DNA from: a virus
Lineage: Duplodnaviria > Heunggongvirae > Uroviricota > Caudoviricetes
Direction: 5' to 3' (one strand)
Virus record (IMG/VR): IMGVR_UViG_2778261058_000020
DNA: 28,767 bases
Shown here: one piece after another, positions 1 through 28,767 of the stretch
Position numbering within the stretch: the first letter of the stretch is position 1
Layout of the letters: the number at the start of each line of letters is the position of its first letter
Program-made: the position numbers and the translations under genes
Notes under the pieces: model-generated
What the model was told of the DNA's origin: nothing
Database searches by the model: none
What the model saw: only the letters and a program-made list of their open reading frames with translations

Positions 1-1998
1 ATGTTAACCCATTGGGTAACAGCGCAAGAATGCGTAGGAATGTCATGCTTTCCTAAACATGAGGTGAGTATTCGCCGCAATCTTGAAAAGCTTGCAGCCA
101 ATCATCCAGAACTACGTCGCAAGCGTACGGGTTCAAAGGCTTTGGAATTTCATATATCAGTTCTGCCAGCGGCAGCACGTGCTGAGTTGTTATTAAAATC
201 TGAGCAAATAGAAACAAGCCAGGGGTATTTTGAAATCGCCCGCCCCACGCTGGAAGCCCATGATTATGATCGTGAGGTGCTGTGGAGCAAATGGGATAAA
301 GCCAGCGATTCTCAGCGCAGACTTGCTGAAAAATGGTTGCCTGCGGTTCAGGCTGCAGACGAAATGCTGAACCAGGGGATTTCAACGAAAACGGCTTTTG
401 CGACCGTTGCAGGGCATTACCAGGTCAGCGCATCCACTTTGCGGGACAAGTATTACCAGGTACAGAAGTTTGCGAAGCCTGACTGGGCGGCTGCACTTGT
501 TGATGGACGTGGTGCATCCCGTCGCAATGTTCACAAAAGTGAATTTGACGAGGATGCCTGGCAGTTTCTGATTGCAGATTTTCTGCGACCGGAAAAACCC
601 GCCTTCCGCAAATGTTATGAGCGTCTGGAACTGGCAGCCCGCGAGCATGGCTGGAGTATTCCCTCCCGTGCCACGGCCTTTCGCCGGATTCAGCAACTGG
701 ACGAGGCAATGGTTGTTGCCTGCCGTGAAGGTGAACATGCACTGATGCATCTGATACCGGCACAACAACGAACTGTGGAACACCTGGACGCCATGCAGTG
801 GATCAACGGCGACGGTTATCTGCATAACGTCTTTGTACGCTGGTTTAACGGTGATGTGATCCGCCCGAAAACATGGTTCTGGCAGGATGTGAAAACCCGA
901 AAAATTCTGGGCTGGCGCTGCGATGTGAGCGAGAACATTGATTCAATTCGCCTCTCGTTCATGGATGTTGTGACTCGCTACGGTATCCCGGAGGATTTTC
1001 ACATCACCATTGATAACACCCGTGGTGCTGCGAATAAATGGCTGACGGGAGGCGCGCCCAATCGCTACCGCTTTAAGGTAAAAGAGGACGATCCAAAAGG
1101 ACTGTTTTTACTGATGGGTGCGAAAATGCACTGGACAAGCGTTGTTGCCGGTAAAGGCTGGGGCCAGGCAAAACCTGTTGAACGTGCTTTCGGTGTTGGT
1201 GGGCTTGAGGAATACGTTGATAAGCATCCGGCACTGGCTGGCGCATATACGGGGCCTAATCCGCAGGCAAAACCTGATAACTATGGCGACCGCGCTGTTG
1301 ATGCAGAGCTGTTTCTGAAAACCCTTGCTGAAGGTGTTGCGATGTTTAATGCCAGAACAGGCCGTGAAACAGAAATGTGCAGGGGTAAACTCTCGTTTGA
1401 TGATGTTTTCGAGCGTGAATACGCCAGAACGATTGTGCGTAAGCCTACCGAAGAGCAAAAACGGATGCTGTTACTGCCTGCCGAGGCGGTGAACGTTTCA
1501 CGCAAAGGCGAGTTTACGCTTAAAGTTGGCGGCTCCCTTAAAGGCGCGAAAAACGTTTATTACAACATGGCGTTAATGAATGCCGGTGTGAAAAAAGTTG
1601 TGGTCAGATTTGATCCGCAGCAGCTACACAGCACGGTTTATTGCTACACCCTGGACGGTCGATTTATCTGTGAAGCGGAATGTCTGGCACCTGTTGCGTT
1701 TAATGATGCTGCGGCAGGCCGTGAATATCGCCGCCGCCAGAAACAACTGAAATCTGCAACTAAAGCAGCCATTAAGGCGCAGAAACAAATGGACGCGCTG
1801 GAAGTTGCTGAACTGCTGCCGCAGATAGCCGAACCGGCAGCACCAGAATCAAGAGTTGTTGGTATTTTCCGGCCTTCCGGTAACACGGTGCAGGTGAAAT
1901 ACCAGGAACCCGATGAGGAATATGAAACTGATCGTGATGAATATCTGAATCATTCGCTGGATATTCTGGAACAGAACAGACGTAAAAAAGCCATTTAA
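1..1998 (+). CDS. A: DDE transposase MuA (665 aa ORF; may be 5'-partial because it begins at window nt 1)
   Basis: Track ORF 1..1998; residues from about 75 onward ([16 protein letters not shown] ... [15 protein letters not shown]) match Mu transposase A as I recall it; first ~70 aa look divergent. Confidence 0.9.
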
Positions 1999-2036
1999 TT
2001 AACGTTTAAACAAAATTTAATTACGAGGTTATTCAG

Positions 2037-2975
2037 ATGAATATTTCCGATATTCGCGCAGGACTGCGCACGCTTGTAGAAAGTGAAAAAACAACTTATG
2101 CACAAATTGCCCGCGAGTCCGGCGTGGCCGCAGGAACGTTAAGCGCATTCGTGAATAACAAGTACAACGGCGACAATGACCGTGTCGCGCAGACGCTGGA
2201 ACGCTGGCTGGAGAACTATCACCGCGCCGCAGAGCTGCCAGAACCCCCGCGTTTTGTGGAAACCAGAACAGCACGCCAAATCTGGACGAGTATGCGTTTT
2301 GCCAGTCTGACTGAAAGTATTTCTGTTATCTGCGGTAATCCAGGTGTGGGAAAAACTGAAGCGGCCCGCGAATTTCGGCGCACCAATAACAATGTCTGGA
2401 TGATCACCATTACCCCATCCTGTGCCAGTGTTCTGGAATGCCTGACTGAACTGGCTTATGAACTGGGAATGAATGACGCACCGCGCCGTAAGGGGCCACT
2501 CTCCCGCGCTTTGCGACGCCGCCTTGAAGGTACGCAGGGGCTGGTCATTATCGACGAAGCTGATCATCTTGGCGCTGAGGTTCTGGAAGAACTCCGCCTG
2601 TTACAGGAATCCGCCCGTATTGGTCTTGTTCTGATGGGGAATCACCGTGTTTATTCAAACATGACCGGTGGTAACAGAACGGTTGAATTTGCCCGCCTGT
2701 TTTCCCGTATTGCAAAGCGGACGGCAATTAATAAAACCAAAATTGATGATGTAAAAGCCATTGCGGATGCCTGGCAAATTACCGGCGAAAACGAGCGGGA
2801 ATTATTACAGCAGATTGCACAAAAGCCAGGTGCGCTTCGCATCCTGAACCACTCGCTGCGCCTTGCTGCCATGACCGCCCACGGTAAAGGTGAACGTGTT
2901 AATGAAGATTATCTGCGTCAGGCTTTCCGTGAATTAGACCTGGACGTTGATATTTCAACCCTGCTGCGCACGTAA
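2037..2975 (+). CDS. B: Transposition ATPase / target DNA activator MuB (312 aa)
   Basis: Track ORF; GAGG-type RBS upstream of ATG; Walker A GNPGVGKT and Walker [10 protein letters not shown]; length and position immediately after A as in Mu. Confidence 0.9.
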
Positions 2976-2988
2976 GGAGAGCGAAATC

Positions 2989-3216
2989 ATGATGTCACGG
3001 AATATCAAAATGGCAACGGAAGTAAAGAGCTGGTTACAAGAGCGCGGCAGCCACGTCAACGAATCCTGGCTGGGCGTAGCCCGCCCGGTGCTTGAAATCA
3101 CCTGCCCACCACCGGAGCTTGTCAGGAATGCTGTCAGGATTATGGAGCATAAATCAGGGGTTGCCCGTTCAGTATGGACGGCCCGTCTTAATGGTTGTCA
3201 GATTATCTGGAGATGA
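2989..3216 (+). CDS. kil: Kil-like small early protein (about 75 aa); start chosen at internal ATG after GGAG, track ORF starts 2947
   Basis: Small ORF immediately downstream of B, as kil is in Mu; GGAG just after the B stop codon precedes ATGATG at 2989. Confidence 0.5.
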
Positions 3217-3219
3217 AAG

Positions 3220-3501
3220 ATGAAAAAAATTACGGCTTATGTCTGGGCCAGTGGCCTGATTGAATTTGGCGATAAGGTTCCTGATGGTGCCTTACCAGTC
3301 ATCAGCGGCGAAGAAAAAGCGGTAAAAGATGCAATTGAAGTACTCGCGCGACATTCCCGAACATCTCCGGTGCAATTGCTGGTTCCTGGTATCCCGGAAG
3401 CGCCAAATCAGAGACTGGCACAAAAGGCATTAATTAAGTTTTGTCGTGATGTCAGATTCAGGGTTACACGTCCACGTAAGGCAGGCGTAAGACATAAATA
3501 A
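3220..3501 (+). CDS. Hypothetical early protein (93 aa), basic C-terminus
   Basis: Track ORF; GGAG upstream of ATG; starts 4 nt after the kil stop codon. Confidence 0.55.
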   Translation: MKKITAYVWASGLIEFGDKVPDGALPVISGEEKAVKDAIEVLARHSRTSPVQLLVPGIPEAPNQRLAQKALIKFCRDVRFRVTRPRKAGVRHK

Positions 3502-3542
3502 ATCCTGCGATATGACAAATGATATTAGAAAGGAGAAACAAA

Positions 3543-3812
3543 ATGGCAAAAGTAATCTTTGAATTTAACCGCATGGAAGATGTTGAGTTTCAAAAAAAAG
3601 GAGGTTTCTTTGTAGGGATGAGTGTGCAACTGGAAGAACAGTCACCTGATGCACAAATAGGACCGCATGACGTGATGGCAGGCATTATCAAGAGCATGGC
3701 TCCTGAAATTATTGAAAAAGCAACCCAGGAGTTGTTGAAGTCAGCCAGAGAACTTGGGCTGGAAGCCGAAGGCGAGTTATTCCGGTATAACCCGGATGCA
3801 GCCAAACATTAA
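3543..3812 (+). CDS. Hypothetical small acidic early protein (about 90 aa)
   Basis: AGGAG a few nt upstream of ATG 3543 (track ORF starts at 3519); many Glu/Asp residues by eye. Confidence 0.55.
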   Translation: MAKVIFEFNRMEDVEFQKKGGFFVGMSVQLEEQSPDAQIGPHDVMAGIIKSMAPEIIEKATQELLKSARELGLEAEGELFRYNPDAAKH

Positions 3813-3828
3813 TTTCAGGGAAGGAGGC

Positions 3829-4119
3829 ATGATGATAATCCCTCGCAAAAGATGGTCACGCGAAGACCGGGAATTTATCGAAGCCAACGTCGGAAAAATG
3901 ACCGTCGAGGAAATGGCGAAAAAACTGAACGTTGCCCCAACCGCCCTACAGGCACATGCCAGAAGGCACGGAATATCGTTGTGTGCATACCGGGTCAGTG
4001 AGCACGACAAATATTTGTGTCGTGAACTTTATAAAGAAGGGCTGGCTATTCATGTCATTGCCCAAAAGATGGAATTAAGCAATCGTGCTGTATCCAGCAT
4101 TGTATACAGCGAATATTAA
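3829..4119 (+). CDS. Hypothetical DNA-binding protein with two helix-turn-helix-like segments (about 97 aa)
   Basis: GGAGG upstream of ATGATG at 3829 (track ORF 3754..4119); segments MTVEEMAKKLNVAPTALQAHARRHG and LAIHVIAQKMELSNRAVSSIV resemble HTH motifs. Confidence 0.5.
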   Translation: MMIIPRKRWSREDREFIEANVGKMTVEEMAKKLNVAPTALQAHARRHGISLCAYRVSEHDKYLCRELYKEGLAIHVIAQKMELSNRAVSSIVYSEY

Positions 4120-4139
4120 TTAACAGGAGCTTTATTTAT

Positions 4140-4664
4140 ATGGCTAAACCAGCAAAACGAATCAAGAACGCCGCAGCGGCTTATGTTCCGCAATCCCGCG
4201 ATGCCGTGGTATGTGATATCCGCCGGATTGGTGACCTGCAACGCGAAGCGGCACGACTTGAAACGGAAATGAATGACGCTATCGCTGAGATTACGGAGAA
4301 ATACGCCTCACAGATTGCACCTCTTAAAACCAGTATTGAAACCATTTCAAAAGGCGTTCAGGGATGGTGTGAAGCGAACCGCGACGAACTGACGAACGGT
4401 GGCAAGGTGAAGACGGCAAACCTGGTAACCGGCGATGTGTCATGGCGTCAGCGCCCGCCATCGGTAAGTATTCGCGGTGTGGATGCGGTGATGGAAACGC
4501 TGGAGCGTCTTGGCCTGCAACGCTTTATTCGCACGAAACAGGAAATCAACAAGGAAGCGATTTTACTGGAACCGAAAGCGGTCGCAGGTGTTGCCGGAAT
4601 TACAGTTAAATCGGGCATTGAAGATTTTTCTATTATTCCGTTTGAACAGGAAGCCGGTATTTAA
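4140..4664 (+). CDS. gam: Host-nuclease inhibitor Gam (Ku-like, RecBCD inhibitor), 174 aa
   Basis: Track ORF; AGGAG RBS; sequence MAKPAKRIKNAAAAYVPQSRDAV ... IEDFSIIPFEQEAGI matches Mu Gam as I recall it, same length. Confidence 0.85.
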   Translation: MAKPAKRIKNAAAAYVPQSRDAVVCDIRRIGDLQREAARLETEMNDAIAEITEKYASQIAPLKTSIETISKGVQGWCEANRDELTNGGKVKTANLVTGDVSWRQRPPSVSIRGVDAVMETLERLGLQRFIRTKQEINKEAILLEPKAVAGVAGITVKSGIEDFSIIPFEQEAGI

Positions 4665-4704
4665 TACCACCACGAATATTTAATTAATTCACTTTCTTTT
4701 AATT

Positions 4705-4989
4705 ATGGCGCGATGCGTCAGGGGATTGCTCGCGCCTGAATCTGAAATGGTGATGTTTATGACCACAAAGAGTGAACGACAAAAAACAGAAATAACAGCA
4801 GCAACGCTGATTAAAGACAGCGCCGAATGTCTGGCATCAGTACCTGCATTGATTCAACAGGCGAATGCAAAAAATCTCCGTCGCGCAGCTTCGTTTATTC
4901 GTGCAGGCATTACCCGCCAGATGATGATTGCGCAGCTGTGTATGCGCGAAGCACAGCGTCTGGAACAGATGGAGACGAGCGGTGATTAA
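4705..4989 (+). CDS. Hypothetical small protein; true start uncertain (ATG 4705, 4747 or 4759)
   Basis: Track ORF; several in-frame ATGs; GGTGA-like RBS precedes the ATG at 4759. Confidence 0.4.
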   Translation: MARCVRGLLAPESEMVMFMTTKSERQKTEITAATLIKDSAECLASVPALIQQANAKNLRRAASFIRAGITRQMMIAQLCMREAQRLEQMETSGD

Positions 4990-5179
4990 GTCAATTGGCT
5001 TTGTCCTGCTGGTTGGCACCTGCGGGAATGATGCCTGTGATGCTATCCCGGTAACAGAAAAAATCTGGCCCACAGAGCAGGCATGTATGCAGGTGATGGA
5101 GCGCATACAAAAACGTTATCCCAATGAAATCTTTTATTGCGAGGAGGTATTAAGAAATGAAAATACAGATGATTACTGA
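4982..5179 (+). CDS. Small Cys-containing protein with N-terminal hydrophobic segment, possible secreted or lipoprotein (about 65 aa, GTG start proposed)
   Basis: Track ORF 4928..5179 (TTG start); GTG at 4982 gives a GTGATTAA-type overlap with the upstream stop; N-terminus IKSIGFVLLVGTCG is hydrophobic; 4 Cys. Confidence 0.35.
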   Translation: MIKSIGFVLLVGTCGNDACDAIPVTEKIWPTEQACMQVMERIQKRYPNEIFYCEEVLRNENTDDY

Positions 5180-5492
5180 TGCTGATTTAATGGCTGCAAC
5201 CTTAATTTCCAGTGGCATGCCAGAACAAAAGGTAAATGATTTCCTGGATAATGTCGTATACCAGCACTATGAGCAGGCCAGAGAAAATTTAATTTCAGAA
5301 AAGCTCACGATGATTGCTGAATCATTAAGTCCTGCATGGATTATCGAAGAGTTGCGGGGAATCATTGCCAGCCAGGATAAAGTGGCGGCAGTTGCCGCCC
5401 TCGATGTGCTACAGCGAATGAGTAAAGAGCTATTCAACACTGAATTAATTTTTAAATCCGGGGGACATAATGAGCCGCACATCCCTAATTAA
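5157..5492 (+). CDS. Hypothetical early protein (111 aa)
   Basis: Track ORF; strong GAGGAGG RBS upstream of ATG 5157; 3' end overlaps the gemA start. Confidence 0.5.
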   Translation: MKIQMITDADLMAATLISSGMPEQKVNDFLDNVVYQHYEQARENLISEKLTMIAESLSPAWIIEELRGIIASQDKVAAVAALDVLQRMSKELFNTELIFKSGGHNEPHIPN

Positions 5493-6021
5493 ATTAATTC
5501 ATGTTGCCCGTCGGGAGTTGCAACTCGACGATGACACTTACCGAGCTTTTCTGGTGCAGTGCACGGGCAAAACCAGTTGCCGCGAGCTGTCTGTTGCACA
5601 ACTGGAACAAGTGCTCGATGCCATGAAAGAGCGCGGTTTTAAAAAGCAGAAAAAACATCCCCGCCGTCGCTTTAAGGGGCATGTCACACCGCGCGAGAAG
5701 ATTTATAAAATCTGGCAGCAGATGTTTCTTGATGGTTTCGTCTCCGATATCAGCGACGCCGCGCTGGACAAATACGTTGAACGTCTGACGGCCAGACGTA
5801 ATGGTGGTCAGGGTGTTTCCACGCTGGCCTGGTGTCATGGGGAATCGTTGCAGGTTGTGCTCGAAACGCTCAAGCAGTGGCATATGCGCTGCATTCGGGA
5901 AGCCTTTGCCCGACATGGCGTGCCTTTACCTGTGAGCGAAACCGGGCGGGAACTGCGCGGATATGATGCACTGACCAGTGCGTATGCCCGCGCCAGAAAC
6001 AGCGGGAGAATAGTTCTATGA
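5470..6021 (+). CDS. gemA: GemA-like protein (Mu gp16 family), 183 aa
   Basis: Track ORF; size and position directly upstream of mor with ATGA start/stop overlap; sequence resembles Mu GemA as recalled. Confidence 0.7.
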   Translation: MSRTSLIKLIHVARRELQLDDDTYRAFLVQCTGKTSCRELSVAQLEQVLDAMKERGFKKQKKHPRRRFKGHVTPREKIYKIWQQMFLDGFVSDISDAALDKYVERLTARRNGGQGVSTLAWCHGESLQVVLETLKQWHMRCIREAFARHGVPLPVSETGRELRGYDALTSAYARARNSGRIVL

Positions 6022-6419
6022 AAGAGCAGGATTTATTTGGTGATTATCAGGACGACAGTATCCTTGAATATTTTGATGATGTTCAGGAAAAATCGGGATT
6101 TCCATCTTTACTGGCTGAGCTGAATGCTCTGTTGCGACAAGAGCTGATAAGGCTTGGAGTTAACCCTGCCCACTCCCTTGAGCTGGTAGTGGCGATTTGC
6201 AATCATATCGGTGGGATTCAGGTATATGTTCCGAAAGGGAAAATACTGGAAAATCTTATCAGAGACATGCGCATCTGGCGTGATTTTGATGGGAAAAACG
6301 TAGCGGAGCTGGTGCAGCGTTACAAAGTGACATACAAAACGGTATATCAGGCCATCAAAAGAATGCGCCGACTGGAGCGTGGAAAGTATCAAATGCAACT
6401 ATTTAAGGACGAACAATGA
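6018..6419 (+). CDS. mor: Mor/C-family transcription activator (middle operon regulator-like), 133 aa
   Basis: Track ORF; C-terminal GGIQVYVPKG linker followed by an HTH (VAELVQRYKVTYKTVYQAIKRMRR) typical of the Mor/C family; follows gemA as in Mu. Confidence 0.8.
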   Translation: MKEQDLFGDYQDDSILEYFDDVQEKSGFPSLLAELNALLRQELIRLGVNPAHSLELVVAICNHIGGIQVYVPKGKILENLIRDMRIWRDFDGKNVAELVQRYKVTYKTVYQAIKRMRRLERGKYQMQLFKDEQ

Positions 6420-6913
6420 AATATCTTCCCCTTATTCTTTTACTAACTGTTACTACTGTACAAGCGGCGGATACATTCCAGCAAAAAGTCAAAGATGTTT
6501 TTCAGAAAAAAACATCCGTTGACTATACCGACTGGTACGGTAAAGGTGACGCTGCCATTGCTGAGTTTAAAGGATTTAACTTAGGTGTATATCAGGATTT
6601 AAAGACGTCTGTGCGAGATAACGAAATCAACATAAAAATGCAGTATGTTACAGGACCGGTTCGCCCCGATAGCGACGAGTTCGCTCAAATGACGTCTGCT
6701 TTATGTGAAACTGTTTTTGAGCCTTTTGTTGTCCCTGATTATGTTCGCCCGACATCATGGGACGATGATACCCCAGCCCCGCTGAATTTCATGCAAGTTA
6801 AAAATTTAAAGCAAGCTGAAGATGATCCTGTCGAAAAAACAGTAAATGGCTGGAAGATAAAAATTGATCGTTCAGTAATGAAGACTACGTGTTCTGCCCG
6901 TAAAGTTAACTGA
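6416..6913 (+). CDS. Secreted (periplasmic) protein of unknown function with cleavable signal peptide, 165 aa
   Basis: Track ORF; N-terminus MKYLPLILLLTVTTVQA followed by ADT (AXA-type cleavage site); ATGA overlap with the mor stop; coding sequence looks AT-richer than its neighbours. Confidence 0.6.
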   Translation: MKYLPLILLLTVTTVQAADTFQQKVKDVFQKKTSVDYTDWYGKGDAAIAEFKGFNLGVYQDLKTSVRDNEINIKMQYVTGPVRPDSDEFAQMTSALCETVFEPFVVPDYVRPTSWDDDTPAPLNFMQVKNLKQAEDDPVEKTVNGWKIKIDRSVMKTTCSARKVN

Positions 6914-6935
6914 ACCAATAACCTTATATTCAATG

Positions 6936-6959
6936 AAGCCGGTAAATCCGGCTTTTTTT
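6936..6959 (+). terminator. Rho-independent terminator-like hairpin (AAGCCGG-TAAAT-CCGGCTT plus T7)
   Basis: Perfect 7-bp stem, 5-nt loop, run of seven T; sits 23 nt after the stop codon of ORF 6416..6913. Confidence 0.7.
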
Positions 6960-7014
6960 ATGCCTCCGGCACCATGAAGCAGACCACGTTTAAATCTGCT
7001 TCACAGGTGCTTTT

Positions 7015-7611
7015 ATGGAAAATCTAAAATTCTCCCCGGCCTTTGAGCATGCGCTGAATTTTATTCTGCGTCCTGATATCGAAGGCGGCTATGTCAATGA
7101 CCCCACTGACAGTGGCGGCGAAACCAAATACGGCATTTCTGACCGCCGCGACGGTGTGATTGACGGCAAAACCGATGTCAACGGCGACGGCAAACCGGAT
7201 ACCCGCATTAAGGATTTAACCCGCGAACAGGTTGCGCAGATTTACTGGCGCGATTACTGGCTACCTGCCGGATGTGACCAGTGGCCTGATGGCGTGGCGA
7301 TGTTTGTGTTCGATGCGGCGGTTCAGCATGGCGTTAAAAAAGCCATCAGGATTTTGCAGGAAGCCGCTGATGTGGATGCTGACGGCATCATCGGCCCACG
7401 TACCCGTAAGGCCGTGAGCCTGTCCACACCGGATTGGTTGCTGGCCCGCTGCATTGTCCGTCGTTCCTGCTTTTATGCCGACATCATCAAGTCAAAACCC
7501 GCCCAGGGCAAATACCTGAACGGCTGGTTTAACCGCATGGAAAAACTGACCGACGCCTGTCTGGAAATCATCGATACCCCTTTGGGCATCATGTCCGCCA
7601 CGCGGGGGTGA
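7015..7611 (+). CDS. lys: Endolysin, GH108-type N-terminal domain plus PG_binding_3-like C-terminal domain (198 aa), no N-terminal TM/SAR segment
   Basis: Track ORF; motifs EGGYVNDPTDSGGETKYGIS and RDYWLPAGCDQWPDGVAMFVFDAAVQHG ... DGIIGPRTRKAV typical of GH108/PG-binding-3 lysins; position equals Mu lys. Confidence 0.75.
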   Translation: MENLKFSPAFEHALNFILRPDIEGGYVNDPTDSGGETKYGISDRRDGVIDGKTDVNGDGKPDTRIKDLTREQVAQIYWRDYWLPAGCDQWPDGVAMFVFDAAVQHGVKKAIRILQEAADVDADGIIGPRTRKAVSLSTPDWLLARCIVRRSCFYADIIKSKPAQGKYLNGWFNRMEKLTDACLEIIDTPLGIMSATRG

Positions 7612-7612
7612 T

Positions 7613-7840
7613 ATGGGCAAAGGCTGGGATGCCTCACTGAAAGCCGGGCGGCGTGACCGCCTGCGTCAGGAGGTTTTACACCGCATGGCCGGAGGTCCGC
7701 CCCCGAAACCGCTGGACTATACCGGCCATGACGGCACACACGCCAGCTACTACATGCGTGGCTGGAACTCCGTGGATACACGGGACATTTTCTGGCAGTG
7801 CCAGAAGTACAAGGAAAAACTCAATGCACAGAATGAATAG
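7613..7840 (+). CDS. Hypothetical small protein (75 aa), start 2 nt after endolysin stop
   Basis: Track ORF; tight coupling to lys; no recognisable domain. Confidence 0.4.
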   Translation: MGKGWDASLKAGRRDRLRQEVLHRMAGGPPPKPLDYTGHDGTHASYYMRGWNSVDTRDIFWQCQKYKEKLNAQNE

Positions 7841-8234
7841 TCTTTTTGTTCGCGTTATTTACTCCCGCTTTATGTTGTGCCAGTGGTCGTTTCTGGGACT
7901 GTCGGCAGTACTTTTTCTGGCGAGCTGTTTTGCCGGATGGCGGGCGTTTGCGGTCATGGTGCTGGCATACGGCGCGACACTCTGCCTGATTCACAGTTTC
8001 CAGCTGGGCAACGTACCTTATCGCCTGCAGCCCAAAAGGCGTTTCCGGGCCGCCTCCCTTCGAATTGTCGTGTGGTCATGGGTGGTCTGGGCCGTTGGTT
8101 TTTTCATGCTGACATTCGGCATTCTTTATCTGAAGGAGCCTTATCAGCTGGCGTTCTGGCTGGGCGGTATTTTTTGCGCGGCACTTTATAAACATCAGCG
8201 CCGTTTTCATAAGGGGGATTCATGGATCCGTTAA
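7824..8234 (+). CDS. Integral membrane protein, about 4 predicted TM helices (136 aa); lysis-cassette candidate
   Basis: AAGGA RBS upstream of ATG 7824 (track ORF 7653..8234 is the same frame extended); several long hydrophobic stretches. Confidence 0.5.
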   Translation: MHRMNSLFVRVIYSRFMLCQWSFLGLSAVLFLASCFAGWRAFAVMVLAYGATLCLIHSFQLGNVPYRLQPKRRFRAASLRIVVWSWVVWAVGFFMLTFGILYLKEPYQLAFWLGGIFCAALYKHQRRFHKGDSWIR

Positions 8235-8830
8235 CCCTTTCAGGCATCGCCTCTGTTCTGCTGAAAGCCGGGCCGGGGCTGATTCGTTCCGTCGGGCGCT
8301 GGTTTGGTGGCAGTACATCTGCCGCCGCTGACTCGGTGGCCGGTATGGTGGAAAGCGTCCGGGAAAGCCTTCCCGTTGCTGAACAGCAACGCATTCTGGA
8401 ACAAAAACTGGTGATGCTGTCACCGGAGCAACTGGTGCAACTGGAAACCCTGAAAATTCAGCTGCAACAGCTGGAGGTGGAACGGCAGAAGCTGGTGCTG
8501 GCTGACCAGCAGGCCGCACACCACGAACAGCAGGAAACCATCCGCAATGGTGACAACGCCACGGACAGCTATGTGCGCCAGACACGCCCGCTGCTGGCCC
8601 GCCTTTCCTGTTACAGCAGTCTGGCCTATGTGCTGTTGCTCTCCTGCGGCCAGATTGCCGGAGCCATTGCCGGTGCCAGAGGTATCACGCTGCATATGCC
8701 ATCACCGGACTGGGATATCACGCTGATGTTGCTTACCCCGGCGCTGGGCTATCTCGGTGTAAGAACCCTTGACGGCTTTGCCCGTTACAGCAAATCAAGC
8801 CGTCACAAAATGTCTGCGGGGCCGAAATGA
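8222..8830 (+). CDS. Membrane/coiled-coil protein, possible holin-like protein (202 aa)
   Basis: Track ORF; Gln/Leu-rich central coiled-coil region and C-terminal hydrophobic segments; adjacent to endolysin. Confidence 0.45.
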   Translation: MDPLTLSGIASVLLKAGPGLIRSVGRWFGGSTSAAADSVAGMVESVRESLPVAEQQRILEQKLVMLSPEQLVQLETLKIQLQQLEVERQKLVLADQQAAHHEQQETIRNGDNATDSYVRQTRPLLARLSCYSSLAYVLLLSCGQIAGAIAGARGITLHMPSPDWDITLMLLTPALGYLGVRTLDGFARYSKSSRHKMSAGPK

Positions 8831-9054
8831 CCGACGAAATCGATCGCATCAGTGAAGTGGTTCTGAACGAGCGTCAGAGCGTCGTTAAAGCCTGGCAGAC
8901 ACGGACAAAAGAAGCGCCCCACAGCCGGGGCTTCTGCAATGACTGCGGGAACGTTATTCCGGCACAGCGCCTTGCGGCGCTGCCGGATGTGGTGACCTGT
9001 ATTGACTGTCAGCAGATGCGGGAACGCAGGAGGAAAACGTGTCCTGGGAAATGA
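8827..9054 (+). CDS. TraR/DksA-family C4-type zinc-finger protein (75 aa)
   Basis: Track ORF; CNDCGNVIPAQRLAALPDVVTCIDCQ gives C-x2-C-x17-C-x2-C spacing typical of phage TraR-like proteins. Confidence 0.55.
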   Translation: MTDEIDRISEVVLNERQSVVKAWQTRTKEAPHSRGFCNDCGNVIPAQRLAALPDVVTCIDCQQMRERRRKTCPGK

Positions 9055-9344
9055 TCAGAGCCAACTGGCCCATTCTGTGGGCATTGCTGATGACAGGAAT
9101 AAACCTGCTTCAGTTGATTCTGGCAAAGACCTACGTCAAACGCGAAGAGTTTGATTTGCTGCGTTCCCGCGTGTCGGTGATGGAAAGCCAGGTACATCAG
9201 CTACCTGATCGTGATGAGTTCCACCGCCTGCAACTGGATATCAGCAACCTGCGGGGAGAAATCAAAGAGCTGGGGCCATCCATCCGCCAGGTATCCCGCA
9301 TCAGCGATTTGTTATTAGAGAACGAGTTAAAGGAAAAAAATTAA
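9039..9344 (+). CDS. Small membrane-anchored coiled-coil protein (101 aa, GTG start); possible lysis or morphogenesis accessory
   Basis: Track ORF; AGGAGG RBS upstream; N-terminal hydrophobic helix WPILWALLMTGINLLQLIL then charged helical region. Confidence 0.5.
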   Translation: MSWEMIRANWPILWALLMTGINLLQLILAKTYVKREEFDLLRSRVSVMESQVHQLPDRDEFHRLQLDISNLRGEIKELGPSIRQVSRISDLLLENELKEKN

Positions 9345-9637
9345 TGGCGATGAAAGAGATCCTCACTGAAGACCGTCGTCTGGTGTTGCTGCGTTCCCTG
9401 CTGGATTGTGGCGACAGCGCGAATGAATCCGTGTTGCAGACCTGCCTTCAGGCCTACGGTCATAAGGTATCCCGTGATGTGGTGCGCACCCAGCTTGCAT
9501 GGCTGCGCGAGCAGGGGCTGGTTCGTCTGTCTGATGTGGGCGGCTGTTACGTGGCTGAAATCACCGGCAGCGGTGAGGATGTGGCAAACGGCCTGTCCAG
9601 CGTTCCGGGCGTTAAAAAACCCCGTGCGAGGGACTGA
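9344..9637 (+). CDS. Hypothetical protein with winged-helix-like region (97 aa)
   Basis: Track ORF; start overlaps the previous stop; segment VSRDVVRTQLAWLREQGLVRL resembles a recognition helix plus wing. Confidence 0.5.
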   Translation: MAMKEILTEDRRLVLLRSLLDCGDSANESVLQTCLQAYGHKVSRDVVRTQLAWLREQGLVRLSDVGGCYVAEITGSGEDVANGLSSVPGVKKPRARD

Positions 9638-9639
9638 GC

Positions 9640-9939
9640 ATGGACCGAAAACTGAAGCCGTTAAGTCGCGGAGAACGGGCCGTCGTGCGGCAGCTGGCGT
9701 ACTGTCTTGTGCTCGCGGATATTGAGAAAAACGCCATCGCCCGTGCATATGAACAACAGACCGGAAAGCCCTGGAACCCGGATGCACCGGATACCCCCAT
9801 GAAACGTGCCCTGCGTTCATCACCGGCATGTGCGCGGCTGTGGAAGCTGCTGGGTAAGGATATCCGCTCCGTTCGCGAAGAAATATACGCCGGTCTGAAA
9901 ACACCGGGAACTGAAGACGGGGGCCGTCGTGAACCGTAA
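9640..9939 (+). CDS. Hypothetical protein (99 aa)
   Basis: Track ORF; starts 3 nt after previous stop. Confidence 0.5.
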   Translation: MDRKLKPLSRGERAVVRQLAYCLVLADIEKNAIARAYEQQTGKPWNPDAPDTPMKRALRSSPACARLWKLLGKDIRSVREEIYAGLKTPGTEDGGRREP

Positions 9940-10076
9940 AAAGAATCCGATAAGTAAAGCGTCCCGTGATGAACTCCGCCGTCTGGCGCACAACCTGACA
10001 TGGCGGGAAATCCAGAACGGCGCACTGAAATCTGCATACGAAAGTTTACAGCGTAGTGAGCAACAGGAGCGCACAC

Positions 10077-10658
10077 ATGGAAAATGAACAACGCCCCACC
10101 CGTGGCCGTCTTTCCAAAGTGGATTTACTCCCGGACAGCATCCGGGAGCAGTTGCATCAGATGCTGCGGGAAAAGCGGCACACGCAGGAAGAAATCCGCG
10201 AAGCCATCAATGCCCTGATTGACGAACATAACCTGCCGGAAGAGATGCAGTTAAGCCGGACGGGCTTAAACCGCTACGCCATCCGCATGGAAAAAGTCGG
10301 GGCAAAAATCCGTGCCTCCCGCGAAATGGCCGAAGTCTGGGCGGCAAAGCTGGGTTCCGCGCCAACATCAGACGTCGGCAAGCTGCTGATGGAGTTTGTA
10401 AAAACGCTGGCCTTTGAAACGTCCATGTCGATGGCAGAAGACGACAAACCTGTTGCACCGAAGGCGCTGGGCCAACTGGCGCTGGTTGCCCAGCGTCTGG
10501 AAGTGGCAGCCATGACCAGCCATAAACGCGAGAAAGCGATCCGCGATGCGTTTGCGCAGGAGATGGCAGAGAAAACCGAAGAGCTGGTCAGAACGGGCGG
10601 TCTGTCGGGCGGTGCGGCTGACACCATCAAACGTGAAATTCTGGGGATTAGCGCATGA
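10077..10658 (+). CDS. Mu gp27-like protein (DUF3486 family), putative small terminase / pac-recognition subunit
   Basis: AGGAG RBS 8 nt upstream of ATG 10077 (track ORF starts at GTG 10056); lies immediately upstream of and overlaps the large terminase gene. Confidence 0.6.
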   Translation: MENEQRPTRGRLSKVDLLPDSIREQLHQMLREKRHTQEEIREAINALIDEHNLPEEMQLSRTGLNRYAIRMEKVGAKIRASREMAEVWAAKLGSAPTSDVGKLLMEFVKTLAFETSMSMAEDDKPVAPKALGQLALVAQRLEVAAMTSHKREKAIRDAFAQEMAEKTEELVRTGGLSGGAADTIKREILGISA

Positions 10659-12190
10659 CACAGATGAACACGTTCAGTGAATACGATGTTCTGCTGCCGT
10701 ATCAGAAACGCTGGGTGGCGGATGATGCCGACCTGAAAATCGCCGAGAAATCCCGCCGTACCGGTTTAACCTGGGCGGAAGCTGCGGATGCGGCACTGAC
10801 GGCATCACTGAAGAAGGAAGACGGCGGGCGCGATCACTTTTATATCGGTTCGAATAAGGAGATGGCCCGCGAATTTATCGACGCCGTGGCGATGTGGGCG
10901 AAAGCGTTTAATGCGGCAGCGGAAGAAATCTGCGAGGAAGTGATCACCGACGAAGACAAGGACATTCTGACGTTCGTCGTGTACTTCGCCAGCGGTTTTA
11001 AGGTCAAGGCACTGTCCAGCAACCCGAGCAACATTCGCGGGATGCAGGGGAATGTCACCATCGACGAGGCCGCGTTCCATGAAAAACTGGACGAACTGCT
11101 GAAGGCCGTGCTGCCGCTGAAAACATGGGGCGGCAAAATTCGCCTTATTTCCACCCATGACGGCGTGGACAACCTGTTTAACCAGCTGATTCAGGAAAGC
11201 CGGGCGGGCAAAAAAGATTACAGCATTCACACCATCACGCTGGACGACGCCTGCAATGACGGGCTGTACCGGCGTATCTGTCAGGTGCGCGGCATGGTGT
11301 GGTCACCGGAAGCCGAGGCGGAATGGAAAGAAGGCCTGCTACGAAATACCGCCACCCGCGAAGACGCACTGGAGGAATATTACTGCGTCCCGAAAAACGG
11401 CGGCGGCACGTATATCCCCCGCTCACTGCGTGAACGTGCGGCCCGTGGCACCGGAAAAGTGTTGCGCTTTACCGGCACACCGGAATTTAACGCACTGACG
11501 GAAAGTCAGCGCCGGGCAGATATCCGGGAATGGCTGGAAACAGTGGTGCGCCCCGAGCTGGAAAAACTCCCGAAGAACCTGCGCCACTGTCTGGGGGAAG
11601 ACTTTGCGCGTTCGGGTGACCTGACCGTACTGGCCCCTGTGACGGTGAACGATGACACCACCCGCGAGGTGCCGTTCCTGGTTGAGCTTGGCAATGTGCC
11701 GTTTAAACAGCAGGAGCAGGTGCTGTTCTGGCTTTGCGATCGTCTGCCCCGTCGTGACGGCATCAAAATGGATGCGCGGGGGAATGGTCAGTATCTGGCA
11801 GAACAGGCGGCGGAGCGGTACGGCGATGAAGTGGAACAGGTGATGCTGTCCGTGGCGTTCTACCGCGAAAACATGCCCCGTTTCCGTGCGGCGTTTGAAG
11901 ATGATGAGCTGATCCTTCCGAAGCATGAAGACGTGATCAATGACCTCGGGGCCATTCAGTTACTGCGTGGCATTCCCGGCATTGATGATGCCCGTACTAA
12001 AGGCAGCGATGGCCGCAAGCGTCACGGCGACGCCGCGGTGGCCATTTTCCTGGGCTTCCTTGCCAGCAAGGATGACTGCCACCGTTATGAGCTGCACCGC
12101 CTGAACCGCCCGGCGAAACCGGAAGAACGCAACGCGCGCCGCCAGATGAAGCTGACACGCGGCCTGAAAAATGAGGGAGGTTTACTGTGA
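10655..12190 (+). CDS. Terminase large subunit (Mu gp28-like), 511 aa
   Basis: Track ORF; ATGA overlap with upstream gene; size and position before the portal gene; deviant Walker-A-like KSRRTGLT near N-terminus. Confidence 0.85.
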   Translation: MTQMNTFSEYDVLLPYQKRWVADDADLKIAEKSRRTGLTWAEAADAALTASLKKEDGGRDHFYIGSNKEMAREFIDAVAMWAKAFNAAAEEICEEVITDEDKDILTFVVYFASGFKVKALSSNPSNIRGMQGNVTIDEAAFHEKLDELLKAVLPLKTWGGKIRLISTHDGVDNLFNQLIQESRAGKKDYSIHTITLDDACNDGLYRRICQVRGMVWSPEAEAEWKEGLLRNTATREDALEEYYCVPKNGGGTYIPRSLRERAARGTGKVLRFTGTPEFNALTESQRRADIREWLETVVRPELEKLPKNLRHCLGEDFARSGDLTVLAPVTVNDDTTREVPFLVELGNVPFKQQEQVLFWLCDRLPRRDGIKMDARGNGQYLAEQAAERYGDEVEQVMLSVAFYRENMPRFRAAFEDDELILPKHEDVINDLGAIQLLRGIPGIDDARTKGSDGRKRHGDAAVAIFLGFLASKDDCHRYELHRLNRPAKPEERNARRQMKLTRGLKNEGGLL

Positions 12191-13758
12191 ACCTGAAACA
12201 ACTGGCCGGGGCCGTTCGCCGTCTGCTGAACCCGGCAACCGGTGAGGAAGACACGCTGAAAAAAGAGGCGCTCAACGAAGCACAGGCCCGTCCGCGTCAT
12301 GCCGGTGTGCGTTCGGCCTCGCCGGGTATCAGCGTCGCCTCCGGGCTGAACCCCGGCAGGCTGGCAGGCATTCTGCGCAATGCTACTGACGGCATCACGC
12401 GTGATTTTTTTATCCTTGCTGAAGAGATGGAAGAACGCGATTTGCATTACGCCTCGGTACTGCGCACCCGCAAGCTGACGGTGGCGGGTATCGAACCGGT
12501 GGTGGTGGCCGCCAGTGATGACGATGCTGACGTGCAACTGGCGGACGCCATCCGTGCACTGATGGAGGCACCGCAAATCCCTGAGCTGATGTTTGATCTG
12601 CTCGACGGGCTGGGAAAAGGCGTGGCGGTCTGTGAAATTTTGTGGAACACCCGCAACAACCACTGGGTGCCCCGTGATTATGAGTGGGTTGATCCCCGTT
12701 TTCTGAAAGCCGAAAAGCCCACGCTGCGCCAGTTCCGCCTGCTGACAGACGATGAACCGGTGGATGGTGTACCGCTGACACCTGGAAAATTCATTGTTCA
12801 CCAGCCGCGCCTGAAATCCGGTTTGCCGCTGCGTAACGGTCTGGCCCGTCTGGTGGCGGTGATGTACATGCTGAAATCCTTTACCGTGCGCGACTGGTGG
12901 GCATTTGCGGAAAAATTCGGCATTCCGGTCACGGTGGGGAAATACGGCCCCAACGCCACGGAGGAGCAAATCCGCGTGCTGATTGATGCGATTGCTTCCA
13001 TTGCCTCGGATGCCGGGTGTGCCATTCCGCAGTCCATGCAACTGGAAATGAAGGAAACCGCCAGCCGGAATAACGGCGGCGCACTGTTCCGTGAAATGGC
13101 GGAATGGTGTGATGCGCAAATCAGTAAGGCTGTGCTGGGGCAGACCATGACCACGGATAACGGCAGTTCGCGTTCACAGGCGGACGTGCACAATCAGGTG
13201 CGCATGGACATTGTGCGCTGGGACGCGCGGCAGCTGGCTAACACGCTGAATGAATATCTGGTGCGGCCCTACATCGAGGCCAACTACGGGCCACAGGAAC
13301 ACTACCCCCGTGTTGTTCTGCGTATCAGTGAAGCGGAAGATCTGAAGGCGCTGACAGATGCTCTGGTGCCGCTGATTGACCGGGGGATGCGGGTTCAGGA
13401 ATCGGAGCTGCGGGACCGGTTCGGCCTGGCTGAACCGGACGACGGGGCTGATGTTCTGCATCCGGTGTCTGCCGGAATGTCAGGTGATGTGGCGATGAAC
13501 CGCGAGCGCGTCGCCCTGAACCGGGAACACCCCGATGAACTGGCACAGATGGTGGATGATGCCCTGCGTGACTGGCAGAAAACCGGCGAGGCGTTCACGA
13601 ACCCGGTGCTGACACTGGCGCAGGAATGCGACAGTTTTGATGACTTTCTGAAACGCCTGCCTGAGCTTCAGGAAACGCTGAACGCGGACGACTTTGCCCT
13701 GCAACTGGCGGAGGTGTGCTTTAAGGCGCGTGCGCTGGGGGACACCGGTCATGCGTGA
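12187..13758 (+). CDS. H: Portal protein (Mu gp29 / DUF935 family), 523 aa, GTG start
   Basis: Track ORF; GGAGG RBS; overlaps terminase stop; size and order typical of Mu portal. Confidence 0.85.
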   Translation: MNLKQLAGAVRRLLNPATGEEDTLKKEALNEAQARPRHAGVRSASPGISVASGLNPGRLAGILRNATDGITRDFFILAEEMEERDLHYASVLRTRKLTVAGIEPVVVAASDDDADVQLADAIRALMEAPQIPELMFDLLDGLGKGVAVCEILWNTRNNHWVPRDYEWVDPRFLKAEKPTLRQFRLLTDDEPVDGVPLTPGKFIVHQPRLKSGLPLRNGLARLVAVMYMLKSFTVRDWWAFAEKFGIPVTVGKYGPNATEEQIRVLIDAIASIASDAGCAIPQSMQLEMKETASRNNGGALFREMAEWCDAQISKAVLGQTMTTDNGSSRSQADVHNQVRMDIVRWDARQLANTLNEYLVRPYIEANYGPQEHYPRVVLRISEAEDLKALTDALVPLIDRGMRVQESELRDRFGLAEPDDGADVLHPVSAGMSGDVAMNRERVALNREHPDELAQMVDDALRDWQKTGEAFTNPVLTLAQECDSFDDFLKRLPELQETLNADDFALQLAEVCFKARALGDTGHA

Positions 13759-14515
13759 AACTCTCATCCCGAAAGAGGCGCTGGCGTGGCTGAAGGCGAA
13801 GAAGCTGCGCCCCGGTTTTGATTACCGGGATGTATGGCGGGAAGAACACCGGAACAGCTTCACCGTGGCAAAAATGCTGCAACTGGATTTGTTGTCGGAT
13901 GTGAAAGCCCTTGTGGAAGACGCCCTGCAAAGCGGGCAGACGTTCAGCGAGTTCCGGGAGGCGCTGCAACCGCTGCTGATAAAACACGGATGGTGGGGCG
14001 TACAGGAGATGGATGATCCGCTGACGGGCGAAACCCGAACCGTACAGCTGGGCAGCGACCGCCGCCTCCGCACGATTTACGATACCAACATGCGCACCGC
14101 CCGCGCGGCGGGCCAGTGGGAACGCATTCAACGGACAAAGCGGGCCATGCCGTATCTGATTTACGAGCTGGGGCCATCCCGCGACCACCGGGCGGAGCAT
14201 GTGAAATGGGCGCGTCTGTGTCTGCCTGTAGACCACCCGTTCTGGCAGACGCATTTCGCCCCTAACGGCTGGGGCTGCAAATGCACCATCCGTCAGGTCA
14301 GCCGTGGTGAATATGCGCAACTGGCGGCACAGGGCACCATTCACACCGAAGCGCCGGAAATCAGAACTGTCCGCTGGGTGAACAAACGCACGGGCGAAGA
14401 GGAAGATGTGCCGGAAGGGATTGATCCGGGCTGGAACTACAATCCCGGCATAAACCGTGAGCAGGAGCTGGCGCGCCAGCTGGCGACAAAACAGGCCCGT
14501 TTTGACAGTGAGTAA
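13751..14515 (+). CDS. F: Head morphogenesis protein F (Mu gp30 / SPP1 gp7-like)
   Basis: ATG 13751 overlaps the portal stop by 8 nt (track ORF extends to 13694); position and size match Mu F. Confidence 0.8.
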   Translation: MRETLIPKEALAWLKAKKLRPGFDYRDVWREEHRNSFTVAKMLQLDLLSDVKALVEDALQSGQTFSEFREALQPLLIKHGWWGVQEMDDPLTGETRTVQLGSDRRLRTIYDTNMRTARAAGQWERIQRTKRAMPYLIYELGPSRDHRAEHVKWARLCLPVDHPFWQTHFAPNGWGCKCTIRQVSRGEYAQLAAQGTIHTEAPEIRTVRWVNKRTGEEEDVPEGIDPGWNYNPGINREQELARQLATKQARFDSE

Positions 14516-14728
14516 CCCTCCCGCCGTAAATCCCCCTGAAACGCATCAGAAACGCGTTTTTTATTCTGATGGCGTGAATGTGCATTCTGACGTTTTTGAA
14601 GATGCTGTGGCGTTTTTGAAGGGGTTTTGAAGGGGGTATTTCCCCGTTTTCAGTGAAGCCGGTAAATCCGGCTTTTTTTCTGCCTTCCGCATACTGACCG
14701 TCGGTAACCCCAAACGACGGAGACTGAC
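14516..14728. promoter_or_regulatory. F-I intergenic control region: hairpin, palindrome, three tandem TTTTGAAG repeats, second copy of terminator/dyad cassette; candidate late promoter and/or gyrase site
   Basis: Only sizeable non-coding gap in the late region; hairpin CATCAGAA/TTCTGATG (14544-14571); GAATG-TG-CATTC (14576-14587); CGTTTTTGAAG at 14591-14601 and 14611-14621; GTTTTGAAG at 14624-14632. Confidence 0.5.
14656..14679 (+). terminator. Rho-independent terminator-like hairpin, second copy (AAGCCGG-TAAAT-CCGGCTT plus T7)
   Basis: Identical in sequence to the hairpin at 6936-6959; follows gene F and precedes gene I. Confidence 0.7.
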
Positions 14729-15691
14729 ATGCAACCGGAACTGCTGGCGCTGTGTTTTTCCCTGCCAGAACCCATCCCTGAGCTGACACCCGCTCAACTG
14801 CCTGAATGGCTTGAACTCGTTCCTGCGGGTGAGTTCACCGGGCGCGATGGCCGGACGTGGATTAACCGCAATCCGCATGAGGTGGTCACCCGTTCGTCCG
14901 ACATCAAAATTCCGGTGGACATTGAACACGCCACCGAAATTAAAGGGCAACGCGGTGATGAAGCCCCGGCGTATGGCTGGGTGGAAGAACTGCGCGTGAC
15001 GGACAGCGGCACCATTGAAGGCCGTGTTGTCTGGAGCGAGTACGCCCGGTGGATGCTGAGCGAACGCCGTTACCGCTATTACAGCCCGGCGTTTTTCTTT
15101 GACGCAGACGGTGTGGTGACGCGCCTGTCCAGCGTCGGGCTGACCAACAAACCTAACCTGGATTTTCCTGCACTGAATACGGAGAAAAACCCGATGACAG
15201 TACCTGTGCAAATCACCGGCCTGCTTGGGCTGGCTGAATCTGCCACGGTGGACGATACCGTGGCCGCCATTAAACAACTTCAGGAGAACGAACAGGTGGC
15301 GCTGAACCGCGCACAGACACCTGACCTGACGAAGTTTGTACCGGTGGAAACCCACAATCTGGCACTGAACCGTGCCGAAACCGCAGAACAACGCCTTCAG
15401 CAACTGGAAGAGAAGGAAGCAGAAGCGCTTGTGGATGCGGCCATCGAAGCCGGAAAAGTGGCCCCGGCAAACCGTGACATGTTCCTTGCCACCTGCCGCA
15501 CGGAAGAAGGCCGCAAACAGTTTGCGGAATACACCAAAGGTGCACAGCCGCTGGTGAACAACGACAAGCCCAGCCAGGGCAAGGATAAACCCGCGCAGAC
15601 ACTGACCGACGCCGAACTGGCGATGTGTCGCAGCATGGGTATTACCGGGGAAGAGTTCCTCACCGCTAAACCGAAACAGGAGAATAACTGA
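14729..15691 (+). CDS. I: Head maturation protease / scaffold protein I (Mu gp32-like), 320 aa
   Basis: Track ORF; GGAG RBS; N-terminal protease-like region and Ala/Glu-rich helical C-terminus; immediately upstream of major head gene. Confidence 0.75.
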   Translation: MQPELLALCFSLPEPIPELTPAQLPEWLELVPAGEFTGRDGRTWINRNPHEVVTRSSDIKIPVDIEHATEIKGQRGDEAPAYGWVEELRVTDSGTIEGRVVWSEYARWMLSERRYRYYSPAFFFDADGVVTRLSSVGLTNKPNLDFPALNTEKNPMTVPVQITGLLGLAESATVDDTVAAIKQLQENEQVALNRAQTPDLTKFVPVETHNLALNRAETAEQRLQQLEEKEAEALVDAAIEAGKVAPANRDMFLATCRTEEGRKQFAEYTKGAQPLVNNDKPSQGKDKPAQTLTDAELAMCRSMGITGEEFLTAKPKQENN

Positions 15692-16593
15692 TGGGAGCAG
15701 TCACTTCCGAAGTCCTTCACGCGCTGACCACCTGCCTGAGCGCCGCTTATACCCGTGGTCTGAGTGGTGTCACCCCACAGTGGCAGCGCATCGCCTCTGA
15801 AATCCCAAGTTCGTCCGCCTCCAATACCTACGGCTGGATGAAAGATTTACCGGAGATTAAGGAATGGGTCAGCGCCCGTCAGATGGCAACGCTGGACGGT
15901 TATGGTTACACCCTGGCGAACAAAACCTGGGAAAGTTCGATCCGCGTTAAACGCGAACACATTGAAGACGATCAGATTGGTCAGTACAGCATTATCGCTG
16001 AACGCTATGGCCGCCAGACATCGGAGTTCCCGGACAAGCTGTGTTACCCCCTGCTGTGTGCCGGGTTTAACACCCTGTGTTTTGACGGTCAGAACTTCTT
16101 TGATGAAGACCACCCGCTGGGCGACGGCACCTGCAGCAATGTTGTCGGCACCCCGGCATCAGACCAGGGAGAGCCGTGGTTCCTGATTGATGATTCTCAG
16201 GTACTGAAACCCATCATCTGGCAGACGCGACGCGCCTTTAAGTTTGAAGCCCTGGATGATCTGAACAGCGAGCACACCTTCAAGAATAACGAGTTCCTTT
16301 ACGGGGTGGACGGTCGCTGCAATGCGGGCTTCGGCTTCTGGCAGACCGCCGTCGGTTCCCGTGCGGCACTGACAGCGGAGAACTACGAGAAGGCCAGCAA
16401 TCTGCTGCTGGGTATGAAGACCACCAACGGTGAACCGCTGGGCATCCGCCCGACCACCCTTGTGGTGGGACCGAAAAACCGCGCGGCGGCGAAGCGCATC
16501 ATTGACGCCATGCTGGTTAACGGCGGCGATTCCAACATCTGGTACAAGGATGTGGACATCGTGGTCAGCCCGTTCATCACCACGCCGGCATAA
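15691..16593 (+). CDS. T: Major head (capsid) subunit T (Mu gp34-like), 300 aa
   Basis: Track ORF; start overlaps the I stop; size and position typical of Mu T. Confidence 0.8.
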   Translation: MGAVTSEVLHALTTCLSAAYTRGLSGVTPQWQRIASEIPSSSASNTYGWMKDLPEIKEWVSARQMATLDGYGYTLANKTWESSIRVKREHIEDDQIGQYSIIAERYGRQTSEFPDKLCYPLLCAGFNTLCFDGQNFFDEDHPLGDGTCSNVVGTPASDQGEPWFLIDDSQVLKPIIWQTRRAFKFEALDDLNSEHTFKNNEFLYGVDGRCNAGFGFWQTAVGSRAALTAENYEKASNLLLGMKTTNGEPLGIRPTTLVVGPKNRAAAKRIIDAMLVNGGDSNIWYKDVDIVVSPFITTPA

Positions 16594-16618
16594 CCCGTCG
16601 CGTAACCTGTAAACCGCA

Positions 16619-16665
16619 GTTAAAAGGCGCTGTGAATGCCCTTTTAACTGCCTTTTAAAAGGCAG
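16619..16665 (+). promoter_or_regulatory. Two adjacent hairpins after the capsid gene; the second is a perfect 18-nt palindrome covering the likely RBS of the next gene
   Basis: GTTAAAAGGC...GCCCTTTTAAC (16619-16648) and CTGCCTTTTAAAAGGCAG (16648-16665); ATG of next ORF at 16670. Confidence 0.5.
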
Positions 16666-16669
16666 AGTC

Positions 16670-16981
16670 ATGAGTGAAAAAGCAGGAACCAAAGGCGCGA
16701 AAGCCGCAAAGAACAGCACAGCACAGGAAAACCCGGCACCGCTGGCAGACGTTATTGTGGCTGACGGTCAGGCGAATGAACCACGTCCGGCTGAAGACCC
16801 GGTTACTGTACAGGGTGACGCCCCTGTCCGGCTGAACGTCCGGGCCGTGTCTGAAAACGGGTTCTGGCGCTGTGGCCGTTTCTGGTCACATGCCGGTGAG
16901 GATGTGGCGGTGACCGCTGCGGTTGCCAACCGCCTGATGGCAGAGCCGAATCTGATTGTCCGGGAAGCGGAGAAAGGCTGA
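16670..16981 (+). CDS. Mu gp35-like small head-associated protein (103 aa), function unknown
   Basis: Track ORF; located between major head gene and gp36-like gene. Confidence 0.5.
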   Translation: MSEKAGTKGAKAAKNSTAQENPAPLADVIVADGQANEPRPAEDPVTVQGDAPVRLNVRAVSENGFWRCGRFWSHAGEDVAVTAAVANRLMAEPNLIVREAEKG

Positions 16982-17418
16982 TGGGGTATATCACGCAGGA
17001 AGACCTGTTACGCGCGGACGGCAATCTTGTCTGGAACATGGCGATTAACCGGGAAACCAACGAACTGGATGAAGACAAAATCCGTCAGGCCATCAGTGAT
17101 GCCGAAGCGGAAATTGATTCGTTTCTGTCCCGCCGCTACCAGCTGCCGCTGGGAGTGACGGAAATCCCGCGCCCGCTGCAACGCGTGGCGGTATCGCTGG
17201 CGTTTTACTGGTTGTCAGAGCGTGACAATCAAATCACGGAGCTGATCCAGAAACGCTACGACGACGCCATTAAAACCCTGCGTGAGATGGCGAACGGCAC
17301 CCGTGACCTGGGTCTGCCGACGTATGCCACCCCGGCAGAAACCGACCACGGGAAGATCATTGTGGTGGGTGCCAATGCCCGGCTGTTCACCCGTAACAAC
17401 CTGAAAGGGGTGCTGTGA
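16981..17418 (+). CDS. Mu gp36-like protein (DUF1320), head-tail joining candidate
   Basis: Track ORF; start overlaps previous stop; size and position. Confidence 0.6.
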   Translation: MGYITQEDLLRADGNLVWNMAINRETNELDEDKIRQAISDAEAEIDSFLSRRYQLPLGVTEIPRPLQRVAVSLAFYWLSERDNQITELIQKRYDDAIKTLREMANGTRDLGLPTYATPAETDHGKIIVVGANARLFTRNNLKGVL

Positions 17419-17960
17419 TGGGGATTTCTGTACAGGTCAGCGGTGACCAGCGGCTGGAGGATATCCGCCGTGCCGTTGAAAAGCTGGCAGATGGTTCATT
17501 GCAGGCAGAGCTGCTGGAAAGCATCGGTGCGGTGGTGGAATCACAGACCCGCCGCCGCATCATCGATGAGAAAACCAGTCCGGGTGGCGAACGCTGGCCG
17601 GACTGGTCTGACGGGTACAAAAAGACCCGCCACGGCAACCAGAGTCTGCTGCGCGGTGAAGGCCATCTGCTGGAGAGTATCCAGTACATCGTGGAAAACC
17701 GCGTGGTGCGTATCGGTTCACCGCTGGATTATGCCCGCATCATGAATGACGGCTTTTCCGGCAGTGTGCCGGTCAGCGCCCACAAACGGCTTATCTCGCA
17801 GTGTTTCGGGCGGGCGCTGAAATATCCGGTCTGGCAGACCGTCGGCGCACATAACCGCATGATGAACATTCCGCAACGTGAATTTCTGGGGCTGTCTTCT
17901 GCCAATCAGCAGGAGCTGCAACAGGTTATCAGTCATTTCTGGAAGGAGGTTCTGCCATGA
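17415..17960 (+). CDS. Virion morphogenesis / tail completion-like protein (Mu G / P2 S-like), 181 aa
   Basis: Track ORF; overlaps neighbours at both ends; sequence resembles the phage virion morphogenesis family. Confidence 0.5.
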   Translation: MMGISVQVSGDQRLEDIRRAVEKLADGSLQAELLESIGAVVESQTRRRIIDEKTSPGGERWPDWSDGYKKTRHGNQSLLRGEGHLLESIQYIVENRVVRIGSPLDYARIMNDGFSGSVPVSAHKRLISQCFGRALKYPVWQTVGAHNRMMNIPQREFLGLSSANQQELQQVISHFWKEVLP

Positions 17961-18568
17961 CAGAACAACGCCCTGAACTGCGCACACCGGGGAGCACCGT
18001 TGCGGCCGCAGAGCGCATTGTGGCCTGGCTGAAAACAGCACTTCAGGGGAAAACCCCTGACCGGGCCGACGTGGTGGAGCGTCACATCGGCCAGTTCAAC
18101 AGCCCGGAAGAAGTGAAGCGCTATCTGTCCGGTCGTACCGGCTGTATCCGGGTAGCTGCCCTGCGTGTCCGGGATATCAACCCGCGCGGCGGGCTGTCCG
18201 GTCTGGTTACCTGGGTGGCTTACATCATGGCGACGGATTCGTGGGGGTACTCCCGCGACGTGCGCTGTGAAGTGCTGGCCGGAAAGGTGATCAAACGTCT
18301 GCTGTCGTCGGATGCCACAGCGGGCATGGGGGCTGAACGCCTGGCTGCTGATGTGCGGGCAGACAACATTTACTCCGCCAGCCTCGACGGGCTGGGTGTC
18401 ACCATGTGGGCGGTGACGTGGGAGCAGGAATTTCGGCTGGATGAAGAGATTGATCTCGCCGCGCTCCCGGACTTCCTGCGCCTCGGGGCAACGCTGCGTA
18501 GCGGTGAACACACTGAAATTAACGACGTGATCCATGTACGGGGTGACGATGGAACAGAAACTGATTAA
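17957..18568 (+). CDS. Mu gp37-like protein (DUF1834), 203 aa
   Basis: Track ORF; ATGA overlap with upstream gene; position before sheath gene. Confidence 0.6.
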   Translation: MTEQRPELRTPGSTVAAAERIVAWLKTALQGKTPDRADVVERHIGQFNSPEEVKRYLSGRTGCIRVAALRVRDINPRGGLSGLVTWVAYIMATDSWGYSRDVRCEVLAGKVIKRLLSSDATAGMGAERLAADVRADNIYSASLDGLGVTMWAVTWEQEFRLDEEIDLAALPDFLRLGATLRSGEHTEINDVIHVRGDDGTETD

Positions 18569-18734
18569 GCCAGCGCGGGAAAACGTCCGTGTCCGTAAAC
18601 CGGATGGCGCGCATTTATCCCCGGAAGGGGAACGTCTCGACGTCTGCGCTTACTGGCTGCGCCGTGAAGCCGAGGGAGATGTGGAAATAACCGCGCTTCC
18701 GAAAAATAGCAACAAAACCAGAGGGAAAAAATAA
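18549..18734 (+). CDS. Mu gp38-like small protein (about 61 aa); track ORF starts at 18534
   Basis: GGGGTGA RBS-like sequence upstream of ATG 18549; stop overlaps the sheath start. Confidence 0.45.
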   Translation: MEQKLIKPARENVRVRKPDGAHLSPEGERLDVCAYWLRREAEGDVEITALPKNSNKTRGKK

Positions 18735-20209
18735 TGTCGCTGGGTTCAATTCCTGATGATATCCGCGTCCCGCTTGTCTGGATCGATATCGACAATTCAC
18801 AGGCGCTGGATGGTGCATCCGCGCAAAGCCGAAAAATTCTGGTCATGGGCCATGCGGTATCGTCCGGCAGCGCAGACGCCCTGTCACTGACCCGCATCAC
18901 CAGTGACAGCCAGGCAGACCAGCTTTATGGCAAAGGGTCGATGCTGGCTGAAATGCTCAAAATGCTGCGCCGTGCCAACACGTACACGGAAACCTGGGCA
19001 ATGCCGGTTGCCGCGCCTGAAGGCGCTGCCGCAAAAGCCACGCTGACCGTGCTGGGTACAGCGACTGAAGCCGGAACGGTGGCACTGCTGATTAACGGTG
19101 TGTCCGTTCAGGTGAGCGTGAGCGCCGGGGCTACGAAGGAAAACATTGCAAAAGCCATTGCTGATGCGGTGACGAAAAAGCCTGCCACGCAGGTGGCCGC
19201 TGCGGTGAAGGATGATGCCACGGATACCGTGGAGCTGACCGTGAACTGGCACGGCGTCACCGGCAACGGTGCCGACGTTCGCCTGAACTACTACACCGGT
19301 GAAGCCTTCCCGGCAGGTGTGAAGGTGACCGCTACTGCGTTTACCGGCGGCACCGGGACACCGGAAATGGCGGATGCCGTTGCGGCCATCGGCCCGGAGT
19401 GGTTTACCGATATCATCGCCCCGTTCACCGACACGAAAAGCCTGAACACCCTGCGTGATGAACTGCTGAACCGCTGGGGGCCGCTCAAAATGATGGAGGC
19501 GCAGCTGTGGACGGCGTTTCGTGGCACGCACGGGGAAACCGGTACGTTTGGTGAAACCCGCAATGACTGGCTGATTAGCTGTATCGGCACCAACCTGTCA
19601 CCGCATCCGGCGTGGATGTGGGCCGCGTCATACGGCGCAACGGCAGCGTATCACCTTGCCATTGACCCGGCGCGTCCGCTTCAGACGCTGGTCCTGACCG
19701 GCATTCTACCGCCTGCGCGTAATGTTCGCTGGGATATGCCGGAACGTAACCTGCTGCTGCATGACGGCATTGCCACGCACATGGTGGACGCCGGGGATAA
19801 CGTCTGCATCGAGCGTGAAATCACCATGTACCGGGTTAACCAGTACGGTGATGCGGATGTGTCGTACCTGGATGTGCAGTCCCCCGCCACGCTGGGCCGT
19901 ATCCGTTACATCATCAAAAACCGTTTCACGAACCGTTATCCGCGCCACAAGCTGGCAGATGATGACGTGCTGGACTCACTGGATGCGGGGCAGCCGGTGA
20001 TGACGCCGAAGCTGTGCACCGCAGAGCTGCTGGATATCTGCCAGACCGAACTTATTCCTGCGGGCCTTGTGGAGAACTTCAGCGATTACAAGGACACGCT
20101 TCAGGTGACACGCGACAGCAGCGATAAAAACCGCCTGAACTTTATCTGCCACCCGAATCTGGTGAACCAGCTGCGTGTGCTGGCAGGCCTGATTCAGTTC
20201 AAGCTTTAA
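18734..20209 (+). CDS. L: Contractile tail sheath protein L (Mu gp39-like), 491 aa
   Basis: Track ORF; size and position before tail tube gene. Confidence 0.85.
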   Translation: MSLGSIPDDIRVPLVWIDIDNSQALDGASAQSRKILVMGHAVSSGSADALSLTRITSDSQADQLYGKGSMLAEMLKMLRRANTYTETWAMPVAAPEGAAAKATLTVLGTATEAGTVALLINGVSVQVSVSAGATKENIAKAIADAVTKKPATQVAAAVKDDATDTVELTVNWHGVTGNGADVRLNYYTGEAFPAGVKVTATAFTGGTGTPEMADAVAAIGPEWFTDIIAPFTDTKSLNTLRDELLNRWGPLKMMEAQLWTAFRGTHGETGTFGETRNDWLISCIGTNLSPHPAWMWAASYGATAAYHLAIDPARPLQTLVLTGILPPARNVRWDMPERNLLLHDGIATHMVDAGDNVCIEREITMYRVNQYGDADVSYLDVQSPATLGRIRYIIKNRFTNRYPRHKLADDDVLDSLDAGQPVMTPKLCTAELLDICQTELIPAGLVENFSDYKDTLQVTRDSSDKNRLNFICHPNLVNQLRVLAGLIQFKL

Positions 20210-20218
20210 GGGGACCAC

Positions 20219-20575
20219 ATGGCAAAAATTCTTGGCATGGCGACCATTCGCGTGAATGGCCGCGAAATTAAAACCGAGGGGAAATCCACGCTGAACCCGG
20301 GCGGCTTCAGCCGCACCCAGCATATGGGCGGCGGCAAGGTCTGGGGCATCTCCAGCAAGATGGCCTCGCCGTCCATCAAAGTGACCATTGCGGCGGCTGC
20401 GGATATGGACGTGATTGAAATCAGCAGCTGGGAAGACGTCACGGTGATGTTCTACGGCGACAATGGCCTGAACTACATGATGACGGGTTCCGCCACGGAT
20501 AACCCGGCGGAGCTGGACGAGGATTCCGGCACCATCAGTGCCAACTTTATCGGTGAAAAATGCGTGAAGGTGTGA
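20219..20575 (+). CDS. M: Tail tube protein M (Mu gp40-like), 118 aa
   Basis: Track ORF; 9 nt after sheath stop; size typical of tube protein. Confidence 0.75.
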   Translation: MAKILGMATIRVNGREIKTEGKSTLNPGGFSRTQHMGGGKVWGISSKMASPSIKVTIAAAADMDVIEISSWEDVTVMFYGDNGLNYMMTGSATDNPAELDEDSGTISANFIGEKCVKV

Positions 20576-20576
20576 C

Positions 20577-20972
20577 ATGGCCGCGATGGAATTTGAACTG
20601 AAACACGGGCTTCTGACCGGCAAAGGCACGGCAGATGAAACCCTGCATAAAACCGTGAAGCTGCGCGAACTGACCGCCAGTGATGTGATTGATGCACAAC
20701 TGGCCGCAGAACGCGTCGTCATGGGCGGGAACGGAAAGGCGGTGGCCTACTGTTCTGAAGTGCTGATGGGGCTGGAGATGATGCGCCGTCAGGTCGCGGC
20801 CATCGGCAACATTCCCGGCCCGCTGGACATGAAACAGCTGCGAATGCTCCACCCGGCAGACCTTGAACTTATCAGCACCAAAGCCGCTGCGCTGGATGAC
20901 ATGCTTGAGGAGGTGGCAACGCGGGGGCGAACTGATGCCGCTGGCGGCGGCACTGATGAACCTGCTGGTTAA
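20577..20972 (+). CDS. Tail assembly chaperone (lambda G analogue), 131 aa
   Basis: Track ORF; lies between tube and tape-measure genes; an overlapping alternative-frame ORF extends its 3' end. Confidence 0.6.
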   Translation: MAAMEFELKHGLLTGKGTADETLHKTVKLRELTASDVIDAQLAAERVVMGGNGKAVAYCSEVLMGLEMMRRQVAAIGNIPGPLDMKQLRMLHPADLELISTKAAALDDMLEEVATRGRTDAAGGGTDEPAG

Positions 20973-21072
20973 CCTGTCCCAGAGATTCAGCATTCAGTAC
21001 CTGGAACAGCTGCCCCTGCGGCAGCTGTTCCGCCTGATAAAGCAACTGGAGAAACAGCATGGCAACAGGTAA
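20863..21072 (+). CDS. Alternative-frame 3' extension of the tail chaperone (lambda GT-like), candidate programmed frameshift product
   Basis: Track ORF 20863..21072 overlaps the chaperone 3' end in a different frame and runs into the tape-measure start; a G-rich run lies in the overlap. Confidence 0.4.
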   Translation: MNLSAPKPLRWMTCLRRWQRGGELMPLAAALMNLLVNLSQRFSIQYLEQLPLRQLFRLIKQLEKQHGNR

Positions 21073-22924
21073 CCGTCTCAGCACGGAAATCATGATCAAC
21101 CTTGCCGGGAACCTGACCGCCAAAGCCCGGCAGTACGGCGCAAACATGTCGCAGTTCGCCCGGAACCATCAGAAGGCCATGCGCCTTGTCAAAGCTACAA
21201 CGGAGGCCGCCACGCGTGGCCTTGACACGCTGGGTAACCGCTACACGGCGATGATTGCCGGTTTTGCGGGTAGCGCCATGATGCGTGAGTTTGCGCAGGT
21301 GGATCGCCGGATGACCCGTATTGGTATTGCCGCAGAAAAGACGCGCGACGAAATGGCACAGATGCTGAATGGTATTCAGGATGCCGCCATCAAATTTAAG
21401 GTTGATGACAGTGAACTGATAAGCGCAGTGGAAAAAGTCGGCACCGTGACGGGTGAGATTGATTTTGGTGTTAAAAACAAAGAAATGATGGCGGCATCTA
21501 TTGCCGCTTCCGGAAGTTCAGGCGAATCCATCGGCTCGCTGTTTTCTCAGTTTACGAAGTTCGGCATCAAGGATGAAAACGAAGCCTTAAAGGCAATGGA
21601 TACCCTGAACCTGCTGGGAAAAGAAGGTGCCTATGAACTGAAAGACATCGCAGAAAAAGCAACCCGTGCGATGTCGCTGTATTCCGCTGCGGGCGGACGT
21701 GGTGTGCAGGGTGTCAAGGACGTAGGGGTTGCACTTGAATCTGCCGTTGATGCCACAGGGAACCGTGATACCGCCGCAACCGCTGTTGAAAACCTGATCC
21801 GTGATTTACAGCTTCCTAAGGTTGTAAAAACATTGCGGACAAATGGCATTGATGTTTACGGGAAAGATGGCCGGATGCGCTCGCTTCCACTATTGCTTCA
21901 GGAGATTGCCAGAAAATCAGGGAACCGGGGCGCAGAAGAACAAAATAAAAGGCTGATTGAAGCCGGTTTTAACCAGGATTCAGTCATGCTTTTAAGCAGC
22001 GTAACGTCAGGCAAAGGTGCAGAAAACCTGCAACGTTATATGAAAGTCGTCGGTGATGGTAAAGGCATCATGAAAGATGCTGCGTATGCTGCACAGGATT
22101 TTACGTCGGCCATGCAGGCGCTGGAAACCAGCTGGAAAAAATTCTCCCACAACCAGCTGGCAAAACCCGTTCAGGATCTGGCTGATGCCATTAACAGCGT
22201 GGACCAGAACACTGTCCAGAACTGGTTGCAGGTCGGTAAATATATGGCAATCGCGCTGGGCGGCATTATCGCCATCAGAAAGACGTATCAGTTCGGTAAA
22301 ACCATCCACGACATCATGAATCCCAAAGGGAAAGGCAAAGGGATACCCGGTGGCATTACGGATGTTTTCGGCTCCGGTGTGATGCCGGTTTATGTGGTTA
22401 ATATGGGCAGTGGCGGGATGAATGGTAATACCGGCGGTCTGCCGGATGCGCCGGATTCATCGCGCAATCCCCGCAATCCTCGGGGTCCGGGTAACCGTGG
22501 AGGAAAGGCAGGTAAAGGCGCTGGCATCATTGCCGGTGCTCTGGAATTTTACGATTTTCTGACCACGCAATACGCCCTGCCGGGTGAGGTTCACAGTCTC
22601 ACTAAATCCGTTGCCGGTGATGCCAGCGCCAGCCCGTGGGAGCGCGAGTTCGCACAACAAAGCCAGGACAACCAGAAAGCACTGGAATCCGTCTGGCGTA
22701 AGGTAACAGACTGGTTCAATTCGCTTGGTGATAAGAACATTGCCGACCCGCGACCGTGGGCAGGTATGCAACCCACACAGAATTATCCTTTCCTTCCGCA
22801 GCAGTTGCAGGGGGAAATCCGTGTGGTGGTGGAAGGTGACGCCCGCGTGAAAAGTGTCAGAGTGGATCAACCCGGCGTCAGACTCAGTGCGCAGGCTGGC
22901 GTCACCAGCGTGGAGCAAGGGTAA
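21059..22924 (+). CDS. Y: Tail tape measure protein Y (Mu gp42-like), 621 aa
   Basis: Track ORF; largest tail gene, directly after chaperone pair; Gly-rich C-terminal region. Confidence 0.8.
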   Translation: MATGNRLSTEIMINLAGNLTAKARQYGANMSQFARNHQKAMRLVKATTEAATRGLDTLGNRYTAMIAGFAGSAMMREFAQVDRRMTRIGIAAEKTRDEMAQMLNGIQDAAIKFKVDDSELISAVEKVGTVTGEIDFGVKNKEMMAASIAASGSSGESIGSLFSQFTKFGIKDENEALKAMDTLNLLGKEGAYELKDIAEKATRAMSLYSAAGGRGVQGVKDVGVALESAVDATGNRDTAATAVENLIRDLQLPKVVKTLRTNGIDVYGKDGRMRSLPLLLQEIARKSGNRGAEEQNKRLIEAGFNQDSVMLLSSVTSGKGAENLQRYMKVVGDGKGIMKDAAYAAQDFTSAMQALETSWKKFSHNQLAKPVQDLADAINSVDQNTVQNWLQVGKYMAIALGGIIAIRKTYQFGKTIHDIMNPKGKGKGIPGGITDVFGSGVMPVYVVNMGSGGMNGNTGGLPDAPDSSRNPRNPRGPGNRGGKAGKGAGIIAGALEFYDFLTTQYALPGEVHSLTKSVAGDASASPWEREFAQQSQDNQKALESVWRKVTDWFNSLGDKNIADPRPWAGMQPTQNYPFLPQQLQGEIRVVVEGDARVKSVRVDQPGVRLSAQAGVTSVEQG

Positions 22925-24198
22925 TGACAACGAGCAAAGGCAAATGGGACGGGCTGCGCGATGCCTCGTTTCGCGGCGTCCCCTTCTTTCTGGTGGATAC
23001 GGAAGGCACCGGTGGCCGTCGTGCCATTCCCCGTGCGTATCCCCGGCGCGAAACCGCCTGGACGGATGATAACGGGGCCGTTCCGGGGCAACAGCAGATT
23101 AACGCAAAGCTGCTGGGTAAAAACTTCCAGGATGATTTAAACGCCCTTTTAGACGCGCTCAATATCCCCGGCCCCGGCGAGCTTATCCACCCGTGGTTCG
23201 GGATACAGACCGTACAGGTTGGCAAGGTCACCCATCGCCTCAGCACGGAGGAAGACGGCATTGCGTATGTCACTTTTGAAGTGTTTGAGGCAGGCGAGCG
23301 CCTGTTCCCGTCTGCGGCGGATAACACGCAGCAGGAAGTGCTGACGGGCATTGATGCGGTGAAAGCCGCCATTGAAGATGGCGACTGGTTCGGCGCACTC
23401 GACGGGCTGGGTGAGATGGCCGACAGCTTTCTGGCCGATATGGAAAACCTTGTGGCTAACCTGCCCACGCTACCGGCAGCACTGAATCAGTGGATGGACA
23501 GGCTGAACCATTTTAAGGAGATGGCCGGAACCATCATTGCCACACCGGGGCGTCTGGTCAGTGAGCTGTCCTCGTTCATCGACGGCGTGGTTGATCTGGT
23601 GACGGAACCACCCGAAGCACTGGCGGTTTACACGACATTACGCAACCAGTGGGCCGGAGAACGTGCCCGACAGGTTGCCACCGGCGCACTGCCGGAAGAT
23701 ATCACCGTGAAGCCCGGCAGCGTGGCAGACGGTGAAATAGGCTTTGCTATCGGGCTGTCACCGGATTATCAGCCGGTATCTGACAGCCTGCAGAAGAACA
23801 TTGACGACTTCCGCCAGGTGGTTGTGCTGGAAACCCTGCTGGGACAGGCAAATGCCGTGGCCTCGATGACGTTCGATACCAGTGATGCGGCATTATCTGC
23901 CGGTGACACGCTGGCGGCTGAACTGCATGAGCAGGCGGTGGCGGCGGTGGAAAATAACCAGCGGGCATTGTGGCGAACGCTGCGCGATTTACGGCAGGCC
24001 GTGATTACGGATGCCCGCGAGCGTGCCGCCCGTCTGCCGGAAACCCGGCAGGTGACGCTGACCACAACCACATCTGCCGCATTGCTGGCATGGCGCGAGC
24101 ATGGTGACACCAGCCGACGGGATGAAATCGTGCAGCGTAACCGCCTGCGCCATCCGTCATTCATTCTGCCGACGCAACCTGTGGAGATTACCGACTGA
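22924..24198 (+). CDS. N: DNA circularization protein N-like tail protein (Mu gp43-like), 424 aa
   Basis: Track ORF; start overlaps tape measure stop; position and size match Mu N. Confidence 0.7.
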   Translation: MTTSKGKWDGLRDASFRGVPFFLVDTEGTGGRRAIPRAYPRRETAWTDDNGAVPGQQQINAKLLGKNFQDDLNALLDALNIPGPGELIHPWFGIQTVQVGKVTHRLSTEEDGIAYVTFEVFEAGERLFPSAADNTQQEVLTGIDAVKAAIEDGDWFGALDGLGEMADSFLADMENLVANLPTLPAALNQWMDRLNHFKEMAGTIIATPGRLVSELSSFIDGVVDLVTEPPEALAVYTTLRNQWAGERARQVATGALPEDITVKPGSVADGEIGFAIGLSPDYQPVSDSLQKNIDDFRQVVVLETLLGQANAVASMTFDTSDAALSAGDTLAAELHEQAVAAVENNQRALWRTLRDLRQAVITDARERAARLPETRQVTLTTTTSAALLAWREHGDTSRRDEIVQRNRLRHPSFILPTQPVEITD

Positions 24199-25268
24199 TG
24201 GAATCCGTGATTCTTACCGTTGACGGCAAACTGTGGGAAGGCTGGACGGAAATGTCCATCAGCCGTTCCCTGAAGGCGATTGCCGGTGAGTTTGATCTCA
24301 GTGTGACAACCCGCTGGTCAGCGGCGGCACCGCGCGTGATTCGTGAGGGGCAACCCTGCACGGTCAGGCTGGGCGCGGATACCGTGCTGACGGGGTATAT
24401 TGATGATTTTATCCCCAGCTATGACGCAGATAACGTGGAGATCCGCGTCATGGGGCGCGACAAAACCGGTGACCTGGTGGACTGCTCTGTGGTGCATTCA
24501 TCCGGGAAATGGAAAGGCGTGCGGCTTGAACAGGTGGCGGCTGATGTCTGCCGCCCGTTCGGGATAACTGTCATCACGGAAACCCCGACCGGGGAGGCGT
24601 TTGCGTCCGTTGTTCTGGAACAGGGTGAAACGGGCTTTGAACTGCTCGACCGGCTGGCAAAACAGCGCGGCGTTCTGCTGACGTCTGACGGCGCAGGTAA
24701 CCTGATTATCACCCGCGCCTCTTCCGTTCGCGCGGGTGTGTCACTGGTGCTGGGGAAAAATATCCTCGCTGCCCGTGGGCGCTTCAGCTGGCGGGAGCGT
24801 AACAGCCAGTACATCATCAAGGGCACCACCAGTGCCGGTGGCAAACTGTGGGACAGCCAGCCTGCCTCGATGGTGGGTGGTCGCCAGTACATCACCGAAG
24901 ACCCGGAAATTAACCGTTACCGCCCGCGCATTCTGGTCAATGAAGACAGCCTGACCGTGGGCGGGGCCAGCATTCGCGGGGAATGGTACAAAGCCCGGAT
25001 GCTGGGGGAATCCCGCACGACGGAAATCACGGTGGCAGGCTGGCGCGAACAGGGCGACAGCGGCCCGCTGTGGCAGACCAACCGCCTTGTCGATATCGAC
25101 GACAGCATTCAGAACCTGAAAACCACCTGGCTGATATCCGGGGTGACCTGGACGGATGGCGCACAGGGGCGGATGACGGTTCTGGCGCTGGTTCCGCCTG
25201 AATCACTGGATATGCCGGAAATGAAAGCGAAGACGAAGAAAACAAAGGCGGTGGCCACATGGGATTAA
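24198..25268 (+). CDS. P: Baseplate hub protein P (Mu gp44, phage late control D-like), 356 aa
   Basis: Track ORF; ATGA-type overlap with N; order and size. Confidence 0.7.
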   Translation: MESVILTVDGKLWEGWTEMSISRSLKAIAGEFDLSVTTRWSAAAPRVIREGQPCTVRLGADTVLTGYIDDFIPSYDADNVEIRVMGRDKTGDLVDCSVVHSSGKWKGVRLEQVAADVCRPFGITVITETPTGEAFASVVLEQGETGFELLDRLAKQRGVLLTSDGAGNLIITRASSVRAGVSLVLGKNILAARGRFSWRERNSQYIIKGTTSAGGKLWDSQPASMVGGRQYITEDPEINRYRPRILVNEDSLTVGGASIRGEWYKARMLGESRTTEITVAGWREQGDSGPLWQTNRLVDIDDSIQNLKTTWLISGVTWTDGAQGRMTVLALVPPESLDMPEMKAKTKKTKAVATWD

Positions 25269-25795
25269 ACGCCATTACCCGCCGTCTGCGGCTGATGGTT
25301 GACCGTGCCATTGTCCGCATGGTGTCTGACAGTCTGGAGCGGCAGAATCTTCAAATTCAGACGCTGGCAGATGCCACTGATGACGATGTGGAACGCTTCC
25401 AGAATTACGGTTTTACTTCCGTTCCGCCGGAAGGTTCAGAAGCCATCGTGCTGGCCGTGGGCGGACGGCGTGATGGTCTGGTTGCCATCGCGGTGGAGGA
25501 CAAGCGATGTCGCCCTAAAGGACTGTCCCCCGGCGATGTCCGGCTGTATCACCAGGACGGCAAATCACATATCACGTTAAAGAAAGGCGGTATTATTGAA
25601 ATCACAGGAGAACAATTAAATCTTTCAGGGAAAACGGTAAATCTCACCGCCGACGAATTGCTGAATATTATCGGTAAACAAATGAAATTCGTCGGTCCCT
25701 GTGAATTTACTGAAGATGCCACCATCAACGGCAAATCATTCATCGAACACATTCATAAGGACGGCGACAATGAGAATACATCACCGCCCGTATGA
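25259..25795 (+). CDS. Baseplate assembly / spike protein (Mu gp45, gpV-like), 178 aa
   Basis: Track ORF; order and size. Confidence 0.6.
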   Translation: MGLNAITRRLRLMVDRAIVRMVSDSLERQNLQIQTLADATDDDVERFQNYGFTSVPPEGSEAIVLAVGGRRDGLVAIAVEDKRCRPKGLSPGDVRLYHQDGKSHITLKKGGIIEITGEQLNLSGKTVNLTADELLNIIGKQMKFVGPCEFTEDATINGKSFIEHIHKDGDNENTSPPV

Positions 25796-26244
25796 CGACA
25801 GGAATCCGCTGGAATAACATGCTCTCACGGGGTGACATCACCGTCACCCATAACGGCCTCTCACTGGATGAGGGGCTGGTCACTCAGGTTCTTATCTGCC
25901 TTTTCACCGATGCCCGTGCTGATGACGATGATGTCATTCCTGACGGCTCTGGCGACCCGCGCGGCTGGCCGGGCGACACGTACAGCGATTTTTCGTGGGG
26001 TTCCCGCCTGTGGCTGCTTGAGCGTGAAAAGCTGACGGAAGATGTCCGCCTGCGTGTGGAAGATTACGCGCGGCTGTCCATGCAACCGCTGCTGCGGGCC
26101 GGTTACGCCCGTAACGCCGCCGTCACGGCCAGAATCATTGTCCCTGACCGTATTGCCTTTCAGGTGGTGTTAACCCGCCCGGACAAAACCACGCTCACAA
26201 TCGAAATCACCCGCCGATGGGAGGCCACCATTAATGCCGTATGA
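25792..26244 (+). CDS. Baseplate wedge protein (Mu gp46 / gpW-gp25-like), 150 aa
   Basis: Track ORF; overlaps neighbours; order and size. Confidence 0.6.
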   Translation: MTTGIRWNNMLSRGDITVTHNGLSLDEGLVTQVLICLFTDARADDDDVIPDGSGDPRGWPGDTYSDFSWGSRLWLLEREKLTEDVRLRVEDYARLSMQPLLRAGYARNAAVTARIIVPDRIAFQVVLTRPDKTTLTIEITRRWEATINAV

Positions 26245-27310
26245 AATCCCCACGCTGGGCAAACTGATTGCCGACGGCGAAAAAGATATTGCGTATGAAC
26301 TCGGCCTGCAAAAGCTGCCGCCTGTCAGTGTTGAGCAGGCGCTGAACGTGTCATTCAGCAGTCAGGTCCGGGATTTATACGACCATCAGAGCTGGATTAA
26401 GGACCAGATAATCCCGTCCACCACGTCTGATGATGAAACCATTATCAAAACAGCAACGTATGAAGGGGTTATCCGCAAGCAGGCCACCTTTGCCAGCGGG
26501 CCGGTGACCTTCACCAGTCAGTCCCCCATTCCGGCAGAAACCCGGATGCAGTCCGACACGAATCAGGTGTATCAGGTACTCACATCCGGCGAGGTACAGG
26601 ACGGCGAGGTCACCGTCATCGTGCAGGCTGAAGAAGCCGGTGTGGCGGGCAATCTTGCTGCCGGTGCCGTGCTCACTCTGTTGTCCCCGCTACCCGGAAC
26701 GGGCAGCACCGGCGCGGTGACTGAAAGTGGCATCACCGGTGGCGCAGACATCGAATCCATCGCAGAGCTGCTGGACCGTCTGCTGTATGTGCGCCGCAAT
26801 CCCCCGGTGGGCGGTGCACTGCATGATTATGTCATCTGGGCGCGTGAAGTGCCGGGTGTCAGCCGCGCGTGGGCATGGGATGCGTGGCACGGCCCCGGCA
26901 CGGTCGGGCTGGCATGGCTTTATGATGACCGTGAAGACATTATCCCCACACGGGACGACCTGAAGACAATGGAGCAGTATCTGTTCTGCCACAAACACCC
27001 TGCCACGGGCGTTATGGTGGGCAAACCGGGCGGCATCGAGGTCTGGCCGGTACAGGTCAGACTGAAGAAACTCGACCTGTCCATCCGTCTGACACCGGAC
27101 AGCCAGTCGAACAGGAACGCCGTCCGGGCAAACCTGACCGCATTACAGAAAACGCTGGCCCCCGGTCAGATGCTGCCGGTGTCCTCGCTGCGCACGGCCA
27201 TCGGTATGACGTCCGGCATTACGGATTACTTTCTCAACATCGGGGAAGACACCACCAGTGATGTGGATGAGCTTATCACCATCGGGGAGGTGACATGGCT
27301 CACAGCGTGA
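26234..27310 (+). CDS. Baseplate J-like protein (Mu gp47), 358 aa
   Basis: Track ORF; order and size. Confidence 0.7.
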   Translation: MPYEIPTLGKLIADGEKDIAYELGLQKLPPVSVEQALNVSFSSQVRDLYDHQSWIKDQIIPSTTSDDETIIKTATYEGVIRKQATFASGPVTFTSQSPIPAETRMQSDTNQVYQVLTSGEVQDGEVTVIVQAEEAGVAGNLAAGAVLTLLSPLPGTGSTGAVTESGITGGADIESIAELLDRLLYVRRNPPVGGALHDYVIWAREVPGVSRAWAWDAWHGPGTVGLAWLYDDREDIIPTRDDLKTMEQYLFCHKHPATGVMVGKPGGIEVWPVQVRLKKLDLSIRLTPDSQSNRNAVRANLTALQKTLAPGQMLPVSSLRTAIGMTSGITDYFLNIGEDTTSDVDELITIGEVTWLTA

Positions 27311-27879
27311 CGGAATGGCTGACCGCACTGCAACAGGTCATGCCACGGGGTAAGGCATGGCCGCGTGATAACGACGCGGATTTAAACCGTTTTTTAAGGG
27401 CGCTTGCAGAGCGTTTAACCCGCGTTGAATACGACGCCTCGCGTCTGCATGTGGAGATGCGACCGGAAACCACGCTCCAGCTGCTGCCGGAGTGGGAGCA
27501 ATATCTGGCGTTGCCGGAATGCGGAATTGCTGCCACCACAACGGAAGCCCGCCGCCGGGCCGTGGTTGAGAAATACCGCCGCAAAGGCGGGCTGGCAACC
27601 TGGCAGATTGAAGCCGCTGCGGCGGCGCTGGGCTTCACTATTAAGGTGACGGCCGTTCTGCCGCACCACTGCCTGCGTGACTGCATGTATCCGCTGTATC
27701 CGGCGCGGTATCGCTGGCTGCTGAAAGTGGAAGTCCCGGACAAAGATGTCGGACGGTTTACCTGTATTGATGACGTCATGACGCCATTAATCAGCGAACG
27801 GACCCGCGAGCTGGAATGCCTGCTGAAGCATTACCGGCTGGCGGGCACGGGATATGAATATTATTACACCGGAGAATAA
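27295..27879 (+). CDS. Tail protein (Mu gp48 / DUF2313-like), 194 aa
   Basis: Track ORF; immediately upstream of tail fibre gene. Confidence 0.6.
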   Translation: MAHSVTEWLTALQQVMPRGKAWPRDNDADLNRFLRALAERLTRVEYDASRLHVEMRPETTLQLLPEWEQYLALPECGIAATTTEARRRAVVEKYRRKGGLATWQIEAAAAALGFTIKVTAVLPHHCLRDCMYPLYPARYRWLLKVEVPDKDVGRFTCIDDVMTPLISERTRELECLLKHYRLAGTGYEYYYTGE

Positions 27880-27882
27880 TTT

Positions 27883-28767
27883 ATGTTTCATGTGGATAAT
27901 CCGACGGGTGTGCCGGTAATGCCACCTGTCGCGGCTGAATTAAGCAAAACAACGCTTTATTTCACCGAAGGCGGGAATGGTATTCCGCCCACCTATCCGG
28001 GGCCGGACTGGTTTAATATTATTCAGTCCGAACTGCTGGAAATTCTCCGGCAGGCAAATATCAAACCGGATAAAAACACCACCGACCAGATTATGACGGC
28101 GCTGAAAAAACTGTTTATTACGAACAGTGGTTCAGCCGGAGCTATTGCCGGATTAACCGGTCAGAATAATACGTTCCCGTATTTTACGGGCGAAGACACA
28201 ATGGCATTAACGCCGCTCAGTGCTTTTGTGCGCGGTATTCTCGGCAAAGAAAGTGCAACAGATTTTGCAGATGCACTGAAAGTCATAAAACAATCAGGTG
28301 GCACGATGACAGGAGAGCTGAAAATCCGTGGTGTTAATGCGCTGAGGATTTTCAACGACGCTTTTGGCCTTATTTTTCGTCGTTCGGAAGAGTGCCTGCA
28401 CCTTATCCCTACCAGTGAAGGTCAGGGCGAGAATGGCGATATTGGTCCACTTCGACCGTTCACTATTAATCTGCGGACGGGTGAAATATCCATGTCGCAT
28501 AAAGTGTCTGTTGGCGGCGGTTCTCAGGTCAATGGTGCGCTGGGTATCGGCGTTCAGAACGCGCTGGGTGGAAACTCAATTGCTTTCGGGGATAACGATA
28601 CCGGCCTGAAACAGAATGGTGACGGCCTGCTGGATGTTTATGCCAATGGTCAGCACGTATTCCGTTTTCAGAATGGCGCGTTACAAAGTAACCGGGCAGT
28701 GAATGTTTCAGGGCGGGTAACACCGTCAGACTACGGAAACTTTGATGCCCGTTACCAGACCAAAACA
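27883..28767 (+). CDS. S: Tail fibre protein S (Mu gp49-like), 3'-truncated at window end
   Basis: Not in the ORF track because no stop is reached; GGAG RBS then ATG at 27883; I translated it by hand with no stop codon through 28767 (MFHVDNPTGVPVMPPVAAELSKTTLYFTEGGNG...). Confidence 0.7.
   Translation, partial: MFHVDNPTGVPVMPPVAAELSKTTLYFTEGGNGIPPTYPGPDWFNIIQSELLEILRQANIKPDKNTTDQIMTALKKLFITNSGSAGAIAGLTGQNNTFPYFTGEDTMALTPLSAFVRGILGKESATDFADALKVIKQSGGTMTGELKIRGVNALRIFNDAFGLIFRRSEECLHLIPTSEGQGENGDIGPLRPFTINLRTGEISMSHKVSVGGGSQVNGALGIGVQNALGGNSIAFGDNDTGLKQNGDGLLDVYANGQHVFRFQNGALQSNRAVNVSGRVTPSDYGNFDARYQTKT

What the first reader, a model, noticed from the sequence alone, without database searches (positions are those of the whole stretch)
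3220..4119. Uncharacterised three-gene cluster between kil and gam: basic protein, small acidic protein, tandem-HTH protein
Three tightly packed ORFs with good RBSs lie in the semi-essential early block, where Mu-type phages keep host-takeover and counter-defence genes (kil and gam flank them). The middle product is small and acidic, the last has two HTH-like segments. A small acidic protein followed by an HTH regulator is the arrangement seen at anti-CRISPR (acr-aca) and other anti-defence loci. I recognise none of the three as a known family.
Basis: partly seen in the sequence, partly recalled or inferred. Interest (0 to 1): 0.55.

Follow-up and report, generated by a model that had tools for sequence, protein, structure and literature searches.

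The report
Three accessory early genes of Mu-like prophage
The three small genes between kil and gam are real but ordinary accessory early genes of a Mu-type prophage: two match long-catalogued Mu/D108 genes of unknown function. The third belongs to a large, misnamed phage family that usually sits next to the DNA-end-protection gene, and nothing supports an anti-CRISPR-style operon.

Summary
Three tightly packed, same-strand ORFs with ribosome-binding sites fill 3220-4119. They are basic (pI 10.3), acidic (pI 4.8) and two-HTH-like, and all are under purifying selection (dN/dS 0.13-0.26).

They are not unrecognisable:
- **orfC** is Mu gp9/E8 (87% identity). It is present in about 90 of about 92 E. 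coli genomes that carry this prophage type.
- **orfB** is D108 gp7 (76%). It belongs to a fast-diverging family that probably includes Mu gp7.
- **orfA** has no Mu or D108 counterpart. It belongs to PHROG 1518, with at least 1,018 clusters at 50% identity, no Pfam family, and a confident model without a significant fold match.

orfA's database name, "host nuclease inhibitor", traces to D3112 and MP38 records in which 1-nt deletions fuse it to gam. That is an inference from the records, so the name is not functional evidence.

orfA-like genes do lie almost only in transposable-phage early regions, and they sit closer to Gam or DUF3164 than random placement predicts.

The kil-gam interval is a mosaic cassette site, and the three genes occur independently and in different orders. 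I found no promoter, operator or terminator, and no similarity to Aca1 or AcrIF1. The acr-aca analogy is therefore unsupported, although an anti-defence or host-takeover role is not excluded. All three functions remain unknown.

The parts
2989..3216 (+). kil, the left anchor of the cassette interval
   Evidence: 85% identical to Mu and D108 Kil. Its 3' end is the conserved left junction of the variable slot.
3220..3501 (+). orfA, 93 aa, basic. A stand-alone member of PHROG 1518, which databases name 'host nuclease inhibitor protein'. It is absent from Mu and D108.
   Evidence: PHROG 1518 at E 1e-36, with no Pfam or NCBIfam family. 157 close clusters and 1,018 representatives at 50% identity. 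AF2 pLDDT 89, with no significant fold match. Present in only 2 of 5,426 complete E. coli genomes. dN/dS 0.13-0.21.
3502..3542 (+). orfA-orfB spacer, containing the conserved gp7 ribosome-binding site; this is the right junction of slot 1
   Evidence: Alignment of the window with loci that carry nothing, gp6 or orfA in this slot. No promoter or inverted repeat found.
3543..3812 (+). orfB, 89 aa, acidic. Orthologue of D108 gp7 (PHROG 2230).
   Evidence: 76% identical to D108 gp7 and PHROG 2230 at E 4e-36. About 40 clusters, nearly all E. coli or Salmonella. Mu gp7 is a probable remote homologue (hhalign 81%, E 1e-5). The AF2 model is poor (pLDDT 55).
3832..4119 (+). orfC, 95 aa (96 from the ATG at 3829). 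Orthologue of Mu gp9 / protein E8, a small two-HTH protein.
   Evidence: 87% identical to Mu and D108 gp9. PHROG 323 'transcriptional regulator, D5-like' at E 1.5e-27. Sub-threshold HTH matches in two segments. Best PDB sequence match is the two-HTH chain 2lvs_A at E 0.0036. Present in 90 of 5,426 E. coli genomes, which is nearly every Mu-type locus.
4140..4664 (+). gam, the right anchor of the interval (DNA-end-binding protein)
   Evidence: PF07352 at E 3e-43 and 92% identity to Mu Gam.

Best explanation
The interval holds three independent, non-essential early genes of a Mu-family (Muvirus) prophage. They are co-transcribed with A, B, kil and gam on the long early transcript from Pe. They are not a self-contained operon.

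**Shown.**
- orfC is the Mu gp9/E8 orthologue and is a near-universal component of this prophage type.
- orfB is the D108-type gp7, from a fast-diverging family that holds the same position in Mu.
- orfA is a rare acquisition in E. coli. It fills a cassette slot between the kil stop codon and the gp7 ribosome-binding site; that slot is empty in most relatives and holds gp6 in Mu.
- orfA belongs to a very large proteobacterial family found almost only in transposable-phage early regions, close to Gam or DUF3164.

**Inferred.**
- gp9 is a small two-HTH DNA-binding protein made early in lytic growth. It acts on phage or host DNA, not as an autorepressor of its own small operon.
- gp7/orfB is a host-interaction protein, judged from its narrow range and rapid divergence.
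- orfA works in the same functional module as the DNA-end protein, for example handling DNA ends, a host nuclease or a host repair or defence factor.
- orfA's database name is annotation carry-over, not evidence of function.
For: - **Orthology:**
- **Mosaic slot structure:** kil-[none | gp6 | orfA]-gp7(Mu or D108 type)-[gp8 | none]-gp9-gam, with conserved junctions.
- **Prevalence in complete E. coli genomes:** gp9 in 90, orfA in 2.
- **No internal promoter, terminator or operator:** promoter-like sites are at the level expected from shuffles and lie only on the - strand. Transcription of this region from Pe is stated in PMC3325207 and PMC3820752.
- **Purifying selection on all three:**
- **orfA family context, genome loci:** 67 of 80 loci (one per species) carry MuA, MuB, GemA or Mor, and 61 carry Gam or DUF3164.
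- **orfA family context, IMG/VR:** of 56 distinct loci, 53 have Mu markers and 52 have Gam or DUF3164.
- **Proximity to Gam/DUF3164:** median gap 315 bp against 871 bp for random placement between MuB and GemA; 23 of 67 loci are directly adjacent and both orders occur.
- **Casadabanvirus:** the gam stop and the orfA-like start are 1 nt apart.
- **Origin of the name:** the D3112 and MP38 'gam' entries are 266-aa fusions created by 1-nt deletions.
Against: - No function is demonstrated for any of the three genes, so the mechanistic part rests on context alone.
- In this window orfA is separated from gam by two genes (638 bp).
- orfA occurs with two unrelated partners (Gam or DUF3164; hhalign probability 0.2%). 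That argues against a specific physical partnership.
- About 20% of genome loci show neither partner.
- The proximity statistic is not corrected for shared ancestry.
- The consensus promoter scan cannot exclude a weak or non-sigma-70 internal promoter.
- gp9's HTH assignment rests on sub-threshold matches, and no structure was predicted for it.
Confidence: 0.7

Rival explanations
1. Anti-defence locus of the acr-aca type. orfB and/or orfA inhibit a host immune system, and the downstream HTH protein gp9 represses their transcription.
For: - A conserved HTH gene sits downstream of a variable set of small genes.
- orfB is small, acidic and fast-diverging, at 22-31% identity between genera where orfA keeps 51-69%.
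- The block lies between the host-directed genes kil and gam.
Against: - No promoter-like site on the + strand and no operator-like inverted repeat. The spacers are 3-41 nt, against 110 nt ahead of acrIF1 in JBD30.
- No similarity of orfC to Aca1 or of orfB to AcrIF1.
- gp9 also occurs without orfA or orfB upstream, and orfA and orfB occur without gp9.
- In Mu-like Pseudomonas phages the known acr-aca locus is in the late region (JBD30 genes 35 and 36, from my own knowledge), not here.
Confidence: 0.1
2. orfA is what its database name says: a direct inhibitor of a host nuclease such as RecBCD, acting beside or in place of Gam.
For: - NCBI and PHROG name the family 'host nuclease inhibitor'.
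- It is tightly linked to gam in many phages and translationally coupled to it in Casadabanvirus.
- It also sits upstream of exonuclease VIII and RecT in the non-Mu Burkholderia phage KL4.
Against: - The name traces to D3112/MP38 entries where a frameshift joins the true Gam (PF07352, residues 19-156) to the orfA-like part (residues 174-248).
- orfA gives no match to the Pfam Mu Gam model.
- No experimental paper on the family was found.
- Phages with orfA nearly always keep Gam or DUF3164 as well, so orfA does not replace it.
Confidence: 0.15
3. The ORFs, or some of them, are not genes: chance reading frames in a transcribed spacer.
For: The ORFs are short. orfB could not be modelled with confidence.
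Against: Each has a ribosome-binding site, dN/dS of 0.13-0.26, tens to thousands of homologues and a conserved position in related prophages.
Confidence: 0.01

Closest known systems
Phage Mu gp9 (protein E8, Mup09) and D108 gp9
   Same: orfC is 87% identical over the whole length, sits in the same position immediately upstream of gam, and belongs to the same PHROG 323.
   Different: The N-terminal 4-5 residues differ, and the start is annotated four codons later than in Mu. The function of Mu gp9 is itself unknown.
Phage D108 gp7 (PHROG 2230), with Mu gp7 (PHROG 10252) as a distant relative
   Same: orfB is 76% identical to D108 gp7, has the same length (89 aa) and holds the same slot, with the conserved start MAKVI and a C-terminal His.
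   Different: Mu gp7 is related only at profile level (hhalign 81%). Function is unknown in every case.
PHROG 1518, the 'host nuclease inhibitor protein' family (for example JBD93 gp13, DMS3-12, HW12 gp15, and the C-terminal part of D3112/MP38 'Gam')
   Same: orfA shares the family motifs (WASGLIEFG, PxGALP, ARH, LLVPG[IV]PEA), the length and the early-region position.
   Different: In this window orfA follows kil and is two genes away from gam. In Pseudomonas phages it directly follows gam, and in Erwiniaceae prophages it directly precedes it. The basic C-terminal tail is not conserved across the family.
acr-aca operons (for example JBD30 acrIF1-aca1)
   Same: Small variable genes lie upstream of a conserved small HTH gene in a Mu-like phage.
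   Different: There is no dedicated promoter or operator, no sequence similarity to Aca1 or AcrIF1, the genome region differs (early operon versus late region), and the genes are not co-inherited.
Mu Gam (PF07352, a Ku-like DNA-end binder)
   Same: Genomic neighbour of orfA-like genes across transposable phages, and the two share a database name.
   Different: No sequence or fold relationship was found. orfA gives no PF07352 match, and its model is a small beta-beta-beta-alpha...alpha domain.
MbtH-like proteins (nearest solved fold for orfA)
   Different: The score is marginal, identity is 14%, only about half of orfA is aligned, Foldseek finds nothing, and the biological context is unrelated.

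Membership tests
Mu gp9 / E8 family (PHROG 323) | Full-length sequence similarity to Mu gp9 | tested here: met
   87% identity over 95 aa at E 9e-61; PHROG 323 at E 1.5e-27.
Mu gp9 / E8 family (PHROG 323) | Position immediately upstream of gam in the early operon | tested here: met
   orfC ends at 4119 and gam starts at 4140. The order is the same in Mu, D108 and E. coli prophages.
D108 gp7 family (PHROG 2230) | Full-length sequence similarity and the same slot after kil/gp6 | tested here: met
   76% identity over 89 aa; PHROG 2230 at E 3.7e-36, covering profile positions 1-89 of 89.
PHROG 1518 ('host nuclease inhibitor protein') | Profile match and family motifs (G12, P21, G23, R44, VPGxPEA) | tested here: met
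   E 1e-36 over residues 1-92. Invariant and near-invariant columns are present in orfA.
PHROG 1518 ('host nuclease inhibitor protein') | Nuclease-inhibiting activity, as implied by the name | not testable with these tools
   No experimental report was found. The name traces to frameshift fusions with gam in D3112 and MP38.
Mu Gam family (PF07352) | Match of orfA to the Gam profile | tested here: not met
   orfA has no Pfam family at E <= 1. In D3112 'Gam' the PF07352 match covers residues 19-156 and the orfA-like part covers 174-248.
acr-aca operon | Dedicated promoter with an inverted-repeat operator upstream of the small gene(s) | tested here: not met
   No + strand promoter-like site in 2800-4900, and no inverted repeat upstream of orfA or orfB. 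Spacers are 3-41 nt.
acr-aca operon | HTH protein belonging to a known Aca family | tested here: inconclusive
   No similarity to JBD30 Aca1 by BLASTP or by the orfC profile.
acr-aca operon | Upstream protein homologous to a known Acr | tested here: inconclusive
   No similarity to AcrIF1 and no informative PHROG annotation. No Acr library was available.
acr-aca operon | Variable small genes upstream of a conserved HTH gene | tested here: met
   gp9 is in 90 E. coli genomes, orfA in 2, and gp6 and gp8 are present or absent.
acr-aca operon | Inhibition of a CRISPR-Cas or other defence system | not testable with these tools
   This needs expression and plaque assays.
DNA-mimic anti-restriction proteins (Ocr or ArdA type) | Strongly acidic surface (typical pI near 4 and a large net negative charge) and a mimic fold | tested here: inconclusive
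   orfB has pI 4.83 and net charge -6 over 89 aa, which is only moderately acidic. The model is too poor (pLDDT 55) to judge the fold.
Archaeal Cbp1/Cbp2 tandem-HTH repeat-binding proteins | Score above the NCBIfam cut-off for NF040595 | tested here: not met
   19.1 bits against a cut-off of 140. 2lvs_A matches at E 0.0036 only. This is a resemblance in architecture, not membership.
Known anti-phage defence proteins (PADLOC) | Match to any defence-system model | tested here: not met
   No match for orfA or orfB. orfC gives a stray 14-bit match to a GajB model.

The most novel reading that the evidence does not exclude
The orfA family (PHROG 1518) has at least 1,018 clusters at 50% identity across Proteobacteria, no Pfam entry, a confident model without a significant fold match, and a name that rests on frameshifted records. 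On the most novel reading it would be a new kind of transposable-phage factor, functionally coupled to the DNA-end-binding module (Gam or its positional analogue DUF3164). For example, it could block a host nuclease or an immune system that senses protected DNA ends, such as Gabija. The kil-gam interval would then be a counter-defence cassette site, with gp7 as a fast-evolving effector and gp9 as its DNA-binding companion.
Probability: 0.2. Interest if true: 0.65.

Novelty: new member of a known kind. Interest (0 to 1): 0.33.

Why it matters
As written, the finding adds little. Unassigned ORFs in the Mu semi-essential region have been known for decades, and two of the three are catalogued Mu/D108 genes.

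What is useful is a correction and a lead. Thousands of database entries called "host nuclease inhibitor protein" appear to carry a name that arose from frameshifted D3112 and MP38 gam records. Yet the family is a hallmark of transposable phages and keeps close to Gam or DUF3164 through many rearrangements. Phage Mu lacks this gene, which may explain why the family has not been studied.

Recent work shows that Mu-type Gam makes phages visible to Gabija (PMC12407980). That gives a concrete experiment for this neighbour gene, and for DUF3164, which appears to replace Gam in many Mu-like phages.

Tried and rejected
- **Profile libraries.** Pfam and NCBIfam gave nothing for orfA and orfB, and only sub-threshold HTH matches for orfC. 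PADLOC gave nothing meaningful.
- **Solved structures by sequence.** There were no significant matches for orfA. orfC matched only the two-HTH chain 2lvs_A at E 0.0036.
- **orfB model.** pLDDT 55 from a shallow alignment, so no fold search was attempted.
- **Rosetta-stone reading of the D3112 Gam-orfA fusion.** Rejected as firm evidence. D3112 and MP38 carry different 1-nt deletions 3 nt apart, and the downstream gam codons are still intact, while DMS3, JBD93, HW12 and Gregale have separate genes.
- **Longer family members** (P0188-P0330). Their extensions have no Pfam domain, so they give no functional hint.
- **Gam versus DUF3164.** hhalign found no homology (probability 0.2%).
- **Literature.** Searches on Mu gp6-gp9, "host nuclease inhibitor", JBD30 gp14, DUF3164 and the genetic functions cim, sot and arm found no functional assignment for these ORFs.
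- **Other scans.** Rfam found no RNA family in the window. Antisense ORFs and - strand promoter-like sites are at chance level.

Full report
**What is there.** The window is the left and central part of a Mu-type prophage. It reads transposase A (1-1998), B (2037-2975), kil (2989-3216), three small ORFs, gam (4140-4664), then gemA, mor and the late genes.

The three ORFs are orfA (3220-3501, 93 aa), orfB (3543-3812, 89 aa) and orfC (3829/3832-4119, 96/95 aa). They lie on the + strand, do not overlap, and are separated by 3, 41, 16-19 and 20 nt. Each is preceded by a GGAG or AGGAG motif.

- orfA is basic (pI 10.3), largely through a K/R-rich tail at residues 76-93.
- orfB is moderately acidic (pI 4.8, net charge -6).
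- orfC gives sub-threshold HTH matches in two separate segments.

Against E. coli relatives, dN/dS is 0.13-0.26 for all three, so they are genuine genes.

**Identity of the genes.** orfC is 87% identical to gp9 (old name E8) of Mu and D108. orfB is 76% identical to D108 gp7. orfA matches nothing in Mu or D108.

PHROG assignments agree:

| ORF | PHROG family | E-value | PHROG description |
|---|---|---|---|
| orfC | 323 | 1.5e-27 | transcriptional regulator, D5-like |
| orfB | 2230 | 3.7e-36 | unknown function |
| orfA | 1518 | 1e-36 | host nuclease inhibitor |

Mu gp7, which looks like an unrelated allele, is a probable remote homologue of the orfB family (hhalign 81%, E 1e-5 over 73 columns). 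The family diverges fast, at 22-31% identity between enterobacterial genera.

The claim that none of the three belongs to a known family is therefore wrong. What is true is that none has a known function. The literature describes the semi-essential region as 14 ORFs, largely uncharacterised, transcribed from Pe as part of the long early transcript (PMC3325207, PMC3820752). The genetic functions listed for it (kil, gam, sot, arm, cim, gemA/B; PMC4553209) could not be tied to these ORFs.

**The interval is a mosaic cassette site.** Annotated relatives show these arrangements:
- kil-gp7-gp9-gam in ETEC1732 and many others.
- kil-orfA-gp7-gp9-gam in this window and E. coli KFu019 (96.8% identical).
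- kil-orfA-gp7-gp8-gp9-gam in OZ040490.
- kil-gp6-gp7-gp8-gp9-gam in Mu, D108 and STEC346.

The junctions of the first slot are the last codons of kil and the gp7 ribosome-binding site and start.

Among 5,426 complete E. coli genomes, gp9 DNA is present in 90, which is nearly every Mu-type locus. orfA is present in 2.

In more distant Mu-like prophages the same three families recur in different combinations and orders:
- Salmonella and Citrobacter: kil-orfA-orfB-DUF3164.
- Erwiniaceae: kil-orfB-orfA-gam.
- Raoultella and Pluralibacter: kil-orfA-gp9-DUF3164.
- Some IMG/VR contigs: kil-gp9-orfA-gam.

The trio is therefore not a co-inherited unit.

**orfA.** This is the most informative of the three. 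The family is large: 157 clusters at high similarity and 1,018 representatives at 50% identity with E <= 0.001. It spans alpha-, beta-, gamma- and deltaproteobacteria. It has no Pfam or NCBIfam model.

Its hallmark is WASGLIEFG...PxGALP...ARH...LLVPG[IV]PEA. P21, G57 and E60 are invariant across 72 diverse members.

**Where the name comes from.** This part is an inference from the records. In D3112 and MP38 the entry called gam / "host nuclease inhibitor" is 266 aa long. PF07352 covers residues 19-156, and the orfA-like sequence, beginning with its own Met, covers 174-248.

Relative to JBD93, HW12 and DMS3, each of these two records has its own 1-nt deletion, 3 nt apart and about 50 nt before the gam stop. 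The normal gam C-terminal codons are still intact downstream. In the other phages gam and the orfA-like gene are separate, arranged TGAcATG.

Stand-alone family members most likely inherited the name by similarity to these fused entries. The name is therefore not evidence of function. I found no paper that tests the family.

**Context of the orfA family.**
- Of 80 genome loci (one per species), 67 carry MuA, MuB, GemA or Mor. 17 have Gam and 44 have DUF3164 nearby, and none has both.
- Of 56 distinct IMG/VR loci, 53 have Mu markers. 26 have Gam and 26 have DUF3164, and again none has both.
- Within the MuB-GemA interval (median 4 kb) the median gap to Gam or DUF3164 is 315 bp, against 871 bp for random placement. 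23 of 67 loci are directly adjacent, and both orders occur (Wilcoxon p 1e-10, not corrected for shared ancestry).
- A few members lie in non-transposable Burkholderia phages, one of them upstream of exonuclease VIII and RecT.
- The gene is accessory in Pseudomonas phages too. JBD30 has an unrelated gene in its place.

I infer that orfA works in the same functional neighbourhood as the DNA-end protein. Gam and DUF3164 are not detectably related, so a specific physical partnership with either is doubtful.

**The acr-aca idea.** One feature fits: a conserved HTH gene downstream of variable small genes. The defining features do not fit:
- There is no + strand promoter-like site or terminator in 2800-4900 (three sites found, all on the - strand, against 3.0 expected). 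There is also no inverted repeat ahead of orfA or orfB.
- orfC is unrelated to Aca1 and orfB to AcrIF1, both taken from JBD30. That JBD30 genes 35 and 36 are acrIF1 and aca1 is my own knowledge.
- gp9 occurs without either small gene, and each small gene occurs without gp9.
- No PADLOC or Rfam match changes this picture.

An anti-defence or host-takeover role for these accessory genes remains possible, particularly for the fast-evolving gp7 family, but nothing here demonstrates it.

**Verdict.** These are ordinary semi-essential early genes of a Mu-like prophage. Two are catalogued orthologues, and one belongs to a large, misnamed and unstudied family whose linkage to Gam/DUF3164 is the only real lead. 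Interest is low to moderate.

Noticed in passing
L010:3940-3950 (D3112) and L180:745-752 (MP38), aligned: Both records annotate a 266-aa Gam plus orfA-like fusion. Each has its own 1-nt deletion, 3 nt apart and about 50 nt before the gam stop. DMS3, JBD93, HW12 and Gregale have two separate genes. Either these are two old sequencing errors at one spot, or the fusions are real and recurrent.
   Followed up: partly
L017-L096 and L100-L179: Mu Gam (PF07352) and DUF3164 occupy the same early-region position and never co-occur in 136 loci. hhalign finds no homology between them (probability 0.2%). DUF3164 may be a non-homologous replacement for Gam in many Mu-like phages, and no paper characterises it.
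   Followed up: partly
window 6416-6913 (+): A 165-aa ORF with an N-terminal Sec-type signal peptide (MKYLPLILLLTVTTVQA) sits between mor and the GH108 endolysin, overlapping the end of mor by 4 nt. It matches no PHROG family, so it may be a moron or a lysis-region accessory gene.
   Followed up: no
window 4665-5470 (+): Only three small ORFs (PHROG 24376, 16556 and 1988, all of unknown function) lie between gam and gemA. Mu has gp11-gp15 here, more than 2 kb. This part of the early region is also mosaic among E. coli prophages.
   Followed up: partly
L002:2064-2327 (Mu gp7) versus alignment A7: Mu gp7 and D108 gp7, usually treated as unrelated alleles, are probable remote homologues (hhalign 81%, E 1e-5). 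They share the start MAKVI and a C-terminal His, so the family evolves much faster than its neighbours.
   Followed up: yes
L099:3119-3322 (JBD30 gp14); L182:596-1082 (Gregale): The slot after gam in Pseudomonas Casadabanvirus is variable. JBD30 has an unrelated 67-aa gene instead of the orfA-like gene, and Gregale has both.
   Followed up: partly
P0188 (199 aa): One family member contains two tandem copies of the orfA-like domain. Several others carry N- or C-terminal extensions of 70-150 aa with no Pfam match.
   Followed up: partly
window 4104-4135: An imperfect palindrome (19-nt arms, 74% complementary) spans the orfC stop codon and the gam ribosome-binding site. It could affect gam translation or could be chance.
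   Followed up: no

Follow-up and report, generated by a model that had tools for sequence, protein, structure and literature searches.

A single Mor-type activator, a duplicated terminator/Pm-like element and a variable gene slot after mor in a Mu-like Escherichia coli prophage

The 28,767-nt stretch of DNA analysed here (the window) contains a Mu-like transposable prophage of E. coli, in which every gene lies on the + strand. Comparison with phage Mu and with related prophages points to a two-tier regulatory cascade, in which the early operon would provide Mor and Mor would directly activate both late operons, and ORF165, the gene that follows mor, would be accessory cargo in a variable slot; we place the probability of this reading at about 0.62. 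The three-tier cascade of Mu is the textbook model for Mor/C activators, and, to our knowledge, the switching on of late genes in Mu-like phages with a single Mor/C gene has not been worked out; a literature search returned nothing on the control of late genes in these phages. The window prophage varies a familiar scheme in an unremarkable way, with one orphan protein family added, and does not represent a new kind of system. It provides a directly testable single-Mor case, combining a Mor protein 63% identical to Mu Mor with two near-identical Pm-like sites.

The genes on which the analysis relies are the following.

1–1998, + strand: transposase A
2037–2975, + strand: transposase B
4140–4664, + strand: gam
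5470–6021, + strand: gemA (GC 0.533)
6018–6419, + strand: mor, the sole Mor/C-family activator gene of the window (GC 0.435)
6416–6913, + strand: ORF165, encoding a 165-aa protein predicted to be exported, with a predicted signal peptide at residues 1–17 (nt 6416–6466)
7015–7611, + strand: lys, an endolysin gene with GH108 and PG_binding_3 domains (Pfam E = 1.1e-24 and 2e-16)
7613–7840, + strand: homologue of Mu gp18, after lys (tblastn, 69.6% identity over 69 aa, E = 2e-31)
14729–15691, + strand: head protease/scaffold gene, the Mu I homologue (Pfam Mu-like_Pro)

Later genes of the window include a TraR/DksA zinc-finger gene, DUF2730 (the Mu gp25 family), terminase, portal and F, and the I homologue is followed by capsid gene T and by tail genes up to the window end. 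Of 5,426 complete E. coli genomes, about 60 carry a near-identical prophage. That of isolate 2014-01-7375 (NZ_LR882057) sits in fic, extends from a repressor gene to com-mom and is 98.3% identical to the window over positions 5400–7700. The window includes neither prophage end, and a complete 98%-identical prophage (loci L002 and L004) covers both; its PGAP annotation names the I homologue "phage protease". Synteny is retained in a relative from Citrobacter freundii with 55% identity of the ORF165 protein, in which the gp18 homologue is recorded as PF26867 (Phage_Mu_gp18).

The product of 6018–6419 belongs to the Mor family (Pfam PF08765, E = 6.6e-30, 103.7 bits against a cut-off of 24.9) and is 63% identical to Mu Mor and 32% identical to Mu C (tblastn). 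The initial annotation had seen only one Mor/C-family protein in the window, and a Pfam profile search, tblastn and a local HMM all agree with it. No second Mor/C gene was detected in the window by the Pfam search, carried out at E <= 0.1 on about 143 stop-to-stop segments in six frames (+ strand: 83 segments, minimum length 60 aa; - strand: 59 segments, minimum length 95 aa), and tblastn of Mu Mor and Mu C against the window returned 6018–6419 only. The local HMM, for which Mu Mor, Mu C and the window Mor were the source sequences, recovers both genes in Mu; in the complete 98%-identical prophage, ends included, it gave one gene and no more, and it gave a single match in each of 22 related loci, taken with their 10-kb flanks, and in L027. 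One Mor is likewise listed in the PGAP annotation of the 98%-identical prophage.

These searches bear on the possibility that a C-type late activator does exist, either elsewhere in the prophage or too diverged for recognition. In its favour, the prophage ends lie outside the window. In addition, the related complete prophage has com-mom genes, whose Mu counterparts depend on C; the Pm-like element described below is absent upstream of com, and the sequence found there, ATACCCCCAG, is more like the C-type P_I of Mu (CATAACCCCAG) than like that element. At least one late function is therefore left with no identified activator site. Yet the six-frame Pfam search matched mor alone even at E <= 0.1, the HMM that recognises both Mu genes gave one in the complete prophage and one per locus in its 22 relatives, and most Mu-like phages have one Mor/C gene, all of which makes a hidden C a slim prospect.

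Among 50,697 phage records searched by tblastn with the window Mor, two Mor/C places were found only in Mu, D108, SfMu, Yersinia vB_YpM phages, PhiR68_1 and Mu_3F6, while 34 of the 49 Mor-matching records, including Vibrio, Burkholderia, Pseudomonas, Shewanella, Klebsiella and Pasteurella phages, have one. A single Mor/C gene is the norm among Mu-like phages, the pair being of the Muvirus type (Mu/D108/SfMu group), and the window prophage belongs to a lineage without gene C; what had been presented as a notable absence is thus the usual state. BcepMu, phiE255, Vibrio martha 12B12, Shewanella MuM16 and Klebsiella Kp4866-3 resemble the window in having a single gene. All of them except Kp4866-3 are distant from the window Mor (about 30–39% Mor identity), and Kp4866-3 also has the layout of mor, slot and element, with a 107-aa membrane protein as cargo.

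The window Mor ends in QMQLF, a MuC-like QxxLF motif, and most Mor proteins of the lineage without C end in QMQLF, QLDLF, QMPLF or QPDLF. A clamp-binding C-terminal motif, QPDLF, has been reported for MuC, and Mu Mor ends in QPSLL (PMC12867686). The QxxLF ending fits Mor having taken over the role of late activator, although this is a correlation only.

Downstream of ORF165 lies one of two copies of a repeat with the following components.

6929–6971, + strand: copy 1 of a 43-nt repeat, in which a terminator hairpin (6935–6955) followed by T7 overlaps a Pm-like upstream half
6970–6975, + strand: -10-like hexamer CACCAT, 17 nt after CCGGC
14649–14691, + strand: copy 2 of the repeat, 91% identical to copy 1

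The strong terminator claimed to follow the ORF was recovered: the hairpin of copy 1 has an 8-bp G+C-rich stem with five GC pairs and the T7 run, with a folding energy of -12.6 kcal/mol (z = -3.6), as expected of an intrinsic terminator. Alignment with Mu indicates that this terminator is homologous to the Mor-dependent middle promoter Pm. GenBank AF083977 places the Mu middle promoter, "activated by Mor", at 9163–9233, with a predicted terminator (9179–9200) inside it, and a published cloning primer for Mu "Pm" begins at nt 9163 and includes the hairpin. Published work on Mu Pm locates the Mor dyad at -51 to -36 and describes it as a pair of 5-bp arms separated by 6 bp rich in G/C. If 9224 is taken as +1, the dyad reads AGTAAAGCCGGTTAAT, consistent with -57G and -54A as published. 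In Mu, the left half-stem of the terminator forms the Mor-site core, with CCGGC followed after 17 nt by the -10 hexamer TATCCT. In copy 1, the Mor-site-like 16-mer AATGAAGCCGGTAAAT at 6932–6947 matches the Mu dyad at 13 of 16 positions, so that the Mu module AGTAAAGCCGGTTAATCCGGCTTTTTTT-N10-TATCCT aligns with AATGAAGCCGGTAAATCCGGCTTTTTTT-N10-CACCAT beginning at window position 6932; by analogy with Mu, transcription is predicted to start at about 6983.

In copy 2, the corresponding 16-mer AGTGAAGCCGGTAAAT (14652–14667) matches Mu at 14 of 16 positions and is followed at the same 17-nt spacing by the -10-like hexamer CATACT (14690–14695). Both copies contain a 16-bp dyad of the 5-6-5 type with a G/C-rich spacer, centred near -43.5, and a -10-like hexamer with no -35, and no sigma-70 consensus promoter was called at either. 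The dyad arms are less symmetric in the window copies than in Mu (3/5 versus 4/5), and both -10-like hexamers are weak. Apart from the 13–14 of 16 matches in the Mor site, the window elements share with Mu Pm the hairpin AAGCCGG-N5-CCGGCTT with its T7 run, the 17-nt spacing, the lack of a -35 and the position straight after the early operon, and the leaders are of 24 nt in Mu and of 32 and 26 nt in the window. They differ from it in three respects: the window prophage has two copies, before lys and before the I homologue, and Mu has one; the window element is proposed to drive lysis and structural genes directly, whereas that of Mu drives a middle operon ending in C; and in the window mor is separated from the element by an inserted accessory gene. 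The prophage also illustrates how one 25-bp module can close an operon and open the following one.

No longer direct repeat than these two copies (43 nt, 91% identity) exists in the window, where the 17-mer AGCCGGTAAATCCGGCT occurs exactly twice against an expectation of 0.09. Both are intergenic and directly upstream of a late block: lys is the first gene 3' of copy 1, and the I homologue is the first gene 3' of copy 2, which lies within the 213-bp gap where Mu has the C-dependent P_I. The element was found only once in Mu and only twice in the whole related prophage. It follows mor in 22 of 22 related loci, with a second copy about 8 kb downstream in most of them, and these loci include Citrobacter freundii (ORF165 identity 55%) and relatives at 68–75% Mor identity. 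In an alignment of 14 copies and Mu Pm, the core CARTGAAGCCGGTAAATCCGGC is nearly invariant and the flanks are unconserved; A2 and T6 of the hexamer and the G that follows it are invariant, and the spacing is fixed. Since conservation of A2 and T6 is expected of a -10 element and unneeded by a terminator, it supports a -10 role for the hexamer. The second copy of the Citrobacter locus L007 keeps the sequence with a degraded hairpin (-6.4 kcal/mol, z = -0.6), and those of L024 and L025 have lost the T-run and retain the stem, in L024 through a G-U change.

The same elements could be read more simply, the repeated hairpin being only the intrinsic terminator of the early operon and of the packaging operon (terminase-portal-F), its likeness to Pm being that of a shared terminator, and the late genes being expressed by read-through or antitermination, by an unrecognised activator or from unseen promoters. 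The strong stem with T7, the location of both copies at the 3' ends of gene blocks and the weakness of the -10-like hexamers are in line with this, and the preservation of the L024 stem by a G-U change implies that selection for termination accounts for part of the conservation. However, in Mu the same sequence lies inside a mapped Mor-dependent promoter. Conservation reaches 3–6 nt upstream of the stem (CARTGAAG) and includes the A/T/G-invariant hexamer 17 nt downstream, neither of which a terminator needs, and the sequence is kept in all of the second copies that lack the hairpin (L007) or the T-run (L024/25). Nor was a sigma-70 consensus promoter found on the + strand for either late block. 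On this evidence we consider the terminator-only explanation unlikely, albeit with some weight. Selection seems to act on the element in two capacities, protein binding and hairpin formation, a pattern consistent with a dual terminator and promoter role, as in Mu.

The preferred two-tier reading can then be outlined as follows. The early promoter would transcribe mor and ORF165, the latter being translated by coupling to mor and thus presumably made early in lytic growth, and the early operon would end at the hairpin that doubles as the counterpart of Pm. Mor would bind and activate copy 1, switching on the lysis and packaging operon, and likewise copy 2, switching on the head-tail operon, so that two tiers (early, then late) would replace the three of Mu (early, Mor, C and then late). 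Direct activation of the late operons by Mor is proposed on the basis of the homology of the element to Pm and its conservation. The initial annotation had offered a single Mor-type activator of late genes as one of its options, and the presence of Pm-like copies upstream of both the lysis and the head-protease operons favours it. As in the Mu cascade, in which Mor acts through C on Plys, PI, PP and Pmom, the early operon has the Mor orthologue (63%) as its final regulatory gene, and the late operons start at the same genome positions as the lys and I operons of Mu. Unlike Mu, the window has no C gene, no C-type site (TTAT-N5-6-ATAA) at lys or I, and a Mor with a MuC-like QxxLF end. Because the terminator is recognisable as a Pm-type module present twice, the question of whether Mor alone suffices becomes simple to test.

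The model places a heavy load on copy 2. A search of the window and of the related full prophage, allowing up to 3 mismatches, gave no further copy of the element that could serve the tail genes; a 16-mer with 3 mismatches at 25627 was rejected, being inside a baseplate gene and having no hairpin. For the tail genes of the window no third promoter was detected, whereas Mu possesses a distinct P promoter, and neither a strong terminator nor a consensus promoter was found on the + strand 3' of copy 2. One promoter would therefore have to serve the head and tail genes over about 20 kb.

The initial annotation had placed ORF165 in the position that C occupies in Mu, but synteny assigns it elsewhere. 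The order in Mu is mor, 8 nt, hairpin/Pm, gp18, gp19, gp20, C, Plys and lys, with C downstream of Pm and gp18 as the first gene of the middle operon. ORF165 lies instead between mor and the terminator/Pm-like element, where Mu has 8 nt and the related locus L019 has 4 nt. In the window, lys comes immediately 3' of the element and is followed by the gp18 homologue, as if the middle operon of Mu (minus C) and its lys operon had in effect been fused behind one Pm-like element.

The slot between the mor stop codon and the element was found in five states among the relatives, one of them empty.

Empty: L019 (4 nt) and Mu (8 nt)
ORF165-type protein: the window, L007, L008, L010–14 and L022
159-aa signal-peptide protein (PHROG 38744, function unknown): L003 and L015–18
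170-aa protein with an N-terminal membrane anchor (TM): L020/21
107-aa multi-pass membrane protein (PHROG 36430): L023–26 and Klebsiella phage Kp4866-3

Alignment with the 159-aa allele of L003 and other E. coli prophages delimits the exchanged segment.

6445–6926 (approximate), + strand: exchangeable cassette

Outside this segment the window and L003 are 88–97% identical, and inside it they are 40–60% identical. The borders are sharp: the left one, at about 6445, falls within the signal-peptide codons, and identity resumes at about 6927. In nine E. coli genomes the match to the ORF165 allele spans 80% or more of the query, and many others match as two pieces skipping ORF165. The slot is a hypervariable cargo site, or cassette site, at the 3' end of the early operon. 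Its four protein types are mutually unalignable, all are predicted to be exported or membrane proteins, and all of their genes are AT-rich (GC 0.32–0.42). The three larger proteins are alike in size, in an early W-x-x-K-G-[DN] motif and in a pair of Cys residues, one in the middle and one C-terminal. Common ancestry of ORF165 and the 159-aa protein was not established, hhalign covering only the first 41 residues with 42% probability, and the 170-aa protein gave 0.3% in the same type of profile comparison. Related prophages thus swap small envelope proteins at a defined site, which makes it a place to seek exclusion and counter-defence functions.

ORF165 is a real gene, as evidenced by homologues with invariant residues and by a confident AlphaFold2 (AF2) model. 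The overlap with mor noted earlier is confirmed: the ORF165 start codon overlaps the TGA of mor as ATGA at 6416–6419, with a Shine-Dalgarno sequence, AAGGA, 6 nt upstream. A cleavable signal peptide had also been proposed, and a rule-based assessment agrees, all features of a type I (Sec) signal peptide being present. The N-terminus, MKYLPLILLLTVTTVQA followed by AD, has K2, the hydrophobic core LPLILLLTVTTV (9-residue Kyte-Doolittle mean up to 2.8) and V-Q-A at -3 to -1, giving the cut VQA|A; no lipobox Cys is present, the first Cys occurring at residue 97, and the pattern is kept in the homologues. The predicted mature protein has 148 aa, a pI of 5.0 and two invariant Cys residues, and hydropathy analysis gave no further hydrophobic or membrane-spanning segment in it. 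These features indicate that ORF165 is an accessory gene for a Sec-exported periplasmic protein, which is probably disulfide-bonded.

The ORF was also said to be AT-richer than the flanking genes and perhaps an acquired moron. A GC profile bears out the first statement: ORF165 has the lowest GC content (0.404, GC3 0.349) of the 27 genes measured, compared with 0.548 for lys, 0.55–0.60 for the late region and 0.550 for the whole window. Three other early genes are almost as AT-rich (0.417–0.435), and much of the GC step near position 7000 is the boundary between the early and late parts of the mosaic. The second holds in part. ORF165 shares with lambdoid morons a present, absent or replaced pattern at one site, a deviant base composition and a predicted envelope product, but it differs from them in having no detectable promoter of its own and in being coupled to an essential regulator in a repressed operon. 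A crude consensus scan found no sigma-70-like promoter on the + strand from 5711 to 6935, which is a weak negative. Were ORF165 a classical lysogenic-conversion moron, made from the repressed prophage to alter the host surface, its AT-richness, variable cassette site, exported product and following terminator would all be in character. Against this stand the lack of a promoter-like site upstream of it on the + strand, the overlap of its start with the mor stop, its place inside the repressor-controlled early operon and the fact that the terminator is the shared early terminator/Pm element and not its own, and we regard a classical moron as quite improbable. Given no promoter, mor-coupled translation and a repressed early operon, ORF165 is expected to be expressed early in lytic growth and not from the repressed prophage.

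The ORF165 family is small, with nine cluster representatives among 1.84 billion proteins; the homologues are 27–58% identical and share the invariant C97, C159, W40-Y41-x-K-G-D and G145-W146. The AF2 model has a pLDDT of 88.6 and a pTM of 0.80, low pLDDT values being confined to residues 1–20, and gave no convincing fold match in the PDB or BFVD. Searches of Pfam, PHROGs and NCBIfam returned no match, and a PDB sequence search gave only E >= 0.32. Assignment to ZorB, the sole PADLOC match, was rejected as being at chance level (E = 0.0024). In tblastn against the 50,697 phage records, Mu included, the ORF165 product matched nothing, and Mu gp18–20 are dissimilar to it, which rules out a Mu core gene; neither of the two findings that would have overturned the initial annotation, a second Mor/C ORF in the window or a Mu homologue of ORF165, was made.

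As for function, a low-confidence guess is that ORF165 acts as an early-lytic, envelope-acting periplasmic accessory factor, for example in superinfection exclusion, which is the commonest precedent for envelope-acting accessory phage genes. ORF165 and the other slot proteins might instead be lysis regulators (periplasmic antiholin-like or endolysin-controlling) adjoining the lysis cassette, as the GH108 endolysin gene directly 3' of ORF165 and the predicted periplasmic or membrane nature of every slot occupant would suggest. This we hold to be very unlikely: a terminator separates ORF165, which belongs to the early transcription unit, from the lysis genes, and the searches linked it to no known holin, antiholin or lysozyme inhibitor. 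Moreover, the slot is empty in L019 and Mu despite the same lysis genes downstream, which makes lysis control less likely than the superinfection-exclusion guess. A broader and tentative scenario, which we think doubtful though possible, is that the lineage without C rewired its cascade by copying the terminator and Mor-promoter module before each late operon, with the sole Mor, bearing a MuC-like clamp-binding tail, as late activator. The slot would then be a hotspot of early envelope proteins that shield the lytic cell, by superinfection exclusion or by blocking envelope-acting defences, among them ORF165, for whose fold neither of the two libraries searched gave a relative.

A minor feature was observed in the region between the -10-like hexamer of copy 1 and the lys start codon.

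6976–7002, + strand: inverted repeat GAAGCAGA-N11-TCTGCTTC

Inverted repeats of unrelated sequence occupy the same position in 12 of the 12 promoter copies folded, starting 0–2 nt from the base after the hexamer, and their individual z-scores are mostly weak. With the +1 of Mu, the left arm would not be transcribed from Pm, so that the hairpin could form only in read-through RNA.

In the lineage with a single Mor/C-family gene and no C, most Mor proteins (those encoded by the mor genes of the related loci L003-L026 and of the window) end in QMQLF, QLDLF, QMPLF or QPDLF, and the Mor proteins of L023-26 end in QYSLDME.

window 6390-6416, + strand: Mor C-terminus

The more common ends resemble the C-terminal clamp-binding motif of MuC, QPDLF, and are unlike that of Mu Mor, which ends in QPSLL (PMC12867686).

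The complete prophage 98% identical to the window carries com and mom, in a region corresponding to DNA past the window's right end.

L004 (NZ_LR882057.1) 4622-5640: com and mom region

As in Mu, the DNA upstream of com-mom is GATC-rich. No C gene was found in this complete prophage, and no element resembling Pm, the Mor-dependent middle promoter of Mu, was detected upstream of its com-mom; the upstream sequence ATACCCCCAG is similar to the C-dependent P_I of Mu, CATAACCCCAG.

Folding of Pm-type promoter copies revealed an inverted repeat starting 0–2 nt 3' of the -10-like hexamer in all 12 copies, nine of them from L007, L008, L020, L022, L023 and L024, and the others as follows.

window 6976-7002: inverted repeat after the hexamer of the copy before lys
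window 14698-14720: inverted repeat after the hexamer of the copy before the I homologue
L001 1218-1250: inverted repeat after the hexamer

The repeats are unrelated in sequence between copies, and the folding z-scores of single repeats range from 0.0 to -4.8 and are mostly weak. If the +1 of Mu (9224) is applied, transcription begins downstream of the left arm; only read-through transcripts could then form the hairpin, which might block their translation.

Upstream of the second Pm-like copy, window 14540-14650 contains another terminator-like hairpin (GAAACGCATCAGAAACGCGTTTTTT) and repeats of the motifs GTTTTTGAAG and GGTTTTGAAGGGGG. This stretch, partly conserved in the Citrobacter locus, is possibly an UP-like region or a further regulatory one.

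Three further genes were located after the endolysin gene.

window 7613-7840, + strand: Mu gp18 homologue (70% identical)
window about 7887-8234, + strand: membrane protein gene (PHROG 12596)
window 8827-9054, + strand: TraR/DksA-type C4 zinc-finger gene (PF01258, E = 7e-11)

The middle operon of Mu has gp18 and gp19 ahead of C and lys, whereas here the gp18 homologue and the membrane protein gene follow lys; the gene order around lys is therefore rearranged rather than simply affected by deletion. The TraR/DksA-type gene is part of the lysis/late cluster and overlaps its neighbours; since TraR-family proteins target RNA polymerase, its product could modulate late transcription.

The early region combines Mu-like with non-Mu segments in a mosaic. 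The transposase N-terminus (window 1-200) is presumably unlike that of Mu A, the remainder appearing nearly identical, a pattern that would point to a D108-like exchange of the operator-binding domain.

Follow-up and report, generated by a model that had tools for sequence, protein, structure and literature searches.

The 44-nt cassette that occurs twice in the 28,767-nt stretch of DNA analysed here (the window) is very probably a Pm-type, Mor-activated promoter overlapping an intrinsic terminator, which would drive the late operons of a Mu-like phage that encodes Mor only. This reading is based on homology to the phage Mu promoter Pm in the same register, on the fold of the cassette, on gene content and on conservation in relatives, and from these we infer that Mor binds and is required, where transcription starts, and that the upstream transcripts terminate. 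As an element type, a terminator lying over a Mor-dependent promoter is already known from Mu; new here are the circuit without the Mu activator C and the presence of Pm-type boxes at late positions. No earlier report of Mor-box late promoters in C-less Mu-like phages was found in a search that covered only part of the older Mu literature.

By gene content and order, the window is a Mu-like prophage (Table 1), in which I is followed by the major head protein T and then by tail and baseplate genes. Of 5426 complete E. coli genomes, about 60 carry relatives with 93-98% identity; the prophages of E. coli ETEC1703 and bR_120_Kylling, for example, agree with the window at 97.5-100% over the stretches compared. 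Among deposited phages, Klebsiella phage Kp4866-3 comes closest, with a nucleotide identity of about 69%. No Rfam family scores above its gathering threshold in the window. The lys operon additionally contains a TraR/DksA-family C4 zinc-finger protein (8827-9054; TIGR02419 above cut-off), which could tune RNA polymerase in late development; this or other proteins could form an additional regulatory tier.

Table 1. Genes and predicted regulatory elements of the window referred to in the text.
Feature	Position	Strand	Remarks
Transposase A, then B	1-1998 (A)		First genes of the window
GemA	5470-6021		Directly before mor
mor	6018-6419	+	Pfam PF08765, 6.6e-30; last-but-one gene of the early operon
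165-aa ORF	6416-6913		Between mor and cassette 1; overlaps the mor stop (ATGA)
A/T-rich hexamer ATATTC	6926-6931	+	At the position of the Mu Pm proximal UP subsite (-57..-52), as placed by the register
Mor box 1 (predicted), AATGA-AGCCGG-TAAAT	6932-6947	+	Predicted -51..-36 of the lys promoter; 13/16 identical to AGTAAAGCCGGTTAAT
Intrinsic-terminator hairpin 1 (predicted)	6935-6959	+	Stem 6935-6942/6948-6955, loop TAAAT 6943-6947, T-run 6953-6959
Predicted -10 CACCAT, lys promoter	6970-6975	+	22 nt past the box, as TATCCT in Mu Pm
GH108 endolysin (lys)	7015-7611	+	Pfam PF05838 and PF09374; opens the operon 3' of cassette 1
Packaging and portal genes, then F-like gene	F-like gene ends at 14515		Between lys and cassette 2
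Mor box 2 (predicted), AGTGA-AGCCGG-TAAAT	14652-14667	+	Agrees with the Mu site at 14/16; predicted to span -51..-36 of the I promoter
Intrinsic-terminator hairpin 2 (predicted)	14655-14679	+	T-run 14673-14679; end of the lys-to-F operon
Predicted -10 CATACT, I promoter	14690-14695	+	22 nt past the box, Mu Pm register
I (head protease/scaffold)	14729-15691	+	Pfam PF10123, 1.8e-44; opens the head-tail operon
Candidate Mor box 3, AGGGA-AAACGG-TAAAT (AGGGAAAACGGTAAAT)	25627-25642	+	Inside the P2-gpV-like baseplate gene (25259-25795)
Candidate -10 TATTAT for box 3	25666-25671	+	23 nt past the box

Re-comparison of the two copies bears out the first-pass annotation, which had aligned 6934-6977 with 14654-14697 at 38 of 44 nt, with the first 26 nt identical, and had placed each copy just before a late operon start. 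The repeat reaches 5 nt farther upstream, a repeat finder pairing 6929-6971 with 14649-14691 (43 nt, 91%). Its 24-mer AAGCCGGTAAATCCGGCTTTTTTT occurs exactly twice in the window, both times on the plus strand, and this sharing is beyond chance expectation, with 0 matches in 100 dinucleotide shuffles when 3 mismatches are tolerated. The search for further copies that the annotation had suggested found none of the full cassette in the window at up to 3 mismatches. Copy 1 lies 21 nt past the stop of the 165-aa ORF and 55 nt ahead of the endolysin ATG (7015), while copy 2 lies inside the 213-nt gap from the end of the F-like gene to the I ATG.

This F-I gap has further structure of its own. Between 14516 and 14650 it contains two more terminator-like hairpins, one at about 14541-14566 and one at 14632-14645, as well as TTTTGAAGGGG, a tandem repeat of 11 nt (14614-14635). 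Over 46 nt (14593-14638), unannotated DNA of E. coli SE11 and of two further genomes also matches the gap. The corresponding gap of Kp4866-3 has AAACGCGCCACGG in common with the Mu region beside the annotated central gyrase cut site.

Structurally, both copies form an 8-bp stem capped by a 5-nt loop (about -12.6 kcal/mol, copy 2 to -12.8) and followed by U's, with fold z-scores against shuffled controls of -3.6 (copy 1) and -2.8 (copy 2), and both are detected by a terminator scan. Each has the sequence features of an intrinsic terminator, namely a GC-rich stem-loop directly followed by a U-tract, located at the end of an operon on the strand that is transcribed. Each is predicted to terminate the upstream transcript, which is that of the early operon for copy 1 and that of the lys-to-F operon for copy 2. 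The description of a 19-bp dyad followed by seven T is correct for the length of the T-run; only five T follow the dyad, since the first two T of the run are the dyad's last two bases. The resemblance to canonical Rho-independent terminators extends to the GC-rich 8-bp stem, the 5-nt loop, the seven U, the operon end and the single orientation. The cassettes differ from them in that the DNA of the 5' arm and loop doubles as a predicted activator site, and in that a predicted promoter fires about 23 nt downstream.

The cassettes are closely related to one defined element of Mu. In the Mu genome (AF083977), the Mor-activated middle promoter Pm is annotated at 9163-9233, and a TransTermHP terminator is annotated within this feature at 9179-9200. 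Mu Pm, AGTAAAGCCGGTTAATCCGGCTTTTTTT...TATCCT, is near-identical to the cassettes; over the stretch acAGTAAAGCCGGTTAATCCGGCTTTTTTTacgtcctcaaTATCCTgtgatgaA the window cassette differs by three or four substitutions, and over acAGTAAAGCCGGTTAATCCGGCTTTTTTTacgtcctcaaTATCCT the cassettes agree with Mu in the box, the hairpin, the T-run and the register of the -10. The Mu hairpin we take to be the early terminator t9.2, the TransTermHP annotation sitting at 9.18-9.20 kb.

In Mu, Mor binds a 16-bp element at -51..-36, the footprint of Mor alone covers -56..-36, and Pm has a -10 but no -35 (PMC4390567, PMC4287176). The numbering of Pm was fixed from PMC4390567 Table 3, where wild-type -57..-52 is GTAAAC, the proximal UP subsite; it follows that the Mu Mor site at -51..-36 is AGTAAAGCCGGTTAAT (AGTAA-AGCCGG-TTAAT) and that the -10 is TATCCT. 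Carried over to the window, this register defines at both copies a 16-bp element with 5-bp half-sites and a 6-bp G/C-rich spacer, AGCCGG, which is the same as in Mu. The spacing is likewise that of Pm, with 22 nt from the box to the -10 and no -35 at either copy (best match 1-2/6), and it implies a predicted box centre at -43.5. Starts are thereby predicted near 6982-6983 for the lys promoter and near 14702-14703 for the I promoter, giving predicted 5' leaders of about 32 nt (copy 1) and about 26 nt (copy 2), similar in length to Mu, where the Pm leader is 24 nt. At the UP subsite position copy 2 has GTTTTC; this hexamer and ATATTC of copy 1 are A/T-rich yet unlike the Mu GTAAAC.

Where the first-pass annotation had seen no convincing -10 hexamer, the candidates CACCAT and CATACT emerge from the Mu Pm register and from their conservation in relatives. 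CACCAT is itself a poor -10 (3/6), and when the first 20 kb were scanned for sigma-70 promoters, none was placed close to the start of either late operon. Further caveats concern the left half-site, AATGA or AGTGA against AGTAA in Mu, and the "dyad" of the box, which is less symmetric than Mu's. The loop (TAAAT against TTAAT) and the -10 (CACCAT or CATACT against TATCCT) also differ. The likeness to Mu Pm comprises a box identical at 13-14 of 16 positions, the arms AAGCCGG/CCGGCTT, the T7 run, the 22-nt spacing, the missing -35 and the same position after mor; some Mu-type phages also have a GH108 gene downstream. The arrangement differs, since Mu has a single such element, which drives a middle operon whose product C activates the late promoters, whereas the window has the element before lys and before I, plus a hairpin-less box in the gpV-like gene.

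The proposal that the cassette acts both as a terminator and as the activator's site thus keeps its substance, given the terminator features, the Pm homology in register and the Mor orthologue upstream; the homology together with the encoded Mor gives it a direct experimental precedent. What does not stand is the equation of the site with the 19-bp dyad. The predicted Mor box consists of the 5 nt upstream of the hairpin, the left arm and the loop, and its centre lies 5.5 bp upstream of the hairpin's centre of symmetry. The perfect dyad as such is very probably not the binding site, because the right arm and the T-run fall outside the footprint of Mor alone and because they are variable or absent at the I and gpV sites of relatives. 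Spacer mutations downstream of the Mor site are cited in PMC2582627 as altering Mu Pm activity, and the conservation of right arm and T-run at the first site could be partly promoter-related rather than terminator-related.

Directly 3' of both -10 candidates, at 6977-7003 and 14698-14720, lie additional palindromes: GAAGCAGA...TCTGCTTC before lys, and CCGTCG...CGACGG before I, the latter running into the GGAG Shine-Dalgarno of I. Relatives have a stem of other sequence at the same place (e.g. GGAAAGTG/CACTTTCC and CTGTCCGTC/GACGGACAG). Since its 5' arm overlaps the predicted +1, this stem would occur only in read-through RNA, where it might mask translation; alternatively, it may be a DNA operator.

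The cognate activator is encoded in the early operon. The Mor of the window matches Mu Mor in phmmer at 1e-52 versus 1e-15 for Mu C. It shares 63-64% of its residues with Mu Mor and 31% with Mu C, and it is nearly identical to Mu Mor in the helix-turn-helix region, which contains the recognition helix. No second Mor/C-family ORF is found in the window (ORFs of at least 40 aa, phmmer), and no C gene in a 98%-identical PGAP-annotated E. coli prophage, which has a single Mor-family gene from repressor to tail fibre, nor in the complete Kp4866-3 genome, which likewise has one. At Mu late promoters C binds TTAT-N5-6-ATAA (PMC12867686); this pattern is absent from the late operon starts of the window, its only two window matches (3140 and 3777) lying in the early region. 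Mor and C do not cross-activate in Mu (PMC4390567, PMC4287176).

The first-pass annotation had modelled the two sites on the C-dependent promoters Plys and PI of Mu, and this model falls for want of a C gene and of C-type boxes; the sites are boxes of the Pm (Mor) type. The likeness to the Mu late promoters is one of position and logic. In both phages promoters stand, or are predicted, before lys, before I and inside a baseplate or tail gene (PP inside N in Mu), with the activator site centred at -43.5, a -10 and no -35, and Mu too has predicted terminators directly upstream of Plys and PI. The difference is that Mu's late promoters are bound by C. The 165-aa ORF was considered as a substitute late regulator and rejected: it has no Pfam, PHROG or NCBIfam match and is absent from most Mor-only relatives, being confined to the lineage of the window and a small number of others, and Kp4866-3 has an unrelated 110-aa ORF in its place, which makes a core regulator unlikely.

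Scanning GTDB genomes and IMG/VR with a Mor alignment yielded 67 loci. Those with a scorable Mor gene divide into 23 true Mu-type loci (Mor plus C) and about 41 Mor-only loci with the window's gene order, and the distribution of boxes follows this division: the 41 Mor-only loci have one box before lys and another before I, while the 23 Mor-plus-C loci have a box at Pm only. At the site after mor (site 1), AAGCCGG-TWAAT-CCGGCTT plus T7-9 is invariant in all loci of both groups (about 60). The left half-site there is AGTAA, AATGA, AAGGA, AACAA, AATAA, ATTAA or ATGGA, and the -10 is TATCCT, CACCAT, CAAAAT, CAATAT, TAAATT or CACTAT, A2 and T6 always being kept. Copy 1 is best seen, from sequence and position, as the positional orthologue of Mu Pm, because the cassette after mor is invariant and a GH108 lys homologue follows Pm in some Mu-type phages. 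Such a homologue stands directly after Pm, in the middle operon, of Yersinia phage vB_YpM_5 (L003, 14273-14833; Mor plus C), which also has an annotated lysozyme (RrrD) gene after C, and in the Mu-type loci L039, L041-L044, L051 and L058-L061. Kp4866-3 has an inverted box-like sequence, AAGGAAGAAGGTAAAT (8363-8378, minus strand), in what is predicted to be the 5' leader, some 45 nt beyond the box at its lys site.

At the second site, a box precedes I in all 41 Mor-only loci, in 25 distinct sequences, and is absent from the C-dependent PI of Mu, where the best match is 10-11/16. The invariant columns are A-51, A-47, A-46, G-41, T-40, A-38, A-37 and T-36, and the -10 has the form [C/G]A[T/C]ACT (CATACT, GACACT, CACACT), again with A2 and T6 always kept. 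The U-tract gives way to a C/T-mixed sequence in most lineages other than the window's, and the right arm varies. The persistence of box and -10 while the U-tract often decays argues that the conserved function at the I site is a promoter, not a terminator; conversely, selection for termination can be argued at site 1, where the T-run is invariant although dispensable at the I and gpV sites. The hairpin around the TWAAT loop is nevertheless mostly kept at site 2, with 83% of cells paired versus 64-68% in slid controls, in which the pairing partner is shifted one column. Changes on both sides are seen in two pairs (A-U/G-C, C-G/G-C), G-U wobbles are used, and the covariation score is reached by 0 of 500 shuffles. 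The wobbles point to a constraint on the RNA rather than a DNA palindrome, and the covariation is suggestive only, because independent events are few and the purine-rich and pyrimidine-rich arms give a high background of pairing.

The relaxed pattern ADKRAANNNNGTWAAT, built from the invariant columns, matches the window exactly three times, all on the plus strand, versus 0.02 expected; in a true Mu-type genome it matches once, at Pm. The third window match lies inside the gpV-like gene, a parallel to Mu PP inside gene N, and has no hairpin, as expected within coding sequence; its predicted start is near 25679. Conservation was followed in 45 loci with a gpV-like gene, nine lineage representatives serving for the codon-position test. 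Lineages in which amino-acid identity has fallen to about 63% still have the box, with Gly always encoded by GGG, Val by GTA or GTT and Asn by AAT. Over its six codons, identity at third codon positions is 0.70 versus 0.40 averaged over the gene, the highest among 173 windows, so that the stretch has the top synonymous-site conservation despite lying in an otherwise poorly conserved part of the protein. Box 3 is graded as a candidate because the -10 is weaker in some diverged lineages. Three other, weaker 16-mer matches (9651, 22378 and 9099 on the minus strand) were rejected: they break invariant columns (A-51, G-41 or A-38/-37), lack a -10 in register and lie inside coding sequences.

Three other explanations of the repeated cassette have been weighed against the Mor promoter. 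It is improbable that the 19-bp palindrome AAGCCGG-TAAAT-CCGGCTT is itself the site of a dimeric activator, with its symmetry serving a protein rather than RNA. The palindrome is indeed perfect, and at site 1 about 60 loci have it unchanged; compensatory changes preserve symmetry at some I sites, and a preprint reports that Mor and C bind as tetramers with a large (26-bp) occupancy; yet the Mu dyad is -51..-36, and the footprint of Mor alone stops at -36 and excludes the right arm. Moreover, one and the same Mor would face AGCCGG/CCGGCT arms at lys and AGGCGG/CCGCCT arms at I in L065, and AGCCGG/CCGGCT at lys and AAGCGG/CCACTT at I in Kp4866-3 (L002) and its relatives, and since the arms differ between the two sites of one genome, their bases would not be read specifically. 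The G-U (G-T) wobbles preserve an RNA helix but not a DNA palindrome, and the gpV site lacks the right arm altogether.

Both copies have perfect terminator anatomy and their -10 candidates, CACCAT above all, are weak, as would be expected if an efficient terminator had merely been copied to two operon ends, with the late genes expressed by read-through or from other promoters. This is very unlikely all the same, because conservation extends from 5 nt upstream of the hairpin to 30 nt past the T-run in the exact register of Mu Pm, the homologous element, whose nature as a Mor-dependent promoter has been defined by experiment. In relatives, the I site loses the U-tract and keeps the 16-bp box and -10, a hairpin-less box is conserved at synonymous sites of the gpV-like gene, and the sigma-70 scan of the first 20 kb offers no other site near the late operon starts. 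That the second copy is a small mobile repeat or a recent patch of gene conversion or duplication, and serves no selected function where it stands, would fit the fact that the copies are far more alike than their flanks and share the spacer TGCCT between site 1 and the window-type site 2. We hold this to be very unlikely: the box stands before I in 41 of 41 Mor-only loci from five host genera, with Mor identity down to about 58-70%, the full-cassette form recurs in diverged lineages (the window, L006, L010, L024, L025 and L062), and the window has no additional copies.

For the favoured reading, a Pm-type Mor promoter laid over a terminator, the following course of events is proposed. At copy 1, hairpin and U-tract would bring the early transcript to its end. 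The Mor translated from this transcript would bind the 16-bp DNA box (A-R-T-G-A/AGCCGG/TAAAT), and its site, centred about 43.5 bp upstream of the start, would replace a -35 for sigma-70 RNA polymerase. The polymerase would then use the weak -10, CACCAT or CATACT, 22 nt past the box, and the new RNA would begin about 23 nt past the T-run; starting beyond the T-run and so not including the hairpin, it would escape termination. Copy 2 would provide a second stop-and-restart, separating the lysis/packaging operon from the head-tail operon. Because the clade has Mor and no C, the late operons would be under the direct control of Mor-type promoters, those before lys and I and probably a third in the gpV-like gene, giving a two-tier cascade in place of Mu's three tiers.

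Extended beyond the window, the evidence inclines us to think that an enterobacterial Mu-like clade exists in which one Mor activates all late operons, with one promoter inside the gpV-like gene, and in which box and hairpin have co-evolved. The hosts of the Mor-only clade are E. coli, Klebsiella, Raoultella, Kluyvera and Pluralibacter, and it is present in about 1% of complete E. coli genomes. The identity of Mor to Mu C (31%) versus that to Mu Mor (63%) suggests that the clade lost C and was re-wired, or that Mu gained C.

In a prophage clade that is common but unstudied, the lys and I late operons would thereby be assigned to one known activator type, with testable predictions of the box, the -10 and starts near 6983 and 14703, and a candidate third near 25679. 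The terminator hairpin over an activator site, seen once in Mu, would be a reusable module, and its layers appear separated, the box and -10 being kept everywhere and the U-tract only where strong termination seems required. The Mor-only clade also offers a natural comparison for the split in specificity between Mor and C that has been studied biochemically and structurally in Mu. If the reading is true, Mu and this clade would form a natural before/after pair for how a duplicated activator-promoter system gains exclusive specificity.

Follow-up and report, generated by a model that had tools for sequence, protein, structure and literature searches.

A GH108 endolysin beside a probable TeaA-type holin at the start of the late operon of a Mu-like Escherichia coli prophage

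The stretch of DNA analysed here (the window, 28,767 nucleotides) carries at positions 7015-9344 the start of the late operon of a Mu-like (transposable) E. coli prophage, where neighbouring genes overlap and six genes follow one another: a GH108 endolysin, p75, p136, p202, a TraR zinc-finger protein and a DUF2730 protein (Table 1). The ORFs named in an earlier note on this DNA are all present, and RefSeq/PGAP predicts the identical set in near-identical E. coli prophages; p75 and the TraR/DksA protein lie within the coordinates of that note and were not mentioned in it. The matches of the cassette ORFs to Pfam or PHROG families, together with their low dN/dS, indicate that these are real genes and not chance ORFs. 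Compared with other E. coli copies, dN/dS is 0.05-0.28 for every cassette gene except p136 (0.30-0.72, a range resting on 7-10 changes), and the genes other than p136 are under purifying selection. The region is 95-98% identical in 43 records, with mainly synonymous substitutions, and the prophage was found in 54 of 5,426 complete E. coli genomes (~1%). E. coli SA53-3 contains a complete 35-kb Mu-like prophage with all modules from the repressor to Mom. Upstream of the endolysin lies an intrinsic terminator which, we infer, closes the Mor-containing operon and forms the operon boundary. The late promoter should be located in the ~50 bp between this terminator and the endolysin start, a gap whose + strand showed no sigma-70-like promoter.

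Table 1. Features of the lysis region and its upstream boundary (positions refer to the window).
Feature	Positions	Strand	Basis
Intrinsic terminator	6935..6965	+	8-bp GC-rich stem + T-run: GAAGCCGGTAAATCCGGCTTT then TTTTATGCCT
Endolysin, 198 aa, GH108 muramidase + PG_binding_3	7015..7611	+	PF05838, PF09374, phrog_315
p75, 75-aa soluble three-helix protein	7613..7840	+	phrog_2121; without TM
p136, predicted inner-membrane 4-TM protein	7824..8234	+	hydropathy; phrog_12596
p202, 202 aa, putative holin, GTA_holin_3TM/TeaA family	8222..8830	+	PF11351 homologues, hhalign, BFVD, synteny
TraR/DksA-type C4 zinc-finger protein	8827..9054	+	PF01258 7e-11; TIGR02419 61.6 bits (cutoff 59.7)
DUF2730 protein, Mu gp25 'releasin' homologue	9039..9344	+	PF10805 full length

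The endolysin had been described as a soluble GH108 plus PG-binding enzyme with neither a TM nor a SAR segment, and our results agree with this description. The Glyco_hydro_108 (87.2 bits) and PG_binding_3 (60.3 bits) matches lie above their Pfam gathering cutoffs of 21.2 and 24.6, respectively, phrog_315 (endolysin) is matched at 1e-54, and the hydropathy scan yielded no 19-residue window that attained a Kyte-Doolittle value of 1.2. The GH108 domain with its EGGY motif begins at residue 22 and the preceding residues 1-21 are charged (E2, K5, E11, R19, D21), so that a SAR or TM segment cannot be accommodated; a search for such a segment, as a weakly hydrophobic, charge-free N-terminus or a signal peptide, was negative. 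Residues 22-42 (IEGGYVNDPTDSGGETKYGIS) fit what we take to be the family motif, an N-terminal E-G-G-Y / D-x-G-G-x-T-x-x-G-I, also present in the Klebsiella, Vibrio, LP.1, VP58.5 and PBR31 enzymes. The NCBIfam model 'holin-associated N-acetylmuramidase' gave a sub-threshold score (78 bits, cutoff 240), and the gene has a dN/dS of 0.13. This endolysin is therefore of the cytoplasmic GH108 type, for which a membrane lesion should be needed to gain access to the wall, in line with the earlier expectation that it should need a holin.

The p202 gene is labelled 'hypothetical' or, in some genomes, 'TatA/TatE family subunit' by RefSeq. The protein had been noted as a coiled-coil protein with C-terminal hydrophobic segments. 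AlphaFold2 models it as entirely helical (pLDDT 91.3), residues 68-111 forming one helix of 44 residues. A weakly hydrophobic N-terminal helix (~3-28) is followed by an extensive acidic helical region, a pair of C-terminal TM segments (~124-152 and 166-180) and a basic C-tail. In the p202 family as a whole, the two C-terminal segments are clear and the N-terminal helix is weakly hydrophobic with a mean of ~1.9 K/R residues; this first helix may be peripheral rather than transmembrane. The charge distribution of the family predicts a cytoplasmic middle region and C-tail, with periplasmic exposure restricted to a loop of ~10 residues plus, at most, a few residues at the very N-terminus.

Against PF11351, p202 itself scores 19.6 bits, under the gathering cutoff of 24.8, and 34 of its 78 homologues match this family at E <= 0.01 (best 8e-9), with no other family recurring among them. 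The hhalign comparison between the p202 family and the TeaA family of ICP1 gave a probability of 97.6% (E 3.3e-12) over 120 columns, an alignment that takes in the N-terminal part, the middle and the beginning of TM2 but stops short of the full TM hairpin; TeaA itself had no match in the copy of Pfam used. In addition, the top BFVD match of the p202 model (Foldseek) carries the annotation 'Holin of 3TMs' (E 1.6e-7). These profile and fold comparisons place p202 in the GTA_holin_3TM/TeaA family, in which holin activity is known for TeaA and, genetically, for rcc00556 only, and p202 is probably the holin of this cassette. The earlier opinion that a holin was not assignable from sequence was too pessimistic in the light of these profile methods.

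ICP1 TeaA and p202 have a common layout, with an N-terminal hydrophobic helix containing W-x-G-G (WFGG in both), a helical middle, two C-terminal TM segments and a basic tail, although the p202 branch, unlike TeaA, has its own invariant R-P motif ahead of TM2. TeaA alone is sufficient to lyse V. cholerae; it collapses the PMF, and DNP triggers it (PMC7182436). Whereas ICP1 is a large virulent phage with lysis inhibition, there is no sign of lysis inhibition in this prophage. The rcc00555 (endolysin)/rcc00556 (holin) locus of RcGTA, the founders of PF11351, is necessary for lysis and release and shows the same pairing of an endolysin with a GTA_holin_3TM protein, a likeness at the family level; it is host-domesticated in Rhodobacterales and distant from the structural genes, whereas the pair is found here in a phage late operon.

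The p202 gene lies two genes downstream of the endolysin in this cassette, and a p202/TeaA-family gene adjoins the endolysin in L019, Donnerlittchen, LP.1, 219E41.2, VP58.5 and 1.270.B. Homologues directly follow four endolysin types (GH108, DUF5675, LD/DD-peptidase and amidase) on unrelated phage backbones. Janthinobacterium phage Donnerlittchen encodes a LydA-type holin (PF16083, 6e-13) upstream of its endolysin, a gene annotated 'holin' has the same position in Xanthomonas PBR31, and in both the p202/TeaA-like gene occupies the usual spanin slot; this arrangement suggests that the family may not always provide the primary holin.

The p136 protein had been reported as a 4-TM protein, and hydropathy, which reveals three to four hydrophobic segments with a basic N-terminus, middle loop and C-tail, fits four TM segments in an N-in/C-in topology; the C-tail is hydrophilic and very basic (KHQRRFHKGDSWIR). 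Its relatives comprise 13 protein clusters in all, every one close and the named ones from E. coli, and in Klebsiella phage Kp4866-3 its counterpart shares 30% identity, compared with 67-83% for the lysis genes on either side and 47% for TraR. Searches for p136 in the Vibrio, Shewanella and metagenomic relatives of the cassette were negative, as were those for a holin-family match in Pfam, NCBIfam and PHROGs. In ICP1, a multi-TM protein gene (ArrA, ORF138) also lies directly upstream of the holin, a parallel of position only, since p136 and ArrA show no similarity (BLASTP E = 11). p136 is therefore a fast-evolving, enterobacteria-only addition, which could possibly be an antiholin, a holin partner or a holin modulator, although this is a guess. 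Truncated or frameshifted versions of p75 and p136 occur in the databases.

The p75 genes co-occur with a GH108 gene and/or a holin gene, and homologues follow the endolysin in the Klebsiella, Vibrio and Shewanella Mu-likes; another, in Yersinia Muvirus vB_YpM_5, is 70% identical. The p75 gene has a dN/dS of 0.08, and the AlphaFold2 model of the protein (pLDDT 85.5) has no PDB structural neighbours at E <= 0.001. The TraR zinc-finger gene keeps its position, which is that of gp24 in Mu, in the relatives, and its product is unlikely to be a lysis effector.

The protein at 9039-9344 had been considered i-spanin-like. While its TM plus helical/coiled-coil layout stands, with a single N-terminal TMD (~residues 11-29) followed by a helical region, the protein belongs to DUF2730 and its predicted orientation is the opposite. 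It matches PF10805 with 105.6 bits (residues 4-98 against positions 1-102 of the 102 in the model) and is 27% identical to a Muvirus gp25 (BLASTP, E 6e-11). As the basic residues K30, K34 and R35 follow the TMD, with an N-terminus of net charge 0, the protein is predicted to be N-out/C-in with a cytoplasmic coiled coil, the topology reported for all phage DUF2730 proteins (Chamblee et al., 2022; PMC9239132). Its gene shows the strongest constraint in the cassette (dN/dS 0.05-0.09). It stands fifth downstream of the endolysin here, and a DUF2730 gene was found <=5 genes from the endolysin in 34 of 34 phages, those with cytoplasmic endolysins included (PMC9239132). In Mu, gp25 is needed for endolysin release and showed no holin properties, and the target of the releasin mechanism is a SAR domain embedded in the membrane and bearing basic residues on the cytoplasmic side (PMC9239132). 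This mechanism, as defined, is ruled out for the present DUF2730 protein because the endolysin lacks a SAR segment.

Scans in all frames for lipobox ORFs (o-spanin or u-spanin), covering the window, the whole prophage L015 and relatives, yielded no credible candidate, in agreement with the earlier report of no obvious o-spanin lipoprotein partner, which had called for a search in alternative frames. The only matches were LASC in p136 TM1, LLSC in p202 TM2 and a 33-aa alternative-frame ORF at 9624-9725. The former two lie inside TM segments and neither Cys is kept in Klebsiella, while the lipobox Cys of the latter is just four residues from the C-terminus. Nor does p136 qualify as a unimolecular spanin of the T1 gp11 type, as a TM segment directly follows LASC, with no periplasmic domain, and the Klebsiella counterpart lacks the motif. 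The DUF2730 protein, the sole TMD plus coiled-coil protein of the cassette, was discarded as an i-spanin since i-spanins are N-in/C-out with a periplasmic coiled coil, opposite to its predicted topology. No small cationic amphipathic, disruptin-like ORF stands out in the cassette. Similarly, lipobox ORFs are missing from 10 of 11 cassettes carrying the p202/TeaA family and from all three whole genomes scanned. Spanin-less phages of Gram-negative hosts represent ~15% of phages, and phiKT has the disruptin gp28 (bioRxiv 515445); as in these phages, neither an i-spanin/o-spanin pair nor a u-spanin is detectable here.

The gene order is shared with the Mu-like Vibrio phages (Nahant, e.g., 1.028.O), Vibrio martha 12B12, vB-Vv-ZX4290, Shewanella MuM16-2 (judged an inactive prophage) and Klebsiella Kp4866-3, in which Mor is followed by a secreted/membrane protein (not in ZX4290), the endolysin, p75-like, p202-like, TraR, DUF2730, wHTH and terminase genes. 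Gene-for-gene homology with the window ranges from 31 to 60% for Vibrio 1.028.O and from 47 to 83% for Kp4866-3, apart from the p136 counterpart. The plaque-forming Vibrio Mu-likes have the module gene for gene (identities: lys 41%, p75 31%, p202 40%, TraR 37%, DUF2730 39%), and the p202 homologue is their sole multi-TM candidate; the 4-TM gene is confined to the enterobacterial versions, unlike those of Vibrio and Shewanella. Some of these Mu-likes have a DUF5675-type endolysin in place of GH108, and the p202 homologue is annotated as a holin in none of these records. Distant metagenomic members (26-31% identity) present the order Mor, GH108, an optional p75 and p202, followed by TraR (in one of two loci), DUF2730 or an unannotated 100-aa protein, a 97-98-aa protein and gp27.

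Canonical Mu uses the same slot, past Mor/C and ahead of gp26-gp27-terminase, for the PF00959 SAR lysozyme gp22, the spanins gp23/gp23.1, gp24 and the releasin gp25, without a holin (PMC9239132). In contrast, this prophage combines a cytoplasmic GH108 enzyme with a probable holin and has no recognisable spanin, although both have a zinc-finger protein followed by a DUF2730 protein. Therefore, the difference from Mu asserted in the earlier note is real for the gp22 lysozyme and the gp23/gp23.1 spanins and does not extend to the gene at 9039-9344, which Mu also has.

Taken together, we estimate at roughly 60% the probability that the cassette is a holin-endolysin system, unlike the holin-less SAR-endolysin/releasin system of Mu, in a transposable E. 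coli prophage. The late transcript would begin past the terminator, so that the overlapping genes would be co-expressed, and the folded GH108 muramidase would build up in the cytoplasm while p202 would build up in the inner membrane. Upon triggering, the presumed holin activity of p202 would collapse the PMF and produce lesions through which the muramidase would reach the peptidoglycan. From their position and predicted location, p136, p75 and DUF2730 would most likely modulate the timing or triggering of the holin, probably by targeting its large cytoplasmic helical region. As no spanin seems to be encoded, the outer membrane would rupture passively or via a factor not yet recognised.

The holin could instead be p136, with p202 as an accessory such as an antiholin or a regulator, which we regard as rather unlikely. 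Its small size, several TMDs and very basic hydrophilic C-tail are classic holin traits, its gene lies within the lysis cassette directly upstream of p202, and it diverges much faster than its neighbours, as holins often do; nevertheless, its absence from the plaque-forming Vibrio phages, Shewanella MuM16-2 and the metagenomic Mu-likes with GH108, p202 and DUF2730 implies that the conserved mechanism is independent of p136, and its few, close relatives, its weak or uncertain constraint and its lack of holin-family matches also argue against this role. It is unlikely, too, that the p202/TeaA family performs the outer-membrane (third) step in the spanin slot, the endolysin being released by something else. 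Such a role would account for the constant location of the family past the endolysin, for the separate small holin ahead of the endolysin in Donnerlittchen and PBR31 (where the TeaA-like gene is annotated 'putative spanin'), for the scarcity of lipobox ORFs in these cassettes and for the description of RcGTA release with the endolysin-holin locus only. However, the periplasmic exposure predicted for p202 is so small that outer-membrane contact would be impossible, TeaA collapses the PMF as the T4 holin T does and, in the Vibrio Mu-likes, there is no candidate other than p202 to release a cytoplasmic endolysin, DUF2730 having one TMD and Mu gp25 lacking holin properties.

The requirement for gp25 in Mu, the proximity of DUF2730 to endolysins of both kinds and its strong constraint could also be explained if DUF2730 were the key release factor, acting like a releasin on a non-SAR endolysin, with p202 secondary. 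We find this distinctly unlikely, given that the GH108 enzyme offers no segment on which the mechanism as defined could act and that DUF2730 may be part of a conserved gp24-gp25-gp26-gp27 block by the terminase genes rather than of lysis. Finally, the cassette might be a decaying remnant in a cryptic prophage that no longer supports lysis: only prophage copies are found in E. coli, the truncated or frameshifted p75 and p136 variants would be expected, and the related MuM16-2 was judged inactive. The complete prophage of SA53-3, the chiefly synonymous substitutions among the 43 records and the homologous cassettes in plaque-derived sequenced phages render this highly improbable.

A broader reading of the holin-endolysin system, tentative and in our view unlikely, is that TeaA/GTA_holin_3TM cassettes represent a distinct, systematically spanin-less Gram-negative route, in which cytoplasmic partners control the helical domain of the holin; these partners would be DUF2730 and p75 in Mu-likes and analogous small TMD plus coiled-coil proteins in ICP1, 1.170.O and VP58.5. 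The shortage of lipobox candidates in the cassettes (10 of 11) and whole genomes (3 of 3) is consistent with this reading, as thin evidence, and such small neighbours do recur, with undetectable homology to DUF2730. If this reading were true, DUF2730 would originally have served to control the holin, and the 'releasin' of the Mu SAR endolysin would be a later derivative.

The novelty of the cassette is lower than the earlier note implied, as Vibrio Mu-like phages with the GH108 and DUF2730 pairing had already been listed (Chamblee et al., 2022; PMC9239132), and each part comes from a known family, making this a useful but fairly ordinary variant; the prophage adds another spanin-less cassette and current models are not overturned. 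It is a clear case of the TeaA/GTA holin family in enterobacterial prophages that is apparently not yet annotated. According to Chamblee et al. (2022; PMC9239132), Mu is holin-less and this unusual way of achieving lysis may have been tried out by further transposable phages; the job of DUF2730 in Mu-likes with cytoplasmic endolysins was left open there. This prophage provides an E. coli-native case in which DUF2730 is accompanied by both a cytoplasmic GH108 endolysin and a probable TeaA-type holin, and the DUF2730 question thereby becomes testable by standard E. coli genetics instead of in marine Vibrio.

The region studied lies in a Mu-like transposable prophage, where it is preceded by genes for transposase, B ATPase, GemA and Mor and followed by gp27-like, large terminase, portal, head and contractile tail genes. 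This 2.8-kb region was found in 54 of 5,426 complete E. coli genomes (95-98% identity in 43 records), and in E. coli SA53-3 the element is complete (35 kb, repressor through Com/Mom) and lies between ynfC and ynfD. The ORFs listed in the earlier note are real, as shown by Pfam and PHROG matches, by segment patterns as it described them and by identical RefSeq ORF calls, mostly named "hypothetical protein". Its gene list therefore holds, except that it left out the genes of p75, a 75-aa protein, and of a TraR/DksA zinc-finger protein. From the endolysin gene onward, neighbouring genes overlap or, as with lys/p75, have one base between them, and a strong intrinsic terminator parts them from the Mor operon; the late transcript therefore very probably begins with the endolysin gene, although the position of the late promoter is itself presumed. 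In comparison with two other E. coli copies, all cassette genes are under purifying selection (dN/dS 0.05-0.28) apart from that of the 4-TM protein p136, whose value of 0.30-0.72 derives from only 7-10 substitutions.

Features of the lysis region and its flanks, with identities to the counterparts in Vibrio phage 1.028.O
Feature	Position	Description	Identity to 1.028.O
GemA	5470-6021	upstream of the region
Mor-family activator	6018-6419	directly before the gene at 6416-6913
165-aa protein	6416-6913	signal-peptide protein	25% (E 1.6e-8)
Terminator	6935-6965	strong, intrinsic; between Mor operon and lysis region
Endolysin	7015-7611	Glyco_hydro_108 and PG_binding_3, both well over Pfam cutoffs	41%
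p75	7613-7840	75-aa soluble protein	31%
p136	7824-8234	4-TM protein
p202	8222-8830	202-aa protein, putative holin	40%
TraR/DksA zinc finger	8827-9054	not mentioned in the earlier note	37%
DUF2730 protein	9039-9344	TMD and coiled coil	39%
wHTH			60%
99-aa protein	9640-9939	small, basic
52-aa protein	9929-10087	small, basic

Two observations concern the flanks. The 165-aa protein, whose gene overlaps the Mor stop with its start and is followed by the terminator, has a Sec signal peptide of the cleavable type, lacks a lipobox and is encoded in a low-GC (42%) stretch; its counterpart in the table occupies the equivalent position, a signal-peptide protein is also found in this slot in Shewanella MuM16-2, and a 110-aa membrane protein takes its place in Klebsiella Kp4866-3. 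The adjacent 99- and 52-aa proteins, located between the wHTH and gp27-like genes, are paralogous in their N-terminal 38 residues, with 39% identity (E 2e-7 to 4e-7).

The endolysin, which also matches a PHROG endolysin family, lacks a SAR or TM segment, as the earlier note had stated: Kyte-Doolittle hydropathy is below 1.2 in every 19-residue window, and the N-terminus is charged up to residue 22, where the GH108 catalytic domain with its EGGY motif begins. Enterobacterial and Yersinia GH108 enzymes contain a ~13-residue Asp/Gly-rich insertion (residues ~46-61, DGVIDGKTDVNGDGKPD) that is similar to a DxDxDG calcium-binding loop; the Vibrio and Shewanella enzymes lack this insertion.

Our results suggest that the holin paired with this cytoplasmic enzyme is p202, a reading to which we assign a probability of roughly 0.6. 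The structure model of p202 (pLDDT 91.3, pTM 0.71) is all-helical, with a 44-residue helix (68-111) and the hydrophobic C-terminal segments already described. The protein itself scores 19.6 bits against GTA_holin_3TM (PF11351), below the threshold of 24.8, and a first homologue search reached no further than relatives of at least 70% identity, none with Pfam labels. Diverse relatives came from 1.8 billion representative proteins, among which 134 were found; 78 of full length were aligned, and 34 of these 78, scanned singly, matched PF11351 (best E 8e-9), with no other family recurrent. Using hhalign, this alignment matched the single sequence of TeaA, the holin of ICP1 (ORF137, teaA/holin in the GenBank records), with 80.7% probability at the N-terminus only, and a six-member TeaA-family alignment was needed to extend the match further (97.6%, E 3e-12, 120 columns). 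Consistently, the top Foldseek match of the p202 model among predicted viral structures is "Holin of 3TMs, for gene-transfer release" (E 1.6e-7); the same model retrieved nothing from the PDB at E <= 0.001. TeaA collapses the PMF, responds to DNP as a trigger and is sufficient to lyse V. cholerae (PMC7182436), and in the Rhodobacterales gene transfer agent RcGTA the endolysin-holin locus rcc00555-rcc00556 is needed for lysis and release.

The genomic context of this family is in agreement with such a role. Homologues of p202/TeaA directly follow the endolysin in unrelated phages whose endolysin chemistries vary: a Pfam-verified GH108 in Vibrio LP.1 and, according to annotation, an LD-endopeptidase in Janthinobacterium Donnerlittchen, an amidase in Vibrio 219E41.2, a DD-peptidase in Vibrio 1.270.B and an "endolysin" in Vibrio VP58.5; the cassette of Vibrio vB-Vv-ZX4290 has a DUF5675 enzyme. 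Since it trails endolysins of any catalytic type, the family most plausibly acts at the membrane. A common module of endolysin, p75-like, p202-like, TraR, DUF2730 and wHTH genes is shared by Vibrio Mu-like phages, Shewanella MuM16-2, Vibrio vB-Vv-ZX4290 and Klebsiella Kp4866-3, and metagenomic p202 homologues (26-31% identity) lie within an equivalent Mu-like arrangement, one of them immediately after the endolysin.

Other functions for p202 have to be weighed against this assignment. Across the p202 family, ~4.1 K+R residues stand just ahead of TM2 and ~4.7 in the C-tail, while the TM2-TM3 loop of ~10 residues has 0.24 K+R and a net charge of -1.1; under the positive-inside rule, this pattern predicts a cytoplasmic location for the long acidic helical region and for the C-tail, and leaves almost nothing in the periplasm. 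This predicted topology fits a protein forming lesions in the inner membrane and argues against a spanin-like bridge to the outer membrane. An internal in-frame GTG start at 8573, which would give a lipoprotein-like signal (LLSC), was rejected: most homologues have Glu there and the Klebsiella one has no Cys. RefSeq names the orthologue of E. coli TD225-C4 (locus L002, 3798-4406) "twin-arginine translocase TatA/TatE family subunit", as in some other genomes; an NCBIfam scan of the window copy returned no family at E <= 0.01, and this label looks spurious.

The other multi-TM protein of the cassette, p136, has four hydrophobic segments, as noted earlier, and its N-terminus, middle loop and C-tail are basic. 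Its gene is restricted to enterobacterial versions of the cassette: just 13 clusters were found, all close relatives and the named ones from E. coli, and identity to the Klebsiella counterpart is 30%. Among the cassette proteins of the plaque-forming Vibrio phages, the p202 homologue is the sole one with several TM segments, which is our strongest argument that p202, rather than p136, would supply the conserved route of endolysin release. A u-spanin or lipoprotein role for p136 was rejected, as its LASC (Cys35) lies within TM1, the next TM segment follows immediately and the Klebsiella counterpart reads LLFC. In ICP1, the antiholin gene arrA is directly upstream of teaA, as p136 is of p202, although no sequence similarity between p136 and ArrA was found, and we do not retain p136 as an ArrA homologue. 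Several database copies of p136 are shortened to 94-95 aa. Variants of the stretch 7613-8234 also occur in some copies: database protein P0285 shifts into the alternative frame of the 7653 ORF, and P0264 (176 aa) carries the p75 family label PF26867 and yet matches p136 at 60% identity (81% query coverage).

The protein described earlier as i-spanin-like is instead a full-length DUF2730 protein (105.6 bits), 27% identical to gp25 of a Yersinia Muvirus (E 6e-11). It has a single TMD at the N-terminus and is helical beyond it, and the basic residues K30, K34 and R35 after the TMD predict the N-out/C-in orientation of Mu gp25, the prototype of DUF2730 (Chamblee et al. mBio 2022, PMC9239132). Gp25 is a membrane-tethered cytoplasmic protein required for release of the Mu SAR endolysin and is distinct from the Mu spanins gp23 and gp23.1 (PMC9239132). 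The i-spanin-like reading therefore finds no support, and the DUF2730 gene is common to this cassette and that of canonical Mu. The same study pairs GH108 endolysins with DUF2730 in Vibrio Mu-like myophages sequenced from plaques (Table S1) and states the role of DUF2730 beside cytoplasmic endolysins as unknown. Small proteins of DUF2730-type architecture, with an N-terminal TMD and a coiled coil, adjoin TeaA-family genes in ICP1 (ORF139; locus L009, 19753-20097), Vibrio 1.170.O (L010, 749-1048) and VP58.5 (ORF55; L011, 662-931); homology to DUF2730 was rejected (BLASTP E 3.8, hhalign probability <=1%). In ICP1, a small Cys-rich (CxxC-type) protein right after teaA parallels TraR in the window.

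The absence of an o-spanin partner, as reported in the earlier note, was borne out by all-frame lipobox scans. These covered the window, the cassettes of four relatives and three sequences in full (the E. coli prophage and the genomes of Vibrio 1.028.O and Xanthomonas PBR31), and no plausible o-spanin or u-spanin was recovered. The matches in the window cassette are the LASC in TM1 of p136 and the LLSC in TM2 of p202, neither Cys being conserved in Klebsiella, and a 33-aa alternative-frame ORF (9624-9725). The last is all that the suggested search for an embedded o-spanin within 9039-9640 yielded, and it was rejected, its Cys being only four residues from the C-terminus. Nor was a convincing disruptin-like cationic amphipathic peptide found among the + strand ORFs of the cassette. 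This absence is not unusual, since spanins are reportedly missing from ~15% of the phages that infect Gram-negative hosts (bioRxiv 515445). Ten of 11 cassettes with a p202/TeaA-family gene, a small and partly non-independent sample, have no lipobox candidate; the sole, ambiguous one is VP58.5 gp58 (L011, 2058-2351), a 97-aa protein right after the TeaA homologue that starts MCIRLAAPVAASCLCASVYLCGC. In Donnerlittchen and PBR31, the family member fills the place normally taken by spanins and is preceded by a Pfam-verified holin (PF16083) in the former and by a gene annotated "holin" in the latter. The scarcity of lipobox candidates beside these genes may be a pattern worth following.

Regarding p75, it has neither a TM segment nor a signal peptide, its homologues carry the precomputed label PF26867, and the best PDB match of its model, RNA polymerase omega, is not significant (E 0.15). 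Both p75 and p202 match PHROG 2121, at profile positions 3-75 and 91-273 respectively, which hints at fused or co-clustered versions. The plaque-forming Muvirus vB_YpM_5 of Yersinia (MT374853; locus L018) has a full Mu-type cassette of SAR lysozyme, gp23, gp24 and gp25 and, between mor and C (2974-3757), an extra GH108 gene (74% amino acid identity to that of the window) and a p75 gene (70%), with neither p202 nor p136. The GH108-p75 pair thus travels as a unit, and the partner that p75 serves may be the enzyme and not the holin.

In the mechanism that we propose, late transcription would provide the GH108 muramidase, in the cytoplasm, together with p202 as the holin, whose triggering would set the muramidase free, with p136, p75 and the DUF2730 protein as candidate modulators. 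The DUF2730 protein, given its predicted cytoplasmic coiled coil, and p75, given its lack of a TM segment and a signal peptide, could both contact the predicted cytoplasmic helical region of the holin. The analysis shows the domains and families, the synteny, the lack of lipobox ORFs and the purifying selection; holin activity, topology, the parts played by the modulators and the site of the promoter are inferred. Each component comes from a described family, and the pairing of GH108 with DUF2730 in Mu-like phages is already published. What appears to be new is that p202 of these Mu-like elements is assignable to the family of TeaA/GTA holins and that, unlike Mu itself, the elements therefore probably encode a holin. 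The host being E. coli, apparently also a new point, makes experiments straightforward.

Follow-up and report, generated by a model that had tools for sequence, protein, structure and literature searches.

The spacer between head genes F and I of a Mu-like Escherichia coli prophage: a candidate strong gyrase site next to a predicted Mor-dependent promoter

The prophage and its F-I spacer

The window (the whole stretch of DNA that was analysed, 28,767 nucleotides) contains most of a Mu-like prophage of Escherichia coli. The same element is carried by 49 of 5,426 complete E. coli genomes with 95–99% identity; among these 49, a single genome holds as many as three copies, and in one case the element resides on a plasmid. 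The best match of the window is ETEC1703 (locus L001), where a 99.3% identical prophage occupies positions 4961-40219 (35,259 bp) and is flanked by the 5-bp target duplication CTCTT. The prophage ends are 92–95% identical to attL and attR of Mu, and the transposase is intact and shows 91% identity to MuA. The head genes are distant from those of Mu, with an I protein that has 26% identity to Mu I, and a megablast search with the head region against the phage collection matched no phage record, the head module being too diverged. Because the ends and the A protein are close to Mu and the head genes are distant, we read the prophage as Mu transposition functions joined to another type of head module.

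In the head region the gene for the portal protein (12187-13758, PF06074) is followed by F, encoding a head morphogenesis or minor head protein (13751..14515, + strand, PF04233; the start is that of the RefSeq annotation of L001, 20052-20816). F forms the left border of the spacer. On the other side lie I, coding for the head protease/scaffold (14729..15691, + strand, PF10123), and T, coding for the major head protein (15691-16593, PF10124). A G-like virion morphogenesis gene is not located between F and I; it is found at 17415..17960 (+ strand, PF05069), after a gene for a gp36-like protein that was identified by Pfam. The protein encoded at 17415-17960 can be aligned to Mu G from end to end (24% identity, E = 6e-6) and has no match to Mu gp37, which agrees with the earlier reading of this DNA from the sequence alone (the sequence-only reading), in which G was missing from its Mu position and a G-like gene was placed at 17415..17960.

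With 213 bp, the F-I gap (14516-14728) exceeds every other spacer among the coding-length + strand open reading frames that tile the late region up to approximately 27.9 kb; according to the open reading frame list the remaining spacers measure 101, 76, and 86 bp. It had been described as the only substantial non-coding stretch of the late region, with a hairpin, a palindrome, three tandem motif copies and a terminator/dyad cassette. The gap and all of these features are real, and their coordinates were exact or off by at most two bases.

Directly after the F stop codon, repeat analysis and alignment identified a remnant, CCGTAAATCC (14524..14533, + strand), which aligns to a perfect hairpin, GAGGCGGTAATCCGCCTC, of a Klebsiella phage; the left part of the gap is similar to that of the Klebsiella phage with z = 4.4. 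Inverted-repeat search and folding confirmed the hairpin CATCAGAA/TTCTGATG at 14544..14571 (+ strand), which has eight perfect pairs, a loop of 12 nucleotides and a folding energy of −11.5 kcal/mol (z = −2.1). This hairpin is nearly invariant across six aligned sequences of this E. coli lineage, namely the window itself plus five variants, whereas in the alignment Mu and the relatives from Klebsiella and Brenneria lack it. It thus appears to be lineage-specific, and it would fall within the putative dispensable left arm of the candidate gyrase site discussed below.

The palindrome GAATGTGCATTC (GAATG-TG-CATTC) can be read directly from the sequence at 14576..14587 and begins at the predicted cleavage stagger of this candidate site. 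It is not conserved among the close E. coli variants, which have GAATGTACACCC (VL40) or GAATGCACACTC (FDAARGOS_943) at this place, and its symmetry is therefore probably incidental. A further candidate, GGGGGTATTTCCCC (14632-14645), was considered as a protein-binding dyad common to the mom upstream region; this was rejected, the likeness consisting of a single 10-mer match and the dyad varying in close relatives.

Predicted Mor box, terminator and promoter upstream of I

The right part of the gap contains a candidate Mor box, AGTGA-AGCCGG-TAAAT (14652..14667, + strand), which is identical in 14 of 16 positions to the box of the Mu middle promoter Pm, AGTAA-AGCCGG-TTAAT (Mu 9173-9188). At Pm the Mor dyad extends from −51 to −36 with its centre at −43.5, and a −10 hexamer is present without a −35 element (PMC4287176); sites for C are described likewise, with the dyad centred at −43.5 (PMC2582627). 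Where the Mor box and the −10 hexamer lie in Mu was reconstructed from these published positions, and we infer the 5+6+5 assignment, which seems to be the only reading of the Pm sequence that fits them. The similarity extends beyond the box: the 28-nt cassette AGTGA-AGCCGG-TAAAT-CCGGCTTTTTTT (14652-14679) is identical in 26 of 28 positions to Mu Pm, AGTAA-AGCCGG-TTAAT-CCGGCTTTTTTT, where the −10 hexamer TATCCT follows 22 nt past the box.

The same cassette encodes a predicted intrinsic terminator (14655..14679, + strand). It consists of the hairpin GAAGCCGG-TAAAT-CCGGCTTT (14655-14675) and a run of seven T residues, the first three of which are part of the stem. The stem has eight pairs, five of them G-C, and a folding energy of −12.8 kcal/mol, and none of 200 shuffled sequences folds as well. 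What the sequence-only reading had called the second terminator/dyad cassette is, as far as the letters can tell, a Mor box overlapping a terminator hairpin, and the repetition it noticed is exact: an identical 26-mer, TGAAGCCGGTAAATCCGGCTTTTTTT, is found at 6934-6959 and 14654-14679. The Mu early terminator t9.2 likewise coincides with the Pm dyad. The Mor box is conserved in the Klebsiella and Brenneria relatives. In both, the U run of the cassette proximal to I is broken, and Mor binding is for this reason probably the conserved role, with termination coming second. Two other interpretations of the cassette were discarded. An activator site arranged symmetrically around the hairpin loop (at approximately −37) disagrees with Mu Pm, which shows a 5+6+5 box centred at −43.5, and the element TTCAnTGAA, common to both cassettes of the window, is not conserved in the relatives.

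A consensus promoter scan of the gap revealed no sigma-70 −35/−10 pair. A −10 hexamer without a −35 element, CATACT (14690..14695, + strand), is located 22 nt past the Mor box and is homologous to CAAACT of the Mu promoter PI, as part of a −10 region that reads CCTTCCGCATACTGAC in the window and CCTCCCGCAAACTGAC in Mu. The promoter part as a whole is similar to that of Mu with z = 3.5, to that of the Klebsiella relative with z = 9.5 and to that of the Brenneria relative with z = 12.6. If the published geometry holds, with the start 43.5 nt past the box centre (PMC4287176; PMC2582627), transcription would start at position 14703 (+ strand). An inverted repeat, CCGTCG...CGACGG (14698..14720, + strand), spans this predicted start and reaches the Shine-Dalgarno sequence (GGAG, 14719-14722). 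Inverted repeats of this type are kept in Klebsiella, Brenneria and Mu by different sequences, which align poorly with each other.

A cassette of identical geometry is located at 6932..6975 (+ strand), upstream of the endolysin gene (7015). It comprises the Mor box AATGA-AGCCGG-TAAAT (6932-6947), a hairpin with T run (6935-6959) and the −10 hexamer CACCAT (6970-6975), which again lies 22 nt past the box; AATGA-AGCCGG-TAAAT-CCGGCTTTTTTT (6932-6959) is identical in 25 of 28 positions to Mu Pm. Located just after the early operon, this cassette corresponds by its position to Mu Pm. The Klebsiella phage carries one cassette before its lysis gene, with a dyad identical to that of Mu Pm, and a diverged copy before I; in Brenneria a cassette is present before I.

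The only gene of the Mor/C family found in the window is a mor orthologue at 6018..6419 (+ strand, PF08765), the product of which is closer to Mu Mor (63% identity) than to Mu C (32%). No second member of the family is annotated in L001, and none was found in a PF08765 search; C is absent. The promoter in the gap is accordingly described here as a predicted Pm-type promoter of Mor-dependent architecture and not as a C-dependent PI. The proposal of a late promoter at this place, in analogy to PI, thus holds for the promoter itself, which the 26/28 match to Pm supports, and fails for a Mu-like C-dependent PI, with Mor alone encoded and C missing. With neither a middle operon nor C, activation of the lysis and head genes presumably falls directly to Mor.

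The three-tract block and the register of the candidate gyrase site

Between the palindrome and the Mor box lie three copies of TTTTGAAG, at 14594-14601, 14614-14621 and 14625-14632, with spacings of 20 and 11 bp. Elsewhere in the 28.8 kb this motif occurs once, with 0.98 copies expected for the whole window, and three copies within 39 bp are far beyond chance; the three tandem motif copies reported at 14591-14632 were thus correctly recognised. They are part of a candidate right arm of a strong gyrase site (SGS) at 14593..14650, in which three phased T-tract/GAAG motifs are followed by GGGGGTATTTCCCCGTTTT and which is homologous to Mu 17891-17951. The Mu right arm has three T-tract/A-tract motifs approximately 21 and 12 bp apart, compared to 20 and 11 bp in the window, and GGxGTAT...CCCGTTTT follows the tracts in both.

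Direct comparison of the triple block with the Mu right arm gave z = 4.2, and 4 of 1,000 shuffles reached the score. The similarity is not significant if the whole F-I gap is aligned to the whole Mu gap (55 of 1,000 shuffles reach the score), and the gap left of the tracts has no match in Mu (z = 0.7 for the left part). Intermediates were found in other prophages and phages. The prophages of TUM9757, PEC422, and SE11 are of the true Mu type, with F, G, gap and I in this order and with both Mor and C. Their G-I gap is homologous to that of Mu throughout and has ATAAAATCA at the cut site. The block of the window is identical to the TUM9757/SE11 gap in 44 of 46 positions (96%, z = 26, blastn E = 1e-10); this identity covers the right arm, and the flanks of the TUM9757-type sequence do not match the window. 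The F-I gap of Klebsiella phage Kp4866-3 matches the block of the window with z = 13.6 and the Mu gap, over Mu 17889-17933, with z = 10.8. A scan of genome contigs with the I protein yielded one relative, a Brenneria prophage with the same layout as the window spacer. In the O157 Sp18-type gap, phased tracts can be seen by eye and there is no significant similarity to the window. The alignment to the Mu G-I region thus points to the window tracts being homologues of the SGS right-arm tracts, by a direct match that is modest and by intermediates that make the homology firm.

In the close E. coli variants, bases are substituted within the palindrome, between the first and the second tract and in GTATTTCCCC. 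The aligned E. coli variants keep all three tracts unchanged, the exception being a G inserted right after the second copy in UMNF18. At 14609-14655 an A/T periodicity of 10.75 bp was detected (z = 4.1, at least the strength of the Mu arm) which is the third-best site in the window and serves as supporting evidence only, the measure being poorly discriminating: it puts the arms of Mu and of the window far out in the tail of the distribution, yet elsewhere in the window the periodicity equals or exceeds that of the tracts, and the Mu SGS itself ranks only in the top 0.1% of positions.

In the Mu record the gyrase cut is annotated at 17879/80 and the G-I gap extends from 17860 to 18055. The 133-bp SGS fragment of Sutormin et al. 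corresponds to Mu 17812-17944; if this fragment is centred like the Sutormin consensus, the Mu stagger is AATC at 17876-17879. For the Mu SGS a Topo-Seq weight-matrix score of 14.3, first rank in Mu, is reported. Its right arm is essential and its left arm dispensable, and the site must be central in the genome (PMC10052514; PMC13284261; PMC3820752). A gyrase score that used the published 133-bp consensus as A/T template missed the SGS of Mu itself and was discarded.

The G of GCGTTTTT, which lies at +34 from the first base of the stagger in Mu, was used as register anchor. Transferring only the register of Mu 17876-17879 to the window predicts a 4-bp cleavage stagger GAAT at 14576..14579. Counted from the stagger, T/A junctions lie at approximately +21, +41 and +52 in Mu, in the window and in the Klebsiella group, and the register of the tracts relative to the mapped Mu cut is kept within 1 bp. 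The core at the predicted cut is GGCGT|GAAT|GTGCA in the window vs. CATAA|AATC|AGCCG in Mu; the two have no resemblance, and the Mu-like cleavage core (ATAAAATC/AGCCGCACAG) was not found in the window at the homologous register.

The core shared by tracts 2 and 3, GCGTTTTTRAA-N5-TTTRAA, matched at least 120 loci in IMG/VR. Among the 120 IMG/VR matches listed, 59 loci include an I gene, and in 57 of the 120 listed I starts 29–443 bp downstream on the same strand. From the I-associated spacers among the listed matches, 55 with full 200-nt context were reduced to 31 representatives less than 80% identical to each other. These 31, taken from the matches listed, share little outside the tracts. GGTAC|GATG is present at exactly the same offset in 11 of the 31 representative spacers from the listed matches. 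The core of the window, GCGT|GAAT|GTG, recurs at the same offset in an unrelated viral contig (L114), and the Mu sequence AATC|ACCGCAG does so in contig L024. The Mor-box cassette is present in 13 of the 31 representatives from the listed matches, at 46–49 nt from the anchor in 10 and at 69–70 nt in three. The Mu-type core may thus not be the defining part of an SGS, other Mu-like phages carrying different core types. The cores appear to be of several types at a fixed distance from the arm. As the distance to the core is fixed and the distance to gene I variable, a gyrase complex with one wrapped arm would fit better than a promoter element. The sequence conservation of GCGTTTTTRAA exceeds the apparent need of an arm that is read purely by shape, which leaves room for another binding protein.

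The site is located at 0.45 of the 35,259-bp prophage, compared to 0.487 in Mu, i.e., 1.7 kb (4.9%) left of the centre here and 0.5 kb (1.3%) in Mu. In 36 contigs of 30–45 kb among the IMG/VR matches listed, the motif is offset from mid-contig by a median of 3% of the length. Conservation of gene order alone would place the spacer upstream of I near mid-genome. The right-arm homology, the register within 1 bp and the position at 0.45 lend support to the possible Mu-type strong gyrase site suggested for this gap by the sequence-only reading.

A likely composite control region and its relation to Mu

We consider it likely that the F-I spacer is a composite control region, which combines a homologue of the Mu SGS with a terminator and a Mor-dependent promoter for I. 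Our confidence in the promoter part is higher than in this composite, and in the gyrase function it is lower. We regard the site as a probable homologue of the SGS whose core is of another type. On this view, DNA gyrase of the host would bind at approximately 14560-14650 with the centre of cleavage near 14576-14579, and the right arm with its three helically phased TTTTGAAG tracts would wrap around the C-terminal domain of GyrA. Processive supercoiling from this near-central site might then help to pair the Mu-type ends for the MuA-type transposase after induction. The hairpin is expected to halt transcripts that arrive from the unit extending from lys to F, and Mor would recruit RNA polymerase at 14652-14703, so that the operon for the head genes from I to T starts near 14703.

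The tracts could instead serve the I promoter as an upstream regulatory element, made of curved DNA or of sites for IHF, Fis, H-NS, the alpha C-terminal domain or a phage factor, with any gyrase site located elsewhere; the promoter and terminator part would remain unchanged. Their location approximately 70–110 bp upstream of the predicted start is usual for activating or curved DNA, direct repeats 11 and 20 bp apart face one side of the helix, and the conservation of GCGTTTTTRAA across the 31 diverged spacers from the IMG/VR matches listed suggests base-specific recognition. The periodicity that is equal or stronger elsewhere in the window would also be compatible with such an element. We nevertheless regard this as improbable, because the homologous Mu block is the essential right arm of the SGS according to experiments with purified gyrase and deletions (PMC10052514; PMC13284261). 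Furthermore, in the listed IMG/VR matches the distance from the tracts to I ranges from 29 to 443 bp, whereas that from the tracts to the core is fixed to the base pair, and the same tracts are kept despite quite different downstream promoter sequences.

It is also conceivable that the spacer is an operon boundary only, consisting of terminator and I promoter, and that the resemblance of the tracts is inherited and no longer functional, as in a domesticated prophage or a site with a different core. The core and left arm, which are unlike those of Mu, and the position 1.7 kb off centre would agree with this; however, the tracts are invariant while neighbouring bases change, and they are 94–98% identical across two prophage lineages whose flanks fail to match. 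In addition, an element with up to three copies per genome and one occurrence on a plasmid, with intact ends, a 5-bp duplication and an intact transposase looks active, and such a loss of function is quite unlikely. That the gap gives rise to a small RNA or protein and has no sites at the DNA level is highly improbable. A Rfam search found no family at threshold; the weak sroD match at 14592-14680 reaches 22 bits (E = 0.05) compared to a threshold of 50 bits, and its score is probably driven by the terminator hairpin within the match. The 57-codon open reading frame with a GTG start at 14457-14630 runs across the end of F in a different frame, conservation concerns the T/A tracts and the dyad, not codons, and close variants have single-base indels inside the stretch.

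The composite of SGS homologue, terminator and Mor-dependent promoter gives a specific predicted anatomy to the largest late-region spacer of this prophage family, with cut, arm, Mor box/terminator, −10 hexamer and start. Mu already provides examples of both kinds of element, and an SGS is to be expected in a prophage with MuA and Mu ends. The twists are modest: the site follows F since G has moved, and the late genes are wired to Mor. For Mu biology, the data suggest that the central gyrase site travels together with the spacer that precedes I and is not tied to gene G. They also suggest that the right arm is the conserved part and that the core comes in several types; arms may be swapped between co-resident prophage lineages. 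SGS-like sequences of Mu-like prophages were reportedly studied by Oram and Pato in 2004. The 31 natural variants of fixed register provide a comparison series for the question why replication of Mu is supported by Mu-type sites only. The loss of C together with Pm-type boxes before lys and I would represent a simple change, made in nature, to the wiring of the Mu transcription cascade.

A bolder reading, which we put forward as speculation and think rather unlikely, is that GCGTTTTT(G/A)AA-N5-TTT(G/A)AA is a dedicated capture code for gyrase (or a partner protein) used by many diverse Mu-like phages at a base-pair-exact distance from a variable core. Here, gyrase site, terminator and Mor promoter would be fused in a 150-bp module that serves a two-tier cascade without C. 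Were this true, dozens of natural variants would be a ready series to determine what makes a gyrase site "strong."

Compared to the SGS of Mu, the site shares the location in a spacer just upstream of head gene I and near the middle of a prophage of approximately 35 kb with Mu-type ends and transposase. It also shares a homologous right arm, in which three helically phased T-tract/A-rich motifs lie to the right of the cut, with their junctions at approximately +21, +41 and +52. Unlike the Mu site, it follows F with no G upstream, its core and left arm are unrelated (GAAT vs. AATC), its tracts read TTTTGAAG and not TTTTTAAA as in Mu, and approximately 25 bp that separate arm and promoter in Mu are missing.

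The resemblance to Mu Pm lies in the 28-nt cassette (26/28), the 22-nt interval that separates the box from an xAxxxT-type −10 hexamer, the missing −35 element and a Mor orthologue encoded upstream. The half-sites, AGTGA and TAAAT here, differ by one base each from AGTAA and TTAAT of Mu. In Mu a single copy drives the middle operon that makes C, whereas the window has at least two copies before late genes and no C. With Mu PI the predicted promoter has in common the position just upstream of I, a homologous −10 hexamer, the missing −35 element and an inverted repeat over the start region. It differs from PI in its box, which is of the Mor type and not a C box (ATTAT-N6-ATAAC type), in a prophage from which the C gene is missing.

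Transcription cascade and Mor-type promoter candidates

The region from mor to the endolysin gene (window 6018-7015) contains neither a C gene nor a middle operon. Downstream of mor comes a 165-codon ORF that matches no Pfam family, and the next element is already a Pm-type cassette, a Mor box overlapping a terminator-like hairpin. As this cassette lies straight before the endolysin gene and both the C gene and the middle operon are absent, the gene order implies a transcription cascade that would have two tiers, not three.

A candidate third Mor-type promoter could be located at window 25627-25672, where both Mor-box half-sites are present (AGGGA-AAACGG-TAAAT, with TATTAT 24 nt on). The site lies within a baseplate V-like gene, approximately 150 bp ahead of the next gene. 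Caution with this candidate is advised by Mu itself, in which the short pattern ARNCGGTWAATCC has five matches (0.43 expected), four of them within late genes. The dyad GCCGGATTAACCGGT at 28147-28161 corresponds to the cassette core in inverted form and without the T run; the start codon of a tail gene follows about 40 bp downstream. Directly past the F stop codon lies CCGTAAATCC (14524-14533), a decayed copy of the perfect hairpin GAGGCGGTAATCCGCCTC found in the Klebsiella phage Kp4866-3 (L006 2752-2769). This hairpin is similar to the core of the Mor-box cassette; thus, the candidate gyrase site may once have had a cassette-like element on either side.

The right-arm block and other spacers

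The right arm of the candidate gyrase site includes a 46-bp block (14593-14638) that is 94-98% identical across two lineages, its counterpart being located in the Mu-type prophage of SE11/TUM9757 (L003 20001-20046). On both sides of the block the match between the lineages is lost. Near-identity of the block with unmatched flanks points to either a very small module, which would have been swapped between co-resident prophages, or a very strong constraint.

Paired hairpins, TTAAAAGGCG...CCCTTTTAA and GCCTTTTAAAAGGC, occur in the spacer (16594-16669) that follows T, the gene for the major head protein. This spacer also shows the strongest 10.75-bp A/T periodicity of the whole window (z = 4.8, 75-bp frame). 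Between genes F and G of the Sp18-type Mu-like prophage of E. coli O157:H7 F8952, the RefSeq annotation places a minus-strand 'tRNA-OTHER' (L013 1065-1145). The G-I gap of this prophage contains the phased tracts ATTTTCTAA, TATTTAA and CTTTAAAA, adjoining the near-palindrome AAGGTATGCAAATGCATTACCTT.

The inverted repeat at the predicted I start

An inverted repeat at 14698-14720 shares bases with the Shine-Dalgarno sequence as well as with the predicted transcription start of I. Counterparts are found in Kp4866-3 (L006 about 2950-2978) and in Mu (L002 18026-18050); the repeat is kept while its sequence differs by lineage (CCGTCG/CGACGG; GTCCGTC/GACGGAC; CTGCTCA/TGAGCAG). The full repeat would be expected solely in read-through transcripts, and might thus tell these apart from promoter-initiated mRNA.

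Spread and mosaic build of the prophage

E. coli genomes contain up to three copies of the prophage each, and it occurs once on a plasmid, which is consistent with recent transposition activity. Carriers are mostly porcine and bovine ETEC/STEC strains, plus a human-associated clone. In ETEC1703 (L001 4961-40219) the prophage is flanked on both sides by the 5-bp target duplication CTCTT.

Judged by sequence comparison, the prophage is a mosaic, its parts at window 1-6913 and 12187-18568 differing in closeness to Mu. The ends (92-95% identity) and the transposase (91%) are nearly those of Mu, and Mor is 63% identical to Mu Mor. The head module, in contrast, is distant from that of Mu (26% identity between the I proteins) and similar to those of Kp4866-3 and the Brenneria prophage (58-60%).

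Follow-up and report, generated by a model that had tools for sequence, protein, structure and literature searches.

A predicted Mor-dependent promoter with an embedded terminator-like hairpin at two late-operon junctions of a Mu-like Escherichia coli prophage

The Mor-dependent middle promoter of Mu, and the prophage under study

The middle promoter Pm of phage Mu is described as a Mor-dependent, sigma70 promoter (Artsimovitch & Howe 1996, as cited in PMC4287176 and PMC4390567). It has a -10 hexamer but no -35 element; the Mor dimer binds a dyad element at -51 to -36, centred at -43.5, and the Mor footprint covers -56 to -36 (PMC4287176, PMC4390567). Published base positions assign CCCTCAC to -68 to -62 and GTAAAC to -57 to -52 (PMC4390567, Tables 3 and 4), and bases just 3' of the activator dyad are critical for promoter activity in both Pm and Plys (PMC2582627). 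According to a 2025 preprint, Mor and the related activator C bind in tetrameric form and touch two adjacent major grooves as well as the alpha-CTD, sigma region 4 and the beta flap. The consensus of Mu C sites is quoted as TTAT-N5-6-ATAA in PMC12867686, where beta-clamp-binding motifs of the Mor/C family (Qx[D/E][L/M]F and QPDLF) were recently reported as well. No paper describing Mor-box late promoters in Mu-like prophages was found in the literature searched.

The DNA analysed here (the window, 28,767 nucleotides) is a Mu-like transposable prophage of E. coli, of which a 99.5%-identical copy is found in E. coli NZ_LR882057 as a prophage of roughly 35 kb in the fic gene, with com/mom at its end. 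The genes of the window include, in order, transposase A (1-1998), B (2037-2975), GemA (5470-6021) and the Mor-family activator gene mor (6018-6419, plus strand; Pfam PF08765, E = 6.6e-30), followed by the unclassified orf165 (6416-6913). Downstream lie a GH108-type endolysin gene (7015-7611, ATG at 7015) and the genes for the large terminase (10655-12190), the portal (12187-13758), an F-like minor head protein (13694-14515), the head maturation protease/scaffold I (14729-15691, plus strand; PHROG 328, E = 1e-89; a phage protease in RefSeq) and the major head protein T (15691-16593). About 1% of complete E. coli genomes carry a member of this prophage family, STEC and ETEC isolates among them. 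With 13500-16000 as query, megablast found no match among phage genomes, and a distant-mode search with the same segment matched only Klebsiella phage Kp4866-3 (68%). One scan of genome contigs with the I protein returned a single locus, in Brenneria.

The activator encoded by the window is 63% identical to Mu Mor and 32% identical to Mu C. It is the only Mor/C-family protein of the complete prophage in NZ_LR882057, the RefSeq annotation of which contains a single Mor-family gene and no C orthologue. Two motifs in this protein, QDLF near the N terminus (residues 4-7) and QMQLF near the C terminus (residues 125-129), resemble the beta-clamp-binding motifs of the Mor/C family (PMC12867686). The neighbouring orf165 has no PHROG or Pfam match; its start overlaps the mor stop codon (ATGA), and it is the last gene ahead of the first cassette discussed below. 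Homologues of orf165 hold the same position in at least 14 viral contigs, and in at least 32 others mor directly abuts the box.

Anatomy and conservation of the repeated block

The original prediction had singled out a 44-nt terminator/dyad cassette as being repeated at two late-operon junctions, and a reading of the sequence together with a script comparison confirmed both the repeat and its positions. Copy 1 (6934-6977, TGAAGCCGGTAAATCCGGCTTTTTTTATGCCTCCGGCACCATGA) lies between orf165 and the endolysin gene (lys), and copy 2 (14654-14697, plus strand, TGAAGCCGGTAAATCCGGCTTTTTTTCTGCCTTCCGCATACTGA) in the 213-bp gap between the stop of the F-like head gene at 14515 and the ATG of gene I at 14729. 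The copies are identical at 38 of 44 nt and throughout the first 26. This 26-mer occurs at exactly two places in the window, even with three mismatches allowed, and in none of 100 dinucleotide shuffles. An independent repeat search recovered the pair 6929-6971 / 14649-14691 (91% over 43 nt, family D6). As the identity between the copies continues for another 4-5 bases upstream (TTCA), the shared block spans about -53 to -6 in the promoter numbering used below.

This numbering was anchored on the base positions in Tables 3 and 4 of PMC4390567, laid on the Mu sequence immediately 3' of mor (cAGTAAAGCCGGTTAATCCGGCTTTTTTTACGTCCTCAATATCCTGtgatga). It places AGTAAAGCCGGTTAAT, the Mu Mor element, at -51 to -36, followed by CCGGCTTTTTTT, while TATCCT takes up -13 to -8 and +1 falls eight bases past the hexamer. 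Over -52 to -7 both cassettes align to Pm without gaps, copy 2 at 36 and copy 1 at 34 of 46 positions. The predicted Mor box of copy 2 (AGTGAAGCCGGTAAAT, 14652-14667, plus strand) matches the Pm element at 14 of 16 positions and that of copy 1 (AATGAAGCCGGTAAAT, 6932-6947, plus strand) at 13 of 16, the differences in each including one base per half-site. At -51 to -36 both copies have a 16-bp imperfect dyad with two 5-bp arms and a G/C-rich 6-bp spacer, and the cognate Mor-family activator is encoded by the same element. The CCGGCTTTTTTT segment (CCGGC plus T7) is identical in the two copies and in Mu Pm; its T7 run (14673-14679 in copy 2, plus strand) occupies -30 to -24 of the promoter and is at the same time the U tract of the terminator-like hairpin. 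It is followed by a conserved TGCC block in the spacer (14681-14684, plus strand; -22 to -19). With the spacing of TATCCT in Pm, the predicted -10 hexamers are CATACT in copy 2 (14690-14695, plus strand; next to a conserved G at 14696) and CACCAT in copy 1 (6970-6975, plus strand), both at -13 to -8 and both weak against the consensus (4/6 and 3/6, respectively). The -35 region reads CCGGCT, and the bases before the -10 are CG or GG rather than TG, so that in both copies a -10 hexamer stands at a fixed distance from the box with neither a -35 hexamer nor an extended -10. Transferred from Pm, the predicted transcription starts fall at about 14703 for copy 2 and about 6983 for copy 1 (both plus strand).

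Upstream of the box the correspondence is looser. At the Pm position -57 to -52, where Mu has GTAAAC, the proximal UP subsite for the alpha-CTD, copy 2 carries the UP-like segment GTTTTC (14646-14651, plus strand). Its C at -52 is present in both copies and in 27 of the 31 family members described below. The tract from -57 to -53 reads GTTTT in copy 2, ATATT in copy 1 and GTAAA in Mu, and the family shows a weak A/T preference at -55 and -54.

Judged by its sequence, the 44-nt block is thus the -49 to -6 part of a Pm-type promoter, and the similarity between the copies ends at 14697 because the cassette is a complete promoter, from Mor box to -10 hexamer. It is a new instance of a well-characterised promoter class and largely an ordinary regulatory element, of which the mor product is the presumed activator in both copies. 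The activator dependence proposed in the original prediction fits this correspondence to Mor-dependent Pm. The original prediction is thus supported in its terminator anatomy, its junctions and its activator dependence, with two refinements: the cassette is more than a dyad ahead of a promoter, being the whole promoter, and the symmetry of the hairpin is not that of the activator site, although its left arm and loop do lie within the 16-bp Mor element. The hairpin is centred at about -38 and the Mor dyad of Pm 5-6 bp further upstream; since the Mor element at -51 to -36 covers only the left arm and loop, the two symmetries are distinct, and the hairpin's own symmetry was rejected as the activator dyad.

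In order to see which parts of the cassette are maintained in relatives, viral contigs were scanned for exact matches to AAGCCGGTWAATCCGGCTTTT, which gave at least 128 occurrences in at least 120 stretches. At least 84 of these precede endolysin homologues, and among those listed, at least 32 stand directly after mor and at least 14 after an orf165 homologue. Among the matches listed, the box also lies between F and I in at least 27 occurrences, and at least 13 are Mu-type sites between mor and gp18, that is, Pm itself. A conservation profile was derived from 31 dereplicated promoters, in which the 21-mer searched for is conserved by construction. Only between -52 and -7 is the information content high; it drops to background 5' of -55 and 3' of -7. 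Outside the 21-mer, C-52, A-51, T-49, G-48, the T run to -24, TGCC at -22 to -19 and C-13 are conserved, and the C at -19 is found in all 31 members, at a position that the search pattern did not include. In the -10 region A-12 (30/31), T-8 (29/31) and G-7 (28/31) are kept, A-12 and T-8 being the two most critical positions of the hexamer. An activator box plus a -10 hexamer would be expected to leave such a profile; a terminator alone would not.

Two further samples were retrieved by protein and not by the box pattern. In 17 of 17 contigs collected via Mor (68-100% identity) the junction downstream of mor has a complete box, hairpin and T run, and in all 29 contigs collected via I a Mor box and a CAyACTG hexamer stand upstream of this gene. 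A profile hidden Markov model of the box found both junctions in the Brenneria prophage and the lys junction in Kp4866-3; the I junction of the latter scored non-significantly (E = 0.64), its box being recognised by eye. In the Mu segment from 7.5 to 19.5 kb, which includes Plys and PI, the model found only Pm. In the window and in the whole prophage it found only the two sites, and no third one, for instance ahead of the tail genes or com/mom.

The hairpin and the alternative readings

Both cassettes also contain a hairpin with the anatomy of an intrinsic terminator, in line with the terminator half of the original prediction. In copy 2 it extends from 14655 to 14675 (plus strand; stem 14655-14662 / 14668-14675, loop TAAAT) and in copy 1 from 6935 to 6955 (plus strand), with a T run to 6959, 22 nt past the orf165 stop at 6913. 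By terminator scan each has an 8-pair stem with five G-C pairs, a 5-nt loop and seven T, and by RNA folding each reaches -12.6 kcal/mol (z about -3.3). They are the strongest terminator-like hairpins within the 5-17 kb region and the first strong co-oriented ones past the orf165 and F stop codons. Each junction thus has a stable G+C-rich stem-loop with a U tract directly behind it, in the orientation of the operon that it follows, and the copy 1 hairpin is a candidate terminator of the early operon. In the curated GenBank record AF083977 of Mu a TransTermHP terminator is likewise annotated at 9179-9200, inside the Pm feature (9163-9233). A second, weaker hairpin (GAAACGC...GCGUUUU, then UU) lies at 14538-14560, 23 nt past the F stop, nested in an inverted repeat (CATCAGAA/TTCTGATG) upstream of a region that resembles a gyrase site.

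The reading preferred here, and a highly probable one, is that of a Pm-type promoter dependent on Mor, the upstream half of which also contains an intrinsic terminator. The analysis shows in support of it the correspondence to Pm, the confinement of conservation to -52 to -7, the genomic contexts and the energy of the hairpin; that Mor binds, where transcription starts and how efficiently it terminates are the parts that we infer. Termination at the cassette hairpin, taken by itself, is likely, if less so than the reading as a whole.

The alternative that survives best, although it is unlikely, is that the cassette is a promoter only, in which the right arm and T run are kept as -35-region and spacer DNA and termination is negligible or incidental. 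As bases 3' of the activator dyad matter for the activity of Pm and Plys (PMC2582627), part of the hairpin conservation could be promoter-related, and the terminator in Mu is itself a TransTermHP prediction. Moreover, the PI of three related lineages has a degraded T run or stem, which implies that PI works without a terminator. In Kp4866-3 and Brenneria the T7 of PI is replaced by TTTCTTC, and Kp4866-3 has a stem mismatch in addition. In the L315-L323 clade (I protein about 60% identical) the sequence upstream of I is CAGTGAAGCCGGTTAAT-CCACCTGAGTCCCCGTTTCCCCC-CACACTG, where box and -10 are intact but CCACCTGAGTCC replaces CCGGCTTTTTTT, and the right arm and T run are gone. The same clade, however, speaks against this alternative, as it indicates that neither is required in this promoter family, and their strict retention elsewhere, including the hairpin and T run of all 17 junctions sampled without bias downstream of mor, is then left to explain. 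The canonical terminator features of the hairpin and one compensatory stem change also argue against a promoter only. In the Brenneria-type PI the stem GCCGG/CCGGC has become GGCGG/CCGCC, a C-G to G-C exchange, while the lys junction of the same phage keeps the canonical stem; this covariation is a single event and coincides with the weakened T run (TTTCTTC). Three degenerate pattern scans for further stem variants left, after filtering, the Brenneria type as the sole true variant; they returned almost only chance matches and unrelated terminators and do not amount to a proper covariation test. Since relatives lose the terminator features but keep box and -10, the promoter is the conserved core and the terminator a separable overlay, and these natural variants are ready-made mutants for experiments. 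In Kp4866-3 a cassette-like hairpin (GAGGCGGTAATCCGCCTC, 11026-11045) without T run or -10 directly follows the F stop, and may represent a box that has decayed, or a second one.

That the cassettes are instead just two related intrinsic terminators, the downstream similarity being a leftover of duplication and the late promoters lying elsewhere, is quite improbable. Their standing as the strongest terminator-like hairpins of the region would fit, but conservation extends beyond hairpin and U tract (-52 to -48 and -22 to -7, with A-12 and T-8), the Mu counterpart is an experimentally mapped promoter, and it is the terminator features that relatives drop and the flanks that they keep. Nor did the terminator/promoter scan find a sigma70-type promoter in either junction gap.

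Still less credible is a late promoter of the C type, or one served by another activator such as the unannotated orf165 (6416-6913). The positions are syntenic with the C-dependent Plys and PI of Mu and orf165 belongs to no recognised family, but the prophage has no C orthologue, the cassette contains no TTAT-N5-6-ATAA and matches Pm instead, and at least 32 contigs have the box immediately after mor, with no orf165 homologue in between.

A recent duplication, gene conversion or small mobile or host repeat without function of its own, which the 26 perfectly identical nucleotides within one genome might suggest, can practically be set aside, given that the lys-type and I-type cassettes are each maintained on their own in phages with flanking proteins of only 60-70% identity, that an Rfam search of the window gave no match, and that the E. 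coli block is confined to these prophage junctions. Of 5426 complete E. coli genomes, 46 carry the block, at a minimum of two, a median of two and a maximum of six places per genome, and exactly twice in the prophage of NZ_LR882057. Its occurrence at two or more places per carrier ties it to the prophage rather than to a host-wide repeat, and the many dispersed copies in varied chromosomal contexts that mark a host repeat or miniature mobile element were not seen among the 5426 genomes.

Late transcription and comparison with known systems

If the cassette acts as a promoter with an embedded terminator, the early operon, which ends with mor and orf165, would stop at the copy 1 hairpin. Mor made from it would bind both boxes (14652-14667 in copy 2), replacing the missing -35 element, and recruit sigma70 RNA polymerase to the weak -10 hexamers (CATACT at 14690-14695 in copy 2). 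Transcription starting near 6983 would then run from the endolysin gene through F, and that starting near 14703 from I onwards into the head and tail genes. Gene I, the predicted first gene of the unit driven by copy 2, would be translated from a transcript with a 26-nt leader, the SD sequence GGAG and the ATG at 14729. The lys-to-F transcript would fold the copy 2 hairpin with its seven U and stop there, while transcripts from each cassette would begin 3' of its hairpin and so escape termination by it. As the prophage has no C gene, the cascade would have two steps (early, Mor, late) as against three in Mu. With no third box in the prophage, the unit driven by PI may be very long, or the tail and com/mom genes may have further promoters that escaped recognition. 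In the full prophage, the region upstream of com/mom (L002 36945-37070, outside the window) shares only a GATC-rich segment with Mu Pmom, and it contains neither a Mor box nor the Mu C box TTATGCCCCAATAA.

The F-I gap of the window aligns with the G-I gap of Mu, including the region around the annotated gyrase cut site of Mu. The -10-proximal segment CGCATACTGAC of the window aligns with CGCAAACTGAC, and CATACT of copy 2 with CAAACT, inside the annotated PI; as Plys and PI are known here as 67-bp GenBank promoter features, the correspondence claimed is that CGCATACTGAC aligns inside the annotated PI. The junction is thus homologous, with a Mor-type activator box in the window and a C-type one in Mu. 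Together with the distribution of the box, this homology points to the two-tier Mor cascade as the usual arrangement and to the C tier of Mu as derived. The middle-promoter design of Mu appears to be the widespread form, which in relatives without C serves as a late promoter. The F-I gap lies at about 46% of the prophage length. Repeated TTTTTGAAG-type motifs occupy about 14577-14639 of it, aligning next to the annotated gyrase cut site of Mu, and are kept in the Brenneria, Klebsiella and L315 relatives; this region may be the counterpart of the central strong gyrase site of Mu.

Downstream of the -10 of copy 2 lies an inverted repeat, CCGTCG / CGACGG (14698-14703 / 14715-14720, plus strand); the left arm precedes the predicted +1, and the right arm overlaps the SD sequence GGAG (14719-14722). 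Counterparts are seen at 6975-7003 in copy 1 and at 1719-1724 / about 1751-1756 of the Mu segment L004. Perfect inverted repeats of at least 6 bp downstream of the -10 occur in 25 of 36 dereplicated Mor-box promoters (shuffles: mean 1.7, maximum 6); their left arms fall between the -10 and the predicted +1, and their right arms overlap the ribosome-binding site or immediately precede it. As the arm sequences differ between promoter types, the conserved thing is the structure. Only read-through RNA could form such a hairpin, and this suggests that read-through transcripts are silenced by folding back. A wider view, offered tentatively and rather doubtful, is that a compact stop-and-restart insulator is ancestral to Mu-like phages, that Pm was the original lys promoter, and that the late promoters of Mu were rewired. 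If so, one palindrome would be the RNA terminator of the preceding operon and the DNA Mor box of the next, and the inverted repeat would silence translation of read-through RNA and leave promoter-initiated mRNA open. An inserted middle operon carrying C would have displaced the Pm of Mu from lys, and the late promoters of Mu would have switched from Mor boxes to C boxes.

Work from the Kleckner laboratory reportedly established fold-back inhibition of read-through transcripts in IS10. The likeness would be in the placement of the arms, the left one upstream of the element's own start site and the right one at the ribosome-binding region, and in a hairpin formable only in externally initiated RNA; as a comparison between IS10 and Mu-like phages this is a purely structural analogy. 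The cassette hairpin resembles intrinsic terminators in its 8-bp G+C-rich stem, 5-nt loop, 7-U tract and location just past the last gene of an operon, but differs in that its left arm and loop also serve as the predicted activator site and its U tract is promoter spacer as well.

Both late-operon junctions of an unstudied E. coli Mu-like prophage family can now be assigned a defined and testable mechanism, and the current understanding of activation by Mor and C is left unchanged. The cassettes hold the same positions as the C-dependent Plys and PI of Mu, before the endolysin gene and before I, in the latter case past a gyrase-site-like region within the gap; unlike these promoters, they have a Mor-type rather than a C-type box, in a prophage without a C gene. 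With Pm they share the box, the CCGGC plus T7 segment, the -10 spacing, C-52, the lack of a -35, a mor gene encoded just upstream and a predicted terminator that overlaps the promoter. They differ from it in the -57 to -53 tract, which is T-rich or mixed and not AAA, and in the -10 hexamers CATACT and CACCAT in place of TATCCT. Moreover, the prophage has the promoter twice, and whereas Pm drives the C-encoding middle operon of Mu, its counterparts here are predicted to drive late genes directly, the endolysin gene in one case and the head gene I in the other.
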